Below are positions 1 to 64,000 of a stretch of DNA of 64,000 nt, in pieces (positions within the stretch are counted from its first letter, which is position 1; each line of letters opens with the position of its first letter). The position numbers were made by a program, and so were the translations under genes. Below the pieces are notes generated by a model that ran no database searches, had not been told where the DNA came from, and worked only from the letters and a program-made list of their open reading frames with translations. The DNA is taken from assembly GCA_041666045.1 (NCBI GenBank), contig JBAYHR010000001.1:187391-251390 (forward strand), written 5' to 3'. The stretch is from Minisyncoccota bacterium (GTDB lineage Bacteria > Patescibacteriota > Minisyncoccia > Phycocordibacterales > UBA9973).

Positions 1-189
1 ACGAATAGACATTATTCGTCCTCCGATCCATTTTAATTCTTTTTTGTTTGTTAAATCATTAAAATTCTCTATAATTTTATTTATAGAAATTTCTCTTTTT
101 GATTCTGCTGGATACGGATTAATACCTCTTTGTTTTAAGAGTTCGAGCTTTTTTATTCTAGTATCCCTAATTTCATCAATTGAAGACAT
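1..189 (-). CDS. lysS: Lysyl-tRNA synthetase, N-terminal fragment (gene continues beyond the window start)
   Basis: Minus-strand translation from ATG at 187-189 gives MSSIDEIRDTRIKKLELLKQRGINPYPAESK...LKWIGGRIMSIR. This matches the class II LysRS N-terminus pattern (R-x-KL-x-L-x-x-G-I-x-PYP ... GR-M-x-R). It lies downstream of greA, the common greA-lysS arrangement. Confidence 0.6.
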   Translation of the reverse strand, partial: MSSIDEIRDTRIKKLELLKQRGINPYPAESKREISINKIIENFNDLTNKKELKWIGGRIMSIR

Positions 190-243
190 AATTTAGTTAA
201 ACATTGAAAATTATAAAGTTTTTAAAGTTAATCATCTTAAATT

Positions 244-711
244 TTAAGCAACACTTATGATTTTATAATTAACAACACCGTTTGGTGCATTAAAAGAAAT
301 ACTTTCACCTTTTGTTTTTCCAAAAAGCGCTTCACCAAATGGAGATCTGTTAGAAATTTTACCTTGTGCCATATCTGCTTCTTCTGAACCAACAATCTGA
401 TAAGTCTTTTCTTCTTTTGTTCCTTCTTTTTGAACAATTACCTTAGAACCAATACCAATAATATCTCCACTGTTTATGGATGCAACTTGTGAAGACTGAA
501 GTATTTGTTCTATTTTTTGAATACGCGCTTCAAGTTTGCCTTGATCTTCACGAGTTTGATGATATTCTGCATTCTCTGAAAGATCACCAAGTGATTTGGC
601 ATATTCCAAAGCTTCCAAAATTTCTTTACGTTTTGGACCTTTTAAATCTTTAAGTTCTTCCTCAAGCGCTTTCTTCTTTTCTTTTGTTATATAATCAATT
701 ACCTGTGTCAT
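244..711 (-). CDS. greA: Transcription elongation factor GreA
   Basis: 155 aa with an N-terminal coiled-coil and LSENAEYH motif plus a C-terminal FKBP-like domain (VASINSGDIIGIGSKV). Confidence 0.85.
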   Translation of the reverse strand: MTQVIDYITKEKKKALEEELKDLKGPKRKEILEALEYAKSLGDLSENAEYHQTREDQGKLEARIQKIEQILQSSQVASINSGDIIGIGSKVIVQKEGTKEEKTYQIVGSEEADMAQGKISNRSPFGEALFGKTKGESISFNAPNGVVNYKIISVA

Positions 712-787
712 AATACAGTAAATTCTATCTTTTTTTTATAAAAAAAACAACCCCCATGCATAAGCATAGAGGTTATAATTTATGTTT

Positions 788-1180
788 TTAATTCAACTCA
801 AACTCAATCCATTCAAATTCGAGTGAATATAAACCTTTTTCTTTTTTAAAAGAAATTTCTAAGTTAAAATCCAAATCTTTAGAAATTATTTTATGAATTT
901 TTTTTATTGATAAATCACAATAATCAAAACCCAATATATCCATAATAGAGCTGTAAAAGCTAAAGAAACTTTTTTTAGTTTTTCTAAAATGATAATCATT
1001 TACTATCATAAAAATAGTAAAAATAATTTGTTCCCCTATTTTGGAAAAAACACTATCTGAGCAACTAGAATTAAGAAAATCTTTTATTTCAGGATTTTTT
1101 GAAATTAATAAATTTTCCATTTTTTCCCTGAATTCTTTGAACTCAAGAGAAATACTCTTAGCATCACTAGTTTTTGTCAT
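788..1180 (-). CDS. Hypothetical protein
   Basis: 130-aa ORF with no recognisable motif. Confidence 0.35.
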   Translation of the reverse strand: MTKTSDAKSISLEFKEFREKMENLLISKNPEIKDFLNSSCSDSVFSKIGEQIIFTIFMIVNDYHFRKTKKSFFSFYSSIMDILGFDYCDLSIKKIHKIISKDLDFNLEISFKKEKGLYSLEFEWIEFELN

Positions 1181-1366
1181 AATTTTATTTTTTTATTGGT
1201 TTATCAAAATACTATCTTTTTTCTTCGCTTATGATAGCATATTTAAAATATATGTCAAGACATATTAACATATTAAGCATTGAAAAACTTGCCTGCATAC
1301 TCACTAAAACTAAAAAAATAAATACGTGTGCTTGCTATAAATTTTAATTATGATAATCTGTATTGT

Positions 1367-1594
1367 ATGGCAAAAACAGTTATAGAAATAAAAAAGAATC
1401 CAAATGAAAACAATACAAGTGTATTGCGTCGTTTTTCTCGCAAAATTCAAGAATCTAATATAATACAAAAAGTTAAAGGTTCTAGATATAATGAAAGAAA
1501 GGAGTCTAAACTAAAAGTTAAAAAAAGCGCAATAAGAAGAATAACTAGAAGAAAGGAAATAGAAAAACTACGCAAACTTGGAAAGATAAAATAA
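1367..1594 (+). CDS. rpsU: 30S ribosomal protein S21
   Basis: MAKTVIEIKKNPNENNTSVLRRFSRKIQES...RRITRRKEIEKLRK matches the S21 pattern (VLRRF-R, basic C-terminus). Start moved to the ATG at 1367; the track ORF began at a GTG at 1328. Confidence 0.75.
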   Translation: MAKTVIEIKKNPNENNTSVLRRFSRKIQESNIIQKVKGSRYNERKESKLKVKKSAIRRITRRKEIEKLRKLGKIK

Positions 1595-1600
1595 TACTTG

Positions 1601-1666
1601 TCCCGTTAGAAATTCAACTTATTGAAAATGAAGATAAAAATTATTAATTTAAAATTTCTAATGGGA
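1601..1666. repeat. TIR-bounded miniature palindromic element, intergenic copy (rpsU-ybeY)
   Basis: Left end tcccgttagaaatt (1601-1614) and right end aatttctaatggga (1653-1666) are reverse complements with one mismatch. The AT-rich interior ends exactly at the ybeY ATG. Same termini as the copies at 28156, 54460 and 54891. Confidence 0.6.
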
Positions 1667-2058
1667 TGTTAGATAATTTCTCTAAAATAAACAAAACAAA
1701 AGGCAAGCTCCCTAGCTTGCCTTTTGCTATCATAAAAAATGATATTTTAGGAAAAGACTATTCCCTATCATTAGCATTTGTTGAAGAAAAAAAGTCTTGT
1801 GAGTTAAATACTCTATATAGAAAAAAAAATAAATCAACAAATATTTTATCTTTTCCTTTAGATAAAAATTTTGGTGAAATAATAATATGTCCATCGGTGG
1901 TAAAACGTGAATTGAAAAAATTTGATAAAACTTTTCCTGAATTATTGGGATTTTTAGTTATCCACGGAATGCTTCATTTGAAAGGTCTAAAGCATGGTAA
2001 AAAAATGGAAAAACTTGAAAAAAAATACTTGTCCCGTACTAAATTTTTGATTAAGTGA
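1666..2058 (+). CDS. ybeY: rRNA maturation endoribonuclease YbeY
   Basis: HGMLHLKGLKH metal-binding motif (H-x3-H-x5-H); ~130 aa; adjacent to rpsU. Confidence 0.8.
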   Translation: MLDNFSKINKTKGKLPSLPFAIIKNDILGKDYSLSLAFVEEKKSCELNTLYRKKNKSTNILSFPLDKNFGEIIICPSVVKRELKKFDKTFPELLGFLVIHGMLHLKGLKHGKKMEKLEKKYLSRTKFLIK

Positions 2059-2098
2059 TATAATAATAAGTATTAATAAATAAAATTTTAGTATCGGG

Positions 2099-3262
2099 AT
2101 GATCAAAAATATTTCTGTAGGAATAGATATAGGATCCACAACCACTAGAGTTGTTGTGGGAGAATTTTTTAAGGGAGAGAAAAATCCTAAGGTTATTGGT
2201 GTGGGCGAATATGAAACAAAAGGTATACGACATGGATATGTTGTTAATCTAATTGATGCAGTAAATTCAGTAAAAAATGCCGTAAGTATTGCAGAAAAAA
2301 GTTCTGGAATAAAAATTAGACGAGCGTTTATTTCAATAAATAGCATAACTTTACGAGGAGATATGAGTTCTGGTTTGGCTATAATTTCCAAAGCTAATGG
2401 TGAAGTAACTAACTTAGATATTAATAAAGCAATTGAAGACAGTGAAGCTAATTTAAGTTTAAATAATAAAAAAATTATCCACACATTCCCCGTCTCTTTT
2501 AAACTTGATGGTAAAGAAGTATTGGGTCAACCAGAAGGAATGTCTGGCACAAAACTTGAAGTTAAAACTCTTTTTGTTACATGCTTAAGCCAACATCTAG
2601 ACGATTTATTGGCTGTAATATCAGAAGCTGGAATAGAAACAATAGATGTAATTGCTTCTCCTATATCAGGAAGTCAGATTGCATTATCAAAAAGACAAAA
2701 AATTGTAGGATCAGCTTTAGTAAATATTGGATCTGAGACAGTATCTGTATCCGTTTTTGAAAATGGATCACTTATATCACTTCACGCATTCTCAATAGGT
2801 TCATCAGATATAACAAATGATCTTGCGTTGGGTTTCAAAATTCCTCTTGAAAAAGCAGAGAACTTTAAGCATGGAAATATAACACTTGATTACCCAAAGA
2901 AAAAATTAGATGAAATCATTGGTGCACGTCTTACAGACATATTTGAATTAATCGAAAATCATTTGAAAAAAATAAAAAGAAATGAACTTCTTCCTGCTGG
3001 CATTGTATTTATAGGCGGAGGTGCAAATACTCCTAGACTTGAAGAATTATCAAAAACGATACTAAAACTTCCATCAAAAATAGGAACAACTGAAATGTTT
3101 GGCAATATAAAAACAAAACTTCGCGATTCATCTTGGTTTACTGCTTTAGGTCTTATAACATCAGATAAAGACAACGATAATTATTCAAAAGGAGGTTTAT
3201 CAAATTTTTTTAGAGATTTAAAAAACACAATAAAATCAATAACTAAACAGCTTTTACCGTAA
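2099..3262 (+). CDS. ftsA: Cell division protein FtsA
   Basis: N-terminal VGIDIGSTTTRVVVGE actin-fold phosphate-1 motif; 387 aa; immediately upstream of ftsZ. Confidence 0.9.
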   Translation: MIKNISVGIDIGSTTTRVVVGEFFKGEKNPKVIGVGEYETKGIRHGYVVNLIDAVNSVKNAVSIAEKSSGIKIRRAFISINSITLRGDMSSGLAIISKANGEVTNLDINKAIEDSEANLSLNNKKIIHTFPVSFKLDGKEVLGQPEGMSGTKLEVKTLFVTCLSQHLDDLLAVISEAGIETIDVIASPISGSQIALSKRQKIVGSALVNIGSETVSVSVFENGSLISLHAFSIGSSDITNDLALGFKIPLEKAENFKHGNITLDYPKKKLDEIIGARLTDIFELIENHLKKIKRNELLPAGIVFIGGGANTPRLEELSKTILKLPSKIGTTEMFGNIKTKLRDSSWFTALGLITSDKDNDNYSKGGLSNFFRDLKNTIKSITKQLLP

Positions 3263-3296
3263 TTTTGATAAAATATTTTATTTAATATTTTTAATG

Positions 3297-3323
3297 AAAA
3301 AAGCAAAAGTTTTGCTTTTTTTA
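3297..3323 (+). terminator. Intrinsic terminator/attenuator between ftsA and ftsZ
   Basis: Hairpin aagcaaaa-g-ttttgctt followed by a T-run. Confidence 0.55.
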
Positions 3324-3391
3324 ATTTTCTGCTATTATAGAATCTATACAAGCTAAGTAAATTTTTATTATAAAATAAATTAAAAAAATAT

Positions 3392-4672
3392 ATGCCAAAA
3401 GTAAACCCAGCAATAGAGAGTTTCGCTAGAATAAAAGTCATCGGAGTAGGAGGATCTGGAAAGAATGCTCTTAACCATATGATAAATTCAAAAGTTAAGA
3501 GTGTAGAATTTATTTGTATGAATACAGACACACAAGATTTGCACAATTCTCTTGCTGAGAAAAAAATTCATATTGGAAAAAATCTTACAAAAGGACTTGG
3601 AGCTGGGATGGATCCAGAAATTGGAAGAAAAGCAGCTGAAGAAACTAAATCTGAAATTCAAGATGTTATAAAAGGAGCTGACATGGTTTTTATTGCATGT
3701 GGAATGGGAGGAGGCACAGGCACAGGCGCAGCACCTATAGTTGCTCGTGCCGCCAAAGAACAAGGAATACTTACAGTGGCAGTTGTCACAAAACCATTTT
3801 TCTTTGAAGGTAATTTTAGATCAAAGATAGCTGATAAGGGAATCGAAGATTTAGCCAAAGAAGTTGATGCTATAATCATTATTCCAAATGATAAATTACT
3901 GCAAATTTCTGATAAAAATACAAACTTTAGAAATGCTTTTGCAACTTGTGATGACGTCCTACGCCAAGCAGTAGAAGGTATTTCAGATCTTATTACAACC
4001 CCAGGAATAATCAACGTAGACTTTGCAGATATCAGGGCAATCATGTCTGATGCAGGATCTGCTCTTATGGGTATAGGTTCAGCTTCAGGAGAAAAAAGAG
4101 CAGAAAAAGCAGCTCTTATGGCAATCAATTCCCCTCTTCTTGAAGTTTCAATCAATGGAGCAAAAGGGGTATTGTTCGCAATTTCTGGTGGTGATGACAT
4201 CACAATTCATGAAATTCAAGAAGCAGCTAAAATAATTACAGAATCAATTGATAAAGATGCCAAAGTTATTTTTGGTACTATCCATGATGATAAATTAAAG
4301 AAAGGAGAATTAAAAGTTACTGTTATTGCTACAAACTTCCCTACTGACATGCCAAGAAAAACTTTATTTACAAATACATCATACGGAGTAAATAGTGCAA
4401 GCCAAAGTACATTAAAAGAAGAAAATTCTCAAAATAATAAAAAAGAAATACATAATAACTTACAAGGTTTAAATATAAATAATACTGATTATAATAAAAA
4501 AATACCTGCCCGCAATGCTTTCAACACACCTGCCAACAACGCTTCGCGTAGCGATACAGGCTGGACTGATGCAGGCGGGGAAAAGAAACCAGAAGTTATA
4601 GAAGAAATAATTATAGACGACGCTGATGACTGGAGCGCTGTTCCAGCATTCTTAAGACGCAACAAAAAATAA
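3392..4672 (+). CDS. ftsZ: Cell division GTPase FtsZ
   Basis: Tubulin signature GGGTGTGAAPIVA, plus NTD and N-F-x-ATCDDVLRQA motifs. Long low-complexity C-terminal linker. Confidence 0.95.
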   Translation: MPKVNPAIESFARIKVIGVGGSGKNALNHMINSKVKSVEFICMNTDTQDLHNSLAEKKIHIGKNLTKGLGAGMDPEIGRKAAEETKSEIQDVIKGADMVFIACGMGGGTGTGAAPIVARAAKEQGILTVAVVTKPFFFEGNFRSKIADKGIEDLAKEVDAIIIIPNDKLLQISDKNTNFRNAFATCDDVLRQAVEGISDLITTPGIINVDFADIRAIMSDAGSALMGIGSASGEKRAEKAALMAINSPLLEVSINGAKGVLFAISGGDDITIHEIQEAAKIITESIDKDAKVIFGTIHDDKLKKGELKVTVIATNFPTDMPRKTLFTNTSYGVNSASQSTLKEENSQNNKKEIHNNLQGLNINNTDYNKKIPARNAFNTPANNASRSDTGWTDAGGEKKPEVIEEIIIDDADDWSAVPAFLRRNKK

Positions 4673-4688
4673 TTAACAACTAGAACAT

Positions 4689-5624
4689 ATGAACCTAATT
4701 CCTTATGATTTAACAATTATTGGTGGAGGACCTGCAGGCGCAGCTGCGGCTATTTACGCTTCTCGCAAACGACTAAATACACTATTTATAACTTTTGAAT
4801 TTGGCGGGCAATCTATCGTTTCAGAAAAAATTTATAATTGGATTGGAACAACTGAAATAGCTGGATCTAAATTAGCAGAAGATTTAAAAAATCACGTGAA
4901 AGCAAATGCTGGTGACTTTTTAGAAATTAAAGAAGGTTTGCAAGTAAGCTCTATTATAAAATCTAAAGAAAATTTTTCTGTAAAAACAGAATCAGGAGAA
5001 AATTTTGAAACAAAAACAATTTTGATTGCAACAGGAAGCAAACGAAGAAAATTGGATGTAAAAAATGCAGACAAACTTGAACACAAAGGTCTAACTTATT
5101 GTGCTACTTGTGATGGACCAATGTTCTCTGGAGCAGATGTTGCTGTTATTGGTGGAGGCAATGCTGCATTTGAATCTGCTGCACAATTGCTCGCCTACTG
5201 CAATTCTGTAACACTTTTAAACAGAAGCGATTCATTTAAAGCTGATCAAATAACAATAGATAAACTTTCTAAAAATCCAAAACTAAAAATTATTAAGAAT
5301 ATAGAATTTGTGGAAATATTGGGTGAAAAATTCGTAGAAGGAATAACTTACAAGGATTTAAAAACTGAAGAATTAAAGGAATTAAAAGTTACTGGAATTT
5401 TTGTTGAAATAGGACAAATTCCAAATACTAATTTTGTGAAAGATATTGTTCCACTTGATAAAATAGGTAAAATAAAAATTGATCCATGGACAGGAAAAAC
5501 TGAAACTCCTAGTATCTGGGCTGCTGGAGATTGCACTAATATTTTATATCATCAAAACAACATCGCCACTGGCGATGCTGTTAAAGCTCTAGAAGATATT
5601 TATGTAACTTTGCATACTAAGTAA
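4689..5624 (+). CDS. trxB: Thioredoxin-disulfide reductase
   Basis: GGGPAGAAAAIYA FAD motif, CATCDG redox-active CxxC, second GGGNAA NADPH motif. Confidence 0.9.
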   Translation: MNLIPYDLTIIGGGPAGAAAAIYASRKRLNTLFITFEFGGQSIVSEKIYNWIGTTEIAGSKLAEDLKNHVKANAGDFLEIKEGLQVSSIIKSKENFSVKTESGENFETKTILIATGSKRRKLDVKNADKLEHKGLTYCATCDGPMFSGADVAVIGGGNAAFESAAQLLAYCNSVTLLNRSDSFKADQITIDKLSKNPKLKIIKNIEFVEILGEKFVEGITYKDLKTEELKELKVTGIFVEIGQIPNTNFVKDIVPLDKIGKIKIDPWTGKTETPSIWAAGDCTNILYHQNNIATGDAVKALEDIYVTLHTK

Positions 5625-5625
5625 A

Positions 5626-5868
5626 TTAATTGTTATAAGGATTTTTCTCATCTTTTTCATGTGTTGATTTATATTGGTCTGGGGTAAGATTAAAATTACC
5701 AACTTCCCATTTGCCATTTACATTTTTCACTAAATTTACATCAACACCACATTCTAACGCAATCCTAGCACGCTCTTTTTCAAAAGTTGCATCATCTGCT
5801 CCTTTTAAATTATTCACATTAAATCGCTCACTTCCAGTACTATTATTTTTATTTAATTCTATATTCAT
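5626..5868 (-). CDS. Hypothetical small protein
   Basis: 80-aa ORF, no motif recognised. Confidence 0.3.
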   Translation of the reverse strand: MNIELNKNNSTGSERFNVNNLKGADDATFEKERARIALECGVDVNLVKNVNGKWEVGNFNLTPDQYKSTHEKDEKNPYNN

Positions 5869-5907
5869 AATGTATATATTATAAACTAATTATTATTTTT
5901 GTAAATG

Positions 5908-5994
5908 CGGAGATGGGAGGATTTGAACCTCCGATTGAGTTTCCCCAATGCTGGTTTTCGAAACCAGTGCCTTCAACCACTCAGCCACATCTCC
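5908..5994 (-). tRNA. tRNA-Ser (anticodon CGA)
   Basis: Reverse complement folds as: acceptor ggagatg/catctcc, anticodon stem ctggt/accag with loop ttCGAaa, long variable arm, T-arm ggagg-ttcaaat-cctcc. 87 nt, CCA not encoded. Confidence 0.8.
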
Positions 5995-6080
5995 TTTTAT
6001 TAATTTAAATCTAACATTTTTTGCCATTTTTCCAAAAATAATATAGTATATTAATTGTTATCTTCATTTTTAATAAATAT

Positions 6081-6152
6081 GGCCCTATCGTCTAACGGTT
6101 AGGACATCGGCTTTTCAAGCCGGTAATCCGGGTTCGATTCCCGGTAGGGTCA
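6081..6152 (+). tRNA. tRNA-Glu (anticodon TTC)
   Basis: Acceptor ggcccta/tagggtc, anticodon stem tcggc/gccgg with loop ttTTCaa, T-arm ccggg-ttcgatt-cccgg. 72 nt. Confidence 0.8.
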
Positions 6153-7816
6153 CCCACAGGAACAAAACGGCTTTCTAAAGCCTGAAATCCGTTTTTACAC
6201 TTATATTGCAACGTTTTTTCAGAAAATAAAAGTTCCAGAAATATTTTTCTGACAATTTCTTCTTTTTCATACGAAAGAGCGTTTTCGTAGTATGGATAAA
6301 GGGTTTTTAAGAGTTCCGAAAGTTTTCTTACTTCTTTGATTACTGCTTCCATTGCAAGGTCTGATGTGTCTTCTTCTGTCTTGATTTCATTCAATTCATA
6401 TTTTAATCTTTCTTCTTCTTTTAAATATGTTTCGGGAGTATATACTCCTGTTTTAAGCAATGTCAGTTTGTTGTTTCCCAAGTATGAAAGATTTTCTCTG
6501 ATATTCTTTTTCTTTCGTTCACCGATTTCAATTTTATTGAAACGCTTTTCTTCAAGCAGGGCAATATCAGTGTGTGCACGAGCATCAATTTCAATTAACT
6601 CATCTTCGGTAAATGATAATGATTTAATTAAGAGACCTATCTTTTTTTCAAGGAATTTAATATTGAAATTTCTGAATGAATTAGAACAGTTTTCTTTGCA
6701 ACGCACTCCATAATATAGTATTCCTTTCCTTTTGGAAGGACTAAATCCCCGATGACATTGTGCGCAACAAATAAATCCTCGATAGGGATAGTTAATTTTT
6801 ACATCATAATGAATACTTACTTTCTTTTTGTTGAGCATTATTTGCACTTTGTTGAATAATTCATCTGAAACAAGAGCCTTATGACTTTTACTCTTTATAA
6901 TACACATACCGTCACAATCGAGTAATTTGCCCGTATAAAAGGGATTCGTCAGTATCTTGTGTATGTTGTTATATGTCGCCATTCTTGCCACTTTTTCAAT
7001 CTGCATTACTTCGTCTGTTTCTTCGGCTAACATTTCATCTTCTGTACGTCTTCTTCGCATTGGTGTCATTGTAAACCCATGATCATTGGCATAGCGGGCA
7101 AGACCAGCCAGTGTCCAATCGCCAGTCGCATAAAGTTCAAAAAAATGTTTAATGAGCGGAGCACGGTCAGGGTCAAATGGTTTGTGTTCCATTGTGCCTG
7201 GATTAAGATAACCGACAGGAGCACGGTAGGTGCAAATTCCTTTTTCTCTGTTGTTTTTAATATTAAGCGACACTTTCTCACTCGTTACTCTTGAATGATG
7301 TTCTGCAAACATTCCATCAATATCCATATGCAATGCTCCTGAACTTGTTTTGTCATATTTTGCCAAGACAAAACGTATATCTATTCCTTTACGCATTAAC
7401 TTGCGTACAATAGTGTCATCTCCTTTATTTCTACTCAAACGATCCCAACAAAGAACGATTACTCCTTTAAATAATCCTTTGTTTAATAAGCTAAGCAAGC
7501 GGTAAAATTTGGGTCTGTCTATATTGTATTTAACGGAACCATCTTCATTGAAATCAAGATTAAAATCCTCTTTGAATCCAGAATGTTTTTCAGAGATTAT
7601 TCCATCTGCGCAGAAACCCTTTAAGCAAATAGGAGCAATCGAAAGAAGCTCCCTATATGCAAAACGGGCATTTTCTGATTTTTGATATTTAATTGAGTTT
7701 TTTTGATTATCCGGCTCATCCGTACTTTTGCGATTGTAGATTAAATAATATTCACGGTATTTGCCTTTTTGAACTTCTTTGATAATTGTTATTTCATTTT
7801 TATCTAAATTATTCAT
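6092..7816 (-). CDS. Large serine recombinase (resolvase/invertase N-domain + recombinase domain + zinc ribbon)
   Basis: N-terminal LIYNRKSTDE (catalytic Ser) and VLCWDRLSRN resolvase motifs; Cys cluster CCAQCHRGF...C; 574 aa. The last ~20 codons run across the 3' half of tRNA-Glu. Local GC is visibly higher than the flanks. Confidence 0.8.
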   Translation of the reverse strand: MNNLDKNEITIIKEVQKGKYREYYLIYNRKSTDEPDNQKNSIKYQKSENARFAYRELLSIAPICLKGFCADGIISEKHSGFKEDFNLDFNEDGSVKYNIDRPKFYRLLSLLNKGLFKGVIVLCWDRLSRNKGDDTIVRKLMRKGIDIRFVLAKYDKTSSGALHMDIDGMFAEHHSRVTSEKVSLNIKNNREKGICTYRAPVGYLNPGTMEHKPFDPDRAPLIKHFFELYATGDWTLAGLARYANDHGFTMTPMRRRRTEDEMLAEETDEVMQIEKVARMATYNNIHKILTNPFYTGKLLDCDGMCIIKSKSHKALVSDELFNKVQIMLNKKKVSIHYDVKINYPYRGFICCAQCHRGFSPSKRKGILYYGVRCKENCSNSFRNFNIKFLEKKIGLLIKSLSFTEDELIEIDARAHTDIALLEEKRFNKIEIGERKKKNIRENLSYLGNNKLTLLKTGVYTPETYLKEEERLKYELNEIKTEEDTSDLAMEAVIKEVRKLSELLKTLYPYYENALSYEKEEIVRKIFLELLFSEKTLQYKCKNGFQALESRFVPVGDPTGNRTRITGLKSRCPNR

Positions 7817-7976
7817 TGATTTTTTTCTCAGGCTTATATATCTGCCCGTCTTTAATCGTATAACCTTCTAAAATTAATCTTTGGTGAATGCGTTTTAGTG
7901 TATCTCCTAAATCTTTAAGCGAATCAATAGTTTCTTGGGTAAAGGCATATCGGTTGCCTTCTGACAGTTCATCCAT
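7809..7976 (-). CDS. Small ORF (55 aa) overlapping the recombinase start by 8 nt; candidate recombination directionality factor/regulator
   Basis: MDELSEGNRYAFTQETIDSLKDLGDTLKRIHQRLILEGYTIKDGQIYKPEKKINE. Its stop TAA lies inside the recombinase ATGAATAA start, suggesting translational coupling. Below the ORF-track length cutoff, so read manually. Confidence 0.3.
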   Translation of the reverse strand: MDELSEGNRYAFTQETIDSLKDLGDTLKRIHQRLILEGYTIKDGQIYKPEKKINE

Positions 7977-8219
7977 TATGTATTAGGAAAATTAGGGTTG
8001 GTAATGTACAGAAGTTTCAATAACGTGCGGGTTCGACAATCTCAAAGTTCTCTTGAAAATATCTTAACTCCGGATAAAAAGGAATGCAAGTGCGAATTAC
8101 AATTATCGGTGTTAGTTGTAAAATTTATTTCCAACATCAAATTTTTAGGCCTGTTGAGGGGCCAAAATTTGAGTCAGAATAAATTTTACAGGACTGGTGT
8201 TACATGATATACTGTAAAA

Positions 8220-8918
8220 ATGAAAATATTTAATAAAAAAATAATTATTTTAAGTTTTATCGTTGTTGCATTCTCCTTGTTAGGGTATTTGACAGTTTAT
8301 AATAAATTTTCTTCACCAAAGGAAAAGTTTGATACAAAATCTATTAATCAAAATCTGATAACTAAAGTGCCATCAGAGAGAGGCAGTACGATTACAAACG
8401 ATCCTCTTGACCCAAATGTTCTTACTTACACTTCATACAAGCTCGGAATACAATTCAGTTATTTAAAGGATGGTGGATTTAATAGTTCTTTTTTATTAAA
8501 ACCAAATGAAACTAATGATAAAATCGTTCTCGGACATGATAGTGTAATGATATTTAAAAAACTTCCCAGAGAAACAATAGAACAAACATTAAGGAGACTT
8601 TTGCCGGAACAACTTAAAAATGAAAATTGCTCTGTAATTACTGTATCTTCTTACACATCAAAATATGATTCCTATGCTATTTGGGACAAACGAGCCCCAT
8701 TACATCAAAGAGGTATTGATTCAAGGGATTATGTAGATAGTGACGGGATTTACCTTTCTAACGTTTGTAATCCTGCTATGGAACTGGATTTTATGATAGA
8801 GCCAAATTTTCCTGATACGATTTATTACATAAACCGATCTTCTCAAGATATTTCATATTGGGCGGATTCTGCACATACAAATCAATGGTGGCAAACAATA
8901 CATTTAATTGCTGATTAG
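8220..8918 (+). CDS. Hypothetical secreted/membrane-anchored protein
   Basis: N-terminal hydrophobic signal/anchor (IIILSFIVVAFSLLGYL); no domain recognised. Confidence 0.4.
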   Translation: MKIFNKKIIILSFIVVAFSLLGYLTVYNKFSSPKEKFDTKSINQNLITKVPSERGSTITNDPLDPNVLTYTSYKLGIQFSYLKDGGFNSSFLLKPNETNDKIVLGHDSVMIFKKLPRETIEQTLRRLLPEQLKNENCSVITVSSYTSKYDSYAIWDKRAPLHQRGIDSRDYVDSDGIYLSNVCNPAMELDFMIEPNFPDTIYYINRSSQDISYWADSAHTNQWWQTIHLIAD

Positions 8919-8938
8919 AAATTGTTTAATGATTGTCA

Positions 8939-11515
8939 TTATTTTTCAATTACTATTTTTTTATTAAGTATCTCATCTTCCCCTTTTAATATTAAAATGT
9001 AAACTCCTTGGTTAAAATCACTTAAATTTAATTCAATTTTATTAAAATTATGTAATTGTTCTTTATATACAATTTCTCCTAACATATTGTAGATATTTAT
9101 CTGAACATCTTTTTTCATATTCGAATTTAGGGCAATAGTAAATACTCCTGAACTTGGATTTGGATATATATTCAAAATTTTATCTTCCATTGCTAATTCT
9201 GGCACGCCAATACCCCCAAGCCCGGAAACTTCGACATGGATAAATTTGTCAGGGGTACGATTACCTTGTATATTTGGCTGTGACATATCTAAAGTTCTAT
9301 GATTAAACTTACATTTGTAATCTGTTCCCCAATTATATTCAGATACACAAATTACAGAACCTGTAACAGAGTTTACATATGCTACATGTCCATTTTCTCC
9401 AGCACCATTAATTGATGGATCAGAATGACCTTCCCACCAAGCAATAGAACCAATAGAAGGAATATTATTTACAGTAACACCATTTGCAGAAAAAATATTA
9501 TTCCAACGACAAGCATTAGATAATCTATAATCTACTCCAATAACATTGCAAATTGTTGAAATATCACTATGATCACCATCAAATATCCAATTATTAAAAG
9601 GATACTCGTTTGTGGGTAAAGTAATGGAAGTTTCTCCAAAAAACTCATTCACTTTCCAAGCTACATAAGAAACACATTGATATTTAATAAATCCCCATAT
9701 ATCGCCACCTACTAAACAAGGAGGAGCTCCTTCTCCAAAAGGAAATGTGTTTGTGTCGCATAAAATTGATTCTTCAACATTTACTGAAATAAAACTGTAA
9801 TTATTAGTATAATCAGTTTCGTTTAAATCATGTGGTGCATTTGCAATAATAATTATATACCATAAATTAGACGGGATATTTGATGGAATTGAAACTGTAA
9901 CAGTACGAGTAGTACTGCCTGTAATAGGTAAACTAGGTATATAATCATCTTTAATCCACGTGTCTATTCCTGAATTATATACATTATCATTTGATAGGAA
10001 AAAAGATGTAATTGAATTACCTGCTGTTCCGTTTCCTATATTATTTATAGTATAAGTTATTTGTGTTGAAGCTAATGGAATAAGATTAGAAATATTTACT
10101 GAAGGATATGTGATTGTTAAATCGGGTAGTATTGTTGTATTCTGTGTATATGTGCCTGTTAGATTATTTGTATTTCCATTAGTAACGGATATTGATTGAC
10201 TGTTAGGTGCAATCCATCCCGAAACTATATTGAAACCTACTGTATGATTTCCAGTTAAAACATTTGGTAAAATATAACCACTTGCATAATTACCTGTACC
10301 ATCAAGATTCCATGTTGCACCAGCACTTACCGCACCACTTGGATTAATTATTACCTTCACTGAACCATAAGTAACATTTTGTATGTAAGTACCTGTTAGA
10401 TTATTTGTATTACCGTTGGTAACCGTAATGGATTGGCTATTGGGCGAAGTCCATCCAGTAATAGAATAGAAATTAATCGTATGGTTTCCAGTAAGAATAT
10501 TATTTAAAGTTGTTCCACTATTTTGCCAACTACCTCCGTCAATATTCCATAGAGCACCCGCACTAACTGCACTGCTTGGATTGATAGTTACATGCACTGA
10601 ACCATATTGTGTTACAGGGTTAACAGTCAAATATGCATAATTGCTTTGTGCTTGGTTATTATTATTACAATTATTAATGAGACAATAATAGTTTCCTGCA
10701 TCACTAGTATTAAGGATAGGAGTAGTATATGAATTACTTGTGCTCGATGTGTTAGTAGTGTTAGTTATAAAACCACTTGGTCCATACCAAAAATAAGAAA
10801 AAGGAGGCGTTCCATTTACAGAAACATTAAATGTGGCAGTATTTCCAACTGTTTGGGTTTGAGTCTGAGGCTGTGTAACCATTGATACAGGCGTACAAGG
10901 TGTGGATGCTACATATATAAAAGAAACATTATCTAATCTTAAAGTTGATGGCAATGATGAATTTGTTGCACCATCAAATTCAATACTTAATTGTGTCCCT
11001 GCTAATAATAAATTAGGATCTGTTAAAGTATATGTTAACGTACTACCTGAAACATTTCCGATTGCCCATGGTTGTGCTGCCAAATACCAAGTGTATGGTG
11101 AATTTACAAGGGAAATAAAAGCTGTTATACCATCATGTCCTGTGGCGTTTTCAGTTCCAGTAGCATTCCAACAAAAACTTAAAGTTGCAGATGAACAATT
11201 TACAGGAATTGTGACAATTTGTTTTATCGTTCCTGATAGATTATTATCTGGTGAACCAGTAGAGTTAGCAATATAGGCATAACCAGTAGAAGGTGATCCA
11301 CATGGAGAATTAGTGTATGTTTGTCCGTAATCAAAATTACCGCTTGTTATCCAAGCAGAGTTCATTGTAGAAAAATTACCATCAATAATAAGTTCTGTTT
11401 GTGAAAAAACGTTTCCAACATATATGGTCAGAATTAAGAAAAAAAGTAAAGTTGTTTTCATAAGTGAGTTGTTATAGGCTAGTTTTATATTTTTTAAGAT
11501 TAATTTGTCATTCAA
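8939..11515 (-). CDS. Secreted multi-domain protein: signal peptide, two tandem ~90-aa beta-domain repeats, CHAP peptidoglycan hydrolase domain, T9SS-type C-terminal sorting domain
   Basis: CHAP motifs YQCVSYVAWKV (Cys) and GHVAYVNSV...SEYNW (His). C-terminal ILNIYPNPSSGVFTIALN...VQINIYNMLGEIVY...NQGVYILIL matches the Por_Secre_tail (TIGR04183) pattern. Probable true start is MKTTLLFF at 11461. Confidence 0.75.
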   Translation of the reverse strand: MNDKLILKNIKLAYNNSLMKTTLLFFLILTIYVGNVFSQTELIIDGNFSTMNSAWITSGNFDYGQTYTNSPCGSPSTGYAYIANSTGSPDNNLSGTIKQIVTIPVNCSSATLSFCWNATGTENATGHDGITAFISLVNSPYTWYLAAQPWAIGNVSGSTLTYTLTDPNLLLAGTQLSIEFDGATNSSLPSTLRLDNVSFIYVASTPCTPVSMVTQPQTQTQTVGNTATFNVSVNGTPPFSYFWYGPSGFITNTTNTSSTSNSYTTPILNTSDAGNYYCLINNCNNNNQAQSNYAYLTVNPVTQYGSVHVTINPSSAVSAGALWNIDGGSWQNSGTTLNNILTGNHTINFYSITGWTSPNSQSITVTNGNTNNLTGTYIQNVTYGSVKVIINPSGAVSAGATWNLDGTGNYASGYILPNVLTGNHTVGFNIVSGWIAPNSQSISVTNGNTNNLTGTYTQNTTILPDLTITYPSVNISNLIPLASTQITYTINNIGNGTAGNSITSFFLSNDNVYNSGIDTWIKDDYIPSLPITGSTTRTVTVSIPSNIPSNLWYIIIIANAPHDLNETDYTNNYSFISVNVEESILCDTNTFPFGEGAPPCLVGGDIWGFIKYQCVSYVAWKVNEFFGETSITLPTNEYPFNNWIFDGDHSDISTICNVIGVDYRLSNACRWNNIFSANGVTVNNIPSIGSIAWWEGHSDPSINGAGENGHVAYVNSVTGSVICVSEYNWGTDYKCKFNHRTLDMSQPNIQGNRTPDKFIHVEVSGLGGIGVPELAMEDKILNIYPNPSSGVFTIALNSNMKKDVQINIYNMLGEIVYKEQLHNFNKIELNLSDFNQGVYILILKGEDEILNKKIVIEK

Positions 11516-11640
11516 CCATTTTTACTATTATATAAAGATAAAGAATTTTAAAAAGGTAACCACTATTTCTAAAAATAATTTAGAAAATTAATGCCTACCC
11601 TCTCACTTTCCTACCTCGTTCATGCCTCCCTTCCCGCATA

Positions 11641-11689
11641 GCAAGATTGCGTATGGACTGTCAACAATGACAGCCATACGCAATCTTGC
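11641..11689. repeat. 49-bp near-perfect palindrome (22-bp arms, 4-nt loop) in intergenic region
   Basis: gcaagattgcgtatggactgtca-acaa-tgacagccatacgcaatcttgc, one bulged base. No T-run follows, so it is not a canonical terminator. Confidence 0.6.
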
Positions 11690-11818
11690 GGTGGACTCTG
11701 TCCCCCGTGCCCCCAGCAAAAACAGTTTCAATCGTAAATTGAAACTGATAAAAATAAATTTAATTTATAAGAATGCACTACCCGAAATTAAATTAACTAA
11801 ATTAAACTTGCAACAACT

Positions 11819-13252
11819 TTAATGCGAAATAATTAACTTCTGAAACATTTGCTTTTCTTTTGTTTGCACTTCAATAATATACATGCCTTGCGGTAATTGT
11901 GAAGTGTTAACTTTTACTTTATTTGCTGAATAATTTTGTTGTTTTAATAATTTACCTTCTATTGTATAAAGCTCTACTTCTTTAATAATTTGCTCATTCT
12001 CTGTTGTTATTTCAAATGAAGTGTTGGCGGGGTTAGGATAAATACTTAAATTACTTTCATTTATTATTTCGGGAATGCTATTACTTTGACTACAGGTATC
12101 AATATAAGAGCCACCAATCCATTTGGCAATTCGCAGAATACTATCACCATCAATAGTCCAAAAGCCACCACTTACATATAAAGTATCCTTATCCCATCCA
12201 ATTGCAGTTATTCTATTATCGAAATTACCGCCTAACCCGCACCATTTTGAACCATCCCATTTTGCAATATATTTTGCTGGAACACCTCCTGCATAACTGA
12301 ATATACCACCAATGTAAAGCTCACCATTATGAATTTTCATATCGTGAATTTGCCCATTATCTGATATGGAACCCGACAAACCAAGAGTACCACCTCCAAC
12401 ATCTTTCCATTGGGTTCCGTTCCACCGCTGAATAAAATTACCGACATTGCCGTCCTGAAGGTAAAATGCACCTGAAATATAAAGTTCGTCTTTATAAACC
12501 ACCATATCCTCAAGACCTGACATTCCACCGTGCATACCACCACCAACATTAACCCATGATGAACCATTAAATTTTATAATATCTGAAATAGTATCATTAT
12601 CAAAATTGCCACCAATATATAATTCATCATTATAATTCGCTATAGCTAAAACGTAATTAATGTCAGGGGTAGTCCACAGCATAGGGAAACTATTTACATC
12701 ACTCCAATTACTTCCATTCCATTTAGCAAGACTGTTAACATGAATAGTTCCAGCAGAATCAAATGTGCCACCAACATATAATTCATTGTTGATTTCTTTA
12801 AAACAATAAATAGAACCATTCACACCAGTACCAACAGTATCCCATGTTATACCGTTCCATTTAGCTATATGACGAAATTTACCAAATAAATATATGTTAT
12901 AACCACCAACATATATTTCGTTATTGTATTTTGTAATAGCAGTTACTGTAGCCCCCATATTAAGTCCAAGTGACAAAAAATTATTTCCATCCCATTTAGC
13001 AATACCACGAATATTATCAACCCCTAACAAATAAAAATATCCTCCGATATACATCTCATTTTCAATGGTGTCTTCATATATACAATTCGCACCCTCCCTA
13101 ATTCCGCCAATACCCTGCCAATTTTGTGCATTAGTAACTACAGGACTTATTATAAGCCAGAGTATAAAAAAGCGGACTAACATATTATTTGTCCTACACC
13201 AAATTCTTTGTTGGAGAGAACTCCAACAAAGAATTAAAAAACGGGTTAACAT
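11819..13252 (-). CDS. Secreted beta-propeller-like repeat protein with T9SS-type C-terminal sorting domain
   Basis: Repeated IAKWNG-x-W...LYVGG-F blades. C-terminal LSIYPNPANTSFEI...VELYTIEGKLL...QGMYIIEV matches the Por_Secre_tail pattern. Likely true start is MLVRFFILW (signal peptide) at 13183. Confidence 0.7.
   Translation of the reverse strand: MLTRFLILCWSSLQQRIWCRTNNMLVRFFILWLIISPVVTNAQNWQGIGGIREGANCIYEDTIENEMYIGGYFYLLGVDNIRGIAKWDGNNFLSLGLNMGATVTAITKYNNEIYVGGYNIYLFGKFRHIAKWNGITWDTVGTGVNGSIYCFKEINNELYVGGTFDSAGTIHVNSLAKWNGSNWSDVNSFPMLWTTPDINYVLAIANYNDELYIGGNFDNDTISDIIKFNGSSWVNVGGGMHGGMSGLEDMVVYKDELYISGAFYLQDGNVGNFIQRWNGTQWKDVGGGTLGLSGSISDNGQIHDMKIHNGELYIGGIFSYAGGVPAKYIAKWDGSKWCGLGGNFDNRITAIGWDKDTLYVSGGFWTIDGDSILRIAKWIGGSYIDTCSQSNSIPEIINESNLSIYPNPANTSFEITTENEQIIKEVELYTIEGKLLKQQNYSANKVKVNTSQLPQGMYIIEVQTKEKQMFQKLIISH
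13202..13235. repeat. 15-bp perfect inverted repeat (aattctttgttggag / ctccaacaaagaatt) flanked by direct repeats aacatattattt
   Basis: Read directly. Lies at the junction between the 1276-aa and 477-aa T9SS-type genes. Confidence 0.55.
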
Positions 13253-13253
13253 A

Positions 13254-16200
13254 TTATTTTTGTTTTATTATTTTACCCATGTGATTTTTACCTGAAATAT
13301 TTACAACTACAAAATAAATTCCATCTGAATAATCAGTTAAATTAATAGTTTTATTAAATGAACCTGCTAAATTATTAGAATTATTTTCGAATAATTTTTG
13401 TCCCATTGAATTATACACTGAAATTGTTATATTTTCTTTTTCTTTAAATTCTGCTTTTAGAGTATAAATTCCATTGCTTGGATTTGGATAAATAATAAAC
13501 GGTATTTTTGAATTAATAGTATTTTCTTCGATACCATATAAAATTGAATTTAAATCGAAACGTGCAATAAAACCATCGCTGAAATTACTGCTTGCATTTT
13601 CCCACTGTATCCATGCACCATTACCAAGATCAACAATAGGGAAAGCAGGCGTAACATAGTGCATACTACTAGTTCCTCCAACTAAATAAAGTCTATTATT
13701 GCTTGAAACAGTGCAAGCGTTTCCAAAATCATTTTCAGAACCTCCGAAATAAGTAGCCCAAATACGTTCATTATCACTAAAAGTGAATCCTAAAATATAG
13801 GCATCGCTTATATTAGAAGAATTAGCTATAGTATCCTGATTATATGCTCCGCTTAAAGATAAAGTATCTAATCCTCTTGTAGAACCTACTACAAAAAAAT
13901 AATCATATTTCATTGCAATAATATCATTTCCTGTATTAAAATCAGTATTTCCATAATATGTTGACCATAATCTATTTCCATTGTTACTGAATCTTGAAAT
14001 AAAAGTATTACTTGTACCATTAAGGGTAGTATCGCAATACGCAGGTGAACCGGGATTGTACCAAGGAAAATTTGTACTGCTTGTATTTCCTGTTATTAAT
14101 AAATTTCCACTGCCGGAAATATTTAACGCAATACCATTTTCATCACCACTTCCACCAAAATATGTTGACCAAACAATGGCATCAGAAGAGTTAAATTTTG
14201 CTATAAAAGCATCTGAAGTACCACTAATAGCATTATCAAAATAAGCACCGCTACCCGGATTAGTAACATTCATATCGTTACTTGAAACAGTACCTGTTAT
14301 AAAAACATTATCAGAATTATCTGTTTTAACGCTTGTTATCTCGTTTCCACTACTAGTCCCGGTATTAAAGAATGTTGCCCAAAGCCGTGCACCTTGCTTA
14401 GTAAACTTTGTTATTAGTCCGTCTCCTTTTGTACTATTATAATATGCACCCGGTAATGAATCTAAAGGAGTATTATTAACACTTCCTACACCAACAATAT
14501 ACAAATTATTGTTATTATCGCCAGTTATACTGCAAAAGAGGGAAGAACTATAATAAGTGTTCCAAATTATATTATTTCCGTTCGGATTCAATTCTAATAT
14601 AAAAGACCCTCCAGATGTACTGTCAACATAAGCACCAGATGGTTGTGAATTAACAGGTTGAATTGGAAAATCAGTACTACTTGCTTCTCCAACAACATAT
14701 ATATTTCCAGTAGTATTATCGGGGAAAATAGAGTATCCTACATCAAAACTTGTTCCGCCATAATATGTTACAAATTTTCGATGACCAGTATTATCGAATT
14801 TAAGAATTGTTGCATCTACATCGCCATGAAAATAATTACTTGATAAACCATTATATGGCGGAAAATTATTACTTGAAGTAAAACCTGTAATATAAGAATA
14901 TTGATTATCATTGTCGGTTTCTATGTCATGAAATCCATCGGGTACACTACCACCATAATATGTACTCCAGTCGAGATTGCCAATTTGTTGCTGTTGCTGT
15001 GTATGTCCCAAGTCAACCTGAATTATTAAAGCCTTAGCTGTATTATATGAACCAATATTAAATTGGTAATAATTATATGTGCTGTCTGTTTGCCAGTCGG
15101 CTGTCCAGCCAGTAATGGTATCGACTGTATTGTCGGTTTCCAACTGGTAAACTGTTGGTCTTTCATAAGTAATACTGCCAATGGAGCTATTTATTGTTAA
15201 TTCATTTGTAGTACCATCTAAATTAAATGAACTTGCACCGTCGTATTCCATCATAATGTCCGTAGGGTCTCCGCCCGGTTTAACAATAAAATAGTATTTT
15301 ATTCCGTTTTGGTTACTGCTGTACATTAAGTCAATGTTTGGATATAGTTCGGTAGTAACTAACTTTTTGTTACCACGTATTTCAGTAACTCCATCGGAGC
15401 AATGTGCTAAAAAGTAATTCATATATTCAGTAGTTTCTTCTAAAGGGTATGTTTTTGCATTTGTATTACATTTTGAAAATGCAACATCTATACGGTGTAA
15501 TGTATCTGTTGTGCTTATAATAGTATCAACATGTGCAAAAACAAAACTGTTACTATTTTTTCTAATATAAAATTCGGGAGAAGAATTTTTAGCATAATAT
15601 TTAATATCTGGTACAAGGTTAGTGTCTGTATCTATTATTTGTCCACTATTTTTGTAATATGAAAAACTATTTAGTGGGTCTTCACCATTGTAATCGGTAG
15701 GTGTAATAATATCTTTTTCAACATATTTTATAGTATAATATTCAAATTCACCAGGTGCAGTTTCACTTTCGCCTGTTACAACAATATCTTGATTGTTATC
15801 AATTGTAATATTTGTAACTTTATCGTTCAAATGATTTTCACCATCATTATGGATTGTCCAAATTACATTACCACTGGCATCGTATTTCATTGTATAATAA
15901 TCTGTACTGTCAATTTGCGTAAAAAAATAACCTGAGACATAAATATTTCCTGATGTGTCTATTGCCATAGCATAAGCTTCATCATCACCATCTAATGAAT
16001 CGTTAAATGTTTCGACCCATTGTTGAGTTCCACTGCTGTTATATTTTATTGTGGTAATATTTTTACCTTCTGTTGAAGAAGTTGTATAACCAGTAACATA
16101 GACATTACCAGAAGCATCAACTTTAATTCCTTTAGCAATATCATCAAGATTACTTCCACTATTATAGGTATTTTCCCAAGCTAAAGAAAGTGTTGAAGTA

Positions 16201-17084
16201 AGTTTTATTATATCGTAATTGTAACCTTGTCCGGAAACAGGTGTTGCTCCAACAATGTAAATATTACCTGATGCATCTTCAACCATATCGTTTACCTGAT
16301 CTATCCCTGTTGAACTATTCGAGCTTATAGAACCGAATCCCCAAGCACCTGTAGATTTATTAAAACTTTTACTGCACCATTTATAAGTTGTTGTGCCTGT
16401 TTGAAGTATGCCTGATACAGTTCCATTAGTACTACCAATGCTGATTTTAACTCCGGCATCGTTCAAGTTTGAAGAATGATTGTAACGACTTGCCCATTGC
16501 TGGGTTCCACTGCTGTTATATTTGATTGCCATTAAGTCAGTATTTGGAGTTGCATTATAACTGCTTCCGGTTATATAAACATCCCCGTTTGAATCAACTA
16601 CAATTTCTGCTCCTGAATCATAACTGCCTCCAGTTCCATTATAAGTTGACAGCCATTGCTGTGTACCGCTACTGTTGTATTTAATAGTGATAATATCGGC
16701 ATCGGTTGATGATGTAGTTACTGTTCCAGTAACATAGACATTTCCACTGCCATCAACATATAAACCTGCGCCAATATCCTGTCCGTTTGCACCACCGTTA
16801 TATTGTTGAATCCATTGCAATACTCCTGATGAATTATATTTGGCAGTAAGAATATCATAATTATTATTTCCGTTCATTGTTGCTCCTACTATATACACAT
16901 TGTTGCTACCATCGGTTTTGGTAACATTTTTATAAAAGAAGTTCTGCGAACCGTCTGTACTTGACCAGTCGGCGAATACTTTTAATTCGCTTTGCGAAAA
17001 AACTGTTTGAACAAAAGCCATAAGGCTTAAAAAGAAGCAAAATGCAATGCTTACTTTGATAGATTTTGTAATTGTTGTTTTCAT
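13254..17084 (-). CDS. Giant secreted SBBP beta-propeller-repeat protein with T9SS-type C-terminal sorting domain
   Basis: Signal peptide; many SBBP-like repeats (YN-SG-QW...Y-G---D-G-GL-VD-SGNVYVTG); C-terminal IYPNPSNGIYTLKAEF...ISVYNSMGQKLF...DGIYFVVV matches the Por_Secre_tail pattern. Confidence 0.75.
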   Translation of the reverse strand: MKTTITKSIKVSIAFCFFLSLMAFVQTVFSQSELKVFADWSSTDGSQNFFYKNVTKTDGSNNVYIVGATMNGNNNYDILTAKYNSSGVLQWIQQYNGGANGQDIGAGLYVDGSGNVYVTGTVTTSSTDADIITIKYNSSGTQQWLSTYNGTGGSYDSGAEIVVDSNGDVYITGSSYNATPNTDLMAIKYNSSGTQQWASRYNHSSNLNDAGVKISIGSTNGTVSGILQTGTTTYKWCSKSFNKSTGAWGFGSISSNSSTGIDQVNDMVEDASGNIYIVGATPVSGQGYNYDIIKLTSTLSLAWENTYNSGSNLDDIAKGIKVDASGNVYVTGYTTSSTEGKNITTIKYNSSGTQQWVETFNDSLDGDDEAYAMAIDTSGNIYVSGYFFTQIDSTDYYTMKYDASGNVIWTIHNDGENHLNDKVTNITIDNNQDIVVTGESETAPGEFEYYTIKYVEKDIITPTDYNGEDPLNSFSYYKNSGQIIDTDTNLVPDIKYYAKNSSPEFYIRKNSNSFVFAHVDTIISTTDTLHRIDVAFSKCNTNAKTYPLEETTEYMNYFLAHCSDGVTEIRGNKKLVTTELYPNIDLMYSSNQNGIKYYFIVKPGGDPTDIMMEYDGASSFNLDGTTNELTINSSIGSITYERPTVYQLETDNTVDTITGWTADWQTDSTYNYYQFNIGSYNTAKALIIQVDLGHTQQQQQIGNLDWSTYYGGSVPDGFHDIETDNDNQYSYITGFTSSNNFPPYNGLSSNYFHGDVDATILKFDNTGHRKFVTYYGGTSFDVGYSIFPDNTTGNIYVVGEASSTDFPIQPVNSQPSGAYVDSTSGGSFILELNPNGNNIIWNTYYSSSLFCSITGDNNNNLYIVGVGSVNNTPLDSLPGAYYNSTKGDGLITKFTKQGARLWATFFNTGTSSGNEITSVKTDNSDNVFITGTVSSNDMNVTNPGSGAYFDNAISGTSDAFIAKFNSSDAIVWSTYFGGSGDENGIALNISGSGNLLITGNTSSTNFPWYNPGSPAYCDTTLNGTSNTFISRFSNNGNRLWSTYYGNTDFNTGNDIIAMKYDYFFVVGSTRGLDTLSLSGAYNQDTIANSSNISDAYILGFTFSDNERIWATYFGGSENDFGNACTVSSNNRLYLVGGTSSMHYVTPAFPIVDLGNGAWIQWENASSNFSDGFIARFDLNSILYGIEENTINSKIPFIIYPNPSNGIYTLKAEFKEKENITISVYNSMGQKLFENNSNNLAGSFNKTINLTDYSDGIYFVVVNISGKNHMGKIIKQK

Positions 17085-17735
17085 AATTGATAATTTTTAG
17101 TTAATATAAGTTTAAAAAAAATTCAAAATTCCTTTTATGGCTTATAGTAGCGGAAATGATTAAAAGTTACCCAACAATTAAATTTTATTTTTTAAAACCT
17201 TTAAAATTTTACAAAAAAAAGGGCATGGGACATAACTGTATTCATACTGAGGCTCTCGCGAAGCCCACGTCACAAATAAGTATGCCCACGCCTTTGGCGT
17301 GAGCGTTATACTTATTATTCTAATGACGTTATAAATTTGCGAGATTCCAGTAAGAGAATAACAATAAACGCTACCAATATTTTTTAAAGAACGCATGTTA
17401 ACATTTTCATGTTTACTAAACAAAGTTACAATACTTTTATTATAATGACAAAATATTTAAAATATTTTGTTTTAAACCTAATTTTAACTTAAAAAAGGTA
17501 AAATTATCACTACTTTATAAATTCCATTAAAAAAGAGTTTGAAATTTTAAAAGGTAACCACTTTAATTCAAAGTTTATTTTATTTATATAACGTTTAAAG
17601 GGTTAAAAGTAATTCACATTCTCTTCAAATTGTCATCTGACAAGGCTTTTAGAAGGACGATAATAAATCATAAATCAGGGTGCAGAAAAGGTGTTTAATT
17701 AGGTGCAGAAATTTTTCCTTGATTTTTTCAATTTG

Positions 17736-17767
17736 CATAAAAAGAAAAGAGAGGCAACTGCCTCTCT
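17736..17767 (-). terminator. Intrinsic terminator (minus strand) immediately downstream of the tRNA-like element
   Basis: Perfect 8-bp stem agagaggc-aact-gcctctct followed on the minus strand by tttctttttat. Confidence 0.5.
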
Positions 17768-17774
17768 TTCAAGT

Positions 17775-17830
17775 ACCCCGGACCGGAATCGAACCGGTAC
17801 AGCCTTTGGGGCCACAGGATTTTAAGTCCT
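17775..17830 (-). ncRNA. tRNA-like element: 3' portion only (anticodon-like stem-loop cttaaaa, long variable region, canonical T-arm accgg-ttcgatt-ccggt, 3' acceptor-like ccgggg)
   Basis: Minus-strand reading aggacttaaaatcct...ggccccaaaggctgtaccggttcgattccggtccgggg. The T-loop is canonical, but no matching D-arm or 5' acceptor strand could be found upstream. Either a degenerate tRNA(Leu-TAA-like), a tRNA 3' fragment from an old integration, or an unusual ncRNA. Confidence 0.3.
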
Positions 17831-18125
17831 TTTGTATTTATTAATATAAATACGATACAGCCCATTGTTTCTATGTTTAGCGCAAAACGATACACCTCAT
17901 AAGGTGCAGTAGCAAGGTGCGGAAAATCTTATTTTCCACTCATTTTTTTAATTAATATTTCTAGTGTTTCTATACTAAGTTTGATATCATTTTTATATGA
18001 ATAAAGTTTCGTAAGCCAAATTGATAGGTCACCATTTCGTGCTAGCACGAGAAGTATACTAGAAGCCTTCCATTTTAGTGGCTTTTTATATGTTTAAGAA
18101 AACTTAAAAATGCTAGAATACAACT

Positions 18126-18890
18126 ATGACAGAAGAAATAAATATTCTTTTAAAGTTTAACAAGGAACTACATGATCTTGTAGATACTAAACTACAGCTT
18201 GATATTACTGATGGTGATAACAAGGCTTTTTTCACTGCGTTCGCAATGGGTAAAGCATTCAAGACAGATGAAGCCATTGGTCTTCTCTGCAGAAGCGGAT
18301 ATGGTGAGGATGCTTTTATGCTCGCTCGCACATTATTTGAATTAATGGTCACTACTGCTTATATTCTTCAAGATACTACTGAAGATCGTTTAACTCGGTA
18401 TGCAAATCACGACTGGGTTACCAGAAAACAAATGTATGACTATGTAGTTTCAAATGAATCCTTACTTGCTGGATTAAACAAAGAAATTAAATCTGGCAAC
18501 AGACCAGACACAGTTGCAGAAGTAGAAGCTGAATATAAAAAAGTGATGGATAAATACAAATACCAAAACGGTACTTGGTCTGACAAGAGTATCAAGGACA
18601 TGTCCGAATCAATCGAAAGACTCGATGCTTACAACACGGTTTACCGATTACAGTGTACTTTGGGTCATACAAACGCCAGAAGCATTAATGAATATGTGAA
18701 TGTTACCGAAGAAGGAACTATTTTAAATATCGGACCAAACTGGGATCTTGTAAAAAATACCTTAGTGATAACGTTTGACTGTTTCTTTCATATCACTCAA
18801 GAAGCAAATAGTAAGTTTGGATGGGGGCTAGAAGATACCTTAGAAGAAATATCGAAAAAATGGGCAGAAGAAGTTGGTAATTTAAAGTAA
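18126..18890 (+). CDS. Uncharacterised all-alpha protein, first gene of the DUF4238 operon; possible HEPN-like domain
   Basis: 254 aa. C-terminal region YRLQCTLGHTNARS fits an R-x6-H HEPN-type motif. Its stop is 4 nt before the next gene. Confidence 0.45.
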   Translation: MTEEINILLKFNKELHDLVDTKLQLDITDGDNKAFFTAFAMGKAFKTDEAIGLLCRSGYGEDAFMLARTLFELMVTTAYILQDTTEDRLTRYANHDWVTRKQMYDYVVSNESLLAGLNKEIKSGNRPDTVAEVEAEYKKVMDKYKYQNGTWSDKSIKDMSESIERLDAYNTVYRLQCTLGHTNARSINEYVNVTEEGTILNIGPNWDLVKNTLVITFDCFFHITQEANSKFGWGLEDTLEEISKKWAEEVGNLK

Positions 18891-18894
18891 AACA

Positions 18895-19863
18895 ATGACA
18901 AACAGTAAAAAACATCATCACTATATACCACAATTTTACATTAATGGATTTACTAATCACAAAGGTGAAGTTTTTGTTCTTGAACATTCAACAGGTAAGA
19001 TAAATAAGCAAAGTAAATACGGAACATTCCATAAATATAAATTTTATACAGTAGACTTTTCTAAACACAAAGAACGAGATCCCGAATCGGCTCAAAAAAT
19101 TAAAAAGGCTTTAGGTATAGAAAATGTAGACACAAGTAATGTAAAAAAATACCCCGATATGATAGAAGATTTGTTAGGTGATTCAGAGACTGTTTCTGCT
19201 CCTATAATTAAGAAGTTAATTGAGGGTAAACAAATCTCTTCGACAGAAAAAATTGAACTCTCGACTTTTATAGCACTAATGTACACAAAAACTCCATCCT
19301 TCCACAATTTTGCCTCTGAAATGGAAAAGCAAATGATGAACAAAAGTATAAAGAAACTATTTTTAGAAAAAGAAAAAGTAAAAGATCTTTATAATAAAAT
19401 GCTGGCAGAAGGCTATGAGGATAAAATTGATGTACAAGAACTTTTTAAACTTGTTGAAGAAGATAGATATAAAATTGAAATACCAAAAGAATTGACTATA
19501 CAAACGATGCTAATTGGAACAAGTGTTATAGATAGGATTTTGTATAACAAAACATGGTTGATAATGGAAGCACCTTCTACAACTAGTTTTATAACAAATG
19601 ATCAGCCGGTATTTATGAATCATCCCCTTGTGAATAAATATGGCCCATTTAGTGTTGGAGTTGGCACGTCAAAAGTAGAAATCATTTTTCCACTTTCTAA
19701 AGAGCTTTTATTGATTATGAAGGATACTCCAAAAGGAAATATGATTATGCATAAAAAAATTGATCGGACGAAAGTACGTGATTTAAATAAATTAATTTTT
19801 GCTCGCTCTGGCGATTATGTTATTGCTCGTGATTTTGCCTTAATAAAGAAATTAATGAAATAA
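18895..19863 (+). CDS. DUF4238-family protein (paralog 1)
   Basis: N-terminal HHHYIPQFYINGF matches the DUF4238 signature H-Y-h-P-Q-F-Y-L-x-x-F; internal SFITNDQPVF matches the family's SDNPV motif. 322 aa. Confidence 0.65.
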   Translation: MTNSKKHHHYIPQFYINGFTNHKGEVFVLEHSTGKINKQSKYGTFHKYKFYTVDFSKHKERDPESAQKIKKALGIENVDTSNVKKYPDMIEDLLGDSETVSAPIIKKLIEGKQISSTEKIELSTFIALMYTKTPSFHNFASEMEKQMMNKSIKKLFLEKEKVKDLYNKMLAEGYEDKIDVQELFKLVEEDRYKIEIPKELTIQTMLIGTSVIDRILYNKTWLIMEAPSTTSFITNDQPVFMNHPLVNKYGPFSVGVGTSKVEIIFPLSKELLLIMKDTPKGNMIMHKKIDRTKVRDLNKLIFARSGDYVIARDFALIKKLMK

Positions 19864-19865
19864 GT

Positions 19866-20939
19866 ATGAATACATTATTTTTAAAATTTAATATGTATAG
19901 AAACTATTCAGGTAAAAAATTCATGAATTATGTTTTTAGAAACCGTCTTGGTAAAACCATATGGACGACAAGATTGATTATTTTCATAATGAATATTCTA
20001 GACAGAAATCAGGTCTACGTAAATACTGGTGATGTAGATAATTTTGATCATTACGTACCACAATTATTACTTAACAGATGGAGAATCTCAGAAACAGGAG
20101 AAAACAAAAATAAAATATTCTTCTGGTCTAAAATAAATAAAACTATTAAACCTAAAAGTATTAAGAAGGTTGCAGGAGAAATAAATTGGGATACAAGTTC
20201 AGCTGATGGTAAACCAAGCGACTATATAAGTAAAAAACTATATGCGGAAGTTTTAGAACAAAAAGCTAGTTATATAATAAAATATGTAAATACTAATAAA
20301 ACCCCTGAATTAACTTTTTTAGAAGAATCTACTCTTTCAGTTTTTGTGGCTCATCAAATTATAAGAGTTCCTAATTTTAGAAAAACACTTAATAGATTTT
20401 TATCCTTGGGTTATTCTAAAGGGCTTATTTCAAAAGAAGAACTAGGAAGTAAAAAGGTATTAATAGAAAAAGTAGCAAAAAATACTATTAATATTACCTA
20501 CGATCAGTTAGATAAAGAAAAACCACTGTTTGTTTTAAAAGGAGCGAAACAACAAGAATCTCTTATATCGTTAGTTGTTGCAGATGATATAGCTGAAAAA
20601 ATTTACAGAACAAGGCATTTAAAATTTTTAGAAATATCTGAGGAATATGAAAATGAATTTGTTATTTCTGATAATCCGGTAGTTTTTCTAGATATGGGAA
20701 GAAAAACTATCTTAAATCATATACCATGGTGGGAGGTAGGAATAGAAAAATTTATAATCTTTATGCCAATTTCTCCTAAAAAAGCACTTCTATATTCACC
20801 AATAAAAGATGAACAGGATCTACCAATAAAAGAATTTATTGATTTATTAAATTTTGGACAATATACAAACTGTTCAGAAGGAGTATTTAGTAAAAAAGAA
20901 ACAATAATTCAAAAACATTTGAAATATTATGATTTGTAA
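19866..20939 (+). CDS. DUF4238-family protein (paralog 2, divergent)
   Basis: DHYVPQLLLNRW and FVISDNPVVFL motifs. Starts 3 nt after paralog 1's stop; an alternative start is ATG 19989 (MNILDRNQ). Confidence 0.6.
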   Translation: MNTLFLKFNMYRNYSGKKFMNYVFRNRLGKTIWTTRLIIFIMNILDRNQVYVNTGDVDNFDHYVPQLLLNRWRISETGENKNKIFFWSKINKTIKPKSIKKVAGEINWDTSSADGKPSDYISKKLYAEVLEQKASYIIKYVNTNKTPELTFLEESTLSVFVAHQIIRVPNFRKTLNRFLSLGYSKGLISKEELGSKKVLIEKVAKNTINITYDQLDKEKPLFVLKGAKQQESLISLVVADDIAEKIYRTRHLKFLEISEEYENEFVISDNPVVFLDMGRKTILNHIPWWEVGIEKFIIFMPISPKKALLYSPIKDEQDLPIKEFIDLLNFGQYTNCSEGVFSKKETIIQKHLKYYDL

Positions 20940-20985
20940 TATAGATTTATTTTGGTACAAAGAAAATTTTTAAAACTCTAAAAAG

Positions 20986-22800
20986 TTATTTACTTAACAA
21001 TTCAGTATTCCAAGAAGAAATTACTCCTTGTATATTTGCAACCCAGTCATCTGAATTATTATTATCATTTGTACTATTAGCAATTTTTTCAACCAATTCT
21101 TTTAAATAACTATGAGCAAAGTATTTTCCACCTTCTCTCATTACTCGTAGTGTTTTTAATAAACCAACAAATTGTGAAATTGTAATTGGGGCAATTTTTT
21201 GTCGACTACCTTTATAACCAATAGTATTTGCAATGTAAAAAGTTTCAGCACTATCAATATGGATTGATGGAGCAATGAATATACAATACGAATCATCATT
21301 ATTTTTTTCAAAATCTCGTAAATGTCGCATAACTGGCTGGCCTTCATTAAACCATTGATCACGTCCATTCAACATTGTAACTTCACAAATCATATTAAAA
21401 TTACTGTAATAACATTCAATATCAGCCATTCCCCCAGGAGCAGTTGAAGTTGGTTCATTATCATCACCAACTGGATAATTAGGCTTAATTTCCTTTGCAT
21501 CATTTAATGCATGAAGTCCCATAGTTGAAAGATACTCTAATAACAAAGGACGATTTTCTGCATTATATATATTTTCTAATTGATCAATATATTGAGTAAT
21601 TGAATCAATTGGTTGTGATTTTCTGTGGTTATCTTTCTCCTGTAAATCTTTACGTATAATTCTTAATTCTTCAATATATGAATTCAATTTAGTTTCAGAC
21701 ATCACAGAAATATCTTTAATTTTTTGGACAACTAGACCAAGTGTACCTTGTAATATTTTTATTTCATCATAAACTTCTATTGCTATTTTACTTAACTTTT
21801 CTTTTGTTAACCAAGGTAAAATCGGTAAACTATCATTGGACATATAATTAAGATAAGCATCTCTATCAGTAAACTCCTTAGCTTTATAAAACTCATTCTC
21901 AAACAATGCTTCAATCTCTGTGTGACGATTTGGCTCTAAGTCAACATAAAATCCATTACCACGAATACGAATAAACTTTGTTAAACGAAAATATCTAATA
22001 GCATTATCGCCATAATCTTTCAAATTCGTTAGTAATTTATTGATTTTAGTTTTTTCTCTTGTATTTAAAAAATTAATAGCAAAATTTAAACGAAAATTAT
22101 CACGAATTTTTTTACGTTCTTGTTTATTTTTATTTTTTTGCAAATCTCGTAATTCAATAATTTTATTTGCATAATTTTCAATATCAGTATATTTAACTAA
22201 TGAAGGAACAAAAAATGAAAATTCTCTTTTACTTAATCCGACTGGATTATTACCACGACTTGTTTCAAGTTCATTAACTTTACTTATTAATTTAAGCATT
22301 GCTACAAAAGGTACGACATTATAATCACCATTATTACTAAAATCATCATTGGCAGGATTTGGTATCTGCCATTTTATAAATGATTTTAGAAAAACATCAC
22401 CGGCATCTTTTTCACTCGCAATGAGTTTTTTGCCAAGATCGGTAATTTTGACTATCCCATTATCAATAAAAGCAAATCCAAACTTTGTAAGTGGATTAAT
22501 TGACTGACGACCTCTCATTGAAAAATCTTTATAATTTTTAATTTCAATAATACGATCGACGATTTGATCACTAATTTCATTATCAACATTATTAATTAGG
22601 TCAATAATTTCTCTTGGTAAGCGATTGTAAAACTGTTGGTTTCCAAAACCATACAATCTATCTTTAATTAAAATTTTTTGATATTTTTCTTGATTATCAT
22701 TATTCCATTCCTGATTTTCAAGTAACTGTAAAGAAATCAAAAAACTTCTTAATCTTTCAGGGTTTCTAACAGTTGTTGTAATTGACCATGCCTTTAACAT
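20986..22800 (-). CDS. Putative Type IIS restriction endonuclease (FokI/AlwI-family-like)
   Basis: 604 aa, directly downstream of and co-oriented with a fused double m6A MTase, as for FokI (~587 aa). Candidate acidic nuclease cluster GGMADIECYY...ICEVTML. No sequence-level confirmation was possible. Confidence 0.5.
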   Translation of the reverse strand: MLKAWSITTTVRNPERLRSFLISLQLLENQEWNNDNQEKYQKILIKDRLYGFGNQQFYNRLPREIIDLINNVDNEISDQIVDRIIEIKNYKDFSMRGRQSINPLTKFGFAFIDNGIVKITDLGKKLIASEKDAGDVFLKSFIKWQIPNPANDDFSNNGDYNVVPFVAMLKLISKVNELETSRGNNPVGLSKREFSFFVPSLVKYTDIENYANKIIELRDLQKNKNKQERKKIRDNFRLNFAINFLNTREKTKINKLLTNLKDYGDNAIRYFRLTKFIRIRGNGFYVDLEPNRHTEIEALFENEFYKAKEFTDRDAYLNYMSNDSLPILPWLTKEKLSKIAIEVYDEIKILQGTLGLVVQKIKDISVMSETKLNSYIEELRIIRKDLQEKDNHRKSQPIDSITQYIDQLENIYNAENRPLLLEYLSTMGLHALNDAKEIKPNYPVGDDNEPTSTAPGGMADIECYYSNFNMICEVTMLNGRDQWFNEGQPVMRHLRDFEKNNDDSYCIFIAPSIHIDSAETFYIANTIGYKGSRQKIAPITISQFVGLLKTLRVMREGGKYFAHSYLKELVEKIANSTNDNNNSDDWVANIQGVISSWNTELLSK

Positions 22801-22820
22801 GGTCTAATTATACCATAAAA

Positions 22821-24827
22821 TCAATAATTCGTAATCAGAACTTCTATTGTTATATTGTTTTTTGCAGTAGAATGATAATTTGAATTTTTATAATTATAAT
22901 TTAATTTATTAATTTTGAAATTATTTTTTTTAACCCAATTTTTCATTATTTCATTGGTTTTACCCTTATGCTCCAAAACATTTGATAGAGCAAAGCGAAC
23001 TCCCTTTTTATTTAAGCGTGTAAGCAAAGAATATAAATCTTTTTCATCTTGTTCAGTCCAACCACCCAATTCATTATAACTTGCTAGCCCCAATAAATAA
23101 GGTGGGTCTAAATAAACAAAATCATCTTTTTGTAAATTTTCTTTTTCTATTTCTCTAAAGTCTTGAGTTTTGAAAACTATCTTTTTTTCATTAGAAATTT
23201 GATTAAAGCTTGCAACATTTTTTCTTAAACTACCATTATAATCTCGCTTGCCGACCGGTAAATTAAAGCCTCCATTACTATTAAAACGAATTTGATTATT
23301 GAATGAGTAAAGAATCAACACTAACAATAGATCTATTCTCGTTTTGTTTTTATTAAATTCATTACGTAATTTCAAAAAAGAATTCTTATTATATTGCCCA
23401 AGCCCCACAGAACTATCGGCATTATAGTGAGAATACCCTTTGATATAACTTTGACTTAATTCAAATTTATCAATTATATTGATAATTCCTTGATTTAAAT
23501 CTTCAAAATTATTATTCTGAATTAGTTTTAATAAATTAACAACGTATCTATTTTTTTCTAAACAAACAATATTTTTAGCTGTAGCATTAATACCAACATT
23601 TGCACCACCAGAAAATACGTCATAAAATACATTTATTTCGTTTGGAAATAATTTTACGATTTGTGGTAATAATTTATGTTTTCCACCAGTATAATTAAGA
23701 GGAGATTTTACAAAGCCGTTTTGAACAGGATTGTTTTTTGAAGCAATAACTAATTTTTGAGTTCTTTTTGCAACATTAACTTTACAAAGAAAAATCCTCT
23801 CTTTTAAATTGTCCTTGCTAGATTTTCCAGTTGTAAATTGTTTAAAATCAGTTTCAAAAATACGAACATCTCCTTTTCTTTTTAACGCCGATAAAATTTC
23901 ATGGTCACTAATTCGCGATTGAGATCGTGCATTTCCTGATGTTCCCATATCATTATATGAAACTAAAATATATTTTGCATTAATATTATCTATCAAATCA
24001 CAAAAAGCAACACCGGCTGATTTCATATTGTATTTGCTTTTAATATGAGAACGATCAATTTTTTTTGCAACTCCAAAAACCTTTTCTTTTTTCCATGTAG
24101 CTACATTTTCAAGTAAATGATATGCGTCAGAGTATTGACGAGAGTTGTATGGTGGATCAATATAAACAATATCAGCTTTTATCTTTTTTACCAATTCGTT
24201 GGCGTCACTTTTATAAATTTCTGCGGAATATTTAGAATTTTTTATATCAAGTGGAAGTAAAAATAGTTTTTTATCGGGGATATCAATTTTTCTATAAGCA
24301 TCATAGTGTCCAACAGTATTAGCGATTTTATCAAAAGCATAGATTAAAGAAGTTAATAAATATGATTTTTCTCGTTTTGTAATTATTTTTTTTTCAAACA
24401 ATTTTTCAATATCATCCCTAATTACTCCTATTTTTTTTGAATTAGTTGTATTAAAATAGGTATTAGAAAAATTATTTGAAAAATAATTATTGCTATATTT
24501 TTTTAAATCAAGTTTATTGTAAAAATTTAATCGTTCTTTAAGTTTATCTTCTCTTATTATATCTCTACCGAAAAATGCATTATAGATATAATTATTTGAA
24601 TCGAGAATATCATTAACGATTATTTTTGAACGACTATGGAAATGATTTGCAACCGTACCAGTACCAGCAAAGATATCAGCAAATGATTCAAATTGTATGT
24701 TTTCAGTTTCTAAAATATTATCAATAAAACTAAGTAACTTAGTTTTTGAGCCAAGATAACGTCTTTGATTAATAGAAATTATTTTATTTCCAAAGTATGC
24801 ATCGTTCATATATAAATAGTATATCAC
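22821..24827 (-). CDS. Fused tandem N6-adenine DNA methyltransferase (two D12/Dam-class domains, M.FokI-like; Type IIS modification enzyme)
   Basis: Domain 1 has RRYLGSKTKLL, FAGTGTV and VYIDPPYNS. Domain 2 has NYTGGKHKLL, FSGGANVG and VYLDPPYLL. 668 aa. Confidence 0.85.
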   Translation of the reverse strand: MIYYLYMNDAYFGNKIISINQRRYLGSKTKLLSFIDNILETENIQFESFADIFAGTGTVANHFHSRSKIIVNDILDSNNYIYNAFFGRDIIREDKLKERLNFYNKLDLKKYSNNYFSNNFSNTYFNTTNSKKIGVIRDDIEKLFEKKIITKREKSYLLTSLIYAFDKIANTVGHYDAYRKIDIPDKKLFLLPLDIKNSKYSAEIYKSDANELVKKIKADIVYIDPPYNSRQYSDAYHLLENVATWKKEKVFGVAKKIDRSHIKSKYNMKSAGVAFCDLIDNINAKYILVSYNDMGTSGNARSQSRISDHEILSALKRKGDVRIFETDFKQFTTGKSSKDNLKERIFLCKVNVAKRTQKLVIASKNNPVQNGFVKSPLNYTGGKHKLLPQIVKLFPNEINVFYDVFSGGANVGINATAKNIVCLEKNRYVVNLLKLIQNNNFEDLNQGIINIIDKFELSQSYIKGYSHYNADSSVGLGQYNKNSFLKLRNEFNKNKTRIDLLLVLILYSFNNQIRFNSNGGFNLPVGKRDYNGSLRKNVASFNQISNEKKIVFKTQDFREIEKENLQKDDFVYLDPPYLLGLASYNELGGWTEQDEKDLYSLLTRLNKKGVRFALSNVLEHKGKTNEIMKNWVKKNNFKINKLNYNYKNSNYHSTAKNNITIEVLITNY

Positions 24828-24994
24828 ATTATATTAAAAGCAATAAATAAATACTGTTTTAATTTAAAAAAAGTATCAAATGATTTATAAAAATAACATT
24901 ATAAATTGTTTAAGAAATTAAATTTTTATAATCAAATTCTTTTAAAACAATAATTAAAATAAAATATATACAGGTATTTTTTATATATTTTTAA

Positions 24995-25030
24995 TAAAAA
25001 AACGCCGATCAAAAATCAGCGTTTTTTGTA
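24995..25030 (-). terminator. Intrinsic terminator after the 161-aa membrane protein gene (bidirectional A/T runs)
   Basis: Imperfect hairpin cgccgat-caaaa-atcagcg flanked by an A-run and a T-run. Confidence 0.45.
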
Positions 25031-25033
25031 AAT

Positions 25034-25519
25034 TTATTTTTCTAAATCTTTTATTTCTTTATCCAGCTCTTTATTGTATTTTTTACTATCTTTAAAGAAA
25101 ATAAAAAGAGCATACATAAGACAAATTATGCCTAAACTAGAAAAAATATAAAAAATAAAATCATTGTCTATATAAAAACCATAGACAATAAATCCTAATA
25201 GGATTAATGCAACACCTAACCAAATAAAGAATAAAATTCTTTTCTCTTCTTTTATAAAAGAAAAATACTCTAAATACATTAATTTAATTTTTTTAATATA
25301 TTTATTTTCATAAATCTCTAACATCAGACAAAGAAAATAAAATAAAAAAAACATTCCTATTGTGCCCATAAATACCATAATAACAGTATTTATAATACTT
25401 TTTTCAAAGCAATTTGCCACTATGGCAATTACTAAAAAAAATATACCAAGAAAAAAACTTACTGCAATCTTCTGCTCTTTTCTTTTTAATTCAGATTCAA
25501 CTTTTACAATGTCTATCAT
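25034..25519 (-). CDS. Hypothetical 4-TM membrane protein
   Basis: 161 aa with four hydrophobic helices. Paired with the upstream 65-aa ORF, 11-nt gap. Confidence 0.45.
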   Translation of the reverse strand: MIDIVKVESELKRKEQKIAVSFFLGIFFLVIAIVANCFEKSIINTVIMVFMGTIGMFFLFYFLCLMLEIYENKYIKKIKLMYLEYFSFIKEEKRILFFIWLGVALILLGFIVYGFYIDNDFIFYIFSSLGIICLMYALFIFFKDSKKYNKELDKEIKDLEK

Positions 25520-25530
25520 AATAATTAGAT

Positions 25531-25728
25531 TTAAGGGGTTTTTATTTTTGATCTTTTCTCTTCAATTATAGTTTTTTTTGTTTTTTCATTTATAATAAAA
25601 TTATATTTTTTTTTGATATTCTCAGGTATATACATTTTATTAAATGCTGCTTTTCTTGCTTCAAATAAAACATCTTCAATTGAATTTAATGGTTCAACTT
25701 CTATTGGTTTAATTTTTTTATTTTTCAT
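25531..25728 (-). CDS. Hypothetical small soluble protein, partner of the 4-TM protein
   Basis: 65-aa, Lys-rich ORF. Confidence 0.35.
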   Translation of the reverse strand: MKNKKIKPIEVEPLNSIEDVLFEARKAAFNKMYIPENIKKKYNFIINEKTKKTIIEEKRSKIKTP

Positions 25729-25854
25729 ATATATTTAATTTTTAAAAGTTTTTACACCGGACAAATTTAATAAAAGCATACCATATAAGTATTAAAAAGT
25801 AAATAGATAATTTACCCTTGAAAATATAGATTTTATTCGCTATAATCTTCAAAC

Positions 25855-26607
25855 ATGCAAAAAGATAGAAAAATTAAAATTGTCATTTTAGCAGCTGGAA
25901 AAGGAAAAAGAATGCAAAGTGATTTGCCAAAAGTTTTGGCACCTCTTAAAGGTAAACACATGATCAAGCACGTAATAGAATCTATCAAAGAAATTCATGA
26001 CGAAAAACCTTATGCAATAATCGGACACATGGCAGAATTAGTTCAAAAAGAACTTGGAGATTTATGTTTTTATGTATTACAAAAAGACCAACTTGGCACA
26101 GGTCATGCCGTTTCTTGCGCTAAAGGAGACTGCCAAGGAGCAGAAGACATCGTAGTTTTATCTGGTGATCAACCTTTCATAAAAGCTGAAACTATAAAAA
26201 ATTTAATTGAAAAACATTTAAATTCTGGAGCTAAAATAACTTTCACTACAACAATACTCCCAGACTTCTCTGATTGGAGAAAAGCATTTATTGCATTCGG
26301 AAGAATTTTAAGAAAAAATGGAGAAGTTGTAGGTATCCGTGAATATAAAGACGCTAGTGAAGAAGAAAGAAAAATAAAAGAAGTAAATGCTGGATGTTAT
26401 ATTTTTAATGCAGAGTGGCTTTGGAAAAATCTAGAAAAAATAAAAAATGAAAATATTCAAAAAGAATATTATTTAACAGATCTATTCCACATAGCTTCGG
26501 AAAATAATGAAAAAATAGAAACAATAACGATAGAACCTCACGAAGCCTTAGGAGCAAATACAAAAGAAGAATTAGAAATATTAGAAAACTTTCCTGTAAA
26601 AAAGTAA
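25855..26607 (+). CDS. Sugar-1-phosphate nucleotidyltransferase (GlmU N-terminal uridyltransferase domain only)
   Basis: IVILAAGKGKRMQSDLPKVL and LGTGHAV motifs. Only 250 aa, so there is no acetyltransferase LbH domain. Confidence 0.7.
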   Translation: MQKDRKIKIVILAAGKGKRMQSDLPKVLAPLKGKHMIKHVIESIKEIHDEKPYAIIGHMAELVQKELGDLCFYVLQKDQLGTGHAVSCAKGDCQGAEDIVVLSGDQPFIKAETIKNLIEKHLNSGAKITFTTTILPDFSDWRKAFIAFGRILRKNGEVVGIREYKDASEEERKIKEVNAGCYIFNAEWLWKNLEKIKNENIQKEYYLTDLFHIASENNEKIETITIEPHEALGANTKEELEILENFPVKK

Positions 26608-26691
26608 ATTTTGCTAAAATTTTATCTTCGGAATATAATAAAAGTCTTAATAGTTTAATTTCCCGCCCTGCGCGAGAAGAATTTTAAAAAT

Positions 26692-27909
26692 ATGCAAAAC
26701 CCATTTCAAAATGCGATGTCTCAGCTAGACAAAGTCGCAAAAATTAAAAATTTCAGTGAAGAATTTATTGCTCGCTTACGCCAACCAGATCGTGATATAA
26801 GAATCTCAATCCCAGTAAAGATGGACAATGGCACAACAAAAATATTTGAAGGATATAGAGTTGAATACAATAATGCACTCGGACCTTATAAAGGCGGAAT
26901 CAGATACCACCAAGAGACAGAAATAAATGAAGTTAAAGCTCTCGCATTTTGGATGGCTCTTAAATGTGCTGTCGCTGGCATACCAATGGGTGGAGGAAAA
27001 GGCGGAATCACAGTTAACCCAAAAGAGTTGTCTAAAGGAGAACTTGAAAGACTTTCACGTGGATGGGTTCAAAAACTTTCAGATATTTTAGGACCAAAGA
27101 AAGATGTTCCAGCACCAGATGTAAATACAACTCCAGAAATAATGGCTTGGATGAATGATGAATATCAAAAAATTACTGGGGACACAACTGGAGCAATGAT
27201 CACAGGCAAGCCTCTTGATAAAGGCGGTTCAGAAGGCCGAGGCACAGCTACAGCTCAAGGAGGATTCTTTGTTTTTGAAGCCCTTAAAAAAGAGTTAAAC
27301 TTACCTGAAAAATGTAATGTTGCAATTCAAGGTTTCGGAAATGCAGGAAGTTATGCTGCACTTATTTGGAGTAAAGCGGGACACAATATCGTAGCAATCT
27401 CAGATTCAAAAGGCGGAATTTATAATGCCAATGGTCTTGATGTAGAAAAATTAATGGAATACAAGAAAAGTACTGGTTCCCTTTCAGGATTTCCAGAATC
27501 TAAAGAGATAACAAATGAAGAGCTTTTAGAGACTGAATGTGACCTTCTAATCCCTGCTGCATTTGAAAATCAGATAACTAGTGCAAATGCTGATAAAGTC
27601 AAAGCTAAAGCGATTTTAGAGCTTGCTAATGGCCCTATAGCACCTGAAGCAGATGAAATATTATTCTCAAAAAATATTCCAATAGTGCCAGATATTTTGG
27701 CAAATTCTGGAGGTGTGACAGTGTCATATTTCGAATGGGATCAAAATCTTAAAAATGAACATTGGAGTGAAAAAGAAGTATTCGATAAACTACAACCAAT
27801 GCTCGATGATTCTGCTAAAAAAATCTTAGCAAAAGCAAAAGAATCAAATACAGACCTCCGCCGTGGCGCATTCATCCTAGCACTCGAAAGAATTCAAGAA
27901 AAAATGTAA
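26692..27909 (+). CDS. gdhA: Glutamate dehydrogenase
   Basis: KGGIRYH and GIPMGGGKGG catalytic region; GFGNAGSY NAD(P)-binding motif. Confidence 0.9.
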   Translation: MQNPFQNAMSQLDKVAKIKNFSEEFIARLRQPDRDIRISIPVKMDNGTTKIFEGYRVEYNNALGPYKGGIRYHQETEINEVKALAFWMALKCAVAGIPMGGGKGGITVNPKELSKGELERLSRGWVQKLSDILGPKKDVPAPDVNTTPEIMAWMNDEYQKITGDTTGAMITGKPLDKGGSEGRGTATAQGGFFVFEALKKELNLPEKCNVAIQGFGNAGSYAALIWSKAGHNIVAISDSKGGIYNANGLDVEKLMEYKKSTGSLSGFPESKEITNEELLETECDLLIPAAFENQITSANADKVKAKAILELANGPIAPEADEILFSKNIPIVPDILANSGGVTVSYFEWDQNLKNEHWSEKEVFDKLQPMLDDSAKKILAKAKESNTDLRRGAFILALERIQEKM

Positions 27910-27922
27910 TCAAAAATGTTTT

Positions 27923-29023
27923 ATGAAGATACTTTCGATAGAAACATCCTGTGACGAAACTGGAATAAGTGTTTTAGAAATAAAGGGTGGGAAAAAGCCA
28001 GTTTTTGAAATTCTCGCTAATAGTTTAAATTCACAAATAAAAATCCATGCACCATTTGGTGGTGTATTCCCAATGCTCGCTAAACGAGAACACATTAAAA
28101 ATTTACCTATATTACTTGAGAGAACTTTAAAAAAGGCTAAGTTAAATAAACCTGATCCCATTAGAAGTAAAGACCCACTGCGAGCCCTCGCGACCTCTAA
28201 CGGGATAAATTTAATAGCTGTAACTTCTGGCCCGGGATTAGAACCAGCTCTTTGGACAGGTATAGTTTTCGCAAAAGAACTTTCTAAAAAATGGAACGTT
28301 CCAGTAATTCCAATAAATCATATGGAAGGACACATACTTTCTGTGTTTGGAAAAAATAAAGGTAAATTCCAAATTCCTAAAATAAACTTCCCTATTCTTT
28401 CCCTTCTTGTTTCTGGAGGACATACAGAACTTGTATTATCCAAAGACTGGATGAAATATAAAATAATCGGAGAGACATTGGACGACGCAGCTGGAGAAGC
28501 TTTTGACAAAGTTGCAAGAATGCTCGAACTTCCATATCCAGGTGGACCAGAGATATCTCGCTTGGCAGAGCAAGAGAGAAAAACAAAAAAAATACCAAAT
28601 TTTTCTCTTCCCCGCCCAATGATATATACTAAAAATTTTGATTTTTCTTTTTCAGGATTAAAAACTGCTGTACTTTATTTGATTAGAAAAATTGGAAAAC
28701 TAGACGATAAAATAAAAAAAGAAATTGCATGTGAATTTGAAAATGCAGTTGTTGAAACCTTAGTTCATAAAACAAAGAAAGCTATTGAAAAATATAATAT
28801 CAAAACTGTAATAGTGGCAGGTGGAGTATCTTCAAATAAACATTTACGAAAAGAAATAAAAAAAATGATTGGAAGTAATCAAACTTTAATTTTTCCAGAA
28901 AAAAATCTTTCTACTGATAATTCAATTATGATAGGAATAGTTGGATACTTTAAATTTTTAGCAAAAAATGGAAAAATTCCTAAATCACCTAAAATAAAAG
29001 CAGATGGAAATCTACGATTCTAA
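27923..29023 (+). CDS. tsaD: tRNA N6-adenosine threonylcarbamoyltransferase TsaD (Kae1/OSGEP family)
   Basis: MKILSIETSCDETGISVL N-terminus; HMEGH and SGGHTEL metal-binding motifs; GVSSN. Carries an in-frame palindromic-element insertion at 28156-28205. Confidence 0.9.
   Translation: MKILSIETSCDETGISVLEIKGGKKPVFEILANSLNSQIKIHAPFGGVFPMLAKREHIKNLPILLERTLKKAKLNKPDPIRSKDPLRALATSNGINLIAVTSGPGLEPALWTGIVFAKELSKKWNVPVIPINHMEGHILSVFGKNKGKFQIPKINFPILSLLVSGGHTELVLSKDWMKYKIIGETLDDAAGEAFDKVARMLELPYPGGPEISRLAEQERKTKKIPNFSLPRPMIYTKNFDFSFSGLKTAVLYLIRKIGKLDDKIKKEIACEFENAVVETLVHKTKKAIEKYNIKTVIVAGGVSSNKHLRKEIKKMIGSNQTLIFPEKNLSTDNSIMIGIVGYFKFLAKNGKIPKSPKIKADGNLRF
28156..28205. repeat. TIR-bounded palindromic element inserted in-frame in tsaD
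   Basis: tcccattagaag ... cactgcgagccctcgcgacc ... tctaacggga. GC-rich core with internal hairpin gcgag-cc-ctcgc. Encodes the extra TsaD loop PIRSKDPLRALATSNG. Confidence 0.65.
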
Positions 29024-29059
29024 GTAGAAAATACTTATATTATATGATATTATTTAAGT

Positions 29060-31246
29060 ATGGAAATTAATGAAAAGTTATTAAAACCATACGAACCACA
29101 AGAAACTGAAGAAAAGATTCTTAAACTTTGGGAAGAAAGTGGTTTTTTTAATCCTGATGTTTGTATAGAAAAAGGTATCACAAGTAAAGATGCAGAAGTT
29201 TTTTCAATGGTTTTACCACCTCCTAATGTTACCGGGAATCTACATACTGGCCATGCTTTAATGCTCATAATAGAAGACATTATGGTACGCCACGCTCGAA
29301 TGAAAGGACTTAAAACATTATGGCTCCCTGGCACAGATCATGCAGCCATAGCAACACAATCAAAAGTTCAGAAAATTTTAGAAAAAGAAGGAATAAAGAA
29401 AAGTGATCTTGGACGTGAAGAATTTTTAAAACGCGTAGAAAAATTCGCACAAGATTCTCACGACACGATAATAAATCAAGCAAAAAAAATGGGAGCTTCT
29501 CTTGACTGGTCACGCGAAGCTTTCACTTTAGATGAAAAAAGAAATCTCGCAGTTAAAACAGCATTTAAAAAAATGTACGATGAGGGATTGATTTATCGTG
29601 GAAATAGAATTGTAAATTGGGATCCAAAAGGACAAACTGTTATATCTGACGATGAAATCGTTTACGAAGAAAGAAAAGCAAAATTTTATACTTTCAAATA
29701 TTCAAAAGACTTCCCTATTTCAATATCTACAAGTCGCCCTGAAACAAAAATTGGTGATGTTGCAGTAGCTGTACATCCAGAAGATACTCGTTATAAAGAA
29801 TACGTTGGAAAAACTTATACAATAGAAGATTTTTGTGGAGTAAAATTAGAAATAAAAATCATTGCTGATAAAGAAGTTGATCAAGCTTTTGGTACAGGAG
29901 CGCTTGGCGTAACACCAGCACATTCTATGATTGACTGGGAAATGGCTGATAGACATGAATTACCTCGTCCACAAGTTATAAATGAATTTGCAAAAATGTC
30001 TGTAGGTGGAGAAAATTTACTTGGTAAAAAAACAATTGAAGCTAGAGAAATAATAGTTCTATGGTTAAAAAATGAAAATTTATTAGAAAAAGAAGAAGAA
30101 ATAAACCAAAACGTTTCAACAGCTGAAAGAACTGGAGCTGTAATTGAACCATTACCAAAACTCCAGTGGTTTATTAATGTAAATAAAAAAATTCCAAACC
30201 GTGAAAATAAAAGTCTTAAAGAATTAATGCTTGAACCTGTGCGAGATGGAAAAATAAAAATACTGCCAAATCATTTTGAAAAAGTATATTTTAATTGGAT
30301 TGAAAACTTGCGTGATTGGTGTATTTCTCGCCAAATATGGTATGGACATAGAATTCCTGTATGGTACCGTAAAAACGAGATATATTGCAATATAGAAGCT
30401 CCTAAGGGAGAAGATTGGGAACAAGATGAAGATACATTAGATACTTGGTTCTCTTCTGGACTTTGGACTTTTTCAACTCTCGGTTGGCCAGAAAAGACAG
30501 AGGATCTAAAAAATTATCACCCAACAACAATGTTAGAAACTGGGCATGACATTCTCTTCTTCTGGATTGCTCGTATGATTCTAATGTCACAATATTTATT
30601 AGGAGAAATACCTTTCAAAAATGTCTATCTACATGGAATGATACGTACTGCTGATGGTAAAAAAATGACAAAATCACTTGGCGAAAAAGCGATAGATCCA
30701 CTAGATATTATTTCTAAATATGGAAATGACGCTCTACGTCTAGCTATGATCATAGGAAATACTCCTGGTAATGATTTAAAATTAAACGAAAATGATATTC
30801 GTGGTTATGCGAAATTTTCAAATAAAATATGGAATGCCTCACGATTCGTTTTAGAAAAAATAAATGACCTAGATATTAAAAATTTACCTTCTCTTGATGA
30901 AGAAGACGGTATTTCACAAAAAGAATTAGAAGATTTATTAAAAGAAATTTCAAAAGAAATGAACGAATTTAGATTTTCTCTTGTCGCGGAAAAACTATAT
31001 CATTATTTTTGGCATACTTTTGCAGACATAATCATTGAACGTTCAAAGAAAAAAATAATGGAAAACAATAATTCAGATTCAGCAAAAGCTCTATTGTATA
31101 TACAACTAAAATCATTGCTAAAATCATTGCATCCATTTATTCCATTCATCACAGAAGAAGTTTGGTCTATGTTCCCAACTGAAAATAAAAAATTATTAAT
31201 GGTTGAGAAATGGCCCTTCGACTTAGCTCAGGATAAACCTATTTAA
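29060..31246 (+). CDS. valS: Valyl-tRNA synthetase (short form lacking the C-terminal coiled-coil)
   Basis: PPPNVTGNLHTGHA (HIGH) and KMTKSLGE (KMSKS) motifs; 728 aa. Confidence 0.9.
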   Translation: MEINEKLLKPYEPQETEEKILKLWEESGFFNPDVCIEKGITSKDAEVFSMVLPPPNVTGNLHTGHALMLIIEDIMVRHARMKGLKTLWLPGTDHAAIATQSKVQKILEKEGIKKSDLGREEFLKRVEKFAQDSHDTIINQAKKMGASLDWSREAFTLDEKRNLAVKTAFKKMYDEGLIYRGNRIVNWDPKGQTVISDDEIVYEERKAKFYTFKYSKDFPISISTSRPETKIGDVAVAVHPEDTRYKEYVGKTYTIEDFCGVKLEIKIIADKEVDQAFGTGALGVTPAHSMIDWEMADRHELPRPQVINEFAKMSVGGENLLGKKTIEAREIIVLWLKNENLLEKEEEINQNVSTAERTGAVIEPLPKLQWFINVNKKIPNRENKSLKELMLEPVRDGKIKILPNHFEKVYFNWIENLRDWCISRQIWYGHRIPVWYRKNEIYCNIEAPKGEDWEQDEDTLDTWFSSGLWTFSTLGWPEKTEDLKNYHPTTMLETGHDILFFWIARMILMSQYLLGEIPFKNVYLHGMIRTADGKKMTKSLGEKAIDPLDIISKYGNDALRLAMIIGNTPGNDLKLNENDIRGYAKFSNKIWNASRFVLEKINDLDIKNLPSLDEEDGISQKELEDLLKEISKEMNEFRFSLVAEKLYHYFWHTFADIIIERSKKKIMENNNSDSAKALLYIQLKSLLKSLHPFIPFITEEVWSMFPTENKKLLMVEKWPFDLAQDKPI

Positions 31247-31249
31247 AAA

Positions 31250-31954
31250 ATGACTACTGATCCAAAAATTTTATTTATTGCGCTTTTTGGTGGAATTGTA
31301 CCAGCTTTGTTTTGGCTTTGGTTTTGGCTTAAAGAAAATCAAGAAAAACCTGAACCGAAGGGACTTTTAACTATTTGTTTTATTATAGGTATGATATCGG
31401 TCATATTTGTATTACCTATTCAAAAATTTATACAAACAAATGTAGATTCACACCAACTACAAATAATAAGTTGGGCAAGTGTTGAGGAACTAATGAAATA
31501 TCTTGTAGCTATGCTTATTTTATACAAAACAACACATATTAGGGAACCTATAGATTGGCCTATTTTATTAATAACAGTAGCATTAGGCTTTGCAGCGCTT
31601 GAAAATTCACTATTCCTTATAAAACCTTTAACTTTAAATCAAGCCACAGTCGGACTTCTTACAGGACAACTAAGATTTCTTGGATCTACTCTTTTACACG
31701 CTGTTTCAAGCGGAATTGTAGGTATTGCATTAGGACTTTCTTTTAATATGAATCTAACCGTAAAAAAAATATACCTTTTAGTTGGACTTATTCTAGCAAT
31801 ATCCTTGCATAGTGTCTTTAATTTTTTTATAATGGATAATAGTGGAAGCAATTTTTTGAGAGTGTTTGCTTTCTTGTGGGTCGTCACAATTATTATTATG
31901 TTACTTTTTGAAAAGATAAGAAGAATGAATAAAAAAGTTAACATCGTTTATTAA
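31250..31954 (+). CDS. PrsW-family intramembrane metalloprotease-like protein
   Basis: Multi-TM protein with EELMKYL (EExxK), FAALEN and LHAVSSG motifs. Confidence 0.55.
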   Translation: MTTDPKILFIALFGGIVPALFWLWFWLKENQEKPEPKGLLTICFIIGMISVIFVLPIQKFIQTNVDSHQLQIISWASVEELMKYLVAMLILYKTTHIREPIDWPILLITVALGFAALENSLFLIKPLTLNQATVGLLTGQLRFLGSTLLHAVSSGIVGIALGLSFNMNLTVKKIYLLVGLILAISLHSVFNFFIMDNSGSNFLRVFAFLWVVTIIIMLLFEKIRRMNKKVNIVY

Positions 31955-31967
31955 AAATAAATATTTT

Positions 31968-32429
31968 ATGCAAAATAAAAAAAGAAGTTTTTTTGAAAAA
32001 TTAACTGGAAGCATTCGTGCTGAAGAAAATAATGAAGAATTTAAAAAAATATCCGTAAAAGAGGACAAGTCTAATGACTGGATGGAGGAAGAAAATCAAG
32101 AAGCAGAATTAACTGTTGACGTATATCAAACACCAACAGAGATAATAATACAAACGATGGTAGCAGGCGTAAAACCGGAAGATATAGAGCTAACTATTGC
32201 GCGAGATATGATAACTATTCGTGGCAAGCGTGAAGAAAGCAGAAAAGTAGAAGAAGATAATTATTTCAGCAAGGAACTTTATTGGGGAGCGTTTTCACGT
32301 ACAATTCTTCTTCCCCAAGAAATAGAACCTGAAGAATCTGAAGCTACAGAAAAACATGGACTGCTAACTATTAAACTTGAAAAAATAGACAAAGAAAAAA
32401 AGACTAGCGTAAAAATAAAATCTATTTAA
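31968..32429 (+). CDS. Hsp20/alpha-crystallin small heat-shock protein
   Basis: Alpha-crystallin domain (AELTVDVYQT...IRGKRE...G-F-R---LP...G-LTI-L); 153 aa. Confidence 0.8.
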   Translation: MQNKKRSFFEKLTGSIRAEENNEEFKKISVKEDKSNDWMEEENQEAELTVDVYQTPTEIIIQTMVAGVKPEDIELTIARDMITIRGKREESRKVEEDNYFSKELYWGAFSRTILLPQEIEPEESEATEKHGLLTIKLEKIDKEKKTSVKIKSI

Positions 32430-32442
32430 ATAAAATAAAAAA

Positions 32443-32468
32443 AACACCAGCGATGGTGTTTTTTTTAT
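32443..32468 (+). terminator. Intrinsic terminator after hsp20
   Basis: aacacca-gcga-tggtgtt followed by tttttttt. Confidence 0.6.
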
Positions 32469-32573
32469 GTGCCAAGAAATTTTTAATTTCTAAAATTGAC
32501 AAATATATAACATTATTATAATATTTATTAATAATTAACGTAGCTCTTTGAAAACAAATAAAAACAAATAATT

Positions 32574-33131
32574 ATGGAAGAAACTAAAAAATTTTTAGAC
32601 ATTCTGTTAAACCAGGAAGTTCAATTTGAATTACACTCTGAAAATTTCCGCTTAATCCCTGAAATTGGAACAGCCGGCAAAGAAAAACTTAAAAAGATTC
32701 TTAAAGATCTTGCTTGGAGACATATGAAAAATGACGACCATGACATGGCTTATCATATATCTCAGATTATTGGCATACGGACCTTAGACATTATGTTGGA
32801 AGTCGGTCTTATTGATGTATTCATAAGGTTGGAAAAAGAAAAGATTGATAGTATTATCAAAGCTATGGGGTTTAGTAAAGAAGGTCTGTCTAAGGATATT
32901 CAGGACGCCCTAATAATAGGAGCAGGTAAAGCTATACTGGACGACTATAGTTTTAGTCAACTGAAAGGCTTTAAACACATCCTCAGAATCCCAATATGGG
33001 AAAGCCAAGAAATTATTGATACTATCAAAAAATTACCTATTGGACATTGCAATCCAAAATGGCGTTCCAAAGAATTTCCTAAATTAATTAGATTTCTAAA
33101 AAATTCAGCATTGGTGGAAAAAAATAAATAA
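32574..33131 (+). CDS. Hypothetical protein
   Basis: 185-aa ORF; no motif recognised. Confidence 0.4.
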   Translation: MEETKKFLDILLNQEVQFELHSENFRLIPEIGTAGKEKLKKILKDLAWRHMKNDDHDMAYHISQIIGIRTLDIMLEVGLIDVFIRLEKEKIDSIIKAMGFSKEGLSKDIQDALIIGAGKAILDDYSFSQLKGFKHILRIPIWESQEIIDTIKKLPIGHCNPKWRSKEFPKLIRFLKNSALVEKNK

Positions 33132-33150
33132 CCAACAACAACAACAAAAA

Positions 33151-33177
33151 AGATGAGCATAAGCTCATCTTTTTTTA
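33151..33177 (+). terminator. Intrinsic terminator
   Basis: agatgagc-ataa-gctcatct followed by ttttttt. Confidence 0.65.
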
Positions 33178-33249
33178 TTAACAATTTTTTAAAAAATATA
33201 TTATATAACCGCACATAAAACAAAAAACTCCCGTAAGGGTGTTTTTTGT

Positions 33250-34119
33250 TTATCCTAATGGAACAACATTAGAAATATATTTTTGTTCTGGATATTCTTT
33301 TCTTAATTTTTCAATATCCCCATCTTCCATTTTCCAATCTACTGCATTTAAATTTTCTTTTAAATGCTCAATGGATCTTGTTTTTGATAAAGTTAAAACA
33401 TACGGTTGAGATATAAGCCAATTAATAGCAATTTGAGCTGGGGTTTTCTTATATTTATTACACATTTCCTTAATAATAACTGGAACATCGTCAAGTAAGT
33501 TTCCTTTACCAATAGGCCTCCAAGCAACTAAAAATATATTGTTCTTTTGACAATATTCTAATAAACCACTATTTTCTGGTTCACGAAATTCTAGATTATA
33601 ATGGACTTGATCACAAACAATTTTATTTTTTGTATAAGATTGAGCTTCTTTTAAATGTTCTTTCCCGAAATTAGCTACTCCTATATTTTTTATAAGACCT
33701 TGTTCTAATAAATCATCCAATGCTTTCATTGTTTGTTTTAAATCAAAATTAGAATTATATCTATGTAATAAAAACAAATCTAAATATGAAATTTGTAATC
33801 TTTCTAAACTTTTTTTACAAGATTCAATAATCTTTTCATAAGCCATATTATCTGCATGAACTTTTGAAACAATAAAAAATTTAGAGCGATCAAAATCCTT
33901 AATTGCTTTACCAATTAAAATTTCTGAATATCCATTTGCGTAACTTTCTGCTGTGTCTATGTGAGTAATTCCTAAATTAATAGCAGACTTAATCGCTAAA
34001 ATATCAGCTTCGTCGTCATTAGAAAGATCATGTTCACCTCCTCCACCCATTTGCCATGTCCCTAATCCAAATACTGGCATTTCAAAACCTGTTTCTAATT
34101 TTTTAATTGGAATCGACAT
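33250..34119 (-). CDS. Aldo/keto reductase
   Basis: MPVFGLGTWQMGG N-terminus, IDTAESYANG, and the AKR catalytic tetrad context; 289 aa. Confidence 0.85.
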   Translation of the reverse strand: MSIPIKKLETGFEMPVFGLGTWQMGGGGEHDLSNDDEADILAIKSAINLGITHIDTAESYANGYSEILIGKAIKDFDRSKFFIVSKVHADNMAYEKIIESCKKSLERLQISYLDLFLLHRYNSNFDLKQTMKALDDLLEQGLIKNIGVANFGKEHLKEAQSYTKNKIVCDQVHYNLEFREPENSGLLEYCQKNNIFLVAWRPIGKGNLLDDVPVIIKEMCNKYKKTPAQIAINWLISQPYVLTLSKTRSIEHLKENLNAVDWKMEDGDIEKLRKEYPEQKYISNVVPLG

Positions 34120-34138
34120 AGATATTTATTTTTTTATG

Positions 34139-34211
34139 TGCCGAGGACCAGAGTTGAACTGGTGACATCTCCCTCTTCAGGGGAGCGCTCTACCAACTGA
34201 GCTACCTCGGC
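34139..34211 (-). tRNA. tRNA-Phe (anticodon GAA)
   Basis: RC reads gccgagg-ta-gctcagttggtagagc-g-ctccc-ctGAAga-gggag-atgtc-accag-ttcaact-ctggt-cctcggc-a. Confidence 0.85.
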
Positions 34212-34217
34212 ATTATT

Positions 34218-34475
34218 TTAAAAAGGAAGTTTATTCCCTAATGTTTTTATTTGATTTAAACTCGCTCCTGAATCCTTAATAAAAGTTTGTATATTTTCTA
34301 CATAAGGCTGAAGGAAATAAAAGGAACCTACACCAATACCAATAATAATCATCCAATACATAAAACGCAAAAAAGATGTAACCTTTTGTGAACGTCTGAT
34401 ATGCCTAAGCATTTTATTATTTTGATCAGCAAGTTCATATGTATCTCGTAACAATTGTTTTGATTCAGGATCCAT
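34218..34475 (-). CDS. Hypothetical small membrane protein
   Basis: 85 aa with one TM segment. Confidence 0.35.
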   Translation of the reverse strand: MDPESKQLLRDTYELADQNNKMLRHIRRSQKVTSFLRFMYWMIIIGIGVGSFYFLQPYVENIQTFIKDSGASLNQIKTLGNKLPF

Positions 34476-34619
34476 CCCATTAAAAATTTTAACTAATAAT
34501 ATTTAATCTTTAAACAAAGTCCCATGAATTTTTAACGGGACAGGTAGGAGTATTTTAGCATAGACAAATAAAAAAGCCAATTTTAAAAATTAGCTTTTTT
34601 ATGTTAGATTATTGATATT

Positions 34620-34691
34620 GCTCTCGTAGTTAAATGGATATAACAACTCCGTCCTAAGGAGTAATTGTAGGTTCGATTCCTGCCGAGAGCA
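34620..34691 (+). tRNA. tRNA-Arg (anticodon CCT)
   Basis: gctctcg-ta-gttaaatggatataac-a-actcc-gtCCTaa-ggagt-aattg-taggttcgattcctgc-cgagagc-a. Confidence 0.85.
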
Positions 34692-34700
34692 CTATATAAA

Positions 34701-34934
34701 TTAAATAAGTCCCAATTTTCTTGCTACTTCAGTTTTATTGAATCCTACTGCCCAATCCCCGTCTATCACTATCACAGGCACACCCATTTGTCCTGTTAGT
34801 GTAACCATTTCTTTTCTTTTTTCTAAATCACTTGCCACATCATACTCTGTATAAGTAATTTTATTATCATTAAAGAAATCTTTTGCCATGTGACAAAAAT
34901 GACATGTTGGTGTTGAATAAATTTCTACTTTTTT
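34701..34934 (-). CDS. Glutaredoxin-like protein (NrdH/Grx family)
   Basis: MKKVEIYSTPTCHFCHMAKDFF with the CxxC redox motif; GVPVIVIDG. Confidence 0.65.
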   Translation of the reverse strand, partial: KKVEIYSTPTCHFCHMAKDFFNDNKITYTEYDVASDLEKRKEMVTLTGQMGVPVIVIDGDWAVGFNKTEVARKLGLI

Positions 34935-35024
34935 CATAAAATTTTGATTCTGCGGAATCATGTCGCGTAAGTCAAATTAACGCGACACATTAATTATTAA
35001 TAATGCTTCTATTTTACCATATTG

Positions 35025-35095
35025 TGCGGGATACGAGAATCGAACTCGTGTCTCAACCTTGGGAAGGTCGCATGCTACCACTATACCAATCCCGC
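35025..35095 (-). tRNA. tRNA-Gly (anticodon CCC)
   Basis: RC reads gcgggat-tg-gtatagtggtagcat-g-cgacc-ttCCCaa-ggttg-agac-acgag-ttcgatt-ctcgt-atcccgc-a. Confidence 0.85.
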
Positions 35096-35099
35096 AAAT

Positions 35100-35897
35100 T
35101 TAAAGCGGATTTATTTTAAAATCTTTAATATGTTTTTCAGCTTCTAAAATTCCTTTTTCCATTATTTCAACAGCTTCTAATGGATGCTTGCCAGTAGCGC
35201 TTTCTTCAGACAACATAACTGCATCAGCTCCATTTAATATTGCATAAGCAATATCAGTAATTTCAGCACGAGTAGGTAAAATATTTTCAGTCATTGAAAG
35301 CATCATCTGCGTTGCCACAATTACCGGCTTCCCTGCTTTTTTACATTTTTCAATTATATCCTTTTCAATAAAAGGAATTTGTTCAAGTGGAATTTCATTT
35401 CCTAAATCACCTCTTGCAACCATAATTGCATCTGATACTTTTATAATTTCATCTAAATTATCTAATGCTACCTTTCTTTCAATTTTAGCAATAATTGGAA
35501 TAATTTTTCCAAATTCTTGCATTTTTTCTCTTAGTTTCAAAATGTCATTTGCGTTACCAACATAAGACATAGCGACATAATCAACACCTTGTTCAATCCC
35601 AAATTTTAAATCAGCTAAATCTTTTTCAGTTATTATTTCTACTGCGCCTTCTTTAAATTCATGACCAGTTTTTTCTTGAACTCTAGGACCAGAAAGGTCT
35701 TGAATTATAGGAATAACTCTTCCTGCTTCTTTTGCACAGTCTCTAATATTTTTAATATATTCAGCGTGTTCCTCGTGAGTTCCCCAAGAAAAATTTAAAC
35801 GAACCGCATCCATTTGATGCGCAATCATTTCTTTAATCATTTCTTTACTTTTTGTCGCTGGCCCAATGGTCGCCACAATTTGTGCTTTACTTGACAT
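35100..35897 (-). CDS. pyk: Pyruvate kinase, domain-minimal form (barrel domain only)
   Basis: [10 protein letters not shown]-terminus, MVARGDLG and [16 protein letters not shown] motifs. Only 265 aa, so the B cap and C-terminal regulatory domain are missing. Confidence 0.75.
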
Positions 35898-35901
35898 TTT
35901 T

Positions 35902-37164
35902 TTATTTTAAATTGGTTATTAATTTTAATCTATCATATTTCACTTTTCTTTCGGGTTTTTCTGGAGCACCAGCTTTTAAACCAAAACAGCCAAATGCATA
36001 AGCTAAATCGGCTATAAAATCATCATCAGTTTCCCCACTTCTATGGCTTACAATCATTTCTATATTATTTTTTCTAGCCAATTGCATAGTTTCCAAAGTT
36101 TCAGACAATGTGCCAATTTGATTTGGTTTTATAATCATTGCATTTATACTTCCCTTTTCTATGGCTTGTTTTAAAAGAATTTTATTTGTTACAGTTAAAT
36201 CATCTCCAACTACTATTAATTTATCATTAAAATCTCTCAGTTCTTTAAAACCTTCAAAATCTTCTTCATCAAAAGGATCTTCAATGGAAAACAAACTAAA
36301 CTCCTTAATTAAAGAATTATAAATATTCATTAATTCTTCTTTAGAAATATTTTTTCCATCCACACTATAAAATCCTTTATCAACATTATAAAAAGAAGAA
36401 GAAGCAACATCTAAAGCCAAATGAACTTTTCCTAAAAGATAATTCTGTCTTATTGATTCAGTTAAATATATAAGAGGTTTTTTAATATCACTTATTTTTG
36501 GCGCAAAACCTCCTTCATCACCTAAAACAATAGACTCTCCTCCTAAATCTTTATTTATAATTTCTCTCAAAGTATTTTGAATTTTTATTCCAATTTCAAT
36601 TGCTTCTGACACATCCTCTGTATCTGGCACAACATGATATTCTTGAAAAGCTAAATCATTTATCGCTTGTCCTGAACCTGTCGAATGGACATGCTTCCCA
36701 CCGTTTATTAAATTCATATAAAGATAAGGAACTTTTCGTGAAGGTCGGAGCTTCGCAAGAGTTTGCAAATATTCAAAAACTTCTTTTCCAGAAACTTTTG
36801 CTGCAACCTTAGCACAAGCTATACTAACTCCAATCATAGAATTACCCCCTAAATTATCTTTATTTGGTGTACCATCCAAGTCAATCATAATTTTGTCTAT
36901 TTCTTTTTGATTTAAAATATCTTTGCCGATTAAAACTGGAGCAATAACAGTATTAACCTTTTTAATTGCATTTTTAACACCTTTTCCATCCTCATCTCTT
37001 AATTCGTGAGCTTCATGCGCTCCAGTGCTTGCCCCAGATGGCACAGAAAAACTATCAGAAATATCCCCAACAAAAACACTAACTTTTAATGTTGGATTTC
37101 CTCGTGAATCTTTTATTTCTTCAGCTTTTACATCACTAATTTTATAAATTTTTTCTTTTACCAT
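35902..37164 (-). CDS. eno: Enolase
   Basis: [22 protein letters not shown] and SHRSGETDD motifs; 420 aa. Confidence 0.95.
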
Positions 37165-37203
37165 AACCTTTTAATTTTAGCATATTTTTGATAGTATTAA
37201 AAT

Positions 37204-38343
37204 ATGTTTGATAAATTAATTAAAATAAGAAACTGGATAATAAAAGTGATATATAAATATGTGCTAAAGCCCATATTTTTTAAATTTGACCCAGAAGATG
37301 TTCATGATCATATGACATCTGCAGGTGTTTTTCTTGGTAAATATACCTTAACAAAAAAATTAACTAAATTATTTTTTAAATATTCTAATCCAGCTTTGGA
37401 ACAAAAAATTCTTGGTATAAATTTTAAAAATCCAATAGGTCTTTCTGCGGGTTTCGACAAAAATGCAGAATTAACAGACATTTTACCAGAAGTTGGTTTT
37501 GGTTTTGAAGAAGTTGGTTCTATAACTGGTGAATACTGCTCTGGTAATCCAAGACCAAGACTTTGGAGATTAAAAAAATCTAAATCATTAGCAGTTTATT
37601 ATGGATTAAAAAATGATGGATGTGAAACTATTTCAAAAAGATTACAAAATAAGACCCGTTCGGCTAGCTCAGGGCAAGCTTTTAATATACCAATAGGTAT
37701 AAGTATTGCAAAAACCAATTGTAAAGAAACAGTTGATACTAATAAAGCTATCGAAGATTATTTCAAGGCTTATATAACTTTCCAAAATATTGGTGACTAT
37801 ATAACAATAAATATAAGTTGCCCGAACGCTTTTGGAGGTCAGCCTTTTACCGACAGCAAAAAACTTGAAGCTTTAATGGAAAAAATTATGTCAGTTCCAA
37901 AAACAAAACCGATTTTTATTAAAGTGTCCCCTGATTTAAATAAACAAGAAATCGATGAAGTAATTAATGTTGCAGAAAAATTTAAAATAGATGGTTTTAT
38001 TTGCACCAATTTAACAAAAAATCGTAATAATAAAAATATTAAAGATAAAAATATTCCAGAAGTTGGCGGATTAAGCGGAAAGGTTGTAGACAGTATGTCT
38101 GATGATTTAATCAAATATGTTTATAAAAAAACAAATGGCAAATTTGTAATTATAGGTGTCGGCGGAGTATTTTCTGCAGAAGATGCTTATAGAAAAATAA
38201 AAGCGGGAGCTTCACTCATACAACTCATCACAGGAATGATTTTTGAAGGACCTCAATTAATAAGTGAAATAAACTTAGGCTTAGTAAAACTCCTAAAAGC
38301 TGATAGTTATAAAAATATCTCTGAAGCTATAGGAAAAGAATAA
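37204..38343 (+). CDS. pyrD: Dihydroorotate dehydrogenase (quinone-type, class 2-like)
   Basis: EVGFGFEEVGSITGE, ISCPNAFGGQ and VGGLSGKVV motifs. Confidence 0.75.
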   Translation: MFDKLIKIRNWIIKVIYKYVLKPIFFKFDPEDVHDHMTSAGVFLGKYTLTKKLTKLFFKYSNPALEQKILGINFKNPIGLSAGFDKNAELTDILPEVGFGFEEVGSITGEYCSGNPRPRLWRLKKSKSLAVYYGLKNDGCETISKRLQNKTRSASSGQAFNIPIGISIAKTNCKETVDTNKAIEDYFKAYITFQNIGDYITINISCPNAFGGQPFTDSKKLEALMEKIMSVPKTKPIFIKVSPDLNKQEIDEVINVAEKFKIDGFICTNLTKNRNNKNIKDKNIPEVGGLSGKVVDSMSDDLIKYVYKKTNGKFVIIGVGGVFSAEDAYRKIKAGASLIQLITGMIFEGPQLISEINLGLVKLLKADSYKNISEAIGKE

Positions 38344-38384
38344 CAGTCGCACAACCTCCTTTGGGACATAGGTTATACAAGAGT

Positions 38385-38412
38385 TTGTCGATATAAAATG
38401 TCATGCTATAAT
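38385..38412 (+). promoter_or_regulatory. Sigma70-like promoter (TTGTCG-16nt-TATAAT) for the downstream methyltransferase gene
   Basis: Near-consensus -35 and -10 hexamers with a 16-nt spacer. This implies the real start is ATG 38437, not the track start at 38398. Confidence 0.5.
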
Positions 38413-38436
38413 ATTACTGTAAATAATTGTAAAATT

Positions 38437-39153
38437 ATGGAAAACATATTTAAGAATATTTTTAACAAAAAACCAAATGTTGAAAAGCGAGTCAAGGACG
38501 ATGAACAGAATAAACTCGCTGGGCAGTATCGACAAAACAGTATTGAGCATCCACACCAGCCGGCTGGTGGTCGAGATTTAAAGACATATGAATCTCAACT
38601 GCTTTTTGACAAAAATGAATTAAAAGGTAAAAGAGTTTTGGATTTGGGGGCTGGGCCAGAAGTGAAGATTGCAAAAGAATTAAAAGAATCAGAAATTACG
38701 AGTGATGTTGTTTCATTGAGTCCAGATTTTGCCGTTGAAAAACATTTAAAAAAAGCCAAAGAATCATTTCCAGAAGGTAAATTCGAATTTGGGTTAGGGC
38801 AAAATATGCCATTCCCGGATAAATCTTTCGATGTTGTACTCGCGTCGCATATAGATGAATATTTATCCCGGGAAGATTTTTTTAAGGTAATCGCGGAGAT
38901 GGCTAGGGTACTCAAGGATGGTGGTTGGGCCAAGATTGGTCCAACGGTTGATATCCCTGGCGATTGGAATGCATATGAAAGTATTAGAGAAAACCAAGAA
39001 TTATTTTCTAGTCTGACTGAATTGCATGTCGATGTTACTAAAGAACTCGTATCAGAAATGGGCTTGATGTCAGTTAAAGATGGCTATGGCAACAGATTCG
39101 AAACGCCATTTTTTAATATCGTGCTCAAAAAGAAACCCAATTTAAATTACTAA
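38437..39153 (+). CDS. Class I SAM-dependent methyltransferase
   Basis: VLDLGAGPEVK motif I. Contains the GC-rich 16-bp perfect palindrome caccagccggctggtg at 38554-38569, in-frame. Confidence 0.6.
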   Translation: MENIFKNIFNKKPNVEKRVKDDEQNKLAGQYRQNSIEHPHQPAGGRDLKTYESQLLFDKNELKGKRVLDLGAGPEVKIAKELKESEITSDVVSLSPDFAVEKHLKKAKESFPEGKFEFGLGQNMPFPDKSFDVVLASHIDEYLSREDFFKVIAEMARVLKDGGWAKIGPTVDIPGDWNAYESIRENQELFSSLTELHVDVTKELVSEMGLMSVKDGYGNRFETPFFNIVLKKKPNLNY

Positions 39154-39172
39154 TCAGAGGAATGTATTAAAA

Positions 39173-40447
39173 TTATTTTCTAGTTAAAAGAATCATCAAA
39201 TCTGAAACATTTGAACCTGTTGCCCCAGTCATAATCATATCACCAGATTTTTGGAATACTGGATAAGCGTCAAAACGGTCAATATAATCATCAAGATTTA
39301 ACCTTATTTTTTCTATTTTTTCTAAGGTAATTTTATCAATCACAGCCCCCGCAGAATCACCATTATCCATACCATCTGACGCAAGAGACAAGAATACCGA
39401 ATTTTCATCAACAAGCTTCATCTTAAGCGCTCTGAGGCCCATAAATAGGTTCCTACCACCACTTCCACCCTTCTTTGTAACCTCAAGTTTTGGCTCTCCT
39501 GCTGCAAGAACAACAGTATTATCTCTTTGTGCTTTAAATATTTTTTTTAAGGCTTCGTCTATTTCTTCATAAAGTTCAGTAGAAACAATATTAGTTTCAA
39601 AACCAAGTTCTTTCGCTTTTTTATCCATAGCCTCTACTGCAGTTTTATTTGAAACTAAAACAAAATTATTAACCTTTTTAAAATATTTGTCATCCTTAGG
39701 TGTCTCAACTAAATTAAATTTTCCTAAATTATTTTCATCAATTACTTTTTGAATATCAGTTACAGTTGTCTCATCTTTATAAGTTGGACCAGAAGCAACT
39801 TCATTAAAATTATCTCCTGGAACATCAGAAAAAATAAGACCGATAACGGTAGCTGGATAAGCAATCTTAGCTAAACCTCCGCCCTTAAGAACAGATAAAT
39901 GTTTGCGTACGTTATTCATTTCATTTATCGTCTTGCCAGTCTTTAAAAAATTATCATAAATATTTTGCCCTTGCACACATTCTTCTTCTGAAGAACATAA
40001 AAGCGCAGAGCCTCCTCCAGAAACAATAGCAATAAGAAGATCATCCTCATTAGATTTATCTGCTATTTCTAATATTTTTTTACCAGGCTCTATATTAACT
40101 TTAGATGGTCGAGGATGAGTCCCTGCAAATGTTTGTATATAATCACAACTAACTTTATGAAGGCCAATTACAACTCCTTCTTTAATTTTATTACCAAGTA
40201 TTTTTTCTAAAGCCAAAGCTCCATCACAAGACGCCTTACCAAAACCAACTACTTTTATTCTTTTAAATTTAGATAAATCAAAACTTTCATTATTTATTTT
40301 AAAAATATTATTCTCTAATTTAATAGAATTTAATATTACTTTTTCAGTATTTATAGAATCAAAACCAACTTCTGCTATTTCCAAAACCAATCTACGATTT
40401 TCTGTAATTGCTAAATCATTAAAATTTTTAATTCGATTTTCTGTCAT
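39173..40447 (-). CDS. Glycerate kinase (MOFRL family)
   Basis: KHLSVLKGGGLA and IVSGGGSALL motifs; 424 aa. Confidence 0.7.
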   Translation of the reverse strand: MTENRIKNFNDLAITENRRLVLEIAEVGFDSINTEKVILNSIKLENNIFKINNESFDLSKFKRIKVVGFGKASCDGALALEKILGNKIKEGVVIGLHKVSCDYIQTFAGTHPRPSKVNIEPGKKILEIADKSNEDDLLIAIVSGGGSALLCSSEEECVQGQNIYDNFLKTGKTINEMNNVRKHLSVLKGGGLAKIAYPATVIGLIFSDVPGDNFNEVASGPTYKDETTVTDIQKVIDENNLGKFNLVETPKDDKYFKKVNNFVLVSNKTAVEAMDKKAKELGFETNIVSTELYEEIDEALKKIFKAQRDNTVVLAAGEPKLEVTKKGGSGGRNLFMGLRALKMKLVDENSVFLSLASDGMDNGDSAGAVIDKITLEKIEKIRLNLDDYIDRFDAYPVFQKSGDMIMTGATGSNVSDLMILLTRK

Positions 40448-40452
40448 TTTTT

Positions 40453-41460
40453 TTATTTAACTAAATTTTGAAAATTACCAGAAATAAAACCTTTAATATT
40501 TTCTATTGTGGTTTTTAAAATATCTCCTTCCGCTTCTTTAGAATAAAAAGCTATATGGGGAGTAACAATAACATTTGGCATTTCCATCAATAAATGGTCT
40601 TCAACTAATATTTTGTAATCAACCTTTTCTTTGTTATTTCCATTAAATATTTCATTTTCTATTTTTAAATCTCTTTCTCCTTCTAAAACATCCAATCCCG
40701 CACCTGCAATAATCCCATTTTTAATTCCACCTATTAAAGCTTCTGTATCTACCAATGCACCACGGGCAGTATTTATCATTAAAACTCCTTTTTTCATTTT
40801 AGAAATATTATCCTTATTTATTAAATGATAATTTTCTTTTGTATAAGGTGTATGCAGTGTCACAATATCAGCTTCTGAAACAACTTCTTCTAATGTTTTA
40901 TATGTGACATTATTTTCTTTTGCAAAAGCTAAATCTGGATGAGGATCTGTTGCCACAACTTTCATATTAAAACCTCTAGCTATTTTTATTAAATTCTTTC
41001 CAATTCTTCCTGTTCCAACCACACCAATAGTTTTTTCATTTAAATCAAAACCTTCAAAAGATTTAGAAAAATTAAAATCATTTGTTTCTCTTATATAATT
41101 ATTTGCTTTTAAAACATTTCTTGAAAGATTCAACATTAAAGCAAAAGCAAATTCAGCAACAGTATGAGCTCCATAAGCAGGAACATTTGAAACAACAATT
41201 CCCTTTTGTGCGCAATATTTTAAATCAATATGCTCAAAACCAGTTGAACGTGTAATAATAAATTTTAAATTTGGCAACAAATCTAAGGCCTCTTTATTTA
41301 ACAAAGAATTAATAAAAACAGAAATTATTTCACAATCCTTTGCTTTACTAATATTATCTTTATCTAACTTTTCCTTACAAAAAGAAATCTCGCAGTCATT
41401 AAAAGAATTCTTCAAGATAGACTCATCTACTGCAGGTGATTCAAAAAATATTATTTTCAT
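40453..41460 (-). CDS. D-isomer-specific 2-hydroxyacid dehydrogenase
   Basis: GVVGTGRIGK NAD-binding motif; catalytic His context PHIAF. Confidence 0.8.
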   Translation of the reverse strand: MKIIFFESPAVDESILKNSFNDCEISFCKEKLDKDNISKAKDCEIISVFINSLLNKEALDLLPNLKFIITRSTGFEHIDLKYCAQKGIVVSNVPAYGAHTVAEFAFALMLNLSRNVLKANNYIRETNDFNFSKSFEGFDLNEKTIGVVGTGRIGKNLIKIARGFNMKVVATDPHPDLAFAKENNVTYKTLEEVVSEADIVTLHTPYTKENYHLINKDNISKMKKGVLMINTARGALVDTEALIGGIKNGIIAGAGLDVLEGERDLKIENEIFNGNNKEKVDYKILVEDHLLMEMPNVIVTPHIAFYSKEAEGDILKTTIENIKGFISGNFQNLVK

Positions 41461-41472
41461 AGCTTAATTATA

Positions 41473-41700
41473 TCATATTTTATCTTCTACAACTAAAAGC
41501 TTATGAGGATGGTGATGGCCATTTATTATTCTTATTTTACTTTTTGAAATATTAAAATATGAAGCTAAAAGCTCTATAATTTTCTTATTTGCCATATTTT
41601 TTTCTGCTTTTTCTTTAACTGAAATTATAAATTGATCAGGTGATTTTTGAATTATACTTTCCTTTTTTACTCCAACTGTAACTATTGCTTTAATATACAT
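41473..41700 (-). CDS. DUF167 (YggU) family protein
   Basis: 75-aa sequence typical of YggU-like proteins. Confidence 0.45.
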   Translation of the reverse strand: MYIKAIVTVGVKKESIIQKSPDQFIISVKEKAEKNMANKKIIELLASYFNISKSKIRIINGHHHPHKLLVVEDKI

Positions 41701-42078
41701 TTATTTAAATAAATTTTTTAAAAAAGAAAAGAAACCTTTAGCTTCTTCACCTTTTTTAACTTCTGATAAATTTTTGTCCTCTACCACAACAATAATATCC
41801 TCCCCTTCTTTTGCTAAACCAAACTTATTACGAATACTTTCTTCTATTCCTTTATCTGTATTTAAACTGGCAATATCAGATGAAAGTTTTTGTTTATCTT
41901 TTTGCAATTCATTAATTTTATCTTCCACTATTTTCCTATTTTTAACAGTATCCTGCATTTTATCAAAAAGACTCACCATATTCCAAATAAAAAAAAGAAC
42001 CAAAATAACTAAAAGAAATAAAACTGGCTTAGATTGCACTATGTTTTTAAATTTATTGCTTTTTTGAAAATTTTTCAT
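41701..42078 (-). CDS. Septum formation initiator (FtsB/DivIC-like)
   Basis: N-terminal TM segment followed by a coiled-coil (KINELQKDKQKLSSDIASL). Confidence 0.5.
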   Translation of the reverse strand: MKNFQKSNKFKNIVQSKPVLFLLVILVLFFIWNMVSLFDKMQDTVKNRKIVEDKINELQKDKQKLSSDIASLNTDKGIEESIRNKFGLAKEGEDIIVVVEDKNLSEVKKGEEAKGFFSFLKNLFK

Positions 42079-42212
42079 ATTATGCTAATATTATTACATG
42101 CTTTTCGATAAAAAACATCAAAAGAAAATACAAGTTATTTGGTCAGTCGTATGCATTCTCATAATAATAAGTATGATTTTGCTTTACTCTCCAATATTTC
42201 GTTTAAAGTAAA

Positions 42213-44027
42213 TCAATCATTCCCAGACCGCATCATTTTAAGAAACACATCCTGGGTGATGTTAATTTTTGCGTTTTCTTTCATTCTAGCTTTTCCTCTT
42301 TTCTGCTTTTCGAGAAGCTTTTTCTTGCGACTTACATCCCCACCACCAACAACCTTACTACCATGCATTAAAACATCTTTACGAAAAGAAGAAACAGTTT
42401 TTGAGGAAATAATCCTTCCTAATGCTTTTCCCTGAATTTTAAAAGCAATCTGCTGACGTGGAATAATATTATGTAATTTTTCAACAACTTTTTCCGCTTC
42501 TTCTTCTGCCCTTTTTTTAGAAATAACACGAGAAAATGCCGGCATAACTTCATCAGCAACAATCAAATCAAGTCTGGTAACATTAGCTTCACGCATCTCA
42601 CCTATTTCATAAGAAATTGATCCGTAACCAGATGAAGTGCTTTTTAATTCATCAAAAAAATTACGCATAAGTTCACGTAAAGGCATTTTTACAGAAATAA
42701 CAGAACGGCTATCCCCAAAATTTTCTGTTTCACCAACCTCACCCTCATGATCAAAAAGGAGTTGCATAATATTGCCTAAATATTTTGCTGGACTTATTAT
42801 TTTCAAATTAACCCATGGTTCAAATACAGTTTGTATATTACCATCATCAGGAAAAAAATATGGAGAGTAAATTTTTTCTTTTTTTCCATTTTTCATTATC
42901 ACTTCATATGTTATGGACGGCGTTGTTATGACCAATTTCAAATTAAATTCACGCTTCAATCGCTCAGTAATTATTTCTAAATGCAACATTCCCAAGAATC
43001 CACATCTAAAACCTCTTCCAAGAGAACCTGAAGATTCTTCTTCATATGAAAAAGCTGAATCTGAAAGCTTTAATTTTCCTAATGATAATTTAAGTTCTAA
43101 AAAATCATCTGCATCTTCTGGAAAAATAGAAGCCCAAACAACAGGTCTAGGTTGCATATAACCAGGCAAAGCTGGCAATGGATTTTTGAATTTAGTTATT
43201 GTATCTCCAACACTCGCTATACCAGGCTTCTTTATTCCTGTAACTATATATCCGGTATCACCAGATGAAAGAAATTCACATGGAGTTTCTTCGGGTGAAA
43301 AAGTTCCAACTTCAAGAGAATTAAACTTCTCATTTGATACAGAAAAAATTAAATTTTCACCACGAGTTATTTTTCCATCTAAAACACGAACAAAAACTAT
43401 AACTCCTTTATGATTTGAATATTTAAAATCAAAGACAAGAGCGCGGAAATTATTATCACCTTGATAAGTTTCTTTTGGTGAAGGAATTTGTTTTATAACT
43501 TCATTTAAAAGATTTTCTACTCCTTCTCCCGTACGCCCTGAAACCAATATAATTTCATTTGGATCACAATTTAAAAGCTTAACTACTTCATCCTTTACCT
43601 CTTCTACTCTTGATAATGGAGAATCAATCTTAGAAAGCACAGGTATAATTTTAAGTCCGCCATCACGAGCCATATTCAGTGTGGTAAGTGTCTGAGCCTG
43701 AACACCTTGAGTTGAATCAACAAGCAAAATAGAACCCTCAACAGCTTTTAATGCTCTAGAAACTTCATAAGAAAAATCTATATGCCCAGGTGTATCAATT
43801 AAATTTAAAATATAATTTTCATTATTATATTTATATTCCATTCGAACTGGTTGCATTTTAATTGTAATACCGCGTTCTCTTTCAAGATCCATAGAATCAA
43901 GCACTTGATCACGCATTTTTCGCATTTCTATTGTATGTGTTATCTCAAGCATTCTGTCCGCCAAAGTGCTTTTACCATGATCAATATGAGCTATAATTGA
44001 AAAATTTCTTATATACTTTAAATCCAT
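42213..44027 (-). CDS. lepA: Elongation factor 4
   Basis: IRNFSIIAHIDHGKSTLADR G1 motif, DTPGHIDF; ~600 aa LepA architecture. Confidence 0.95.
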   Translation of the reverse strand: MDLKYIRNFSIIAHIDHGKSTLADRMLEITHTIEMRKMRDQVLDSMDLERERGITIKMQPVRMEYKYNNENYILNLIDTPGHIDFSYEVSRALKAVEGSILLVDSTQGVQAQTLTTLNMARDGGLKIIPVLSKIDSPLSRVEEVKDEVVKLLNCDPNEIILVSGRTGEGVENLLNEVIKQIPSPKETYQGDNNFRALVFDFKYSNHKGVIVFVRVLDGKITRGENLIFSVSNEKFNSLEVGTFSPEETPCEFLSSGDTGYIVTGIKKPGIASVGDTITKFKNPLPALPGYMQPRPVVWASIFPEDADDFLELKLSLGKLKLSDSAFSYEEESSGSLGRGFRCGFLGMLHLEIITERLKREFNLKLVITTPSITYEVIMKNGKKEKIYSPYFFPDDGNIQTVFEPWVNLKIISPAKYLGNIMQLLFDHEGEVGETENFGDSRSVISVKMPLRELMRNFFDELKSTSSGYGSISYEIGEMREANVTRLDLIVADEVMPAFSRVISKKRAEEEAEKVVEKLHNIIPRQQIAFKIQGKALGRIISSKTVSSFRKDVLMHGSKVVGGGDVSRKKKLLEKQKRGKARMKENAKINITQDVFLKMMRSGND

Positions 44028-44057
44028 AAAGATATCTTAACAGAAAAATCCTTAATA

Positions 44058-45737
44058 TTAAAGTCCTTCTTGAACTGGAGCTATAACTTTTGCGCGCCAG
44101 AATTTAGTTTTTAAAACTTTTATTAATTCTTTTAATTCTTCATTTTTAAGCAAATAAAGTACTAAAACTCCTGTTAAAATTCCAAGAATTCCAGAAATAA
44201 AACCTTGAAAAAATATTCCAAAGAAAGTTGTTGTTCCAAAAATTGGAGAAAAAATATTTAAACTTAAATAAGCTATAAATCCTATAAAAAATGACGCGCC
44301 CAAACTTTGAAAAAAAGTCTTGATAATAAATTGTTCTTTTTTTATAAAATCTTTTTTTATAAAAAACCAAAGAAGAATAAAATTTATTATCGTGCCTAAT
44401 GAATACGCCAAAGGAAGCATTAACACTTCGGTACCAGAGATATCAGACACTTTTAATAAAGATTCAATAAAATATTGAAAAGCGGAATACTGTTTAAAAA
44501 TATACAAAAATAAATAAGAAAATAAAACAATGGATAAAGAAGAAATAAAATTTATTAAAAGCGGTCTTTTGGTATTGCCTCCCGCATAATATGCTCTTGC
44601 AAATAAAGCGATAAGTCCTTGCGCAACTATGGAAATTGAAAAAATAGCAAGCGATGCTGCGACAAGACGTGTATTTTCCCAAGAAAAAGATCCTGAACCT
44701 AAAATAACACGCACTATTTGCGCGCGAAGAACAATAAAAAGAAAAGTTATTGGCAAAGACCAAAATATAATTTGTCTTGCGGCAGATTTTAAATGAATTT
44801 TAAAATCATCTATTTTGCCAGAAGAATATGATTTAGTAAGAGTTGGAAAAGCAGCTACAGCATAAGAAAGGCCTATTATTCCAAGAGGTACTGATTGCAA
44901 ATTAAGAGAAAGATTAAAAATTGAAATAGATCCTCCTTTTAAAAAAGAAGCGAAAGAAATAATTAATATTAAAGCAATGTTGTTAAAAGAAAGACCTAAT
45001 GTTCTTGGAAGTGAAATAAGAACCGCTTTTTTAATATCTTTAAAATTAATTGAAAATGAAAATTTTGGAGCAAAACCACATCCGGAAGAAGCAAACGCTT
45101 GAATTAAAAAATGCATTAAAGCGCCCAATACAACACCCATAGCAAGTCCATAAATACCAAAAATTGGATAAATAAACAAAACTCCCAAAATTATTCCGAA
45201 ATTATAAAAGATAGGACTCAACGCATAAATAAAAAACTTGCGGAAAAGTTGAGTTATTGTTCCAAATAAATTTGAAAACCCCAAAAGAATTGGAGAAAGA
45301 AGCATTATGCGAGAAAGTTCAATAACCTTTTCTTGCATCACAGATGAAAAGCCCGGAGCAATTAGAAAAACAATATATGGCATTAAAATAAAAGCAATAA
45401 AAGATACAGATACTATTGCAATAAAAAATACTGTAAAAATATCATTTAAAAATTTCTTTGCCTCTTCTGTAACTTTTTCACCAGACATTTTGCTTACTAT
45501 AAATGGGATAAGAACAGTTATTGAAGCAAGAGATGCGATAGATATAAATATCAAATCAGGTATTCTAAATGCGGCATAATAAGCATCAAGCGATGCTGAT
45601 GGTCCTATAAAATGCGCAATAAAACGATCTCGAAATAACCCTAAAATCTGAGACAAAAAAGCAAAAACACCCAATAAAACAGCAGCTTGGTTTATACTTC
45701 CAAATTCTTTGCCAAAAACCCTTAAAATTTTATTCAT
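44058..45737 (-). CDS. murJ: Lipid II flippase MurJ (MviN)
   Basis: Polytopic protein with LSQILGLFRDRFIAHFIGPSASLDAYYAAFRIPD N-terminal signature. Confidence 0.8.
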   Translation of the reverse strand: MNKILRVFGKEFGSINQAAVLLGVFAFLSQILGLFRDRFIAHFIGPSASLDAYYAAFRIPDLIFISIASLASITVLIPFIVSKMSGEKVTEEAKKFLNDIFTVFFIAIVSVSFIAFILMPYIVFLIAPGFSSVMQEKVIELSRIMLLSPILLGFSNLFGTITQLFRKFFIYALSPIFYNFGIILGVLFIYPIFGIYGLAMGVVLGALMHFLIQAFASSGCGFAPKFSFSINFKDIKKAVLISLPRTLGLSFNNIALILIISFASFLKGGSISIFNLSLNLQSVPLGIIGLSYAVAAFPTLTKSYSSGKIDDFKIHLKSAARQIIFWSLPITFLFIVLRAQIVRVILGSGSFSWENTRLVAASLAIFSISIVAQGLIALFARAYYAGGNTKRPLLINFISSLSIVLFSYLFLYIFKQYSAFQYFIESLLKVSDISGTEVLMLPLAYSLGTIINFILLWFFIKKDFIKKEQFIIKTFFQSLGASFFIGFIAYLSLNIFSPIFGTTTFFGIFFQGFISGILGILTGVLVLYLLKNEELKELIKVLKTKFWRAKVIAPVQEGL

Positions 45738-45755
45738 TCTTTTTTACTTTTTTGT

Positions 45756-47846
45756 TTAATTATTGTTATCTTTTTTAGTATTATCTTTTGAGTTATTGAC
45801 ATTTACAGAAGAAACATTTTTCAAAGAATTAACATATTGTATTAAATCTTTATCTTGTGGAAAAAACAAAAGCGCGGTTTCAGCATAAGAAAGCGCCTCT
45901 GCGTTATTACCTTGCATTTTTGATATTTGAGAAAGAATAATAAATGCGTCTATATAATCTCCCTTAAGGGATAAAGCTTCTTTGGCATAATTTTTCGCAT
46001 CTTCTATTTTACCACCCGAAAAAGAAGAACGAGCTAAATTAATTTTAAGTCCAGGATTAATAGGATTTAATTCTGATGCTTTTTTATAAGCGTCTACAGC
46101 ATTATCATAAGCTCCTTGTACTCCAATAGGACCTACTGTATCATACACAAAACCAAGCATTTTAAAATTTAAATAATTTGCGGGATTAAATGCTATTGCA
46201 TTTTGAGCTCCAGCTATTGCTTGATCATAACTTGCTTGTAATTCTTTCTTTTCTATTTCAGAAATAGATTGACCTTTAGAAACCAAAGAATTTAATTTAG
46301 CAATATATACTTGAGAATAAGCGCGAAAATATAAATCATTTGAATAAAGAGCAATCGCTTTATTTATATACAATTCTGCATCAGGCATAGTTTGAGCTGA
46401 AAAAGTTTTTTGAAAATAAACAACTGAAGCAAAACGTTCCATATATTTAAATCCTGCTGAGGCAGTTATTACCATAATAATAACAAGAACAAGTATAGAG
46501 AAAAAACTTTTACGTGGATCATCTAATAAAGAAAAAGATATTTCTCCTTTTGTTTTATTGGCACAATATAAACCTATAAATATTCCAAGAAATGCAAAAG
46601 CTAAAAGAAACAAAGCTAATCCTACAGGATAAATAAAAGATGAAATAAATAAATAAATAGACATTATAAAGAATAAATTTATCTCTGAGTTTAATGTATT
46701 TTTTTTATTTGCAACAAAAAGAGATTTAAACCCAGCAATAAGCATAAGAATAAAAAATATAACAAAAGCTAAAATTCCCAAAGATCCATTTGTAATTGCA
46801 AAAGTTGGCAAGAATCCTGAACCAAAATTAAAAGATGTATCCCAAAAACGAGTAGAGTTAATTACAGATGGTTTATACATATCCCAGTTTTCAGTAAATC
46901 TATTTGGACCAGCTCCTAAAATAGGATCTTTTACTAAAACATTTTTAGCAACAGACATAGTAGAAGTAAGAGATGGTCTAATCTCAAGGTTTGAAACACC
47001 TAAACGATTTGGTAAAAATCCTCCAATAAATTGCCCTGCTATAATAAATAGAAGAGAAATCATAATAATAGAAAAAGAAACAGCTGGAAAAACTCTTTTA
47101 TTTATCTCTCCTTGTTTTGCACCTGCAAAAAAAGAAACTTTATAAACAAAAAGAAATAAAGAAAAAATTCCTAATATCCACCAAATTGCAGGAAAATTAA
47201 CTATTATAGCCAAAAAAACTGACAAAATCATTAAAATACCAAAAAATAATTTCATTCTTTTTGATATTAAAAAAAATTCAATAATAAAAAGAGAGATAAT
47301 AACAGAAAGTCCAATAAAAATTCCAAGCGTATTCCATGATCCTAAAATATTATCGGTCTTTCCTCCTAAAACTCCTAATGATAATATCTTTGGCATAAAT
47401 ATGTGAAAAATTTGAAATATAAACAAAAATAAAGAAGAAATAACTACTCCTTTTAAAACTATTTTTGCTTTCTTTACATCTCTCAAAACAATAGAAGATA
47501 TAAGCATTAAAAGAAAGGCAGAAAGCATAAAATAAAAAGTTCCAGTATCAAACATTATTCCAAAAAAAGAAACTTTTGGAACTGAAGAAAAAAGAGCAGA
47601 TAAAAGAAAAGATAAAACTATTCCAAAGCCAGCAACTAAAAGCCAAGATTTCGGCAAAATAATTTTTCCATCAGAAAAACGCGCTGCAGTCCAAAAAATA
47701 ATTGAAATTGCCAAGCCTATTATTAAAAGCAAACCTTTTGAAGTTTCTATCGGTATTTTTGTAAAAGGTAAAAAGAAAATTGGTAATAAAACGATCACTG
47801 AAAAAAGTGACCAAAAAGAAATTCTGTCTAAAATATTTGATAACAT
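45756..47846 (-). CDS. Polytopic membrane protein (O-antigen ligase/Wzy-like) with C-terminal TPR repeats
   Basis: ~12 TM segments followed by several TPR-like repeats (AIAFNPANYL..., AYKKASELNP..., AKEALSLKGD...). Confidence 0.5.
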   Translation of the reverse strand: MLSNILDRISFWSLFSVIVLLPIFFLPFTKIPIETSKGLLLIIGLAISIIFWTAARFSDGKIILPKSWLLVAGFGIVLSFLLSALFSSVPKVSFFGIMFDTGTFYFMLSAFLLMLISSIVLRDVKKAKIVLKGVVISSLFLFIFQIFHIFMPKILSLGVLGGKTDNILGSWNTLGIFIGLSVIISLFIIEFFLISKRMKLFFGILMILSVFLAIIVNFPAIWWILGIFSLFLFVYKVSFFAGAKQGEINKRVFPAVSFSIIMISLLFIIAGQFIGGFLPNRLGVSNLEIRPSLTSTMSVAKNVLVKDPILGAGPNRFTENWDMYKPSVINSTRFWDTSFNFGSGFLPTFAITNGSLGILAFVIFFILMLIAGFKSLFVANKKNTLNSEINLFFIMSIYLFISSFIYPVGLALFLLAFAFLGIFIGLYCANKTKGEISFSLLDDPRKSFFSILVLVIIMVITASAGFKYMERFASVVYFQKTFSAQTMPDAELYINKAIALYSNDLYFRAYSQVYIAKLNSLVSKGQSISEIEKKELQASYDQAIAGAQNAIAFNPANYLNFKMLGFVYDTVGPIGVQGAYDNAVDAYKKASELNPINPGLKINLARSSFSGGKIEDAKNYAKEALSLKGDYIDAFIILSQISKMQGNNAEALSYAETALLFFPQDKDLIQYVNSLKNVSSVNVNNSKDNTKKDNNN

Positions 47847-47959
47847 AATTATTTTTTAAAAAAAATTAATAAATAAAAACACATTACGACTCTTAATCCT
47901 AATATTATACTATAGTTTAATTTAAAAACGCAAACCTGCGCACTTAAACATTAGACTAT

Positions 47960-49768
47960 TTAATCAGAATCAACACAATTAAATACTGGTCCGTCATCAA
48001 CCCATAAATTTCCTGTTGTTGTAACGCAAACCATTCCAAGATTAGTTCCCGGATTTACAACCGGCAAACTAGATACATTTAATGTTCCATTAATTGTTAA
48101 AATTTGACTGGCTGGAGTGGAATTAAATTCTCCATAAATCAAAGAGCTAGTTCTGCTTGTTGCTTCGTCTGTTCTTCCTTGATTATCTATAAATAATTTA
48201 TTACTTCCTGTTTCATAATATCCTGCTTGATAACCAAGAAATACATTCCCTGCGCCAATTAAATTTAATTTTCCAGCTTCATATCCTAATACTGTATTAT
48301 ATTGTCCTGTTGTATTGGAAACACCAGCATTATTCCCAATAAAAACATTTTTACCACCTGTTGTATTACCTTGTCCTGCATAATAACCAAAAGCAGTATT
48401 ATCTCCCCCTGTTGTATTATTTTGAAGTGAACTTGAACCAATAGCAGTATTACTAGTTCCTGTTGTATTATTTTCCAAACTTGATTGACCAATTGCAACA
48501 TTCATACCACCACTAGTATTAGTAATTAATGCTCTATTACCAACAGCTATATTATAATTGCCTGTTGTATTGTAATACAATGTTGATGCACCAAGTGCAA
48601 TATTATTATATCCAGATGTATTAGAATATCCTGCGCCATTTCCTATAAAAGAATTAGCGTAGCCATCTACATTACTATATCCAGATATATTTCCTAAAAA
48701 TGTATTCAAGTTTCCCGTTGTATTTCCATATCCGCTCTGATATCCCACAAAAGTATTTGGGGTTCCTGTGGTATTGCTATACCCGGCTTGATAACCCATT
48801 GTTGTATTATTGTCAGCAGTATTTTGAACTAATGATTCAGAGCCTATTGCCGTATTTCCGTTTCCAATTATATTGCTGCTAAGCGAAGTAAATCCAATAC
48901 CTACATTGTTTGTTCCTGTTGTGTTCGCATTCAAAGAGCTTGATCCAATCGCTGTATTAGATTGTCCCAATGTATTTGAATAAAGCGACAAATTTCCAAT
49001 TGCTGTATTGTCAGTTCCTGTGCTATTTGTAAAACCGCTCTGATAACCTGCAAAAGTGTTTGAAGAGCCTGTTGAATTTGTATATCCCGCTTGATAGCCA
49101 AGAAAAGTATTCAGAGTTCCTGTTGTGTTTGAATATCCTGCTTGATAACCTATCGCTATATTGTCAGACGCTGTTGTGTTTGAATAAAGCGCTTGATTGC
49201 CGATTGCTAAATTTTGTTTTCCAGTGCTTGTGCTTGTCGGCTGGTTTAAATATAATGTTCTGTATCCAATTGCCACATTTTCACTATTCCATGCAGTGCT
49301 AGCATTGCTGAATGATTGCGTATACAACGCTTCATTTCCTATTGCAGTATTTTTGCTTGCTGTTATATTTCCATATCCACTTTTATAACCAATAAAAGTA
49401 TTATCTGTATCTACACCATCTGTGGCAATACCAGCTTGATAACCTAAAATAGTATCTCCAGAACTGTCAACTTCTCCAGCTTTTTGATTATTAACTTTAA
49501 TATTGAATGGCACATCGTTTGTCGTGCCGATAAATTTAGTCGCGTCTGACACATCTCCCTCTAAAGACCAACCAGTTGGAATAGTCACAACACAATCAGC
49601 GCTACTGCCAGGATCACAAGCAGGATTAAGAGTCGCTCCAGGAGCAAAACCTCCATCTGGTGGAGTGTCAGCAGCAAATGAATGAAAAGTAGTTGCAAAC
49701 ACAACTAAAAAACCAAGAGCTAAAATTGAAACTAAATGCTTTTTAAAAATATGTTTTATTAAATTCAT
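47960..49768 (-). CDS. Secreted repeat protein with ~22 tandem 17-aa Hep_Hag/YadA-head-like repeats
   Basis: Signal peptide, then repeats of the form N-T-A-I-G-Y-Q-A-G-Y-S-N-T-T-G-x-x. Ends with a Cys-containing C-terminal domain and no obvious membrane anchor. Confidence 0.6.
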   Translation of the reverse strand: MNLIKHIFKKHLVSILALGFLVVFATTFHSFAADTPPDGGFAPGATLNPACDPGSSADCVVTIPTGWSLEGDVSDATKFIGTTNDVPFNIKVNNQKAGEVDSSGDTILGYQAGIATDGVDTDNTFIGYKSGYGNITASKNTAIGNEALYTQSFSNASTAWNSENVAIGYRTLYLNQPTSTSTGKQNLAIGNQALYSNTTASDNIAIGYQAGYSNTTGTLNTFLGYQAGYTNSTGSSNTFAGYQSGFTNSTGTDNTAIGNLSLYSNTLGQSNTAIGSSSLNANTTGTNNVGIGFTSLSSNIIGNGNTAIGSESLVQNTADNNTTMGYQAGYSNTTGTPNTFVGYQSGYGNTTGNLNTFLGNISGYSNVDGYANSFIGNGAGYSNTSGYNNIALGASTLYYNTTGNYNIAVGNRALITNTSGGMNVAIGQSSLENNTTGTSNTAIGSSSLQNNTTGGDNTAFGYYAGQGNTTGGKNVFIGNNAGVSNTTGQYNTVLGYEAGKLNLIGAGNVFLGYQAGYYETGSNKLFIDNQGRTDEATSRTSSLIYGEFNSTPASQILTINGTLNVSSLPVVNPGTNLGMVCVTTTGNLWVDDGPVFNCVDSD

Positions 49769-49795
49769 ACTGCTAATATTATACTATAAAATAAA

Positions 49796-52732
49796 TTAAA
49801 CAACAATGTTAATAAGTCTATTTTTAACGTAAATTATTTTCTTTATATCTAAACTGGGTAAGAATTTTTTAACTGTTTCATTTTGTACAGCTCTTTCTTT
49901 TATCTCATCCTCTTTTTCATTTGCTTGTATCATCATTTCAGCTCTAACTTTTCCATTTACTTGCACTGCAATTTTTACTTCTTCATCTTTTATTAATCTC
50001 TCGTCCCATTTAGGCCATTTGGAAAAATTTATACTCTTACAGGCAAGACCTGTTAAAAAAACAGGTCTTGCCTGTTGCAATTGTTGCCATAATTCTTCTG
50101 TCACATGCGGAGCAAATGGCGCTAAAATTTGTAGAAATTTTTTAAAATCTTCTTTTTCAATATAATCTGATTTTTCCATTTCTGTAGCTAAAATCATCAA
50201 AGCAGAAACTGCAGTATTAAAACGCATTGCTTCTATATCCTCAGAAACTTTTTTAATAGTTTTATGTAAAAGTTTTAAAACAGAAGAATTCTGAAGCGAA
50301 GCAGATGAAGAATTTTGAGAAAACCCTCGCTTCAATTCTCCGAGGGCGTATTTTCCAAAATTCTTCATCTGCTTCGCCATCACTTTCTCCCCAATTCTCC
50401 AAACTTTTTCTATAAATCTTCTTGGACCAATTATACTTTCTGTACTCCACGCAACAGGTTCTTCAAATGGCCCCATAAACATTTCATAAACACGCAAAGT
50501 ATCTGCGCCATAAGTTTTCACAATACTGTCTGGATTCACAACATTTCCCAAAGACTTTGACATCTTCACTCCACCTTCACCCATGATAAGTCCATGCGAA
50601 GTTCTTTTTTTGTATGGCTCAGAAGTTGGTACAAGTTTTAAATCATATAAAAATTTATGCCAAAATCTTGAATATAAAAGGTGAAGAGTTGTATGTTCCA
50701 TTCCACCATTGTACCAATCCACCCCGCCGGTCTGGCGGGGCGAGCCGTCTAACCAATATTTTAATTTTTTCTTATCAGCAAAAACTTTTTTATTTTTTGG
50801 ATCACAATAACGCAAATAGTACCATGAACTTCCAGCCCAGTTTGGCATAGTATCTGTTTCTCTTTTTGCAGGACCTTTGCATTTAGGACATTTTGTATTT
50901 ACCCATTTTGAAATACCAGCCAAAGGTGATTCCCCTGTATCTGTTAATTTATAACTTTTAACTTCTGGTAATTTTAATGGCAAATCTTTTTCTGGAATCG
51001 GTACGAGTCCGCATTTCTCACAATTAATTAAAGGAATAGGTTCACCCCAATATCTCTGACGAGAAAAAACCCAATCACGAAGTTTATATTTCGTAACAAT
51101 TTTTCCCCCAACAAATTCTGTTATTTTTTTTCTAGCATCTTCTGAATCTAATTTATCAAATTTTTCAGAATTAATTAAAACTCCATCTTTTGTAAGATAA
51201 TTTTTACCTTCAAATAAACTAAAATCATAAAGTTCTTTTGCATCATTAATTTTTTGTTTAGCTTCTTCATAACTCAACCAGAGAATTTCATGCAATAATT
51301 TTTCTTCTTCCGCTATTTCATACTGTTTTTCATCAATTAGTTCTAGTTCAATTAAATTACATAATAATCGCCTATTTTCTTTTTTATGTGGATGATAAAA
51401 ATGAGATTGAGTTGTTAATCCTAAATCACGAACAAATTTTGTTTTATATCCCGTTTCTTCAAAAACTTCGCGTATTGCCGTATCACCAGCTTTTTCATTT
51501 TGTTCTATACCACCATAAACTTTTGAAATTTCATTGAAAGCTTTTGCAAATAGAAAAAGATATTTACCATCAGATGGTCTTCTCACAAAAACAGCAACAG
51601 CATGTCTTTCTTTTTCATCTGTTTTTGATTCTCCAAAAACTGGAATAATAACTTGTTTTATTTGTAAATTATATTTCTTCGCAAATTCAAAATCTCTTTC
51701 ATCGTGAGCTGGCACTGCCATAACTGCCCCTGTCCCATAACCAGCTAAAACATAATCAGCGATCCATACTGAAACCTCTTCGTTATTCGCAGGATTAATT
51801 GCTTTTATTCCTTTTAATTCTACTCCAGTTTTTTCTTTCCCTTCCGCAGTTCTTTCCATTTCAGACTTTTTCTTTACATCAGAAATATATTTTAAAACTT
51901 CATTTTTATTTTCAACTTTCTCCAATAACTCATTTACAAGAGAATGTTCTGGTGCAAGCACAACATAAGTCACACCAAACAAAGTATCGGCACGAGTCGT
52001 AAAAACTTTAATTCGTAATTCGTAATTCGTAATTTTAAATTCTATCTCTGCTCCTTCACTTCTCCCTATCCAATTTCTTTGTGACAATTTTACACGTAGA
52101 GGATAATCTACTAAATCCAAATCTTTATCTAAACGATCTGCATATTTTGTAATAGCGAGCATCCATTGTTCTTTCATTCTTCTTTCTGTTTGCTCTCCAC
52201 ATCGTTCACATTTTCCATCTATCACTTCTTCATTTGCTAAACCGATTTTATCTTTTGGACACCAATTTATAGGAATCTCTGCTTTATATGCAAGACCTTT
52301 TTTATAAAATTGTAAAAATATCCATTGAGTCCATTTATAATATTCTGGATCAGTAGTATTTATTTCTCTATTCCAATCAAAAGAAATACCAAGCATTTGT
52401 ATTTGCTTACGAAAATTATCTGTATTTTTTTTAGTTACAATCTTTGGATGAATTCCAGTTTTAATAGCATAATTTTCAGTTGGCAAACCAAAAGCATCCC
52501 AACCGATTGGAAAAAGTACATTATAACCTTCTAATCTACGCTTTCTAGAAATAACATCCATTGCAATATAAGGTCTTGGATGCCCAACATGAAGCCCATC
52601 TCCAGATGGATATGGAAATTCAACTAAAGAATAGAACTTTTTTCCTTTTCCGTCTTTTGCTTTATAAATTCCTTTTTTCTCCCATTCTTTCTGCCACTTT
52701 TTTTCAATTTTTTTATGATCGTAACTTTTCAT
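49796..52732 (-). CDS. leuS: Leucyl-tRNA synthetase with an inserted Nudix hydrolase domain
   Basis: HVGHPRPY (HIGH) and KMSKSLGN motifs; editing-domain markers TRADTLFGVTYVVLAPEH and GTGAVMAVPAHDERDFEFA. After the editing domain there is an extra ~140 aa with a perfect Nudix box GGIEQNEKAGDTAIREVFEETGY. Confidence 0.9.
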   Translation of the reverse strand: MKSYDHKKIEKKWQKEWEKKGIYKAKDGKGKKFYSLVEFPYPSGDGLHVGHPRPYIAMDVISRKRRLEGYNVLFPIGWDAFGLPTENYAIKTGIHPKIVTKKNTDNFRKQIQMLGISFDWNREINTTDPEYYKWTQWIFLQFYKKGLAYKAEIPINWCPKDKIGLANEEVIDGKCERCGEQTERRMKEQWMLAITKYADRLDKDLDLVDYPLRVKLSQRNWIGRSEGAEIEFKITNYELRIKVFTTRADTLFGVTYVVLAPEHSLVNELLEKVENKNEVLKYISDVKKKSEMERTAEGKEKTGVELKGIKAINPANNEEVSVWIADYVLAGYGTGAVMAVPAHDERDFEFAKKYNLQIKQVIIPVFGESKTDEKERHAVAVFVRRPSDGKYLFLFAKAFNEISKVYGGIEQNEKAGDTAIREVFEETGYKTKFVRDLGLTTQSHFYHPHKKENRRLLCNLIELELIDEKQYEIAEEEKLLHEILWLSYEEAKQKINDAKELYDFSLFEGKNYLTKDGVLINSEKFDKLDSEDARKKITEFVGGKIVTKYKLRDWVFSRQRYWGEPIPLINCEKCGLVPIPEKDLPLKLPEVKSYKLTDTGESPLAGISKWVNTKCPKCKGPAKRETDTMPNWAGSSWYYLRYCDPKNKKVFADKKKLKYWLDGSPRQTGGVDWYNGGMEHTTLHLLYSRFWHKFLYDLKLVPTSEPYKKRTSHGLIMGEGGVKMSKSLGNVVNPDSIVKTYGADTLRVYEMFMGPFEEPVAWSTESIIGPRRFIEKVWRIGEKVMAKQMKNFGKYALGELKRGFSQNSSSASLQNSSVLKLLHKTIKKVSEDIEAMRFNTAVSALMILATEMEKSDYIEKEDFKKFLQILAPFAPHVTEELWQQLQQARPVFLTGLACKSINFSKWPKWDERLIKDEEVKIAVQVNGKVRAEMMIQANEKEDEIKERAVQNETVKKFLPSLDIKKIIYVKNRLINIVV

Positions 52733-52752
52733 TCGTAATTGATAATTTGTAA

Positions 52753-53796
52753 TTAGTTTTTAAGTACTTTTGGGTAAGGTGGGTATAGATCTTTATCTAT
52801 AGTACGTTCAAAACAAGTCCTTCCTGTTTGATGATCCCAAGATTCATTAGAACCCCCAGGTCCTGGATAAGGATAAGATGACACAGCAATATCTCTTTCA
52901 CTATACATTGGCACTACTCCTCCATAATTTTTATATTCATTCCATCCTTTTGGCATTGGTAACGAGAAATCTGCACACAATTGGAAAGTTAATTTATTTT
53001 TATCTAAAACATTGTATTCATATTTTTTACCTTTTTCAAATTCTGGTTCAACTGGTAAAGAAAAACCTGACAGTGGATTTGCAAGAACACCTAAATCTTC
53101 TGGTAATTTTTCTTTTTGTTGCCAGTAATTAATTACCTGATATTGAATACTTTGTAAATCACTTACACGTCTATCATCTAGTCTAAGAGATCTTTGTTTT
53201 GCAGGACTTCCCATAATTACAAAACTATAACTAATAGCAAAAACAACTAAAACAATACCAGCGATAGGATTGATAAATTTATTTAACTTCTTAATTATTT
53301 CTCTACCAGTCCAAAATTCAGAAATAAAGAAATATTTTCCTATTATTGCAGCTGTTACGAAAGTAATTAATATTTTATAAATAAATCTGTTTGTTATTTC
53401 TCCAGCAACAAAGAATTTTACTAAAGTAACTAAATCTATAACGACAACCACAGCTGAAAGAAATAAAATAAGATATATAACCCATTTTTTTATAACTACA
53501 TCAATAGAACCCATTTCACCTTGTGTATATTTTTTCCAAAAATAAGAAACTAATAGGAAAATTGGAAAGAAAATAATAAGTGTCGCAAGAGCTACTCGAA
53601 TACTTTCATAATTGTAAGTAGAATATCCATATTGATAATTAGAGTTAAGAACATCAGGAAATTTTTTATCTAAAGTGCTAAAAACAAGATTAAGAAACGA
53701 AACTACTGAAGTTATCAATGTTGCTAAAAGACCTAAACATAAAAAGAAAAAACCTGGATTTAATTTGCTTTTTTGAGCATTTACTTGAGTTTCCAT
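52753..53796 (-). CDS. Hypothetical polytopic membrane protein with C-terminal extracellular domain
   Basis: Several TM helices; no domain recognised. Confidence 0.4.
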   Translation of the reverse strand: METQVNAQKSKLNPGFFFLCLGLLATLITSVVSFLNLVFSTLDKKFPDVLNSNYQYGYSTYNYESIRVALATLIIFFPIFLLVSYFWKKYTQGEMGSIDVVIKKWVIYLILFLSAVVVVIDLVTLVKFFVAGEITNRFIYKILITFVTAAIIGKYFFISEFWTGREIIKKLNKFINPIAGIVLVVFAISYSFVIMGSPAKQRSLRLDDRRVSDLQSIQYQVINYWQQKEKLPEDLGVLANPLSGFSLPVEPEFEKGKKYEYNVLDKNKLTFQLCADFSLPMPKGWNEYKNYGGVVPMYSERDIAVSSYPYPGPGGSNESWDHQTGRTCFERTIDKDLYPPYPKVLKN

Positions 53797-53839
53797 ATAA
53801 AAATATTATTTATTAATAAGAGAAATTATATCATATTTT

Positions 53840-54775
53840 CTATGATTCCCAAACTGCAGTGTTAGCTAATGATATGAGCCGATCATTGCTTTTTTCCACT
53901 AAACAAAGCTCCCCTTGTTTAACTTCTCCTTTAAAATCTTTCATAGCATCTCTGAGCGCACAGCCGAGAGACAAAGACGAGGAATCTATCGCATATGAAG
54001 TTAAAATCACAAAAAGTGGATTATCGCTTAAAACTTTTTTCACCCCCGCCAAAAGCTTTGGTAAACTTTCTTCTATTTTCCAAGTCTCACCTTTTGGTCC
54101 TCTGCCAAACTTTGGCGGATCCATTATTACTGCATCGTATTTATTTCCTCTTTTTGCTTCACGTTCTAAAAATTTTAAAACATCATCACAAATAATTCTC
54201 ATAGGCATTTTTTCTAATCCTGACAATATCTGATTTTCTTTTGCTATAGATAAACTTTGCTTTGAAGCATCAAGATGAGTTACCTCTGCTCCAGCACGCA
54301 AAGCAAACAAACTTGCAACACCTGTGTAGCCAAATAAATTTAAAAATTTAATTGGTCTTTTTTCTTTCTTTATTTTACTTTCTATAAAATCCCAATGACT
54401 TGCCTGCTCTGGAAAAAAACCAAAATGTCTAAAGGGGGTTGGGGAAACAAAAAATTTAATCCCATTAGAGGCGGAAGCACACTGCGAGCCCTCGTGGCCT
54501 CTAACAGGACAAGTATCTCCATATGACATAATCCACTTTTCAGGAATATCCGAATTAATCTTCCATCCACCTTTAGCTCCAGTCTTAGAACTCCAAAATT
54601 TTCCATCCGCTTTCTCCCATTCACTTTTATTTAAAGTCTTTTTCCAAACAGCATCTTCAAAAGGTCTAATAAAAGTATATTTTCCAAATCTTTCTAGTCT
54701 TTCACCCTCTCCAGTATCAAGTATTTCATAATCAATCCAATTCTCTGGAGTAAAAATTTTTATTTCATTTTTCAT
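53840..54775 (-). CDS. Class I SAM-dependent rRNA methyltransferase (RlmI/RlmK-like)
   Basis: LNLFGYTGVASL and VIMDPPKFGRG (DPPxF) motifs. Carries an in-frame palindromic-element insertion. Confidence 0.6.
   Translation of the reverse strand: MKNEIKIFTPENWIDYEILDTGEGERLERFGKYTFIRPFEDAVWKKTLNKSEWEKADGKFWSSKTGAKGGWKINSDIPEKWIMSYGDTCPVRGHEGSQCASASNGIKFFVSPTPFRHFGFFPEQASHWDFIESKIKKEKRPIKFLNLFGYTGVASLFALRAGAEVTHLDASKQSLSIAKENQILSGLEKMPMRIICDDVLKFLEREAKRGNKYDAVIMDPPKFGRGPKGETWKIEESLPKLLAGVKKVLSDNPLFVILTSYAIDSSSLSLGCALRDAMKDFKGEVKQGELCLVEKSNDRLISLANTAVWES
54460..54509. repeat. TIR-bounded palindromic element inserted in-frame in the rlmI-like gene
   Basis: tcccattagagg...cactgcgagccctcgtggcc...tctaacagga. 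~90% identical to the tsaD copy and the same 50-bp length. Confidence 0.65.
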
Positions 54776-54777
54776 AT

Positions 54778-55377
54778 TTATATATTACCACGTAAAACTT
54801 CTATTTCACCTTTTTTATTAATCTTTATTAAAGTTGATGGCTTTGATTTTAATGTTCCACCTGATAAGTAAAAATCTACATTATTCCCAATCCCGTTAGA
54901 AGCCTCCCTCGCAAGCATGCGAGTGTTACGGTCACCTTTGGGAGACCTGCTTCTAACGGGACCGAAATATTCTTTTGCTTGTTTAATATTTTCAGCTGGC
55001 TTTAACCCTTCAGGATTTGCTGAAGGAGCAACTAATGGCCCAGTCTTTTTAAGTATTTCTACCAAACTCTTTTTTGCAGGTAATCTAAAAGCTATATTAT
55101 TTAAAATAACACTCACTTTCCCCGACCAAACTTTTTCTAGCATTCTCCTATTCGCGCGAATTAGCCTATTAGAAATACCAAACTTTTCTAAATCCTTAAT
55201 AGAAGAAATTAAAACTATCATTTTTTTCTTCTTATCTCTATTTTTTATTTTATATATTCTATTTATAGCCTTGCGAGAAAAAGCACTTCCAACTAAACCA
55301 TACAAAGTATCTGTCGGCATTATTCCTATTCCATCATTTTTAAGAATCTTTATTATTTCGTTTTCTTTATCTTCCAT
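54778..55377 (-). CDS. tsaC: L-threonylcarbamoyladenylate synthase (YrdC/TsaC family)
   Basis: IMPTDTLYGL and APSANPEG motifs; 199 aa. Carries an in-frame palindromic-element insertion. Confidence 0.7.
   Translation of the reverse strand: MEDKENEIIKILKNDGIGIMPTDTLYGLVGSAFSRKAINRIYKIKNRDKKKKMIVLISSIKDLEKFGISNRLIRANRRMLEKVWSGKVSVILNNIAFRLPAKKSLVEILKKTGPLVAPSANPEGLKPAENIKQAKEYFGPVRSRSPKGDRNTRMLAREASNGIGNNVDFYLSGGTLKSKPSTLIKINKKGEIEVLRGNI
54891..54961. repeat. TIR-bounded palindromic element (71 bp) inserted in-frame in tsaC
   Basis: Perfect 12-bp TIRs tcccgttagaag / cttctaacggga. Internal hairpin ctcgca-agca-tgcgag and a cctttggga motif. Confidence 0.7.
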
Positions 55378-55381
55378 AAAT

Positions 55382-56539
55382 TTATTTCAAATCAATTAAA
55401 GTATTCTGCTTATAAAATTTTTTTAATATTTTATAAGTTATGAACAATCCTGGTAACGCAAAAACTATTATAAATTTTAATGGAACACCTAAACTAAAAA
55501 GGATTGCACTTAACGTAAGTGATATCATTGCCCCAATATCCCACCCAACTTCACCGAAAAAATGAAACCATAAAGTATTAGAACTTCTCTTTGCCATATT
55601 ATAAAGACCAACATTAAAAGAACTTAGATAAAATGTCATACCAAACGCAATTAAAACATCAGTAATAATAATCTCAGGAATTGTTTTTACTAAAAATGCT
55701 CGTAATAATATAACTACTCCTATTGATATCAGACCGATATAAGTAACACGTTTTCCGTTTCCTTTGTCAATAAAATATCCTAAAAAATAAAAAAGTACAA
55801 TTATACTCAACGATTCAAAAGCAACAAGTCCACCAAAGGTTGTATAATTTCCGACAAGATAAAAAAGTACAATTGTCCACACAAATGCATGCATATATAA
55901 AATACCATCACCAATCATCATTATCATTCCATGTTTATCAATTGATTGTATTGCTTCTTTCCATATTATTATTTTCCCTGGTAAAACATCTTTAGCAAAA
56001 AACAATGGAATTGCTGACAAAAGCATTACTATGGATGCAATAAAATAAAGAGACCAAAATCCAAAATGTGTTATCATAATTCCTCCAACAAATGGAGCCA
56101 TGGTTTTTAAAAATGTAACAAATCCAAATTGTACACATATTTGTTTTCCTCGATTTTGTTCATCCCCAGCGGTTGCATAATATGAATGATAAGGTAACCA
56201 ATAAGTAATATCGCATATAGCTAAATAAAAAATATAAAAATAAAAATAATTGTTTATTCCATTTATTTTTGTAAGGACAATAAAAAGCATACTGCCTAAA
56301 ATAACGCCAATAATAAGAGCACGTCTTAATCCTATTTTTTCTGACAATAACATTGAAAAGGGTCGCAATATAAAACGTAAAAATAAACTCCCTGCCCACG
56401 CCAAAGCAACAATTGGAAATGATATTCCAAGACTTAATAAATATACAGCTCCAAACACATCAAAAATATTATTACTAAAACGACATAGCCCAGCATGCAA
56501 ATTCAGAAGATTTATATTTTTATTTTTAAAAGGCTCCAT
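55382..56539 (-). CDS. MFS-type transporter
   Basis: 385 aa with ~12 TM helices. Confidence 0.55.
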   Translation of the reverse strand: MEPFKNKNINLLNLHAGLCRFSNNIFDVFGAVYLLSLGISFPIVALAWAGSLFLRFILRPFSMLLSEKIGLRRALIIGVILGSMLFIVLTKINGINNYFYFYIFYLAICDITYWLPYHSYYATAGDEQNRGKQICVQFGFVTFLKTMAPFVGGIMITHFGFWSLYFIASIVMLLSAIPLFFAKDVLPGKIIIWKEAIQSIDKHGMIMMIGDGILYMHAFVWTIVLFYLVGNYTTFGGLVAFESLSIIVLFYFLGYFIDKGNGKRVTYIGLISIGVVILLRAFLVKTIPEIIITDVLIAFGMTFYLSSFNVGLYNMAKRSSNTLWFHFFGEVGWDIGAMISLTLSAILFSLGVPLKFIIVFALPGLFITYKILKKFYKQNTLIDLK

Positions 56540-56540
56540 A

Positions 56541-57530
56541 TTAAATTTTAAACTCTACGACATCGCCATCTTTTACTATATATTCCTTTCCTTCAGTACG
56601 AACCAACCCTTTTGCTCGTGCATTTGCATATGACCCAGAATCTAATAAATCTTTCCAATTTATAACTTCTGCTCTTATAAATTTATCTTTAAAATCAGTA
56701 TGTATAGCCATACCAGCGACAGGCGCAGTAGATCCTATCTTTATAGTCCATGCACGTGTTTCGTCTTCTCCAGTAGTCAAAAAAGTTTCAAGTCCTAAAA
56801 GCTCATAGCTTTTTTTTATTAAATCATCAAAACCTTTTTCAAACACAGGATCAACTTTTACTGAAATACCCGGCAAATTTGTTTCAACATTTTCATTAGC
56901 TTCTGAAACATTCAAAACATAAAGCATCGGTTTTAATGTAAGCAAATTTAAAGATTTTATTTTAAATTTCTCTTCTTCATTTAAAACAGCTTCAGTTGCC
57001 ATCTTACCTTCTTCTAAAACTTTTTCTAATTTTCTTAAAATACTTTCTTCTAAAATTATATCTTTATCTCCTTTTTTAACCTCTCTTTGGATATTAGAAA
57101 TTCTTTTAGAAACTATTTCCATATCCGATAAAACCAATTCTAAATTTATAACTCCAATATCTTGGTTTGGGTCAACTTTATTTGCCACGTGAATCACAGA
57201 ATTATCTTGAAATGTTCTAACAACGTGCGCTATTGCATCTACTTCACGAATATTTGATAAAAATTTATTTCCAAGCCCTTCACCTTTTGACGCGCCAGCC
57301 ACAAGTCCAGCAATATCCACAAATTCAATAACTGCCGGAATAGTTTTTTTTGATTTAGAAAATTCAGTAAGTTTCCAAATACGCTCATCAGGCACAGGAA
57401 CAATACCCACAGAAGGATCTATGGTACAAAAAGGATAATTTTCTGCTGGTACACTTTTTTTAGTAAGAGCATTAAAAAGCGTTGATTTCCCAACATTAGG
57501 TAGGCCCACAATTCCGATTGATAATGACAT
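56541..57530 (-). CDS. ychF: Ribosome-binding ATPase YchF (Obg-like)
   Basis: IGIVGLPNVGKSTLFNALT P-loop, DIAGLV, and a TGS-like C-terminus. Confidence 0.9.
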   Translation of the reverse strand: MSLSIGIVGLPNVGKSTLFNALTKKSVPAENYPFCTIDPSVGIVPVPDERIWKLTEFSKSKKTIPAVIEFVDIAGLVAGASKGEGLGNKFLSNIREVDAIAHVVRTFQDNSVIHVANKVDPNQDIGVINLELVLSDMEIVSKRISNIQREVKKGDKDIILEESILRKLEKVLEEGKMATEAVLNEEEKFKIKSLNLLTLKPMLYVLNVSEANENVETNLPGISVKVDPVFEKGFDDLIKKSYELLGLETFLTTGEDETRAWTIKIGSTAPVAGMAIHTDFKDKFIRAEVINWKDLLDSGSYANARAKGLVRTEGKEYIVKDGDVVEFKI

Positions 57531-57562
57531 TACAATAATATATCAGATTTTTATAAAAATAG

Positions 57563-57778
57563 TTAAGTTAATTTTTTTAACTCGCTTTCGTATTTCTTCA
57601 TTACTTCCATAGAAGCGGTCATTTGATCCATTCCATTCTTCGTTTTCTCTTTTATTTCAAGCGCGATAGTTTTAAAAAGCTCTGGATTTTTCTCCATCAT
57701 AGTTATAACCATATCAACTTGCGCCTCTGGCACACCCTGAGAACGCAACATTTTTTTAAGTAGAAAATTTTTAAACAT
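57563..57778 (-). CDS. Hypothetical small protein
   Basis: 71-aa ORF. Confidence 0.3.
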   Translation of the reverse strand: MFKNFLLKKMLRSQGVPEAQVDMVITMMEKNPELFKTIALEIKEKTKNGMDQMTASMEVMKKYESELKKLT

Positions 57779-57784
57779 ATATTA

Positions 57785-58000
57785 TTAAGCAGGTAATTCT
57801 GGTTTAAAAGTATCAATTTCACAATTGCCTTCACAAGTCTTTCCACAATTTTCACATTTCTTTAAAATACTAAGATGCTTTCCATCTGTGCAATTACACC
57901 CAATAAGATCATTATCATAATTAGAACAAGTTGTAACACTACAAACTCCTGATGTTTCCGACACACCGCCACATTCCCCTGTACATACATAATGTTTCAT
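57785..58000 (-). CDS. Small cysteine-rich protein (12 Cys in 71 aa)
   Basis: CTGEC, CSVTTC, CNC and CENCGKTCEGNC clusters. Confidence 0.4.
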   Translation of the reverse strand: MKHYVCTGECGGVSETSGVCSVTTCSNYDNDLIGCNCTDGKHLSILKKCENCGKTCEGNCEIDTFKPELPA

Positions 58001-58054
58001 AAAATTTTAATTTTAAACTAAATAATAAACGACGTGCATATTATATCATAAAAA

Positions 58055-59563
58055 TTACTCATCTAAAATTTCAAAATCATTTCCTTCTTTTATATTTGAA
58101 ACACTTCCTTTTTTACGAATAAAATAAACACCAACACCCACTAAAGCCAACAAAACACCAAAAATTCCAAAAAATAAATAATTATTTGTTCCTTTTATTT
58201 GCGTATCACCAAGTACAGCTATCGCAGATAAATCAGTATCAGAAATTTGTGCTTGATTTGTTGTATCTGGCATTTTATCTTCCACTGTATTTTCAATTTC
58301 ATTTTTTATCGCATAATTTTTTACAGAAGTTTTAACAGGTTCTACAACAATTTCATTGTTACTAAATAAAGAATTGTAATCAAATACAATCTCCCCCGTT
58401 CCTGAAATAAGTTTTAAATTCTTTTCATCTCCCAAAACAAAACCTGTAATTTTTCCTGAAATAGTTATAGCTTTTTTAGACATAATTACACTATTTTTTG
58501 GAAAAACAAAAACTTTCCCATTTGCATTCAATGTCCACTTTGAAATATCAATTTCATAATTTGAATTATTTGTAAGCTCAACAAAAAAATCTTTTGCATC
58601 ACCAACTTTAGAAATTGAAACTGTCATAGGCACAACTTTAATTATAATTTTATTTACAGCATCAGGTGTATCTAAAAAATAATTTGAATAATATTCCATA
58701 GATACTGGATACTCGCCAGAATAAAGATAAGTATGATTAAATTTAGTAAAATTATTATTCTGCTCTAATGAACTGCCATCACCAAAATTCCAAAAAATCT
58801 TTCCAAGAACAAGATTTTCATTTGAATATCCTAAAATACTAGATTTAAATTCTAAGGGTTGCCCTATAAAAGCTAAAGTTTTGGTTAAAATTTTAGCTTT
58901 CATGGTTGGATTTTTTATTGTAGTTTTTGTTTCAGTTGTAGTTTCAGTAGAAAAATCTTCATTTGTATTTGTATCTGTATTATTATCTTCAATGTTGTTA
59001 GTGATATTAGTGTCATCATTATTACCAGTATTAGTCGTATTATCACTCCCAGAAGAAGATTCATTGGAAGCTCCAGGAGTTGGAGAACCAGCTTTCCATT
59101 CCCCATTAATTAATTGCAAAGAATTGCCGTCACCAGCTGCTCCAATACTTGTAGTATAAGTTAATTCATCTTTAATAGATAAAGAAGAATCTTTTAATGC
59201 AAGAAATTCTCCTGGATCATTATTTAAAGAAAAACTGCTATCAAAAATAGTACCTAAAAAATTAGACCAATCAATTAAAAATTTCTGTGGATTACCAACT
59301 ACAATTGCATAACTATTTGCTCCTAAAGAATTTTCCCCCTGAAAAACAGCAATAGAATGATTAGTATTTGCTTCATTTAATTTCCACCCTGATAAATCTA
59401 TCGACTCACTACCATTATTATATATCTCTATCCACTCTCTATCAGTATCGGATCCTTCAACGTCATACATTATTTCATTTATAATTACACTCGCACTAGA
59501 ATATTTAAAGCCAAAAAAGAAAACAATACCTACCAAAACAAAAATTATTCTTGATTTAGACAT
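58055..59563 (-). CDS. Cell-surface protein with two lamin-tail domains and a C-terminal TM anchor
   Basis: INEIMYDVEGSDTDREWIEIYNNGSESIDLSGWKL and FVELTNNSNYEIDISKWTL LTD signatures; signal peptide; C-terminal hydrophobic helix. Confidence 0.65.
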   Translation of the reverse strand: MSKSRIIFVLVGIVFFFGFKYSSASVIINEIMYDVEGSDTDREWIEIYNNGSESIDLSGWKLNEANTNHSIAVFQGENSLGANSYAIVVGNPQKFLIDWSNFLGTIFDSSFSLNNDPGEFLALKDSSLSIKDELTYTTSIGAAGDGNSLQLINGEWKAGSPTPGASNESSSGSDNTTNTGNNDDTNITNNIEDNNTDTNTNEDFSTETTTETKTTIKNPTMKAKILTKTLAFIGQPLEFKSSILGYSNENLVLGKIFWNFGDGSSLEQNNNFTKFNHTYLYSGEYPVSMEYYSNYFLDTPDAVNKIIIKVVPMTVSISKVGDAKDFFVELTNNSNYEIDISKWTLNANGKVFVFPKNSVIMSKKAITISGKITGFVLGDEKNLKLISGTGEIVFDYNSLFSNNEIVVEPVKTSVKNYAIKNEIENTVEDKMPDTTNQAQISDTDLSAIAVLGDTQIKGTNNYLFFGIFGVLLALVGVGVYFIRKKGSVSNIKEGNDFEILDE

Positions 59564-59607
59564 AATAAAATCATTTTAATATTTTTATAATATGCTATAA
59601 TAATATC

Positions 59608-60618
59608 ATGAAAAAAATAGATTTTCTAGCAATTGGGGATATTGTCATAGATGCTTTTATAAAATTAAAAGATGCGCACGTTCATAAAGGTATTGATGAT
59701 TCTGAAAGTTCAGAATTGTGTATTCGTTTTGGAGACAAAGTTCCTTATGAATCTGTTGATATTATAACTGCTGTCGGCAATAGCCCAAACGCAGCTGTCT
59801 CTGCTTCAAGACTTGGTTTATCTTCTGCTGTTATGACAAATATTGGTAACGATAAAAATGGACAAGATTGTTTAGATAAGCTTAGAGAGGAAAAAATTGA
59901 TACAACTTTTGTAAAAACAGAAGAAGGTAAAAAGACAAATTATCATTATGTACTCTGGTATGGGGTTGAGCGTACAATTTTAATAAAACATGAAAATTTT
60001 AATTATGAATGGACAAATACAAAAAAATCACAAGACTATCATTCTCCATCTTGGATTTATTTAAGTTCATTAGGAGAAAATTCTCTACAATTTCACACTG
60101 AGATAGCAGATTATTTAAAAAGACATATAAATGTAAAATTAGCCTTTCAGCCTGGAACTTTCCAAATAAGTCTCGGCACAGAAAAATTAAAAGATATTTA
60201 TGCGCGCACAGAGATATTCTTTTGTAATGTAGAAGAAGCTGAGAAAATTTTAGGAATTAAAAATAAAGATATAAAAATCCTTTCTACTGGTATTCATAAA
60301 TTAGGACCAAAAATAGTTTCAATCAGCGATGGACCCAATGGAGCTTATGCATCTGATGGAGAAAATATTTATTTCACACCAATGTATCCTGACATAGCAG
60401 CACCAGTTGATCGCACAGGCGCAGGAGATGCATTCTCTTCAACATTTACATCAGCTCTAGCACTCGGGAAAACTATTCCTGAAGCATTATCTTGGGGACC
60501 AATTAATTCTATGTCTGTAGTTCAAAAAATCGGTGCACAAGAAGGTCTGCTTTCAAAAGAAAAATTAGAAAAATACCTCAAAACCGCTCCAAAAGATTAT
60601 AAACTAACAAAAATATAA
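59608..60618 (+). CDS. PfkB-family carbohydrate kinase
   Basis: DRTGAGDAF catalytic motif; ribokinase-like fold. Confidence 0.8.
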   Translation: MKKIDFLAIGDIVIDAFIKLKDAHVHKGIDDSESSELCIRFGDKVPYESVDIITAVGNSPNAAVSASRLGLSSAVMTNIGNDKNGQDCLDKLREEKIDTTFVKTEEGKKTNYHYVLWYGVERTILIKHENFNYEWTNTKKSQDYHSPSWIYLSSLGENSLQFHTEIADYLKRHINVKLAFQPGTFQISLGTEKLKDIYARTEIFFCNVEEAEKILGIKNKDIKILSTGIHKLGPKIVSISDGPNGAYASDGENIYFTPMYPDIAAPVDRTGAGDAFSSTFTSALALGKTIPEALSWGPINSMSVVQKIGAQEGLLSKEKLEKYLKTAPKDYKLTKI

Positions 60619-60810
60619 ATTTATGGTTAAACCTTTTCAAATTTTTAAAAAATCTACTAATCTTAATTCAAGAGAAGCACAACGGACTGAAAATACAGTT
60701 TTAGAAGAAAATAAAATTATAGGCACAAATTTTGATGATGAAATTAGTAAAATTCAAAAACTAAAAGATGAGGGTAAAAAAGATGAGATAGAAAAACTTA
60801 TAGAAAGTAA

Positions 60811-61809
60811 TTAAAATTTTCTACTTAAAACTTTCTTAACAGCTTCTTTAATAGAATCTTTACCCATACCATAATGTTCTATCAATTCGTCTGGGGTTCC
60901 TGATTGGCCAAATTTATCTTTTACTCCTACGAATTCTATTGGCACAGGAAATTTTCGTGCGACAACTTCTGCCACTGCTGAACCCATTCCCCCAGCTATC
61001 TGATGCTCTTCCACTGTTACCAATGCTTTAGTTTCTTTTGCGAGTTTTAAAATAGAATCTTCATCGATAGGTTTGATAGAAAACAAATTCATAACTTTAG
61101 TTTTTATCCCTTCAGCTTCCAATTCTTTCGCAGCGAGTAATGCACGATAAATCAAAGCTCCAGTCGCCACAATCCCAACTTCTGCTAACCCCACATCTGG
61201 CATCCAAAAAATCTGCGCTTTGTTTATTTCAAAAGGAGTTTCTTCTGTAGTTATAACTGGCGTCTTCTCACGAGCAAGACGAATATATGCAGGGCTCTTT
61301 GTTTTCGCTAAAGCCATAGTCACCTTTTTTGCTTCAATTGCATCACAAGGAGAAAATACATCCATATTTGGCATCACCCGCATCAAAGCAATATCTTCTA
61401 TAGCTTGGTGCGTCCCTCCATCAGGACCGACAGAAACTCCAGCATGACTTCCCACTATCACAACTTTTCTATCATTGTATGCGATAGTTGTTCTGATTTG
61501 TTCCCAATTTCTTCCTGGAGAAAACATCGCATAACTTGAAACAAAAGGAATCTTTCCCATCGCCGACATTCCACTTGCAACTGTCACTAAATTTTGTTCA
61601 GCCACTCCAACTTCCACAAATCTTTCAGGAAATTTTTCTTTAAAAAAATGCATCTGTGTACTTTCAGTCAAATCTCCGCACAGAGCAACAACATTTTCAT
61701 CTTGCTCACCCGCTAGCAACAACCCTTGCCCAAAACCTTTTCGGATTGGAACTTGTTCAACATCTGCGTTGAAAATTTTTGGATTTAATTTTAATTCTGG
61801 ATTAAGCAT
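60811..61809 (-). CDS. Transketolase, C-terminal subunit
   Basis: Pyrimidine-binding and C-terminal domains (FVEVGVAEQN, GPDGGTHQ). Confidence 0.85.
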   Translation of the reverse strand: MLNPELKLNPKIFNADVEQVPIRKGFGQGLLLAGEQDENVVALCGDLTESTQMHFFKEKFPERFVEVGVAEQNLVTVASGMSAMGKIPFVSSYAMFSPGRNWEQIRTTIAYNDRKVVIVGSHAGVSVGPDGGTHQAIEDIALMRVMPNMDVFSPCDAIEAKKVTMALAKTKSPAYIRLAREKTPVITTEETPFEINKAQIFWMPDVGLAEVGIVATGALIYRALLAAKELEAEGIKTKVMNLFSIKPIDEDSILKLAKETKALVTVEEHQIAGGMGSAVAEVVARKFPVPIEFVGVKDKFGQSGTPDELIEHYGMGKDSIKEAVKKVLSRKF

Positions 61810-61810
61810 T

Positions 61811-62659
61811 TTATATTGGTCTGTTATCTCTTAATTCTTTTAATGCCATCTCTCCTTCTTCTTTTGTTGGAGGTTTACCGTGCCATTTATAATCTCTCTC
61901 CCAAGCTTTCACTCCTTTCCCTGGAATCGTATGAGCAATAATAACTGTTGGCTTTTCGGCTATCGCTTGAGCTTCTTCTACTGCTTCATTGAGCGCGCGA
62001 AAATCGTGTCCAGAAACTTCTATCACATGCCAATTAAATGCTCTCCATTTATCTGCTATTGGTTCTAGTGGCATCACATCTTCAGTATTACCGTCTATCT
62101 GAATATTATTTCTATCAACAATTGCAATTAAATTTCTTAATTTATTTTTTCCTGCCAACATCATTCCTTCCCAAGTATTTCCTTCATCATGCTCACCATC
62201 AGACATAAAACAATAAATAAATCTTTCTTTGTCTTGTCCATTAATTCTATCAGCAAGCGCCATGCCAACTGCTTGCGAAAGCCCTGCGCCAAGTGGCCCT
62301 GAAGAATTTTCAACGAAAGGTAAATATTCTCTATGTGGATGCCCTTGCAAACGAGAGCCAAATTTTCTTAAAGTTTTTAATTCTTCAACTGGAAAATATC
62401 CAGAATGCGCCATAGCAGAATATAACACTGGACAAATATGGCCATTTGATAAAACTAATCTATCCCGCTCTACCCAAGCTGGATTTTTTGGATCATGTTT
62501 TAAAACGTGAAAATAAAATAAAGTAAAAATATCTGCCATACCAAGCGGTCCTGCAGTATGTCCACTTCCTGCTTCTACAAGCATTTCAATAATAGACTGA
62601 CGAATATCATTTGCTTTTATTTGAAGTTCTTTATTTTTTATTTCAGATAAGTAAGCCAT
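61811..62659 (-). CDS. Transketolase, N-terminal (TPP-binding) subunit
   Basis: GSGHTAGPLGMADIF and the GDG TPP-binding motif (SDGEHDEGNTWE). Confidence 0.85.
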   Translation of the reverse strand: MAYLSEIKNKELQIKANDIRQSIIEMLVEAGSGHTAGPLGMADIFTLFYFHVLKHDPKNPAWVERDRLVLSNGHICPVLYSAMAHSGYFPVEELKTLRKFGSRLQGHPHREYLPFVENSSGPLGAGLSQAVGMALADRINGQDKERFIYCFMSDGEHDEGNTWEGMMLAGKNKLRNLIAIVDRNNIQIDGNTEDVMPLEPIADKWRAFNWHVIEVSGHDFRALNEAVEEAQAIAEKPTVIIAHTIPGKGVKAWERDYKWHGKPPTKEEGEMALKELRDNRPI

Positions 62660-62714
62660 TAAAATAATTATACACTTTTATATAAAATAAAAAAAGATTG
62701 CCATGTAGACAATC

Positions 62715-63020
62715 TTATTCTTTCAACTCTTTTAATAAGAGTTTACTTTTGTTTTTAATAATTTCTTGTATTTTTTCTTGAGCAATTTCAGTTAATCTAT
62801 ATACTTTCGTCTCATGACCTGGTTCATCACAACCACAATCAAGTTCTATAATATCATTATAAATAAGACAATTTACTTCATTATAAAATATAAGTAATTG
62901 ATTATTATTCAAACCATAATATAAAGAACATTGATCAATTGCTATATTAACAACAACTTCAGCTCTTACTTTATACATACAAGTAATTATTGCAACAATA
63001 CGATCAATTGATACTTTCAT
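62715..63020 (-). CDS. Hypothetical protein
   Basis: 101-aa ORF. Confidence 0.35.
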   Translation of the reverse strand: MKVSIDRIVAIITCMYKVRAEVVVNIAIDQCSLYYGLNNNQLLIFYNEVNCLIYNDIIELDCGCDEPGHETKVYRLTEIAQEKIQEIIKNKSKLLLKELKE

Positions 63021-63097
63021 TTTTACAAAGTTTTGATTCTAAAAAGAGAGTACCATAAATACTAAAACACCTCAACAATATAAAAATATTCTAAGAT

Positions 63098-63817
63098 TTA
63101 TCCTAAATTTTCCAACACAGAAATAGTTTCTCTTATGTCTTCGGCTTTCAAAAGCAAAGATCCAGCGACGAGCCTATCTGCTCCAGCTTCTAGGAGCTTT
63201 TGCGCAGTTTCAAAATTTACTCCCCCATCAACTGAAATTATCAGATCAGGATATTTTTCTTTTAAAATTTTTATATTATTCAAAACTCTTTCGTCAAAAG
63301 GTTGTCCTTGAAAACCAATTTTTTCTATACCCATGCATTGCACAAAATCTACACTATTCACTAAAGAAAAAATTTGTTCGATTGGCGTCGTAGTATTTAT
63401 CGCAATACCTATCTGTATAGCATCACGAATATATACATCTATCCCTTCTATAAAATCTTTAAATTCATTTAAATCCCCCACGGCCTCAATATGAAAAACA
63501 ATTCTTTTGGGAGCAAGCTTTGTATAAATATCAAAATTAGAAACTGCATCAGAAACCATTAGATCAAGTTCAAAATCAATATCTTCCCAAAAAGGCATTC
63601 CTTCTTGTTCATTTAAAATTCTTTGAAAATGTTCATCTAATTCATTTTCTATAAAATCCCTCGACTCTGCTCGGGATAAAAACGGCCACGTGACCGTTTT
63701 TACAAAAATACCATCACACAAATCTATCTGAACAACAGGAAGAATCCCTCGCACTAATGCGATCTTATTCTTCATGTCTTCATAATTTCTAGATAATATT
63801 GCGGGAATTATTTCCAT
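63098..63817 (-). CDS. rpe: Ribulose-phosphate 3-epimerase-like protein
   Basis: IDLCDGIFV, HIEAV and ISVDGGVN motifs of the Rpe TIM barrel. Confidence 0.7.
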   Translation of the reverse strand: MEIIPAILSRNYEDMKNKIALVRGILPVVQIDLCDGIFVKTVTWPFLSRAESRDFIENELDEHFQRILNEQEGMPFWEDIDFELDLMVSDAVSNFDIYTKLAPKRIVFHIEAVGDLNEFKDFIEGIDVYIRDAIQIGIAINTTTPIEQIFSLVNSVDFVQCMGIEKIGFQGQPFDERVLNNIKILKEKYPDLIISVDGGVNFETAQKLLEAGADRLVAGSLLLKAEDIRETISVLENLG

Positions 63818-63831
63818 ACGATTATTTTATA

Positions 63832-64000
63832 TTACTCCACTGTAACTGATTTAGCTAGATTTCTAGGTTGATCTACGTTGCAATCACGAAACCTAGCAAT
63901 ATGATAAGCTAATAATTGAAGAGGAATTACAGAAATTAAAGGAGATAAAGATTCATCAATTTCTGGTATTTCAATCAAATGATCATAAAGTTTTGGAGAA
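63832..64000 (-). CDS. glmS: Glutamine--fructose-6-phosphate aminotransferase, C-terminal fragment (gene continues beyond the window end)
   Basis: Minus-strand translation ends ...[31 protein letters not shown], the characteristic GlmS C-terminus. Confidence 0.6.

Follow-up and report, generated by a model that had tools for sequence, protein, structure and literature searches.

An 11.9-kb element at the end of a tRNA-Glu gene in a Nomurabacteria-like genome joins a split serine recombinase gene to Bacteroidota-like cargo

The window, a 64-kb stretch of DNA, belongs to the genome of a Nomurabacteria-like Paceibacterota (CPR). In the close relative L009, the same locus reads TrxB, tRNA-Ser, tRNA-Glu, 270 bp, NTP-transferase, GDH, TsaD and ValRS, with the window's NTP-transferase and GDH being 78% and 89% identical to their counterparts. 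Between the same flanking genes the window holds 19.6 kb instead of 270 bp. This insert consists of two parts, a recombinase element of 11.9 kb (6155-18033) and a separate restriction/defence island that follows it. The features are:

5907-5994, reverse strand: tRNA-Ser (ARAGORN; Rfam)
6080-6156, forward strand: tRNA-Glu(UUC), intact, the integration target and B arm of attL (ARAGORN; Rfam, 65.5 bits)
6148-6154: attL core GGTCACC, the last bases of tRNA-Glu (acceptor 3' strand, discriminator A, then CC)
6092-7816, reverse strand: large serine recombinase in its integrated form, 574 aa (Pfam Resolvase, PF00239, E 2.6e-14; Recombinase, PF07508, E 4.4e-11)
7809-7976, reverse strand: 55-aa ORF (gene call) overlapping the recombinase start by 8 nt
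8220-8918, forward strand: 232-aa cargo ORF with a hydrophobic N-terminus and no Pfam or PADLOC match
8939-11461 (to 11515 from an upstream TTG), reverse strand: cargo 1, 840 aa (858), with Ig, CARDB, CHAP and T9SS type-A C-terminal domains (Pfam)
11819-13183 (to 13252 from an upstream ATG), reverse strand: cargo 2, 454 aa (477), propeller-like, with a T9SS C-terminal domain (Pfam)
13254-17084, reverse strand: cargo 3, 1276 aa, with SBBP repeats, DUF7948 and a T9SS C-terminal domain (Pfam)
17774-17830, reverse strand: 3' half of a tRNA-Leu(UAA) (sequence inspection; weak Rfam tRNA-clan match)
17929-18033, reverse strand: displaced 3' end of the recombinase gene (P arm), encoding GD-LSIWLTKLYSYKNDIKLSIETLEILIKKMSGK* (tblastn, blastn, translation)
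18027-18033: attR core GGTCACC, its junction also seen in Logan assemblies SRR6484324 and SRR18595301 and in JGI 3300037810
18034-25738: strain-specific defence island, outside the recombinase element (Pfam, PADLOC)

The first-pass annotation had proposed an integrative island at tRNA-Glu and suggested looking for an empty site in close relatives. Such a site is found in both L009 and L006, and attL and attR can be reconstructed, which bears the proposal out. Its right edge, originally placed at 17084, lies instead at attR (18033), while the left-hand edge and the other statements about the sequence hold. Relative to relatives, the whole insertion extends to about 25738 as it takes in the second, unrelated island. 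This island encodes DUF5677, two DUF4238 proteins, an AlwI-type endonuclease fused to a double D12 methyltransferase, and small membrane ORFs; it is missing from 80 related loci, and homology to L009 restarts at 25739. The recombinase element is present in all five contigs that carry the neighbouring DUF5677 gene.

The tRNA-Glu gene is identical in sequence to those of the empty-site relatives L009, L006 and L017. The 7-bp core GGTCACC is the sole identity common to attL and attR, and a GG(G)TCAC core recurs in five attP-form genes and five attL sites (the window and four others). No direct repeat of the tRNA-Glu 3' end was found with a 27-mer or a 16-mer, allowing up to 3 mismatches, and no displaced tRNA fragment of at least 15 nt exists, which excludes a duplication of the tyrosine-integrase style. 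The att sites are short and exchange took place at a small core without long direct repeats, as befits a large serine recombinase. In none of 100 loci, and in no empty-site relative, is tRNA-Glu directly followed by the B' motif TTCGTGCTAGCACGAG; the exact native attB is thus a reconstruction rather than an observed sequence. The B' motif does occur after GCTCACC in L033, where no tRNA precedes it. Inspection by eye revealed no convincing dyad symmetry around the reconstructed attP or attB, and exact-protein look-ups of TrxB, the recombinase and DUF5677 yielded neither an excised circle nor an empty site of the same species. A further tRNA fragment lies inside the element. Comprising the anticodon arm (a 17/17 match to that of the tRNA-Leu(taa) of L085), long variable arm, T arm and acceptor 3' strand, this tRNA-Leu(UAA) half is what remains of a former tRNA-Leu attachment site, of tyrosine-integrase type, in a previous host.

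The recombinase has the domain order of large serine integrases. The catalytic motif R29-K30-S31-T32-D33 is invariant in 40 homologues (NRKSTDE in the window protein), and the Recombinase domain is accompanied by a zinc ribbon with a coiled coil, in which C351, C354, C373 and C377 are invariant in the homologue alignment and long helices span 404-512 in an AF2 model. A weak profile match links the protein to the A118 integrase (4KIS/6DNW, E 3e-4). The catalytic domain contains an insertion, residues 86-193 aligning to Pfam model positions 36-143. A literature search turned up no specific report of serine integrases at tRNA genes in Patescibacteria.

The run of the recombinase ORF into the tRNA, noted earlier as about 60 nt, measures 65 nt, with a D-loop TAG as the stop codon. 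tRNA-Glu read antisense supplies the final 18 codons (PTGNRTRITGLKSRCPNR). This overlap is not incidental, as attP sits within the recombinase gene. An intact homologue, P0002 of locus L085, is 82% identical in amino acids and 80% in nucleotides to the window recombinase up to position 6150. By blastn, L085 9837-11667 corresponds to window 7980-6150 (80% nt) and L085 11663-11779 to window 18033-17917, a collinearity indicating that integration swapped a conserved helical tail of 33 residues for 18 residues. The tails of at least 20 intact homologues map to 17932-18033 (tblastn, best E 3e-6). Rejoined, the free-form recombinase is 589 aa long vs about 588 in intact homologues, and the AF2 model places the crossover in a linker of low confidence (551-557), ahead of helices at 557-587.

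The two forms recur throughout the family, a search of which gave more than 1200 matches. The 120 nearest homologues include 78 tRNA-tailed and 39 intact forms, which interleave in a NJ tree, the window gene being nested among intact ones. All tRNA-tailed genes examined sit at tRNA-Glu of Paceibacteria: those of L029, L061, L096/97 and L098 adjoin a tRNA-Glu (UUC or CUC), with the stop codon inside the tRNA in L029, L061, L096 and L098, and TrxB-FtsZ-FtsA-YbeY lies beside them wherever the flank was fetched. A second attR-type remnant was found in L045, and none in L029 and L061 within the fetched 21-kb loci. Intact genes are found in mobile-element settings outside the CPR, of which at least two resemble Bacteroidota. 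They lie within chromosomes, in ICE-like or defence-island surroundings, rather than on demonstrably circular molecules.

With attP inside its gene, integration alters the C-terminus of the enzyme, and one may speculate that the swap also alters its behaviour, for instance if directionality or activity is locked or re-tuned after integration. It is quite possible, if on balance doubtful, that the structure is as described and the swap has no function, attP overlapping the gene's 3' end by chance, with the two forms of the protein acting alike or the integrated copy dead. The tRNA, and not selection on the protein, dictates the tRNA-encoded residues, no excised form was detected, and McMurdie et al. 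considered such a trivial explanation for dsiB (PMC3146451). However, W560, S562 and E563 are at least 90% conserved among intact forms and the tail is predicted as confident helices, so that it is a genuine component of the protein. A very large and diverse family also keeps the arrangement, as does Dehalococcoides independently, which argues for selection on it.

Upstream of the recombinase, the small ORF described as translationally coupled does overlap its start and is conserved in that position elsewhere, with homologues ahead of recombinases in L091 (71%), L093, L088, L095 and L029 (range 40-71%). It has no Pfam or PADLOC match and is a candidate directionality or regulatory factor. That the element is a prophage or conjugative element (ICE) of a CPR bacterium is very unlikely. 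On other contigs, TrwB/TraG-like ATPases, primases and ArdC do occur close to related intact recombinases, but apart from about 1 kb of non-coding DNA the stretch between attL and attR contains no more than the recombinase, four cargo ORFs and the 55-aa ORF. Capsid, terminase, relaxase, T4SS and replication genes are all absent by Pfam from element ORFs of at least 55 aa, and phage and plasmid collections (INPHARED and PLSDB) hold no characterised relative above 26% identity.

Three of the cargo proteins had been described as ending in Por_Secre_tail-like sorting domains, one of them combining Ig-like repeats with CHAP. Both descriptions agree with Pfam, which detects PF18962 in all three (E 6.6e-16, 4.4e-15 and 4.2e-12) and in cargo 1 adds CARDB to Ig and to CHAP (E 2.6e-8, above the Pfam cut-off). 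By inspection their N-termini are hydrophobic (e.g. MKTTITKSIKVSIAFCFFLSLMAFVQTVFSQ), and they are counted as type-A cargo. The suggested cross-phylum origin is likewise upheld by Bacteroidota homologues, synteny with a MAG, DNA identity and composition. Cargo 3 is 59% identical in amino acids, over its full length, to a protein of Bacteroidetes bacterium GWA2_32_17, and its neighbour is syntenic in a Bacteroidetes MAG. Parts of scaffold L089 from that MAG share 77-93% DNA identity with the cargo, upstream non-coding DNA included: 84.8% over 2117 bp and 93.1% over 160 bp for cargo 3, and 77% over 491 bp for cargo 2, which is 43% identical in amino acids to a 449-aa gene of that scaffold. Cargo 1 has partial, mosaic homologues, the named ones mostly from Bacteroidia, Bacteroidetes and Ferruginibacter. 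Setting aside the query's own record, all named homologues of cargo 3 with matching architecture are from Bacteroidota; two partial SBBP-repeat matches are named KSB1 and Ignavibacteriae. Composition was checked as had been recommended, and tetranucleotide usage in the element is strongly foreign (distance 0.0285-0.0346 vs 0.0115 +/- 0.0016 for host chunks, more than 10 SD from the host core). The recombinase module does have the higher GC that had been noticed (0.342 vs 0.30-0.31 in the flanks), though the difference is small.

No T9SS component was found among the scanned ORFs of the window, a literature search on T9SS in CPR returned nothing relevant, and CPR bacteria are not known to possess this system. 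In the recipient, the C-terminal-domain proteins would be unable to use a T9SS, and they are probably passenger genes, Sec-exported at most. The earlier reading of the CHAP protein as a plausible secreted weapon is unsupported, because neither a T9SS nor an outer membrane is expected in the recipient.

It is highly improbable that the Por_Secre_tail proteins are native to Nomurabacteria and vertically inherited, with the recombinase an unrelated neighbour. GC near that of the host would agree with native origin, as would one further Por_Secre_tail ORF in the related MAG L027. That ORF is, however, the only one in 80 related loci (about 1.2 Mb), with none elsewhere in the window, and the cargo genes lie between attL and attR and share with the Bacteroidetes scaffold and the named Bacteroidota homologues the identity and architecture given above. 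The assembly chimera that the first-pass annotation had raised, a Bacteroidota fragment misjoined into a CPR contig at a conserved tRNA, can be set aside as having almost no probability. In its favour are the Bacteroidota-like, compositionally foreign cargo and the fact that chimeras classically arise at tRNA genes. But two perfectly placed mis-joins would be required to set the insert precisely between loci that adjoin each other in relatives. The recombinase gene is reciprocally split at the 7-bp core and neither half is missing, attL and attR are found again in separate assemblies (ENA, JGI and two from Logan) of different runs, and homologous recombinases occupy the same tRNA in at least five other Paceibacteria contigs.

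Very probably, then, an element of about 11.9 kb was inserted by a large serine recombinase into the end of tRNA-Glu, moving Bacteroidota cargo into a CPR genome. On this reading the recombinase placed the element, which is non-autonomous, into the final bases of tRNA-Glu(UUC) in a Nomurabacteria-like chromosome; strand exchange inside GGTCACC left the tRNA intact and created no long direct repeat. The attP lies within the recombinase coding sequence, in the predicted flexible linker before the conserved two-helix tail (~33 residues). The gene encodes 589 aa in its free form and, once integrated, reads antisense into the tRNA as far as the D-loop TAG (574 aa), while attR, at the opposite end of the element, retains the coding sequence for the native tail. 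The three T9SS surface proteins and one further ORF were acquired from a low-GC Bacteroidota chromosome and carried to the CPR genome. The limits of the element, the splitting of the gene, the empty site, the kinship of the cargo with Bacteroidota and the occurrence of two forms across the family are established.

CPR bacteria live as episymbionts, have not been cultured and for the most part have no known host. Junctions mapped to the base pair, together with partial cargo identity of 77-93%, provide direct evidence of recent DNA flow from Bacteroidota to a Nomurabacteria-like genome. The element thus represents a precisely mapped transfer between two very different phyla and a lead to a host or partner. 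A bolder proposal, which we consider unlikely, is that the recombinase family is a tRNA-Glu-specific shuttle repeatedly moving DNA between Bacteroidota and Paceibacteria; it would reside un-recombined in ICE-like or defence islands of Bacteroidota, these would be the physical hosts or partners of Nomurabacteria, and the exchange of C-terminal helices would act as a built-in switch of directionality or activity. The family itself is large and tRNA-Glu-specific, with both integration states seen in nature, and offers an experimentally simple system for asking whether integration state governs a serine integrase. Its members also enlarge the existing tool set with compact integrases whose target is defined and highly conserved. 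For annotation, proteins with T9SS sorting domains in CPR MAGs call for caution, as they may be recent passengers and not evidence of a secretion system.

Among known systems, the phage-type integrases of A118/LI, Bxb1 and phiC31 share the succession of resolvase domain, recombinase domain and zinc ribbon with a long coiled coil, as well as a short core, the lack of long repeats and a small ORF that may encode a directionality factor. The window recombinase differs from them in its low identity (at most about 26% in the collections searched), its catalytic-domain insertion, an attP inside the integrase gene and a tRNA gene as target, which is unusual for serine integrases. In mycobacteriophage integration-dependent immunity, attP lies inside the repressor gene, and the C-terminus, hence the protein, depends on integration state. 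The window element similarly has attP in coding sequence and an element protein whose C-terminus changes upon integration; here the affected gene is the serine recombinase itself, and no degradation tag is evident. Tyrosine islands of the Islander type likewise use the 3' end of a tRNA that is kept functional, at a hotspot with several islands, and in SSV1, as in the window, attP lies within the integrase gene. The catalyst in the window is instead a serine recombinase, no tRNA fragment of at least 15 nt is displaced, only the last 33 codons are exchanged where integration of the SSV type cuts the integrase gene into two halves, and there is no Phage_integrase ORF or tRNA-Glu fragment repeat between attL and attR.

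The closest precedent is found in the ssrA islands of Dehalococcoides, which are integrative and non-conjugative, carry variable cargo and occupy a hotspot downstream of a single-copy RNA gene (PMC3146451). Their large serine recombinase, DsiB, lies at the attL edge and is transcribed toward the tRNA-like gene; its ORF always overlaps attL and reaches a stop only within the target gene, and McMurdie et al. (2011) proposed that the dsiB gene is complete only on the circular form (PMC3146451). The window element resembles these islands in being integrative, non-conjugative, variable in cargo and situated at a hotspot beside an RNA gene, and its recombinase likewise overlaps attL and has its stop codon within the target RNA gene, 65 nt of which it covers. 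Its target, however, is the extreme 3' end of tRNA-Glu rather than the T-loop of tmRNA, and its core measures 7 bp in place of a 20-bp direct repeat. The DsiA/RecF/ParB/Mom complement of the ssrA islands also has no equivalent: the window element has no second, small serine recombinase (no other resolvase-domain ORF) and no ParB or RecF, the only partner being the 55-aa ORF. Unlike for DsiB, both intact attP-form genes and a displaced attR tail are observed in the window family, whose hosts are CPR bacteria and Bacteroidota.

The 11.9-kb insert at the tRNA-Glu gene is a genuine integrative element of cross-phylum origin, with exactly mapped ends. Its features and those of its immediate surroundings are:

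5907–5994, minus strand: tRNA-Ser(CGA), found by ARAGORN and confirmed with Rfam
6080–6156, plus strand: tRNA-Glu(UUC), found by ARAGORN and confirmed with Rfam
6092–7816, minus strand: large serine recombinase, 574 aa, with Resolvase and Recombinase domain matches
7809–7976, minus strand: 55-aa ORF, overlapping the recombinase start by 8 nt
17774–17830, minus strand: 3′ half of a tRNA-Leu(UAA), in the non-coding end of the element
18034–25738: separate strain-specific island directly after attR, independent of the element

The flanks of the insert code for FtsA, FtsZ, TrxB, GDH, TsaD, ValRS, LeuRS, MurJ, and LepA. An FtsZ search retrieved 80 loci (68–85% identity), named Nomurabacteria, Paceibacterota or Patescibacteria in nearly all cases, and the contig's own proteins carry the NCBI name ‘Candidatus Paceibacterota bacterium’. 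The ancestral gene order was read by mapping the window proteins onto these 80 loci. In the relative L009, TrxB is followed by tRNA-Ser, tRNA-Glu (73 nt identical), 270 bp, an NTP-transferase (78%), GDH (89%), TsaD, and ValRS, and the match to the window picks up again at 25739; L006 is arranged similarly. Positions 6157–25738 (19.6 kb) therefore constitute an insertion, in keeping with the first-pass annotation, which proposed an island at tRNA-Glu and advised looking for an empty site in relatives. Many other relatives carry differing inserts, commonly of ~1–7 kb, at the same place, which marks the site as a hotspot. Distantly related serine recombinases (22–28% identity) lie downstream of the tRNA-Glu region in L007, L008, L036, and L042, within a few hundred bp of the tRNA in L007 and L042, so that the site draws more than one serine-recombinase family. 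A short single-run unitig (L003; Logan SRR6484324_265512, matching window 4628–5977) ends inside tRNA-Ser, ~100 bp short of tRNA-Glu; this could reflect a graph branch from population variation at the hotspot or merely a repeat break. Elsewhere in the window, the 978-aa LeuRS (49796–52732, minus strand) is an unusual fusion with a NUDIX domain inserted after the editing domain (residues 376–498, E 3.6e-10), and two lamin-tail domains (E 2e-23) occur in a 502-aa protein encoded in the CPR core region (58055–59563, minus strand).

The recombinase ORF enters tRNA-Glu in antisense for 65 nt, close to the ~60 nt first estimated, and its TAG stop falls in the D-loop. The 55-aa ORF, already recognized as coupled to the recombinase, is kept upstream of both forms of the gene at 40–71% identity and may be a recombinase partner, e.g., a directionality factor. 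Recombinase homologues number more than 1282, of which the best 120 share 57% identity or more with it. Among PLSDB plasmids and INPHARED phages, no relative exceeds 26% identity, and to the A118 integrase structures there is only a weak profile match.

Classing the C-terminus among the best 120 homologues gave 78 genes of form A, the tRNA-tailed state, and 39 of form B, the intact state. Form A (~573 aa; shorter entries look truncated) ends in (C/G)DPTGNRT.I.GLK.RCPNR, an antisense reading of tRNA-Glu. Form B (~588 aa) agrees with form A as far as (C/G)DPT, beyond which it reads W(L/I)SEL...I..SI.EL. The form-A genes of L029, L061, L096/97, and L098 all adjoin tRNA-Glu (UUC or CUC) with varying cargo, and where the flank was fetched form-A genes stand beside TrxB-FtsZ-FtsA-YbeY, the same Paceibacteria locus as in the window. 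None of the form-B genes examined has an adjacent tRNA. Their settings vary: L088 is a 504-kb contig named ‘Bacteroidetes bacterium’, on which the gene lies in an ICE-like region that also encodes TrwB/TraG, ArdC, RadC, and a tyrosine integrase of CTn type; L091 adjoins OmpA, a T9SS C-terminal domain (CTD) protein, and DnaJ/GrpE; L084/85 lies in a tyrosine-integrase island at tRNA-Leu(UAA); and L093 and L095 are on high-GC contigs with primase, TrwB-like ATPase or defence genes. In a neighbor-joining tree over 556 common residues the two forms interleave, the window gene falling inside form-B genes, so that form is a state and not a lineage. Residues W560, S562, and E563 of the form-B tail are at least 90% conserved, and in the AlphaFold model of P0002, the nearest intact homologue, the codons of the crossover map to a linker modelled with low confidence (551–557), followed by two helices (557–587; pLDDT ~76–86). 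Conservation and predicted helices together indicate that the tail is real protein.

The displaced tail is present in the window. Form-B tails searched by tblastn converge at 17932–18033 on the minus strand (best E 3e-6), which translates as GD-LSIWLTKLYSYKNDIKLSIETLEILIKKMSGK and a stop. The P0002 gene (L084–L087; 82% amino acid identity to the window recombinase) is collinear with window 7980–6150 (80% nt) and then runs unbroken into window 18033–17917. This collinearity with both junctions identifies the intact gene as attP and the window as attL plus attR. GGTCACC, at 6148–6154 and 18027–18033, is the sole identity between the two junctions, and GG(G)TCAC recurs in five intact genes, at the corresponding codons, as well as in five attL sites. 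The reconstructed attP reads ccaaattgataGGTCACCcacaggaac and restores a free-form recombinase of 589 aa; the reconstructed attB reads cccggtagGGTCACCatttcgtgctagc, with tRNA-Glu ending in GGGTCACCA, then tttcgtgctagcacg. From the junctions and this attP, the element proper spans 6155–18033. The island first drawn at 6081–17084 is thus right at its tRNA-Glu end and too short at the other. A second attR-type remnant, in L045, ends in IGDPIVWLSELVNKREYIALAVENLNALMVSA and a stop and shares a flank motif with the window. In these two occupied genomes the conserved near-palindrome TTCGTGCTAGCACGAGAAG(C/T)ATA stands directly right of the attR core (window 18036–18060; L045 ~15793–15817). It also follows GCTCACC at L033 ~16211–16235, away from any nearby tRNA or recombinase, and was not found after tRNA-Glu in the empty-site relatives. 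It may be part of attB. Neither an excised form nor an empty allele of the window element was found.

An assembly chimera, offered at first as the alternative, is rejected: the insert sits between genes that neighbour each other in relatives, the recombinase gene is split reciprocally, attL recurs in ENA and JGI/NCBI assemblies, and attR is found both in the JGI assembly and in two Logan assemblies, each from a different run.

Three cargo ORFs end in Por_Secre_tail matches (E 1e-12 to 1e-16), as initially described. By Pfam, the 840/858-aa protein combines Ig, CARDB, and CHAP with this tail, the 454/477-aa protein has the tail, and the 1276-aa protein adds SBBP repeats and DUF7948. Every named homologue of the latter with the DUF7948 plus CTD architecture comes from Bacteroidetes, Bacteroidota, Bacteroidia or Flavobacterium, and many of them sit on contigs of 0.2–1.5 Mb; two partial SBBP-repeat matches are named KSB1 and Ignavibacteriae. 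Its best match, at 59% identity over the full length, is from Bacteroidetes bacterium GWA2_32_17, whose scaffold L089 (GC 0.31) has the homologous gene followed by two ~450-aa CTD genes, as in the window. The two align at the DNA level:

Nucleotide matches between the window and L089
14998–17109 with L089 12084–9972: 84.8% over 2117 bp, 5′ part of the 1276-aa gene
13247–13406 with L089 17310–17151: 93.1% over 160 bp, CTD of the 1276-aa gene
11802–12277 with L089 16768–16292: 76.8% over 491 bp, 3′ part of the 454-aa gene
17203–17458 with L089 9726–9468: 75.7% over 267 bp, upstream non-coding DNA

The CTD of the 1276-aa gene is 93% identical in nucleotides to a 50-aa CTD-only ORF (L089 17151–17303), and its body pairs with another L089 gene (85%), which indicates that paralogous CTD genes have recombined with one another in the donor lineage. 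The CHAP protein is mosaic, matching Bacteroidota proteins over part of its length, and its suggested role as a ‘weapon’ is unsupported. A three-CTD profile detected no further CTD ORF in the window and only one across the related CPR loci (~1.2 Mb). This sole other Por_Secre_tail ORF of the 80 Nomurabacteria-like loci (L027 16900–18540, minus strand) adjoins the NTP-transferase at the same hotspot, where its contig ends. As the cargo family is broad in Bacteroidota and near absent in CPR, transfer ran from Bacteroidota to CPR. The foreignness once suspected shows in tetranucleotide composition (distance to the host core 0.0285–0.0346 vs 0.0115 ± 0.0016, max 0.0152, for host 5-kb chunks) but not in GC, which is near the host's (0.326 vs 0.30–0.31). 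Homologues, DNA matches, and tetranucleotide profile uphold the proposed cross-phylum acquisition. CPR bacteria are not known to have a T9SS; if, as expected, this cell lacks one, its CTD proteins cannot pass through such a system.

The tRNA-Leu 3′ half is plausibly the relic of a tyrosine-integrase attachment site like that beside P0002. In L084/85 a complete tRNA-Leu(taa) accompanied by a tyrosine integrase lies 2.4 kb away from the intact recombinase, and the two settings suggest that a tRNA-Leu island was once home to the module. The strain-specific island (GC 0.271) encodes DUF5677, two DUF4238 genes (one matching PADLOC DUF4238-Pers), an AlwI-type nicking/IIS endonuclease, and a 668-aa fused double D12 methyltransferase; none of the 80 related loci carries the island.

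A serine recombinase with attP in its own 3′ coding region has inserted the element site-specifically at the tRNA-Glu 3′ end, and integration trades 33 native residues for 18 set by the tRNA. This exchange may alter recombinase activity, stability or directionality. No replication, transfer or virion genes are found among the element's ORFs, so it is a non-autonomous integrative element and possibly a dead end.

The closest known case is that of the Dehalococcoides ssrA islands with their large serine recombinase DsiB (McMurdie et al., 2011; PMC3146451). Those islands target ssrA with a 20-bp core, whereas the present family uses the tRNA-Glu terminus with a core of 7 bp, has a module of just the 55-aa ORF and the recombinase, and occupies different hosts. 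Beyond the Dehalococcoides case, both gene states and the displaced tail are directly observed here.

Follow-up and report, generated by a model that had tools for sequence, protein, structure and literature searches.

Transcription attenuators of the trp and pyr type, T-box leaders and transcriptional riboswitch platforms are 5′ leaders that share the orientation of the genes behind them and end in an intrinsic terminator. Leaders of the terminator/antiterminator kind follow a three-state logic, in which a competitor re-uses one strand of the terminator and is itself opposed by a further hairpin. To our knowledge, the regulation of type IX secretion (T9SS) cargo is poorly understood and few cis-regulatory RNAs have been described for Bacteroidota. 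With respect to mobile DNA, islands carrying large serine recombinases are found beside tRNA genes, and the Islander survey recorded a 3′ tDNA fragment in 3760 of 3919 islands, with anticodon-centred sites, the commonest crossover class, in 2083 (PMC4383910).

The locus described here lies in a 64,000-nt stretch (the window, meaning the whole of the DNA that was analysed) of a Minisyncoccota bacterium (GCA_041666045.1, contig JBAYHR010000001.1, positions 187,391-251,390). Within it we studied a spacer of ~1 kb (window 17085-18125) that is made up of three unrelated parts, namely a leader RNA, the severed end of a tRNA-Leu(UAA) gene and the start of a defence cassette. A sequence-only reading had treated this spacer as a single junction; the features that it listed are all present, but they are distributed over these three things. 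Our best explanation, to which we give slightly better than even chances when its parts are taken jointly, is a leader switch next to a tRNA-Leu scar and a mobile cassette, with the first two derived from Bacteroidota. The main features are as follows.

13254-17084, minus strand: SBBP/DUF7948 protein of 1276 aa with a T9SS C-terminal sorting domain, the first gene downstream of the leader (Pfam match)
17213-17416, minus strand: conserved structured leader RNA of ~205 nt (homologues and covariance model)
17773-17830, minus strand: orphan 3′ piece of a tRNA-Leu(UAA) gene, its last 58 nt (identity to full genes)
18028-18125, plus strand: 5′ end of a mobile DUF5677/DUF4238 cassette, with the 14-nt palindrome TCGTGCTAGCACGA (18037-18050) and a degenerate hairpin (BLAST)

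Homologues of the leader RNA precede orthologous T9SS-cargo operons in three Bacteroidota contigs (L006, 9510-9719; L008, ~18-212; L012, 294-460 and 1-140). Our comparison therefore covers five copies from four loci, the window included, of which the L012 pair are tandem paralogues. Approximately 200 nt are conserved with a mean column identity of 66-71%, whereas the adjacent orthologous proteins are only 49-59% identical. In 4/4 loci the RNA is co-oriented with the downstream genes, and the gap to the next start codon is 128 nt in the window, 282 nt in L006, 41 nt in L008 and 0 nt in L012, where the tail of copy B overlaps the start codon. The RNA occurs once in the 64-kb window and was not found upstream of the orthologues in five further operons (L009, L010, L011, L016 and L017), in a virus collection scanned with two patterns and one protein-guided search, or in phage and plasmid records. 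It is also uncatalogued: among the 4227 models of Rfam 15, no family matched the window copy at E<=10 save RAGATH-12, which scored 19 bits against a gathering score of 75, and the copies in L006, L008 and L012 gave nothing at E<=5. A protein-coding origin for the conserved block was rejected, as an open frame across the leader is present only in the window copy, each frame of the other copies is interrupted by 2-9 stops, and the indel lengths are not divisible by three.

In terms of its location, the RNA accounts for what had been described as a GC-rich near-palindrome at 17221-17310. The block is present but is not one palindrome; it comprises two hairpins (17284-17304, the right half of the described palindrome, and 17250-17265) and the 3′ tail of the conserved RNA. 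The suggestion of one or more small RNAs at the junction likewise holds in that a structured RNA exists, although it sits in this palindromic block, 350-550 nt from the tRNA-like piece. Could the block instead act as DNA, for example as an origin, a transposon end or a REP/MITE-like repeat? Both strands of this long, imperfect inverted repeat do fold well (z = -3.7 and -4.1). We nevertheless regard this as very improbable, because the block has one copy in the window and is found elsewhere only beside homologous operons, and because its conservation is strand-specific: many G.U pairs, together with a GAAA-to-UACG tetraloop swap in the 5′ hairpin, are compatible with the minus strand only, and covariance model R1 scores 102-178 bits on the sense strand of the leader copies against at most 28 bits on the antisense strand. 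A promoter and a U-run also stand at the correct ends of an RNA transcribed in this direction. These and two related boxes are located as follows.

17421-17452, minus strand: predicted Bacteroidetes-type promoter of the leader RNA, with TTTG at 17452-17449, a 20-nt spacer and TAACTTTG at 17428-17421 (pattern match)
17162-17173, minus strand: box TGGGTAACTTTT, between the leader terminator and the T9SS cargo gene, whose ATG lies 78 nt further on (pattern search)
17549-17560, minus strand: second copy of the box (TGGTTACCTTTT), ~100 nt upstream of the leader promoter (pattern search)

The leader promoter is the sole full match to TTTG-N17-23-TAnnTTTG on either strand of 17000-18200, and its -7 box aligns with an equivalent box in L006 (TATATTTG) and with a near-match in L008 (TAAACTTG). 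The start of the RNA (17416) was estimated from this -7 box, and its 3′ end was set at the U8 run (17220-17213). Three matches to the pattern TGGKTAMCYTTT were counted in the 64 kb, where 0.15 would be expected, all of them on the minus strand; two lie just before start codons of T9SS cargo genes and the third lies upstream of the leader promoter. The same box is also found in L006 and L010.

A feature shared by all five leader copies is the retention of two mutually exclusive predicted folds that draw on common strands. The hairpins concerned are listed below.

17284-17304, minus strand: hairpin P5, GCUCACGCC-AAA-GGCGUGGGC, the rod tip of fold A, whose 3′ strand is re-used in the terminator fold (pairing in five copies)
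17302-17372, minus strand: H1, the 5′ hairpin of the terminator fold, AGCGUU..UGUUAUUC with GAAUAAUA..AACGCU (predicted in copies)
17213-17292, minus strand: H2, the long terminator hairpin, 17292-17272 with 17245-17222, tip P6 at 17265-17250 and U8 at 17220-17213 (five copies)

Fold A is one long rod in which the 5′ half pairs with the 3′ half through helices P2, P2b, P3, P4 and P5. Across the five copies 86.5% of its cells are paired, compared with ~40% in slid controls, and both-sided changes are seen in 19 of its 41 pairs, a level reached by 0 of 500 shuffles; these covariation statistics reflect few independent events, since five copies represent four loci and two of the copies are tandem paralogues. 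Helix P2b is kept by four different complementary sequences among the copies. P5 is paired in 97.7% of cells, with C-G to U-A and G.U changes, and its G.U pairs are valid on the minus strand only. Fold B, which consists of H1 and H2, is paired in 86.3% of cells against 41-47% in slid controls. H1 was predicted independently in 4/4 full-length copies, with 87.5% and 100% of its cells paired; its pairs are mostly invariant, and in the window copy its energy alone is not significant (z = -1.3). H2 is present in 5/5 copies at -29 to -32 kcal/mol (z = -3.1 to -4.8), with P6 stem sequences that vary from copy to copy (GGCU/AGCC, GGUA/UACC, GGUAC/GUACC and GGUUC/GGACC), and it is followed by a U-run in 4/5 copies. 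In the window the hairpin directly abuts U8, and H2 with its U-run, like the homologues, has the make-up of an intrinsic terminator, that is, a stable G+C-containing hairpin and an immediate U-run.

The two folds compete for the leader tail, which is unpaired in fold A. In 5/5 copies this tail is complementary to the 3′ strand of P5 (-14 to -18 kcal/mol), and it covaries with that strand. Nearly all conserved bases of the leader belong to helix strands of fold A or fold B; the alignment showed no aptamer-like unpaired conserved core, and no leader peptide or other conserved open reading frame runs through the copies. The calculated energies are -47 to -65 kcal/mol for fold A and -38 to -50 kcal/mol for fold B, and fold A is the stabler by 6-15 kcal/mol in the four full-length copies.

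With respect to function, we read the RNA as a putative transcription-attenuating leader that alternates between a read-through rod and a terminator. In this model, the Bacteroidetes-type promoter would start a ~205-nt transcript able to adopt either conserved fold. Fold A would leave the C-rich tail and U8 without a hairpin, so that RNA polymerase would continue into the cargo genes. In fold B, H1 would close the 5′ half and free the 3′ half to form H2 at U8, giving an intrinsic terminator. The choice would presumably be made by holding or releasing the 5′ half, whether through a protein, another RNA, a metabolite or folding kinetics. Such a switch would share its logic with the terminator/antiterminator leaders, the rod re-using a terminator strand and H1 competing with the rod. 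It differs from known attenuators in having no Rfam match, leader peptide, specifier or T-box sequence, or recognisable aptamer core. Moreover, its antiterminator is a rod over the whole length that uses almost every nucleotide, and its terminator hairpin, of ~27 bp and with a structured tip, is of unusual length.

An alternative is that the RNA acts in trans, as a ~205-nt small RNA for which H2 is the constitutive terminator and which refolds into the rod after release, serving for instance as an RNase III substrate or a protein-binding scaffold, while the cargo genes have a promoter of their own. The RNA does have its own promoter and a strong terminator, the rod is the stabler fold, and in the window and L006 the gap to the cargo gene contains a promoter-like box between terminator and gene, so that in these two loci the gene may be independent of read-through. 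In L012 copy B and L008, however, the overlapping tail and the 41-nt gap leave no room for a second promoter. In addition, the orientation is always that of the downstream genes, the tandem copies look like tandem attenuators, and the tail covaries with an internal strand rather than carrying a conserved seed. We consider the trans-acting alternative unlikely, though with a real claim to attention, and the structured RNA seems to be a leader that acts in cis on the secretion-cargo operon, not a free small RNA. A more ambitious proposal, which we put forward as speculation that is probably too strong, is that this attenuating leader is the founder of a new class of bistable riboregulators, alternating between a full-length rod and a split fold, that would sense some signal and gate T9SS cargo operons in Bacteroidota, and that it moved across phyla into a candidate phyla radiation (CPR) genome, one with neither an outer membrane nor a T9SS, together with three intact cargo genes bearing T9SS tails and the stub of the donor tRNA-Leu gene.

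That stub is the second part of the spacer. The 58 nt are identical, 58/58, to the 3′ part of the full-length tRNA-Leu(UAA) genes in L005 (ARAGORN 370-455), where they correspond to positions 29-86, and in L004, which bears out the earlier recognition of a tRNA-like 3′ fragment on the minus strand. Its 5′ limit is the second base of the anticodon stem's 5′ strand, and its 3′ limit lies one base beyond the discriminator. It includes 4 bp of that stem, the uninterrupted loop (CUUAAAA), the long variable and T arms and the 3′ acceptor strand. An exact 53-mer taken from it and searched in two DNA collections matched genes of two other organisms only. The piece is of Bacteroidota type. Its surroundings contain the following elements.

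17735-17770, minus strand: intrinsic terminator directly after the tRNA piece (11-bp stem and U-rich tail)
17834-17853, no strand assigned: perfect 20-nt A+T-rich palindrome, GTATTTAT-TAAT-ATAAATAC (read from sequence)
17921-17949, plus strand: weak hairpin GGAAAAT-CTT-ATTTTCC at 17921-17937, a 5-nt gap and T7 at 17943-17949 (fold energy)
17679-17708, plus strand: a pair of GGTGCAGAAA repeats, 23 nt apart, between the tRNA piece and the T9SS genes (sequence search)
17903-17922, plus strand: GGTGCAG and GGTGCGG repeats, 13 nt apart, between the tRNA piece and the defence cassette (sequence search)

The terminator that had been noted immediately after the piece is sound, with an 11-bp stem at 17745-17770 followed on the minus strand by CTTTTTAT, an energy of -16.8 kcal/mol and z = -3.6 (1/200 shuffles as good). 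Its supposed plus-strand counterpart, a hairpin and T7, is present but weak, having 2 G-C pairs, -6.9 kcal/mol (8/200 shuffles as good) and a 5-nt gap before the T-run, which is not the form of an intrinsic terminator; a terminator scan made no call at 17921-17949 on the plus strand. The idea of opposed terminators accordingly survives for the minus strand alone. The 20-nt palindrome lies 3 nt off the broken end of the tRNA piece.

It had been proposed that the gene lacks a D-arm and a 5′ acceptor strand. Consistent with this, neither ARAGORN nor Rfam at gathering score (RF00005) called a tRNA at the site, and no complete tRNA emerged that had been mis-parsed. A separate candidate, in which the flank of the piece with its 20-nt palindrome would be a decayed D-arm, was dropped, as it gave 11/24 matches, a level reached by 5% of control windows. 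That the site is nonetheless a functional tRNA-Leu gene, either whole but unusual or interrupted by a group I intron, is an idea with some initial appeal, as the tRNA-Sec model aligns end to end and the host is a Patescibacterium, a member of a phylum rich in tRNA introns (PMC13011429). The tRNA-Sec alignment reaches only 28 bits against a gathering score of 47, however, and leaves most of the 5′ acceptor strand and D stem unpaired. The introns surveyed in Patescibacteria sit inside the anticodon loop, 35/36 for tRNA-Asn and tRNA-Asp (PMC13011429), whereas here the loop is uninterrupted and the break falls in the stem. Rfam gave no group I intron match, the first 28 nt of the tRNA-Leu gene are absent from the 64-kb window at up to 3 mismatches, leaving no 5′ exon, and nothing upstream of the piece complements CCGGGGU to complete a 7-bp acceptor stem. 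A functional gene at this site is, in our judgement, hardly credible.

The piece is better described as the orphan scar of a gene end, since a 5′ half, a second copy, an intron and a tyrosine integrase are all missing from the window. Specifically, a search of the window that included the right end of the defence islet found no second att copy or tRNA 5′ half, no intact tRNA-Leu lies within the 64 kb, and a Pfam scan of 40 of the larger open reading frames of the window found no Phage_integrase (PF00589). The break coincides with the anticodon stem base, the starting point of anticodon-centred integrase sites, and a recombination scar is therefore the most likely reading, rather than a random break. 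The displaced 3′ tDNA fragments of the Islander survey (PMC4383910; Williams 2002, cited there) offer the closest likeness: like them, the piece is a perfect 3′ copy that starts at a known crossover sublocation in the anticodon stem-loop, sits at the edge of a foreign block and keeps a native-looking terminator. Unlike those islands, the locus has no tyrosine integrase gene between tDNA and fragment, and the 64 kb hold neither such a gene nor a cognate intact tRNA gene; their sole recombinase, a large one of the serine family, lies 10 kb off where the block ends on its far side, and the tRNA is of Bacteroidota type in a Patescibacteria chromosome. The att-site remnant suggested by the sequence-only reading is thus plausible but incomplete, the true 3′ tDNA fragment beginning at the anticodon stem base being matched by no cognate tRNA, second copy or tyrosine integrase in the window.

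These same absences, of a tyrosine integrase, a partner repeat and an intact tRNA-Leu, would fit an arbitrary breakpoint of illegitimate recombination or deletion in place of a site-specific scar. Donor chromosome carrying tRNA-Leu, terminator, leader and T9SS operon might have been captured as it stood, or insertion of the cassette might have cut a resident tRNA-Leu. No break separates the piece from the donor-type leader and operon, which share its orientation, and the only nearby recombinase is of the serine type, which does not duplicate its target. The position of the break argues the other way, in that it keeps the stem-loop used by anticodon-centred integrases and a random break would fall within one base of that point in ~4% of cases by simple position counting. 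As for the cassette, ~200 nt (17831-18027) intervene between it and the tRNA piece, so it did not cut the piece directly. We regard an arbitrary breakpoint as the less likely origin, albeit one with appreciable weight, and prefer a recombination scar, in which the piece would be a non-functional edge of the block, contiguous and co-oriented with the leader and operon.

The GGTGCRG repeats to either side of the piece bear on a further possibility. Their clustering is real, although ggtgcag itself does not recur four times as first described: three copies are exact (17679-17685, 17702-17708 and 17903-17909) and the fourth is the variant GGTGCGG (17916-17922). The longer motif AGGTGCRGWA has three exact matches in 64 kb, all within 17701-17924, and a one-mismatch copy at 17678. 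These could be arm-type integrase sites, making the locus an attP-like site or the junction of two tandem islands in which both flanks of the tRNA piece are island DNA. In favour of this, the 10-nt motif stands twice on each side in one orientation, has no other exact match in the 64 kb, and is absent downstream of tRNA-Leu in L004 and L005. Against it, the window contains no integrase or excisionase gene, no other locus examined has the motif cluster, and the similarity between the flanks is weak; a candidate 40-nt direct repeat around the piece was rejected, its score being reached by 3% of real intergenic pairs. An attP-like site or island junction is doubtful in our estimation.

The third part of the spacer, the DUF5677/DUF4238 cassette, is horizontally mobile. 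Its homology to L014 and L015, at 84-85% nucleotide identity, begins at 18041 by BLAST and at ~18028 by alignment, and its middle gene is swapped relative to both. The boundary that had been placed between secretion-cargo and defence modules is supported and becomes sharper, lying where the cassette homology starts (~18028-18041), and the data support it as also dividing Bacteroidota-like DNA from the Patescibacteria gene pool. We dropped the 18037-18050 palindrome as a serine recombinase crossover site, because the similarity to L014 and L015 continues ~15 nt further left. Compared with PADLOC models, among which DUF4238-Pers and DUF5677 genes count as candidate defence genes, 18895-19863 matches DUF4238-Pers and 20986-24827 is a type II restriction-modification pair, consisting of an AlwI-family endonuclease and a fused double methyltransferase, whereas the DUF5677 gene and the second DUF4238 gene have no match.

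Turning to the origin of the block, the chromosome backbone is Patescibacteria. For its LepA, the 119 best non-self relatives show 80-96% identity; most of these are nameless, and every named one is Patescibacteria (Paceibacterota, Minisyncoccia, Nomurabacteria or Patescibacteria group) or an unclassified 'bacterium'. The housekeeping gene content is consistent with this assignment. The best relatives of the SBBP/DUF7948 cargo protein are instead from Bacteroidota, with identities of at most 59%, and among the named ones all are Bacteroidota or other members of the FCB group (Ignavibacteriae, KSB1), Patescibacteria being represented by the source MAG only. Given the Patescibacteria backbone, the T9SS block, leader RNA and tRNA piece therefore look Bacteroidota-derived, and the leader and the tRNA piece appear to have arrived together from a Bacteroidota donor. 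The same joins are present in separate assemblies of 265.6 kb (JGI/NCBI), 19.8 kb and 11 kb (Logan), and the same recombinase is encoded on a 244.9-kb ENA contig. Counting against a foreign origin, the nearest Bacteroidota homologue is only 59% identical. Codon usage and GC content of the T9SS genes are no different from those of the backbone, and dating the transfer by composition or codon usage was uninformative.

The block may represent an island with the tRNA piece at one edge and a large serine recombinase at the other end (6092-7816, beside tRNA-Glu). This gene was the only recombinase in the Pfam scan. It encodes a full-length Resolvase+Recombinase protein of 574 aa that directly adjoins tRNA-Glu, where the foreign block begins on the left, and some of its relatives align through C-terminal residues that are encoded antisense to tRNA-Glu. 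A protein of this size and domain content next to a tRNA gene is what the locus shares with large serine recombinase islands; a role in moving the block is putative.

In terms of significance, the tRNA stub is an ordinary kind of scar, of value as a precise marker of the block edge. A two-state leader with a clean terminator would provide a concrete, mutable handle on T9SS cargo regulation, and the covariance model could define a leader RNA family across Bacteroidota genomes. The presence of a Bacteroidota-type cargo block and its regulatory RNA in a Patescibacteria chromosome, seen in several assemblies, would be an unusual transfer if true, and may hint at which hosts an uncultured episymbiont can use. 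If the cross-phylum reading of the leader is true, it would point to a physical association of this ultra-small bacterium with a Bacteroidota host.

The spacer between a minus-strand cargo gene and the plus-strand DUF5677 gene is laid out as follows.

13254-17084, minus strand: SBBP/DUF7948 protein gene, 1276 aa, with a T9SS C-terminal sorting domain
17085-18125: spacer
17416 to 17213, minus strand: leader RNA of ~205 nt, with a U8 run at 17220-17213
18126-18890, plus strand: DUF5677 protein gene

The features that the sequence-only reading named here are all present in the sequence, and they split into three separate units. The tRNA stub, its terminator and the module boundary were correctly seen and are ordinary kinds of things; our main result is the leader RNA, which has two conserved, mutually exclusive folds and no match in the catalogues that were searched.

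The cargo protein's closest orthologue, at 59% identity, comes from Bacteroidetes bacterium GWA2_32_17, and a ~220-nt non-coding block upstream of its gene aligns to 17211-17428 with visible compensatory changes. Further copies lie upstream of the operons of a 55% orthologue (locus L008) and a 49% orthologue (locus L012), the latter in tandem on one contig (1-140 and 294-460), where the second copy has a degenerate U-run (UUUAUUAUG) in which a 125-aa ORF has its start codon. The RNA is absent from the five other orthologous loci examined. No Rfam family matches the element, and it has no coding potential. As judged from these comparisons, the block that had been described as GC-rich and palindromic is a conserved RNA.

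Its strand is settled by G.U pairs whose counterparts on the opposite strand would be A.C mismatches, by a tetraloop swap from GAAA to UACG in the 5′ hairpin, and by the covariance model, which scores the sense strand at 102-178 bits as against ≤28 bits for the antisense. A full Bacteroidetes-type promoter, TTTG-N20-TAACTTTG, is located at 17452-17421, and no other such match occurs within 1.2 kb; L006, a Bacteroidetes contig carrying the leader RNA, retains its −7 box, which has a near-match in L008. As a separate observation, L006 also holds a match to the DUF805 RNA (RF03081) at 3412-3511, barely over the gathering score.

With respect to structure, RNAalifold applied to the five leader RNA copies returned one long rod (helices P2, P2b, P3, P4 and P5; fold A), in which 86.5% of cells are paired (~40% in slid controls) and 19 of 41 pairs show changes on both sides, a value reached by none of 500 shuffles. 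Helix P2b is formed by four unrelated complementary sequences among the copies. The C-rich tail preceding the U-run is unpaired in this rod, yet it is complementary to the P5 3′ strand in every copy. Folded alone, the 3′ half gives one and the same long hairpin (H2, with tip P6) in all five copies, which ends directly at the U-run as a terminator (−29 to −32 kcal/mol; z = −3.1 to −4.8), and the 5′ half closes into a hairpin (H1) in each of the four copies that are full-length. This second arrangement as a whole, fold B, is 86.3% paired versus 41-47% in slid controls. Since the P2b pairing is exclusive to fold A, and the P6 stem and tail are exclusive to fold B, selection acts on both. Fold A is predicted to be the more stable (−47 to −65 versus −38 to −50 kcal/mol). 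Transcription yields H1 before the rest, so kinetics, or a factor holding the 5′ half, could decide between the folds. The comparisons show the two conserved folds, the promoter and the terminator; we infer regulated termination, regulator included.

In terms of how the RNA acts, we favor a cis role, because the tail of the second L012 copy overlaps the next ORF's start codon and only 41 nt separate the RNA end from the next gene in L008. These same two observations weigh against an independent small RNA, the main argument for which is a promoter-like box following the terminator in both the window and L006. This box, TGGKTAMCYTTT, occurs at the following places.

11551-11562, minus strand: window
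17162-17173, minus strand: window
17549-17560, minus strand: window
9865-9876: L006
458-469: L010, an orthologous locus lacking the RNA

A CTnnTATA-like element lies ~17 nt downstream of the box. Of the three occurrences in 64 kb, where 0.15 are expected, two lie a short way upstream of T9SS cargo genes and the third upstream of the leader promoter; the box may serve as an operator or as an alternative-sigma promoter.

The second unit of the spacer is the tRNA piece. ARAGORN called no tRNA at this site (five in the whole window), and neither did Rfam at gathering score. The complete canonical tRNA that the sequence-only reading had allowed for was likewise not recovered in a relaxed covariance scan: 17774-17859 (minus strand) aligned at 28 bits to the tRNA-Sec model, which has a long variable arm, and the fit was confined to the anticodon arm, variable arm, T arm and 3′ acceptor strand. 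Scanning species-representative genomes and JGI metagenomes with an exact 53-mer of the piece gave one match per collection. These were a tRNA-Leu(UAA) gene truncated by the contig end in a 'Bacteroidales' MAG (L004), and a full tRNA-Leu(UAA) gene adjoining tRNA-Gly and followed on the same contig by an outer-membrane-type ORF (L005). Positions 17773-17830 are identical to these genes at 58 of 58 nucleotides, and the identity ends abruptly past the second base of the anticodon stem, leaving the first 28 nt of the gene missing. That 28-nt part is absent from the 64 kb at ≤3 mismatches, and no second copy of the 3′ part is found there. A strong terminator (11-bp stem, −16.8 kcal/mol) lies directly 3′ of the piece.

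Because the host is a Patescibacterium, and group I introns are common in the tRNA genes of that phylum (PMC13011429), we considered an intron-split tRNA-Leu. The introns surveyed lie within the anticodon loop, those of tRNA-Asn and tRNA-Asp at 35/36 (PMC13011429). In the present piece the anticodon loop is intact and Rfam scans gave no group I intron match, and this explanation was rejected. Reading the 5′ flank as a D-arm was also dismissed, as the resemblance is not significant. The piece is a dead gene end. Of 3919 islands in the Islander survey, 3760 had a 3′ tDNA fragment and 2083 an anticodon-centered site (PMC4383910). Since the break falls at the anticodon-stem base, where this commonest integrase target class starts, the analogy favors a site-specific scar as its origin. 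Neither a tyrosine integrase nor an intact partner tRNA gene was found in the window. The tRNA-Leu 3′ part also matches Akkermansia phage Chambord (ON453894.1) at positions 1-55 and a second place (84% over 56 nt); this is an unrelated temperate element with the same gene end as attachment site.

Beyond the piece, the ~200 nt of 17831-18027 contain a perfect 20-nt palindrome, two GGTGCRG repeats and a weak hairpin with T7. That hairpin had been taken for a plus-strand terminator, which is unsupported; the GGTGCRG cluster is real.

The defense cassette follows. Similarity to contigs L014 and L015, which share it, begins at ~18028 in the alignment (BLAST homology of 84-85% from 18041), spans DUF5677 and picks up again, at 76-78%, over the second DUF4238 gene. 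The shared DUF5677...DUF4238 cassette (76-85% nucleotide identity) occupies 18028-20953 in the window, 9901-14388 in L014 and 246-4734 in L015, with the middle swapped: one DUF4238-Pers gene in the window versus 569-aa and 223-aa genes in the other two. A large serine recombinase adjoins the cassette in L015; in L014 the cassette comes after tRNA-Glu, and ~150 nt matching the 3′ end of the L015 recombinase gene are retained. DUF5677 has many relatives at 82-97% identity, and those that carry a name are less similar and belong to Patescibacteria. The rest of the islet comprises an AlwI-type restriction-modification pair and, in very A+T-rich DNA, two small membrane ORFs. Two further observations belong here: a perfect 14-nt palindrome, TCGTGCTAGCACGA, lies at 18037-18050, at the left edge of the cassette (in L014 and L015 its conservation is limited to the right half), and 24400-25850 (GC 18-21%) carries, between the restriction-modification pair and the first housekeeping gene, a 161-aa membrane ORF and a 65-aa ORF.

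The backbone (25855-64000 and 1-5994) has housekeeping genes right of the islet that resemble those of a reduced genome. Its LepA (42213-44027) is 80-96% identical to the 119 best non-self relatives, most of them unlabelled and the remainder labelled Paceibacterota, Minisyncoccia, Nomurabacteria, Patescibacteria group or unclassified 'bacterium'. By these affinities the chromosome backbone is Patescibacteria (Paceibacterota/Minisyncoccota), in line with the NCBI label of the MAG. In its leucyl-tRNA synthetase gene (49796-52732), the editing domain is followed by an inserted NUDIX domain (residues 376-498). Three genes at 8939-17084 encode T9SS C-terminal sorting domains, and the named relatives of the cargo proteins are Bacteroidota or other FCB-group bacteria. 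These domains, the TAnnTTTG promoter type and the other carriers of the RNA all point to Bacteroidota. Block and backbone are indistinguishable in composition. An assembly chimera is unlikely, because both junctions of the block recur at 100% identity in separately assembled contigs and the same recombinase is present on a 244.9-kb ENA contig. The left end of the block is arranged as follows.

5907-5994, minus strand: tRNA-Ser
6080-6156, plus strand: tRNA-Glu
6092-7816, minus strand: large serine recombinase, full-length, 574 aa

The recombinase adjoins tRNA-Glu, its ORF crossing the tRNA-Glu terminator and overlapping the tRNA, on the opposite strand, by 65 nt. With several database relatives the alignment extends through this C-terminal tail, a pattern that suggests a family of recombinases with elements sited at tRNA-Glu. 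This locus is probably the left end of an island holding the T9SS block.

The most economical picture has three steps. In a donor, tRNA-Leu, terminator, leader RNA and T9SS operon would have stood in that order on a single strand; a segment broken within the tRNA gene would now form part of an island in a Patescibacteria chromosome; and the 1-kb spacer would be the right edge of that island, set against a defense cassette from the Patescibacteria gene pool. This Bacteroidota-in-Patescibacteria setting is a second reason for another look at the locus.

What the first reader, a model, noticed from the sequence alone, without database searches (positions are those of the whole stretch)
18126..20939. 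Three-gene candidate defence operon: alpha-helical Rx6H (HEPN-like) protein + two tandem divergent DUF4238 paralogs
Two adjacent proteins carry the DUF4238 hallmarks: an N-terminal H-Y-[IV]-P-Q-[FL]-[YL] motif and an internal [IV]-[ST]-D-[NQ]-P-V motif. DUF4238 has been reported as a single-gene anti-phage system in P2/P4 hotspots. Here the arrangement differs: two divergent paralogs are tightly coupled (4-nt and 3-nt intergenic gaps), and a 254-aa all-alpha protein sits upstream. That protein's YRLQCTLGH segment fits the HEPN R-x(4-6)-H RNase motif. The operon is convergent with a Type IIS R-M system. It lies inside an accessory block flanked by a recombinase and tRNA sequences, which is the classic defence-island context. 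A HEPN-like + tandem DUF4238 architecture is not something I recognise as described.
Basis: partly seen in the sequence, partly recalled or inferred. Interest (0 to 1): 0.8.

Follow-up and report, generated by a model that had tools for sequence, protein, structure and literature searches.

The report
DUF5677 plus two DUF4238 defence cassette
Three tightly packed genes in a candidate-phyla-radiation bacterium look like a composite anti-phage cassette: a DUF5677 protein (not a HEPN RNase) coupled to a relative of the known single-gene DUF4238 defence protein, with a second, divergent DUF4238 gene attached.

Summary
The three ORFs are real: 18126-18890, 18895-19863 and 19866-20939, with 4-nt and 2-nt gaps. 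Proteins 2 and 3 are both Pfam DUF4238. Protein 2 also matches the PADLOC model of the validated single-gene Rst_DUF4238 system; protein 3 does not.

Protein 1 is Pfam DUF5677, the domain reported in DitA of the Aditi defence system. The HEPN reading fails. R174 of the 'Rx6H' is Arg in only 35 of 133 family representatives. The pattern is expected by chance in 34% of shuffles. No HEPN profile matches, and fold searches return only generic helical bundles.

The trio is a composite.
- DUF5677 + w2-type DUF4238 is a conserved, usually overlapping pair. It occurs in six further distinct Patescibacteria loci, beside a tRNA gene and/or a large serine recombinase.
- The w3-type DUF4238 occurs alone or with other partners.
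- The full trio recurs only in one near-identical island.
- DUF5677 homologues are also coupled to other effector-like genes (AbiU2-HEPN, NERD-like).

The most likely reading is a mobile-island defence cassette in which DUF5677 partners interchangeable effectors. It is a new variant of known kinds, of moderate interest, and the mechanism is still inferred.

The parts
18126..18890 (+). w1: 254-aa DUF5677 protein, first gene of the cassette. All-alpha. Family-wide conserved residues are R68, H181, W151, D62, K43, Y169 and Y173.
   Evidence: Pfam PF18928, 8.3e-28. AF2 model pLDDT 90.7. Conservation in 36 homologues and in 133 representatives at 50% clustering. No HEPN profile match. No PADLOC DitA hit; weak PDC-S52 hits in 14 of 36.
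18895..19863 (+). w2: 322-aa DUF4238 protein of the Rst_DUF4238 / DUF4238-Pers type. It is the conserved downstream partner of w1.
19866..20939 (+). w3: 357-aa DUF4238 protein of a separate subfamily. It has a conserved N-terminal extension of about 55 aa and is about 21% identical to w2.
   Evidence: Pfam PF14022, 2.3e-25. No PADLOC hit for it or for the 12 subfamily members in A3. It is 100% identical to a protein that NCBI names 'DUF4238 domain-containing protein [Candidatus Paceibacterota bacterium]'. The N-terminal extension is aligned across the subfamily. Kyte-Doolittle maximum is 1.04, so it is not a transmembrane helix. Homologues are solo or have other partners.
18023..18125 (+). Conserved 5' region of the cassette. 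It contains a tRNA 3'-end scar GATAGGTCACCA (18023-18034), the palindrome TCGTGCTAGCACGA (18037-18050), a hairpin with T-run (18064-18089), and an extended -10-like TGCTAGAAT (18111-18119) only 6 nt before the ATG.
   Evidence: Alignment of upstream regions of W, L028, L007, L025, L026 and L027. Nucleotide homology to other loci starts at 18029-18041. The promoter and leaderless reading is my inference from the sequence; the consensus scan did not call it.
17774..17859 (-). Degenerate tRNA-like element, a likely attachment-site remnant. It is flanked by four (A/G)GGTGCRGWA repeats at 17678-17924.
   Evidence: Rfam tRNA clan match of 28.3 bits, below gathering. Not called by ARAGORN. The repeat has 3 exact matches against 0.14 expected.
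20986..22800 (-). AlwI-family Type IIS or nicking-type restriction endonuclease, convergent with the cassette.
   Evidence: Pfam RE_AlwI, 4.1e-83. PADLOC REase_II, 1.5e-136. It is part of the same island in L028, which shares 88.9% nt identity over window 18029-23883.
22821..24827 (-). Fused two-domain N6-adenine (D12-class) methyltransferase of the R-M system.
   Evidence: Pfam MethyltransfD12 in two stretches, 1.8e-60. PADLOC MTase_II, 1.3e-177. NCBIfam dam, 1.1e-46.

Best explanation
This is a composite anti-phage cassette at the tRNA-proximal edge of an integrative island in a Candidatus Paceibacterota (Patescibacteria) genome.

The core is a conserved, translationally coupled two-gene module: a DUF5677 protein (w1) followed by an Rst_DUF4238-type protein (w2). 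A second DUF4238 protein of a different subfamily (w3) has been joined on by cassette exchange. The three genes are read from one promoter upstream of w1.

Proposed working (inferred, not shown):
- The DUF4238 proteins are the active anti-phage components, as the single E. coli DUF4238 gene is against T7.
- DUF5677 is a partner module, acting as regulator or sensor-adaptor. In related loci it is coupled to alternative effector-like genes (AbiU2-HEPN fusion, NERD-like, DUF4238). In other relatives it is fused to DNA- or metal-binding N-termini (HTH_17, SEC-C).
- DUF5677 is not itself a HEPN RNase.

The adjacent AlwI-like R-M system is a separate defence module of the same island.
For: Operon packing: gaps of 4 and 2 nt, and no + strand terminator.

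The DUF5677 + w2-type DUF4238 pair recurs in L021, L022, L030/L057, L056 and L067, with 11-17 nt overlaps, and in L028. In those loci w1 identity is 52-88% and w2 identity is 55-92%. A diverged HTH-DUF5677 + DUF4238 pair occurs in L036. Pairwise identities of the two partners correlate across the 8 loci (r = 0.92). Three more pairs are suggested by equal contig lengths and sources.

Location: a tRNA gene lies directly upstream in L007, L025, L026, L021, L056 and L053. A convergent large serine recombinase, with terminase and methyltransferase genes beyond it, lies directly downstream in L021, L022, L056 and L067.

Cassette exchange: nucleotide homology to L007 and L025 breaks exactly at the w1 stop (18889) and the w3 ATG (19866). 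In those loci a 569-aa NERD-like gene and a 223-aa gene replace w2.

DUF5677 is nearly always tightly coupled to a neighbouring gene, and some partners recur:
- the L002 281-aa partner is 60% identical to the N-terminal half of the L013 510-aa partner, whose C-terminal half is HEPN_AbiU2;
- the NERD-like 569- and 606-aa proteins of L007 and L054 are related.

Literature:
- A single DUF4238 gene protects against T7 (PMC9122126).
- A DUF4238 domain occurs in a validated E. coli TIR system (PMC11350192).
- DUF5677 maps onto Aditi DitA, and the related DUF6988 was newly validated in defence (PMC13092281).
- DUF5677 is enriched next to serine recombinases (bioRxiv 10.1101/2025.10.07.681051).
Against: - Each gene also occurs without the others. 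DUF5677 homologues at 72-74% identity lack any DUF4238 (L001, L009). w2-type genes are solo in L058 (65%) and L023 (46%). w3-type genes are solo or have a 223-aa partner.
- The full trio is seen only in the window and in the near-identical L028.
- The correlation of partner identities is what any two genes on one mobile element would show.
- The one DUF5677 ORF tested experimentally was not among the protective ORFs.
- No biochemical function is known for either family, and no fold neighbour was found. The division of labour is therefore inference.
- All evidence is from metagenome-assembled CPR genomes. Nothing was found in the phage, plasmid or IMG/VR collections.
Confidence: 0.55

Rival explanations
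1. Three independent single-gene defence (or defence-candidate) genes are simply packed next to each other in a defence island. DUF5677, w2 and w3 each act alone, and the tight spacing reflects genome compaction in a small CPR genome.
For: Each family is found alone or with different neighbours. Rst_DUF4238 works as a single gene in E. coli. The middle gene is swapped cleanly between conserved flanks. The neighbours of DUF5677 are a mix of typical defence-island genes.
Against: The start/stop overlap of DUF5677 and the w2-type gene is preserved down to 52% and 55% identity, in five diverged loci that overlap plus the window itself (4-nt gap). DUF5677 is translationally coupled to a neighbour in most loci. 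The w2-type subfamily has DUF5677 upstream in most resolvable cases.
Confidence: 0.28
2. One reading: protein 1 is a HEPN-type RNase with an R-x6-H active site that works with two DUF4238 proteins.
Against: - R174 is Arg in 35 of 133 representatives (Lys 29, Trp 14) and is Ser in some close homologues.
- The pattern occurs by chance in 34% of shuffles.
- No HEPN Pfam family matches any of 36 members at E up to 1.
- Foldseek finds nothing at E below 0.2.
- The invariant Arg (R68) is 113 residues from H181, on a different helix.
Confidence: 0.04
3. A toxin-antitoxin or addiction module stabilises the integrative element. DUF4238 would be the toxin and the upstream DUF5677 its antitoxin or autoregulator.
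For: The upstream-gene-first order, overlapping genes and swappable downstream partner are typical of TA modules. Some DUF5677 relatives carry an N-terminal HTH_17, and three show weak AbiEi-antitoxin HTH matches. The module sits at element ends beside the recombinase.
Against: w2-type and E. coli DUF4238 genes exist and function without DUF5677. w1 itself has no DNA-binding domain. The invariant polar residues of DUF5677 look like a pocket or active site rather than a simple binder. No TA family match was found in Pfam, NCBIfam or PADLOC.
Confidence: 0.1

Closest known systems
Rst_DUF4238 / DUF4238-Pers (single-gene anti-phage system from the E. coli P2 hotspot; Rousset et al. 2022, PMC9122126)
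   Same: w2 matches both Pfam DUF4238 and the PADLOC DUF4238-Pers model. Like the E. coli gene, it sits in a variable cargo position of a mobile element.
   Different: Here the gene is the downstream, overlapping partner of a DUF5677 gene and is followed by a second DUF4238 paralog. w3 lies outside the PADLOC model and carries a conserved N-terminal extension of about 55 aa. The host is Patescibacteria, not Enterobacteria. No phage assay exists.
Aditi (DitA + DitB; Millman et al. 2022), whose DitA carries a C-terminal DUF5677 domain according to the DefensePredictor supplement (PMC13092281)
   Same: w1 is a DUF5677-domain protein in a two-gene or multi-gene defence-island operon.
   Different: w1 and its 35 aligned homologues do not match the PADLOC DitA model. 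w1 is the bare domain (254 aa), whereas in DitA the domain occupies residues 276-427. The partner is DUF4238, not DitB. The mechanism of Aditi is itself unknown.
HEPN-domain abortive-infection nucleases (e.g. AbiU2, AbiV)
   Same: These are all-alpha helical-bundle proteins in defence islands. A genuine HEPN_AbiU2 domain is the coupled partner of a DUF5677 homologue in L013.
   Different: w1 lacks a conserved Rx4-6H and matches no HEPN profile. Its fold similarity is not specific.
AlwI/Nt.BstNBI-type Type IIS R-M systems
   Same: The convergent neighbour has an RE_AlwI endonuclease and a two-domain D12 methyltransferase, as expected for asymmetric sites.
   Different: It is a separate module of the island. 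There is no evidence that it works together with the three-gene cassette.

Membership tests
Pfam DUF4238 (PF14022) | Full-length match above the gathering score (27 bits) | tested here: met
   w2 scores 127.3 bits over profile positions 2-279 of 281. w3 scores 90 bits over positions 3-280 of 281.
Rst_DUF4238 / DUF4238-Pers defence system | Match to the system's own HMM (PADLOC PDLC03000) | tested here: met
   w2 matches at 5.1e-20, 70 bits, and so do all 24 w2-type sequences in A3. w3 and the 12 w3-type sequences do not match, so this row holds for w2 only.
Rst_DUF4238 / DUF4238-Pers defence system | Single-gene system that is sufficient on its own | tested here: not met
   In the window and in six further distinct loci the gene is coupled to an upstream DUF5677 gene, usually by overlap. 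Solo w2-type genes do exist elsewhere (L058, L023).
Rst_DUF4238 / DUF4238-Pers defence system | Protection against phage (T7 in the original report) | not testable with these tools
   This needs cloning and plaque assays.
Pfam DUF5677 (PF18928) | Match above the gathering score (27.1 bits) | tested here: met
   w1 scores 98 bits over profile positions 8-164 of 166. All 36 aligned homologues match.
HEPN superfamily | Conserved R-x(4-6)-H catalytic motif | tested here: not met
   R174 is Arg in 35 of 133 representatives, while H181 is present in 132 of 133. It is R, K or S in close homologues. The pattern appears in 34% of shuffles.
HEPN superfamily | Sequence-profile match to any HEPN family | tested here: not met
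   No HEPN Pfam family appears at E up to 1 in w1 or in any of 36 homologues.
HEPN superfamily | Four-helix HEPN core fold | tested here: inconclusive
Aditi (DitA/DitB) | Match to the DitA and DitB models, in a two-gene ditA-ditB arrangement | tested here: not met
   No DitA or DitB hit in PADLOC for w1, w2, w3 or the 36 w1 homologues. Only the Pfam domain is shared, according to the PMC13092281 supplement.
Type IIS R-M (AlwI family) | RE_AlwI endonuclease plus cognate, double adenine methyltransferase | tested here: met
   RE_AlwI at 4.1e-83. MethyltransfD12 in two stretches at 1.8e-60. PADLOC REase_II and MTase_II both match.

The most novel reading that the evidence does not exclude
DUF5677 is a general adaptor or sensor module that plugs into interchangeable effectors: Rst_DUF4238-type proteins, AbiU2-HEPN fusions and NERD-like nucleases. 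If so, the window shows one member of a previously undescribed modular, multi-effector defence family that is common on integrative elements of Patescibacteria. It would mechanistically link two orphan systems, Aditi (DitA) and Rst_DUF4238. The conserved R68, H181, D62 and K43 would form a ligand-binding or catalytic site that controls the partner.
Probability: 0.3. Interest if true: 0.65.

Novelty: new variant of a known kind. Interest (0 to 1): 0.45.

Why it matters
Rst_DUF4238 and Aditi are validated anti-phage systems with no known mechanism. A 2024 survey lists both among systems that could not be assigned to any known domain family.

A conserved, translationally coupled pairing of their signature domains gives a concrete handle. 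So does the recurrent coupling of DUF5677 to other effector-like genes. It suggests testing DUF5677 as a shared regulatory or sensing partner and DUF4238 as an effector slot.

It also adds to the sparse picture of phage defence and integrative elements in the uncultured, small-genome Patescibacteria.

The value is that of a well-defined lead, not of a new principle. No function has been shown.

Tried and rejected
- **HEPN reading of w1.** Rejected on motif conservation, chance expectation, profile searches and fold searches.
- **Hidden DUF4238 among other partners.** I tested whether the un-annotated downstream partners of other DUF5677 genes are cryptic DUF4238 proteins. A local HMM search with --max found nothing better than E 0.016.
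- **L002 and L013 partners as DUF5677 paralogs.** hhalign gave a probability of 0.3, so this was rejected. DUF5677 and DUF4238 profiles are also unrelated to each other.
- **Transmembrane anchor in the w3 N-terminal extension.** The Kyte-Doolittle maximum is 1.04, so this was rejected.
- **Solved relatives by sequence.** None found for either family.
- **Other collections.** tblastn of w1 against plasmids and phages found no match. IMG/VR scans with both alignments found no relatives.
- **AFDB50 fold search.** The library was not available.
- **PADLOC on ten partner proteins.** No hits.
- **Literature searches.** 'PF14022' and 'Aditi/DitA/DitB' returned only unrelated papers.
- **First structure job for w2.** It was re-run with alignment A3.
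Full report
**1. What is in the sequence**

The w1 stop and the w2 ATG are separated by 4 nt. The w2 stop and the w3 ATG are separated by 2 nt, not 3. No terminator-like site lies on the + strand within the cluster. w3 ends 46 nt from the stop codon of a convergent gene.

w3 is 100% identical to a database protein that NCBI names 'DUF4238 domain-containing protein [Candidatus Paceibacterota bacterium]'. Virtually all homologues of the three proteins come from Patescibacteria (CPR) metagenome-assembled genomes. The window is therefore from a CPR genome.

**2. Family assignments**

w2 and w3 both pass the Pfam DUF4238 threshold over the whole profile, at 127 and 90 bits against a cut-off of 27. 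They share only about 21% identity.

They belong to different subfamilies. w2 and all 23 of its aligned homologues match the PADLOC model DUF4238-Pers, the model of the validated single-gene system. w3 and its 11 aligned homologues do not. The w3 subfamily carries a conserved N-terminal extension of about 55 residues. This extension is not hydrophobic enough to be a membrane helix.

Residues shared by both subfamilies are H9, E98, R132, P134, F136, F232, D236, P238, P266, S268 and N298, in w2 numbering.

w1 is Pfam DUF5677, at 98 bits against a cut-off of 27.1.

The convergent genes are an AlwI-family endonuclease (20986-22800) and a fused double D12 adenine methyltransferase (22821-24827). 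Together they form a Type IIS-like R-M system.

**3. The HEPN claim**

R174-x6-H181 is present in w1, but the evidence goes against a HEPN assignment.
- The pattern R-x(4-6)-H occurs at least once in 34% of shuffles of w1. It also occurs a second time in the real protein, at R88.
- In 36 homologues, R174 is R, K or S.
- In 133 representatives of the wider family, found by an exhaustive profile search, R174 is Arg in 35, Lys in 29 and Trp in 14. That search gave 2,717 clusters at E up to 1e-3.
- The nearly invariant positions are R68 (132 of 133), H181 (132), W151 (131), D62, K43, Y169 and Y173.
- The invariant Arg and His lie 113 residues apart, on different helices of the model.
- No HEPN Pfam family matches w1 or any of the 36 homologues at E up to 1. 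The recurring weak match is DUF6988, in 20 of 36.
- Foldseek against the PDB finds nothing at E below 0.2, and a profile search of PDB sequences finds nothing.

I conclude that membership of HEPN is not supported. The fold criterion alone is inconclusive.

**4. What is known about the two families**

- A single DUF4238 gene from the P2 hotspot protects E. coli against T7, by an unknown mechanism (PMC9122126).
- A DUF4238 domain also occurs in one of the validated E. coli TIR systems (PMC11350192).
- The DefensePredictor supplement maps DUF5677 onto DitA of the Aditi system (residues 276-427, HHpred probability 99). It also lists E. coli DUF5677 and DUF4238 proteins as predicted defence genes. 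The same paper reports the related DUF6988 as newly validated in defence (PMC13092281).
- DUF5677 is enriched next to serine recombinases in Bacillota, although the one ORF tested was not among the protective ones (bioRxiv 10.1101/2025.10.07.681051).
- A 2024 survey lists Aditi and Rst_DUF4238 among systems that cannot be assigned to a known domain family.
- w1 and its homologues do not match the PADLOC DitA model. 14 of 36 weakly match the unvalidated candidate PDC-S52.
- I found no paper that describes DUF5677 and DUF4238 together as a system.

**5. Gene neighbourhoods**

I collected 67 loci around homologues. I scanned them with local HMMs built from the homologue sets.

(a) The same trio occurs only in L028. 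L028 is the same island, with 88.9% nucleotide identity over window 18029-23883, including the endonuclease.

(b) The pair DUF5677 + w2-type DUF4238 occurs in L021, L022, L030/L057, L056 and L067. The two genes overlap by 11-17 nt. Relative to the window, w1 identity is 52-66% and w2 identity is 55-62%. A diverged HTH-DUF5677 + DUF4238 pair occurs in L036. Pairwise identities of the two partners correlate (r = 0.92). This fits co-inheritance, but it is also what any two linked genes would show.

(c) In L007 and L025, DUF5677 (88% and 94% identity) is followed by a 569-aa NERD-like protein, a 223-aa protein and then a w3-type DUF4238 (77%). Nucleotide homology to the window stops exactly at the w1 stop (18889) and resumes exactly at the w3 ATG (19866). 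This is a clean cassette exchange of the middle gene or genes.

(d) The w3 type is also found with the 223-aa protein but without DUF5677 (L066). It is found alone next to an MmeI-like R-M enzyme in many Nomurabacteria contigs.

(e) The w2 type is solo in L058 and L023.

(f) Many DUF5677 homologues, including ones at 72-74% identity, have no DUF4238 nearby, yet are still tightly coupled to another gene. Some of these partners recur:
- The L013 partner carries HEPN_AbiU2 (1.7e-17). Its N-terminal half is 60% identical to the L002 partner.
- The NERD-like partners of L007 and L054 are related.
- Other neighbours carry Schlafen/AlbA_2, pPIWI-associated nuclease or Mrr_cat domains.

None of the un-annotated partners is a cryptic DUF4238. 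Some DUF5677 relatives carry N-terminal HTH_17 or SEC-C motifs.

**6. Position on mobile elements**

In L021, L022, L056 and L067 the pair is followed directly by a convergent large serine recombinase (L021 has one intervening 510-aa ORF). In L022, L056 and L067, N6_N4 methyltransferase genes and an ORF with a weak terminase match lie beyond the recombinase.

A tRNA gene lies directly upstream, in the same orientation, in L007 and L025 (Glu), L026 (Ser), L021 and L056 (Gln) and L053 (Glu).

The region upstream of w1 is conserved among W, L028, L007, L025 and L026. In the window it contains:
- a 12-nt scar identical to a tRNA 3' end (18023-18034);
- a 14-nt palindrome (18037-18050);
- a hairpin with a T-run;
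- a TGnTAGAAT extended -10-like element ending 6 nt before the ATG.

I read this as the cassette's own promoter with a leaderless or near-leaderless start. That is inference from the sequence.

A degenerate tRNA-like element (17774-17859, minus strand) lies 170 nt further upstream. It is flanked by repeats of (A/G)GGTGCRGWA. The window's own large serine recombinase (6092-7816) lies about 10 kb away next to tRNA-Ser and tRNA-Glu. It cannot be tied to this cassette.

**7. Interpretation**

Shown:
- the family memberships;
- the operon-like packing;
- the conserved DUF5677 + w2-type pair;
- the independent distribution of the w3 type;
- the location at tRNA and recombinase-proximal ends of integrative elements, next to R-M genes.

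Inferred:
- The cassette is anti-phage. This rests on homology of w2 to a validated system, the literature links of DUF5677, and the context.
- DUF4238 proteins are the active components, and DUF5677 is a partner module used with interchangeable effectors.

The main rival is that these are three independent defence-island genes. It keeps substantial weight because each gene also occurs without the others. A toxin-antitoxin reading is possible but weakly supported. The HEPN-RNase reading is essentially excluded.

**8. Structure of DUF4238**

**9. Verdict**

This is a new variant of known kinds: an Rst_DUF4238-type gene in a conserved two-gene arrangement with a DUF5677 (Aditi DitA-domain) protein, plus a second DUF4238 subfamily member, on a Patescibacteria integrative island. 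I could find no description of this arrangement.

Interest is moderate. It is a concrete lead into two orphan defence families, but there is no functional evidence, and the trio as such is a local composite.

Noticed in passing
window 17678-17924: Four copies of (A/G)GGTGCRGWA (17678, 17701, 17902, 17915) flank a degenerate tRNA-like element (17774-17859, minus strand) and its terminator-like hairpin (17745-17770). There are 3 exact matches against 0.14 expected in the window, and none elsewhere in the 64 kb. They may be recombinase-binding or att-site remnants.
   Followed up: partly
window 18023-18125: The cassette leader is conserved in W, L028, L007, L025 and L026. It contains a tRNA 3'-end scar, the palindrome TCGTGCTAGCACGA, a hairpin with T-run, and an extended -10-like TGCTAGAAT only 6 nt from the ATG. 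This suggests a leaderless transcript and a possible operator.
   Followed up: partly
window 6080-7816: A large serine recombinase (574 aa, minus strand) has its 3' end overlapped by a predicted tRNA-Glu (6080-6156, +), next to tRNA-Ser (5907-5994, -). Homologues of this tRNA-Glu lie directly upstream of the DUF5677 cassette in L007, L025 and L053.
   Followed up: partly
window 8939-17084 (minus strand): Three large secreted-type proteins (858, 477 and 1276 aa) carry the Por_Secre_tail (T9SS-type C-terminal sorting) domain, along with CHAP, CARDB, beta-propeller and DUF7948 domains. This is unexpected in a Paceibacterota genome.
   Followed up: no
L060-L065, 1287-3950 (minus strand): An 882-887-aa MmeI-like Type IIG R-M enzyme carries an N-terminal LexA DNA-binding domain and an S24 peptidase domain. 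It is transcribed divergently from a solo w3-type DUF4238 in Nomurabacteria contigs.
   Followed up: no
L004-L006, L038, L047, L049: A recurrent three-gene cluster: an HTH_17-DUF5677 fusion (312 aa), a 228-aa protein and a 153-aa Mrr_cat-like protein, all overlapping by 4 nt. It sits next to NERD and HD-domain genes.
   Followed up: partly
L013 6695-8227; L002 6786-7631: The 510-aa partner of DUF5677 in L013 is a fusion. Its N-terminal domain is 60% identical to the 281-aa partner in L002, and its C-terminal domain is HEPN_AbiU2.
   Followed up: partly
L009 6803-7726; L011 6807-7913: Un-annotated downstream partners of DUF5677 contain R-x4-H-G strings (RHRLVHG, RSAYLHTG) that resemble HEPN motifs. 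No profile hit supports this.
   Followed up: no
L007 8474-9145; L025 2770-3480; L066 4321-4992: A 223-aa protein with no family match lies directly upstream of the w3-type DUF4238 in three loci (85% identity between L007 and L066). This suggests a second two-gene DUF4238 module.
   Followed up: partly
L058 5001-9143 vs window 18895-26607: In a Pacebacteria MAG, a solo w2-type DUF4238 lies about 2.4 kb upstream of an NTP-transferase gene homologous to window 25855-26607. The region upstream of that gene may be a variable hotspot.
   Followed up: partly
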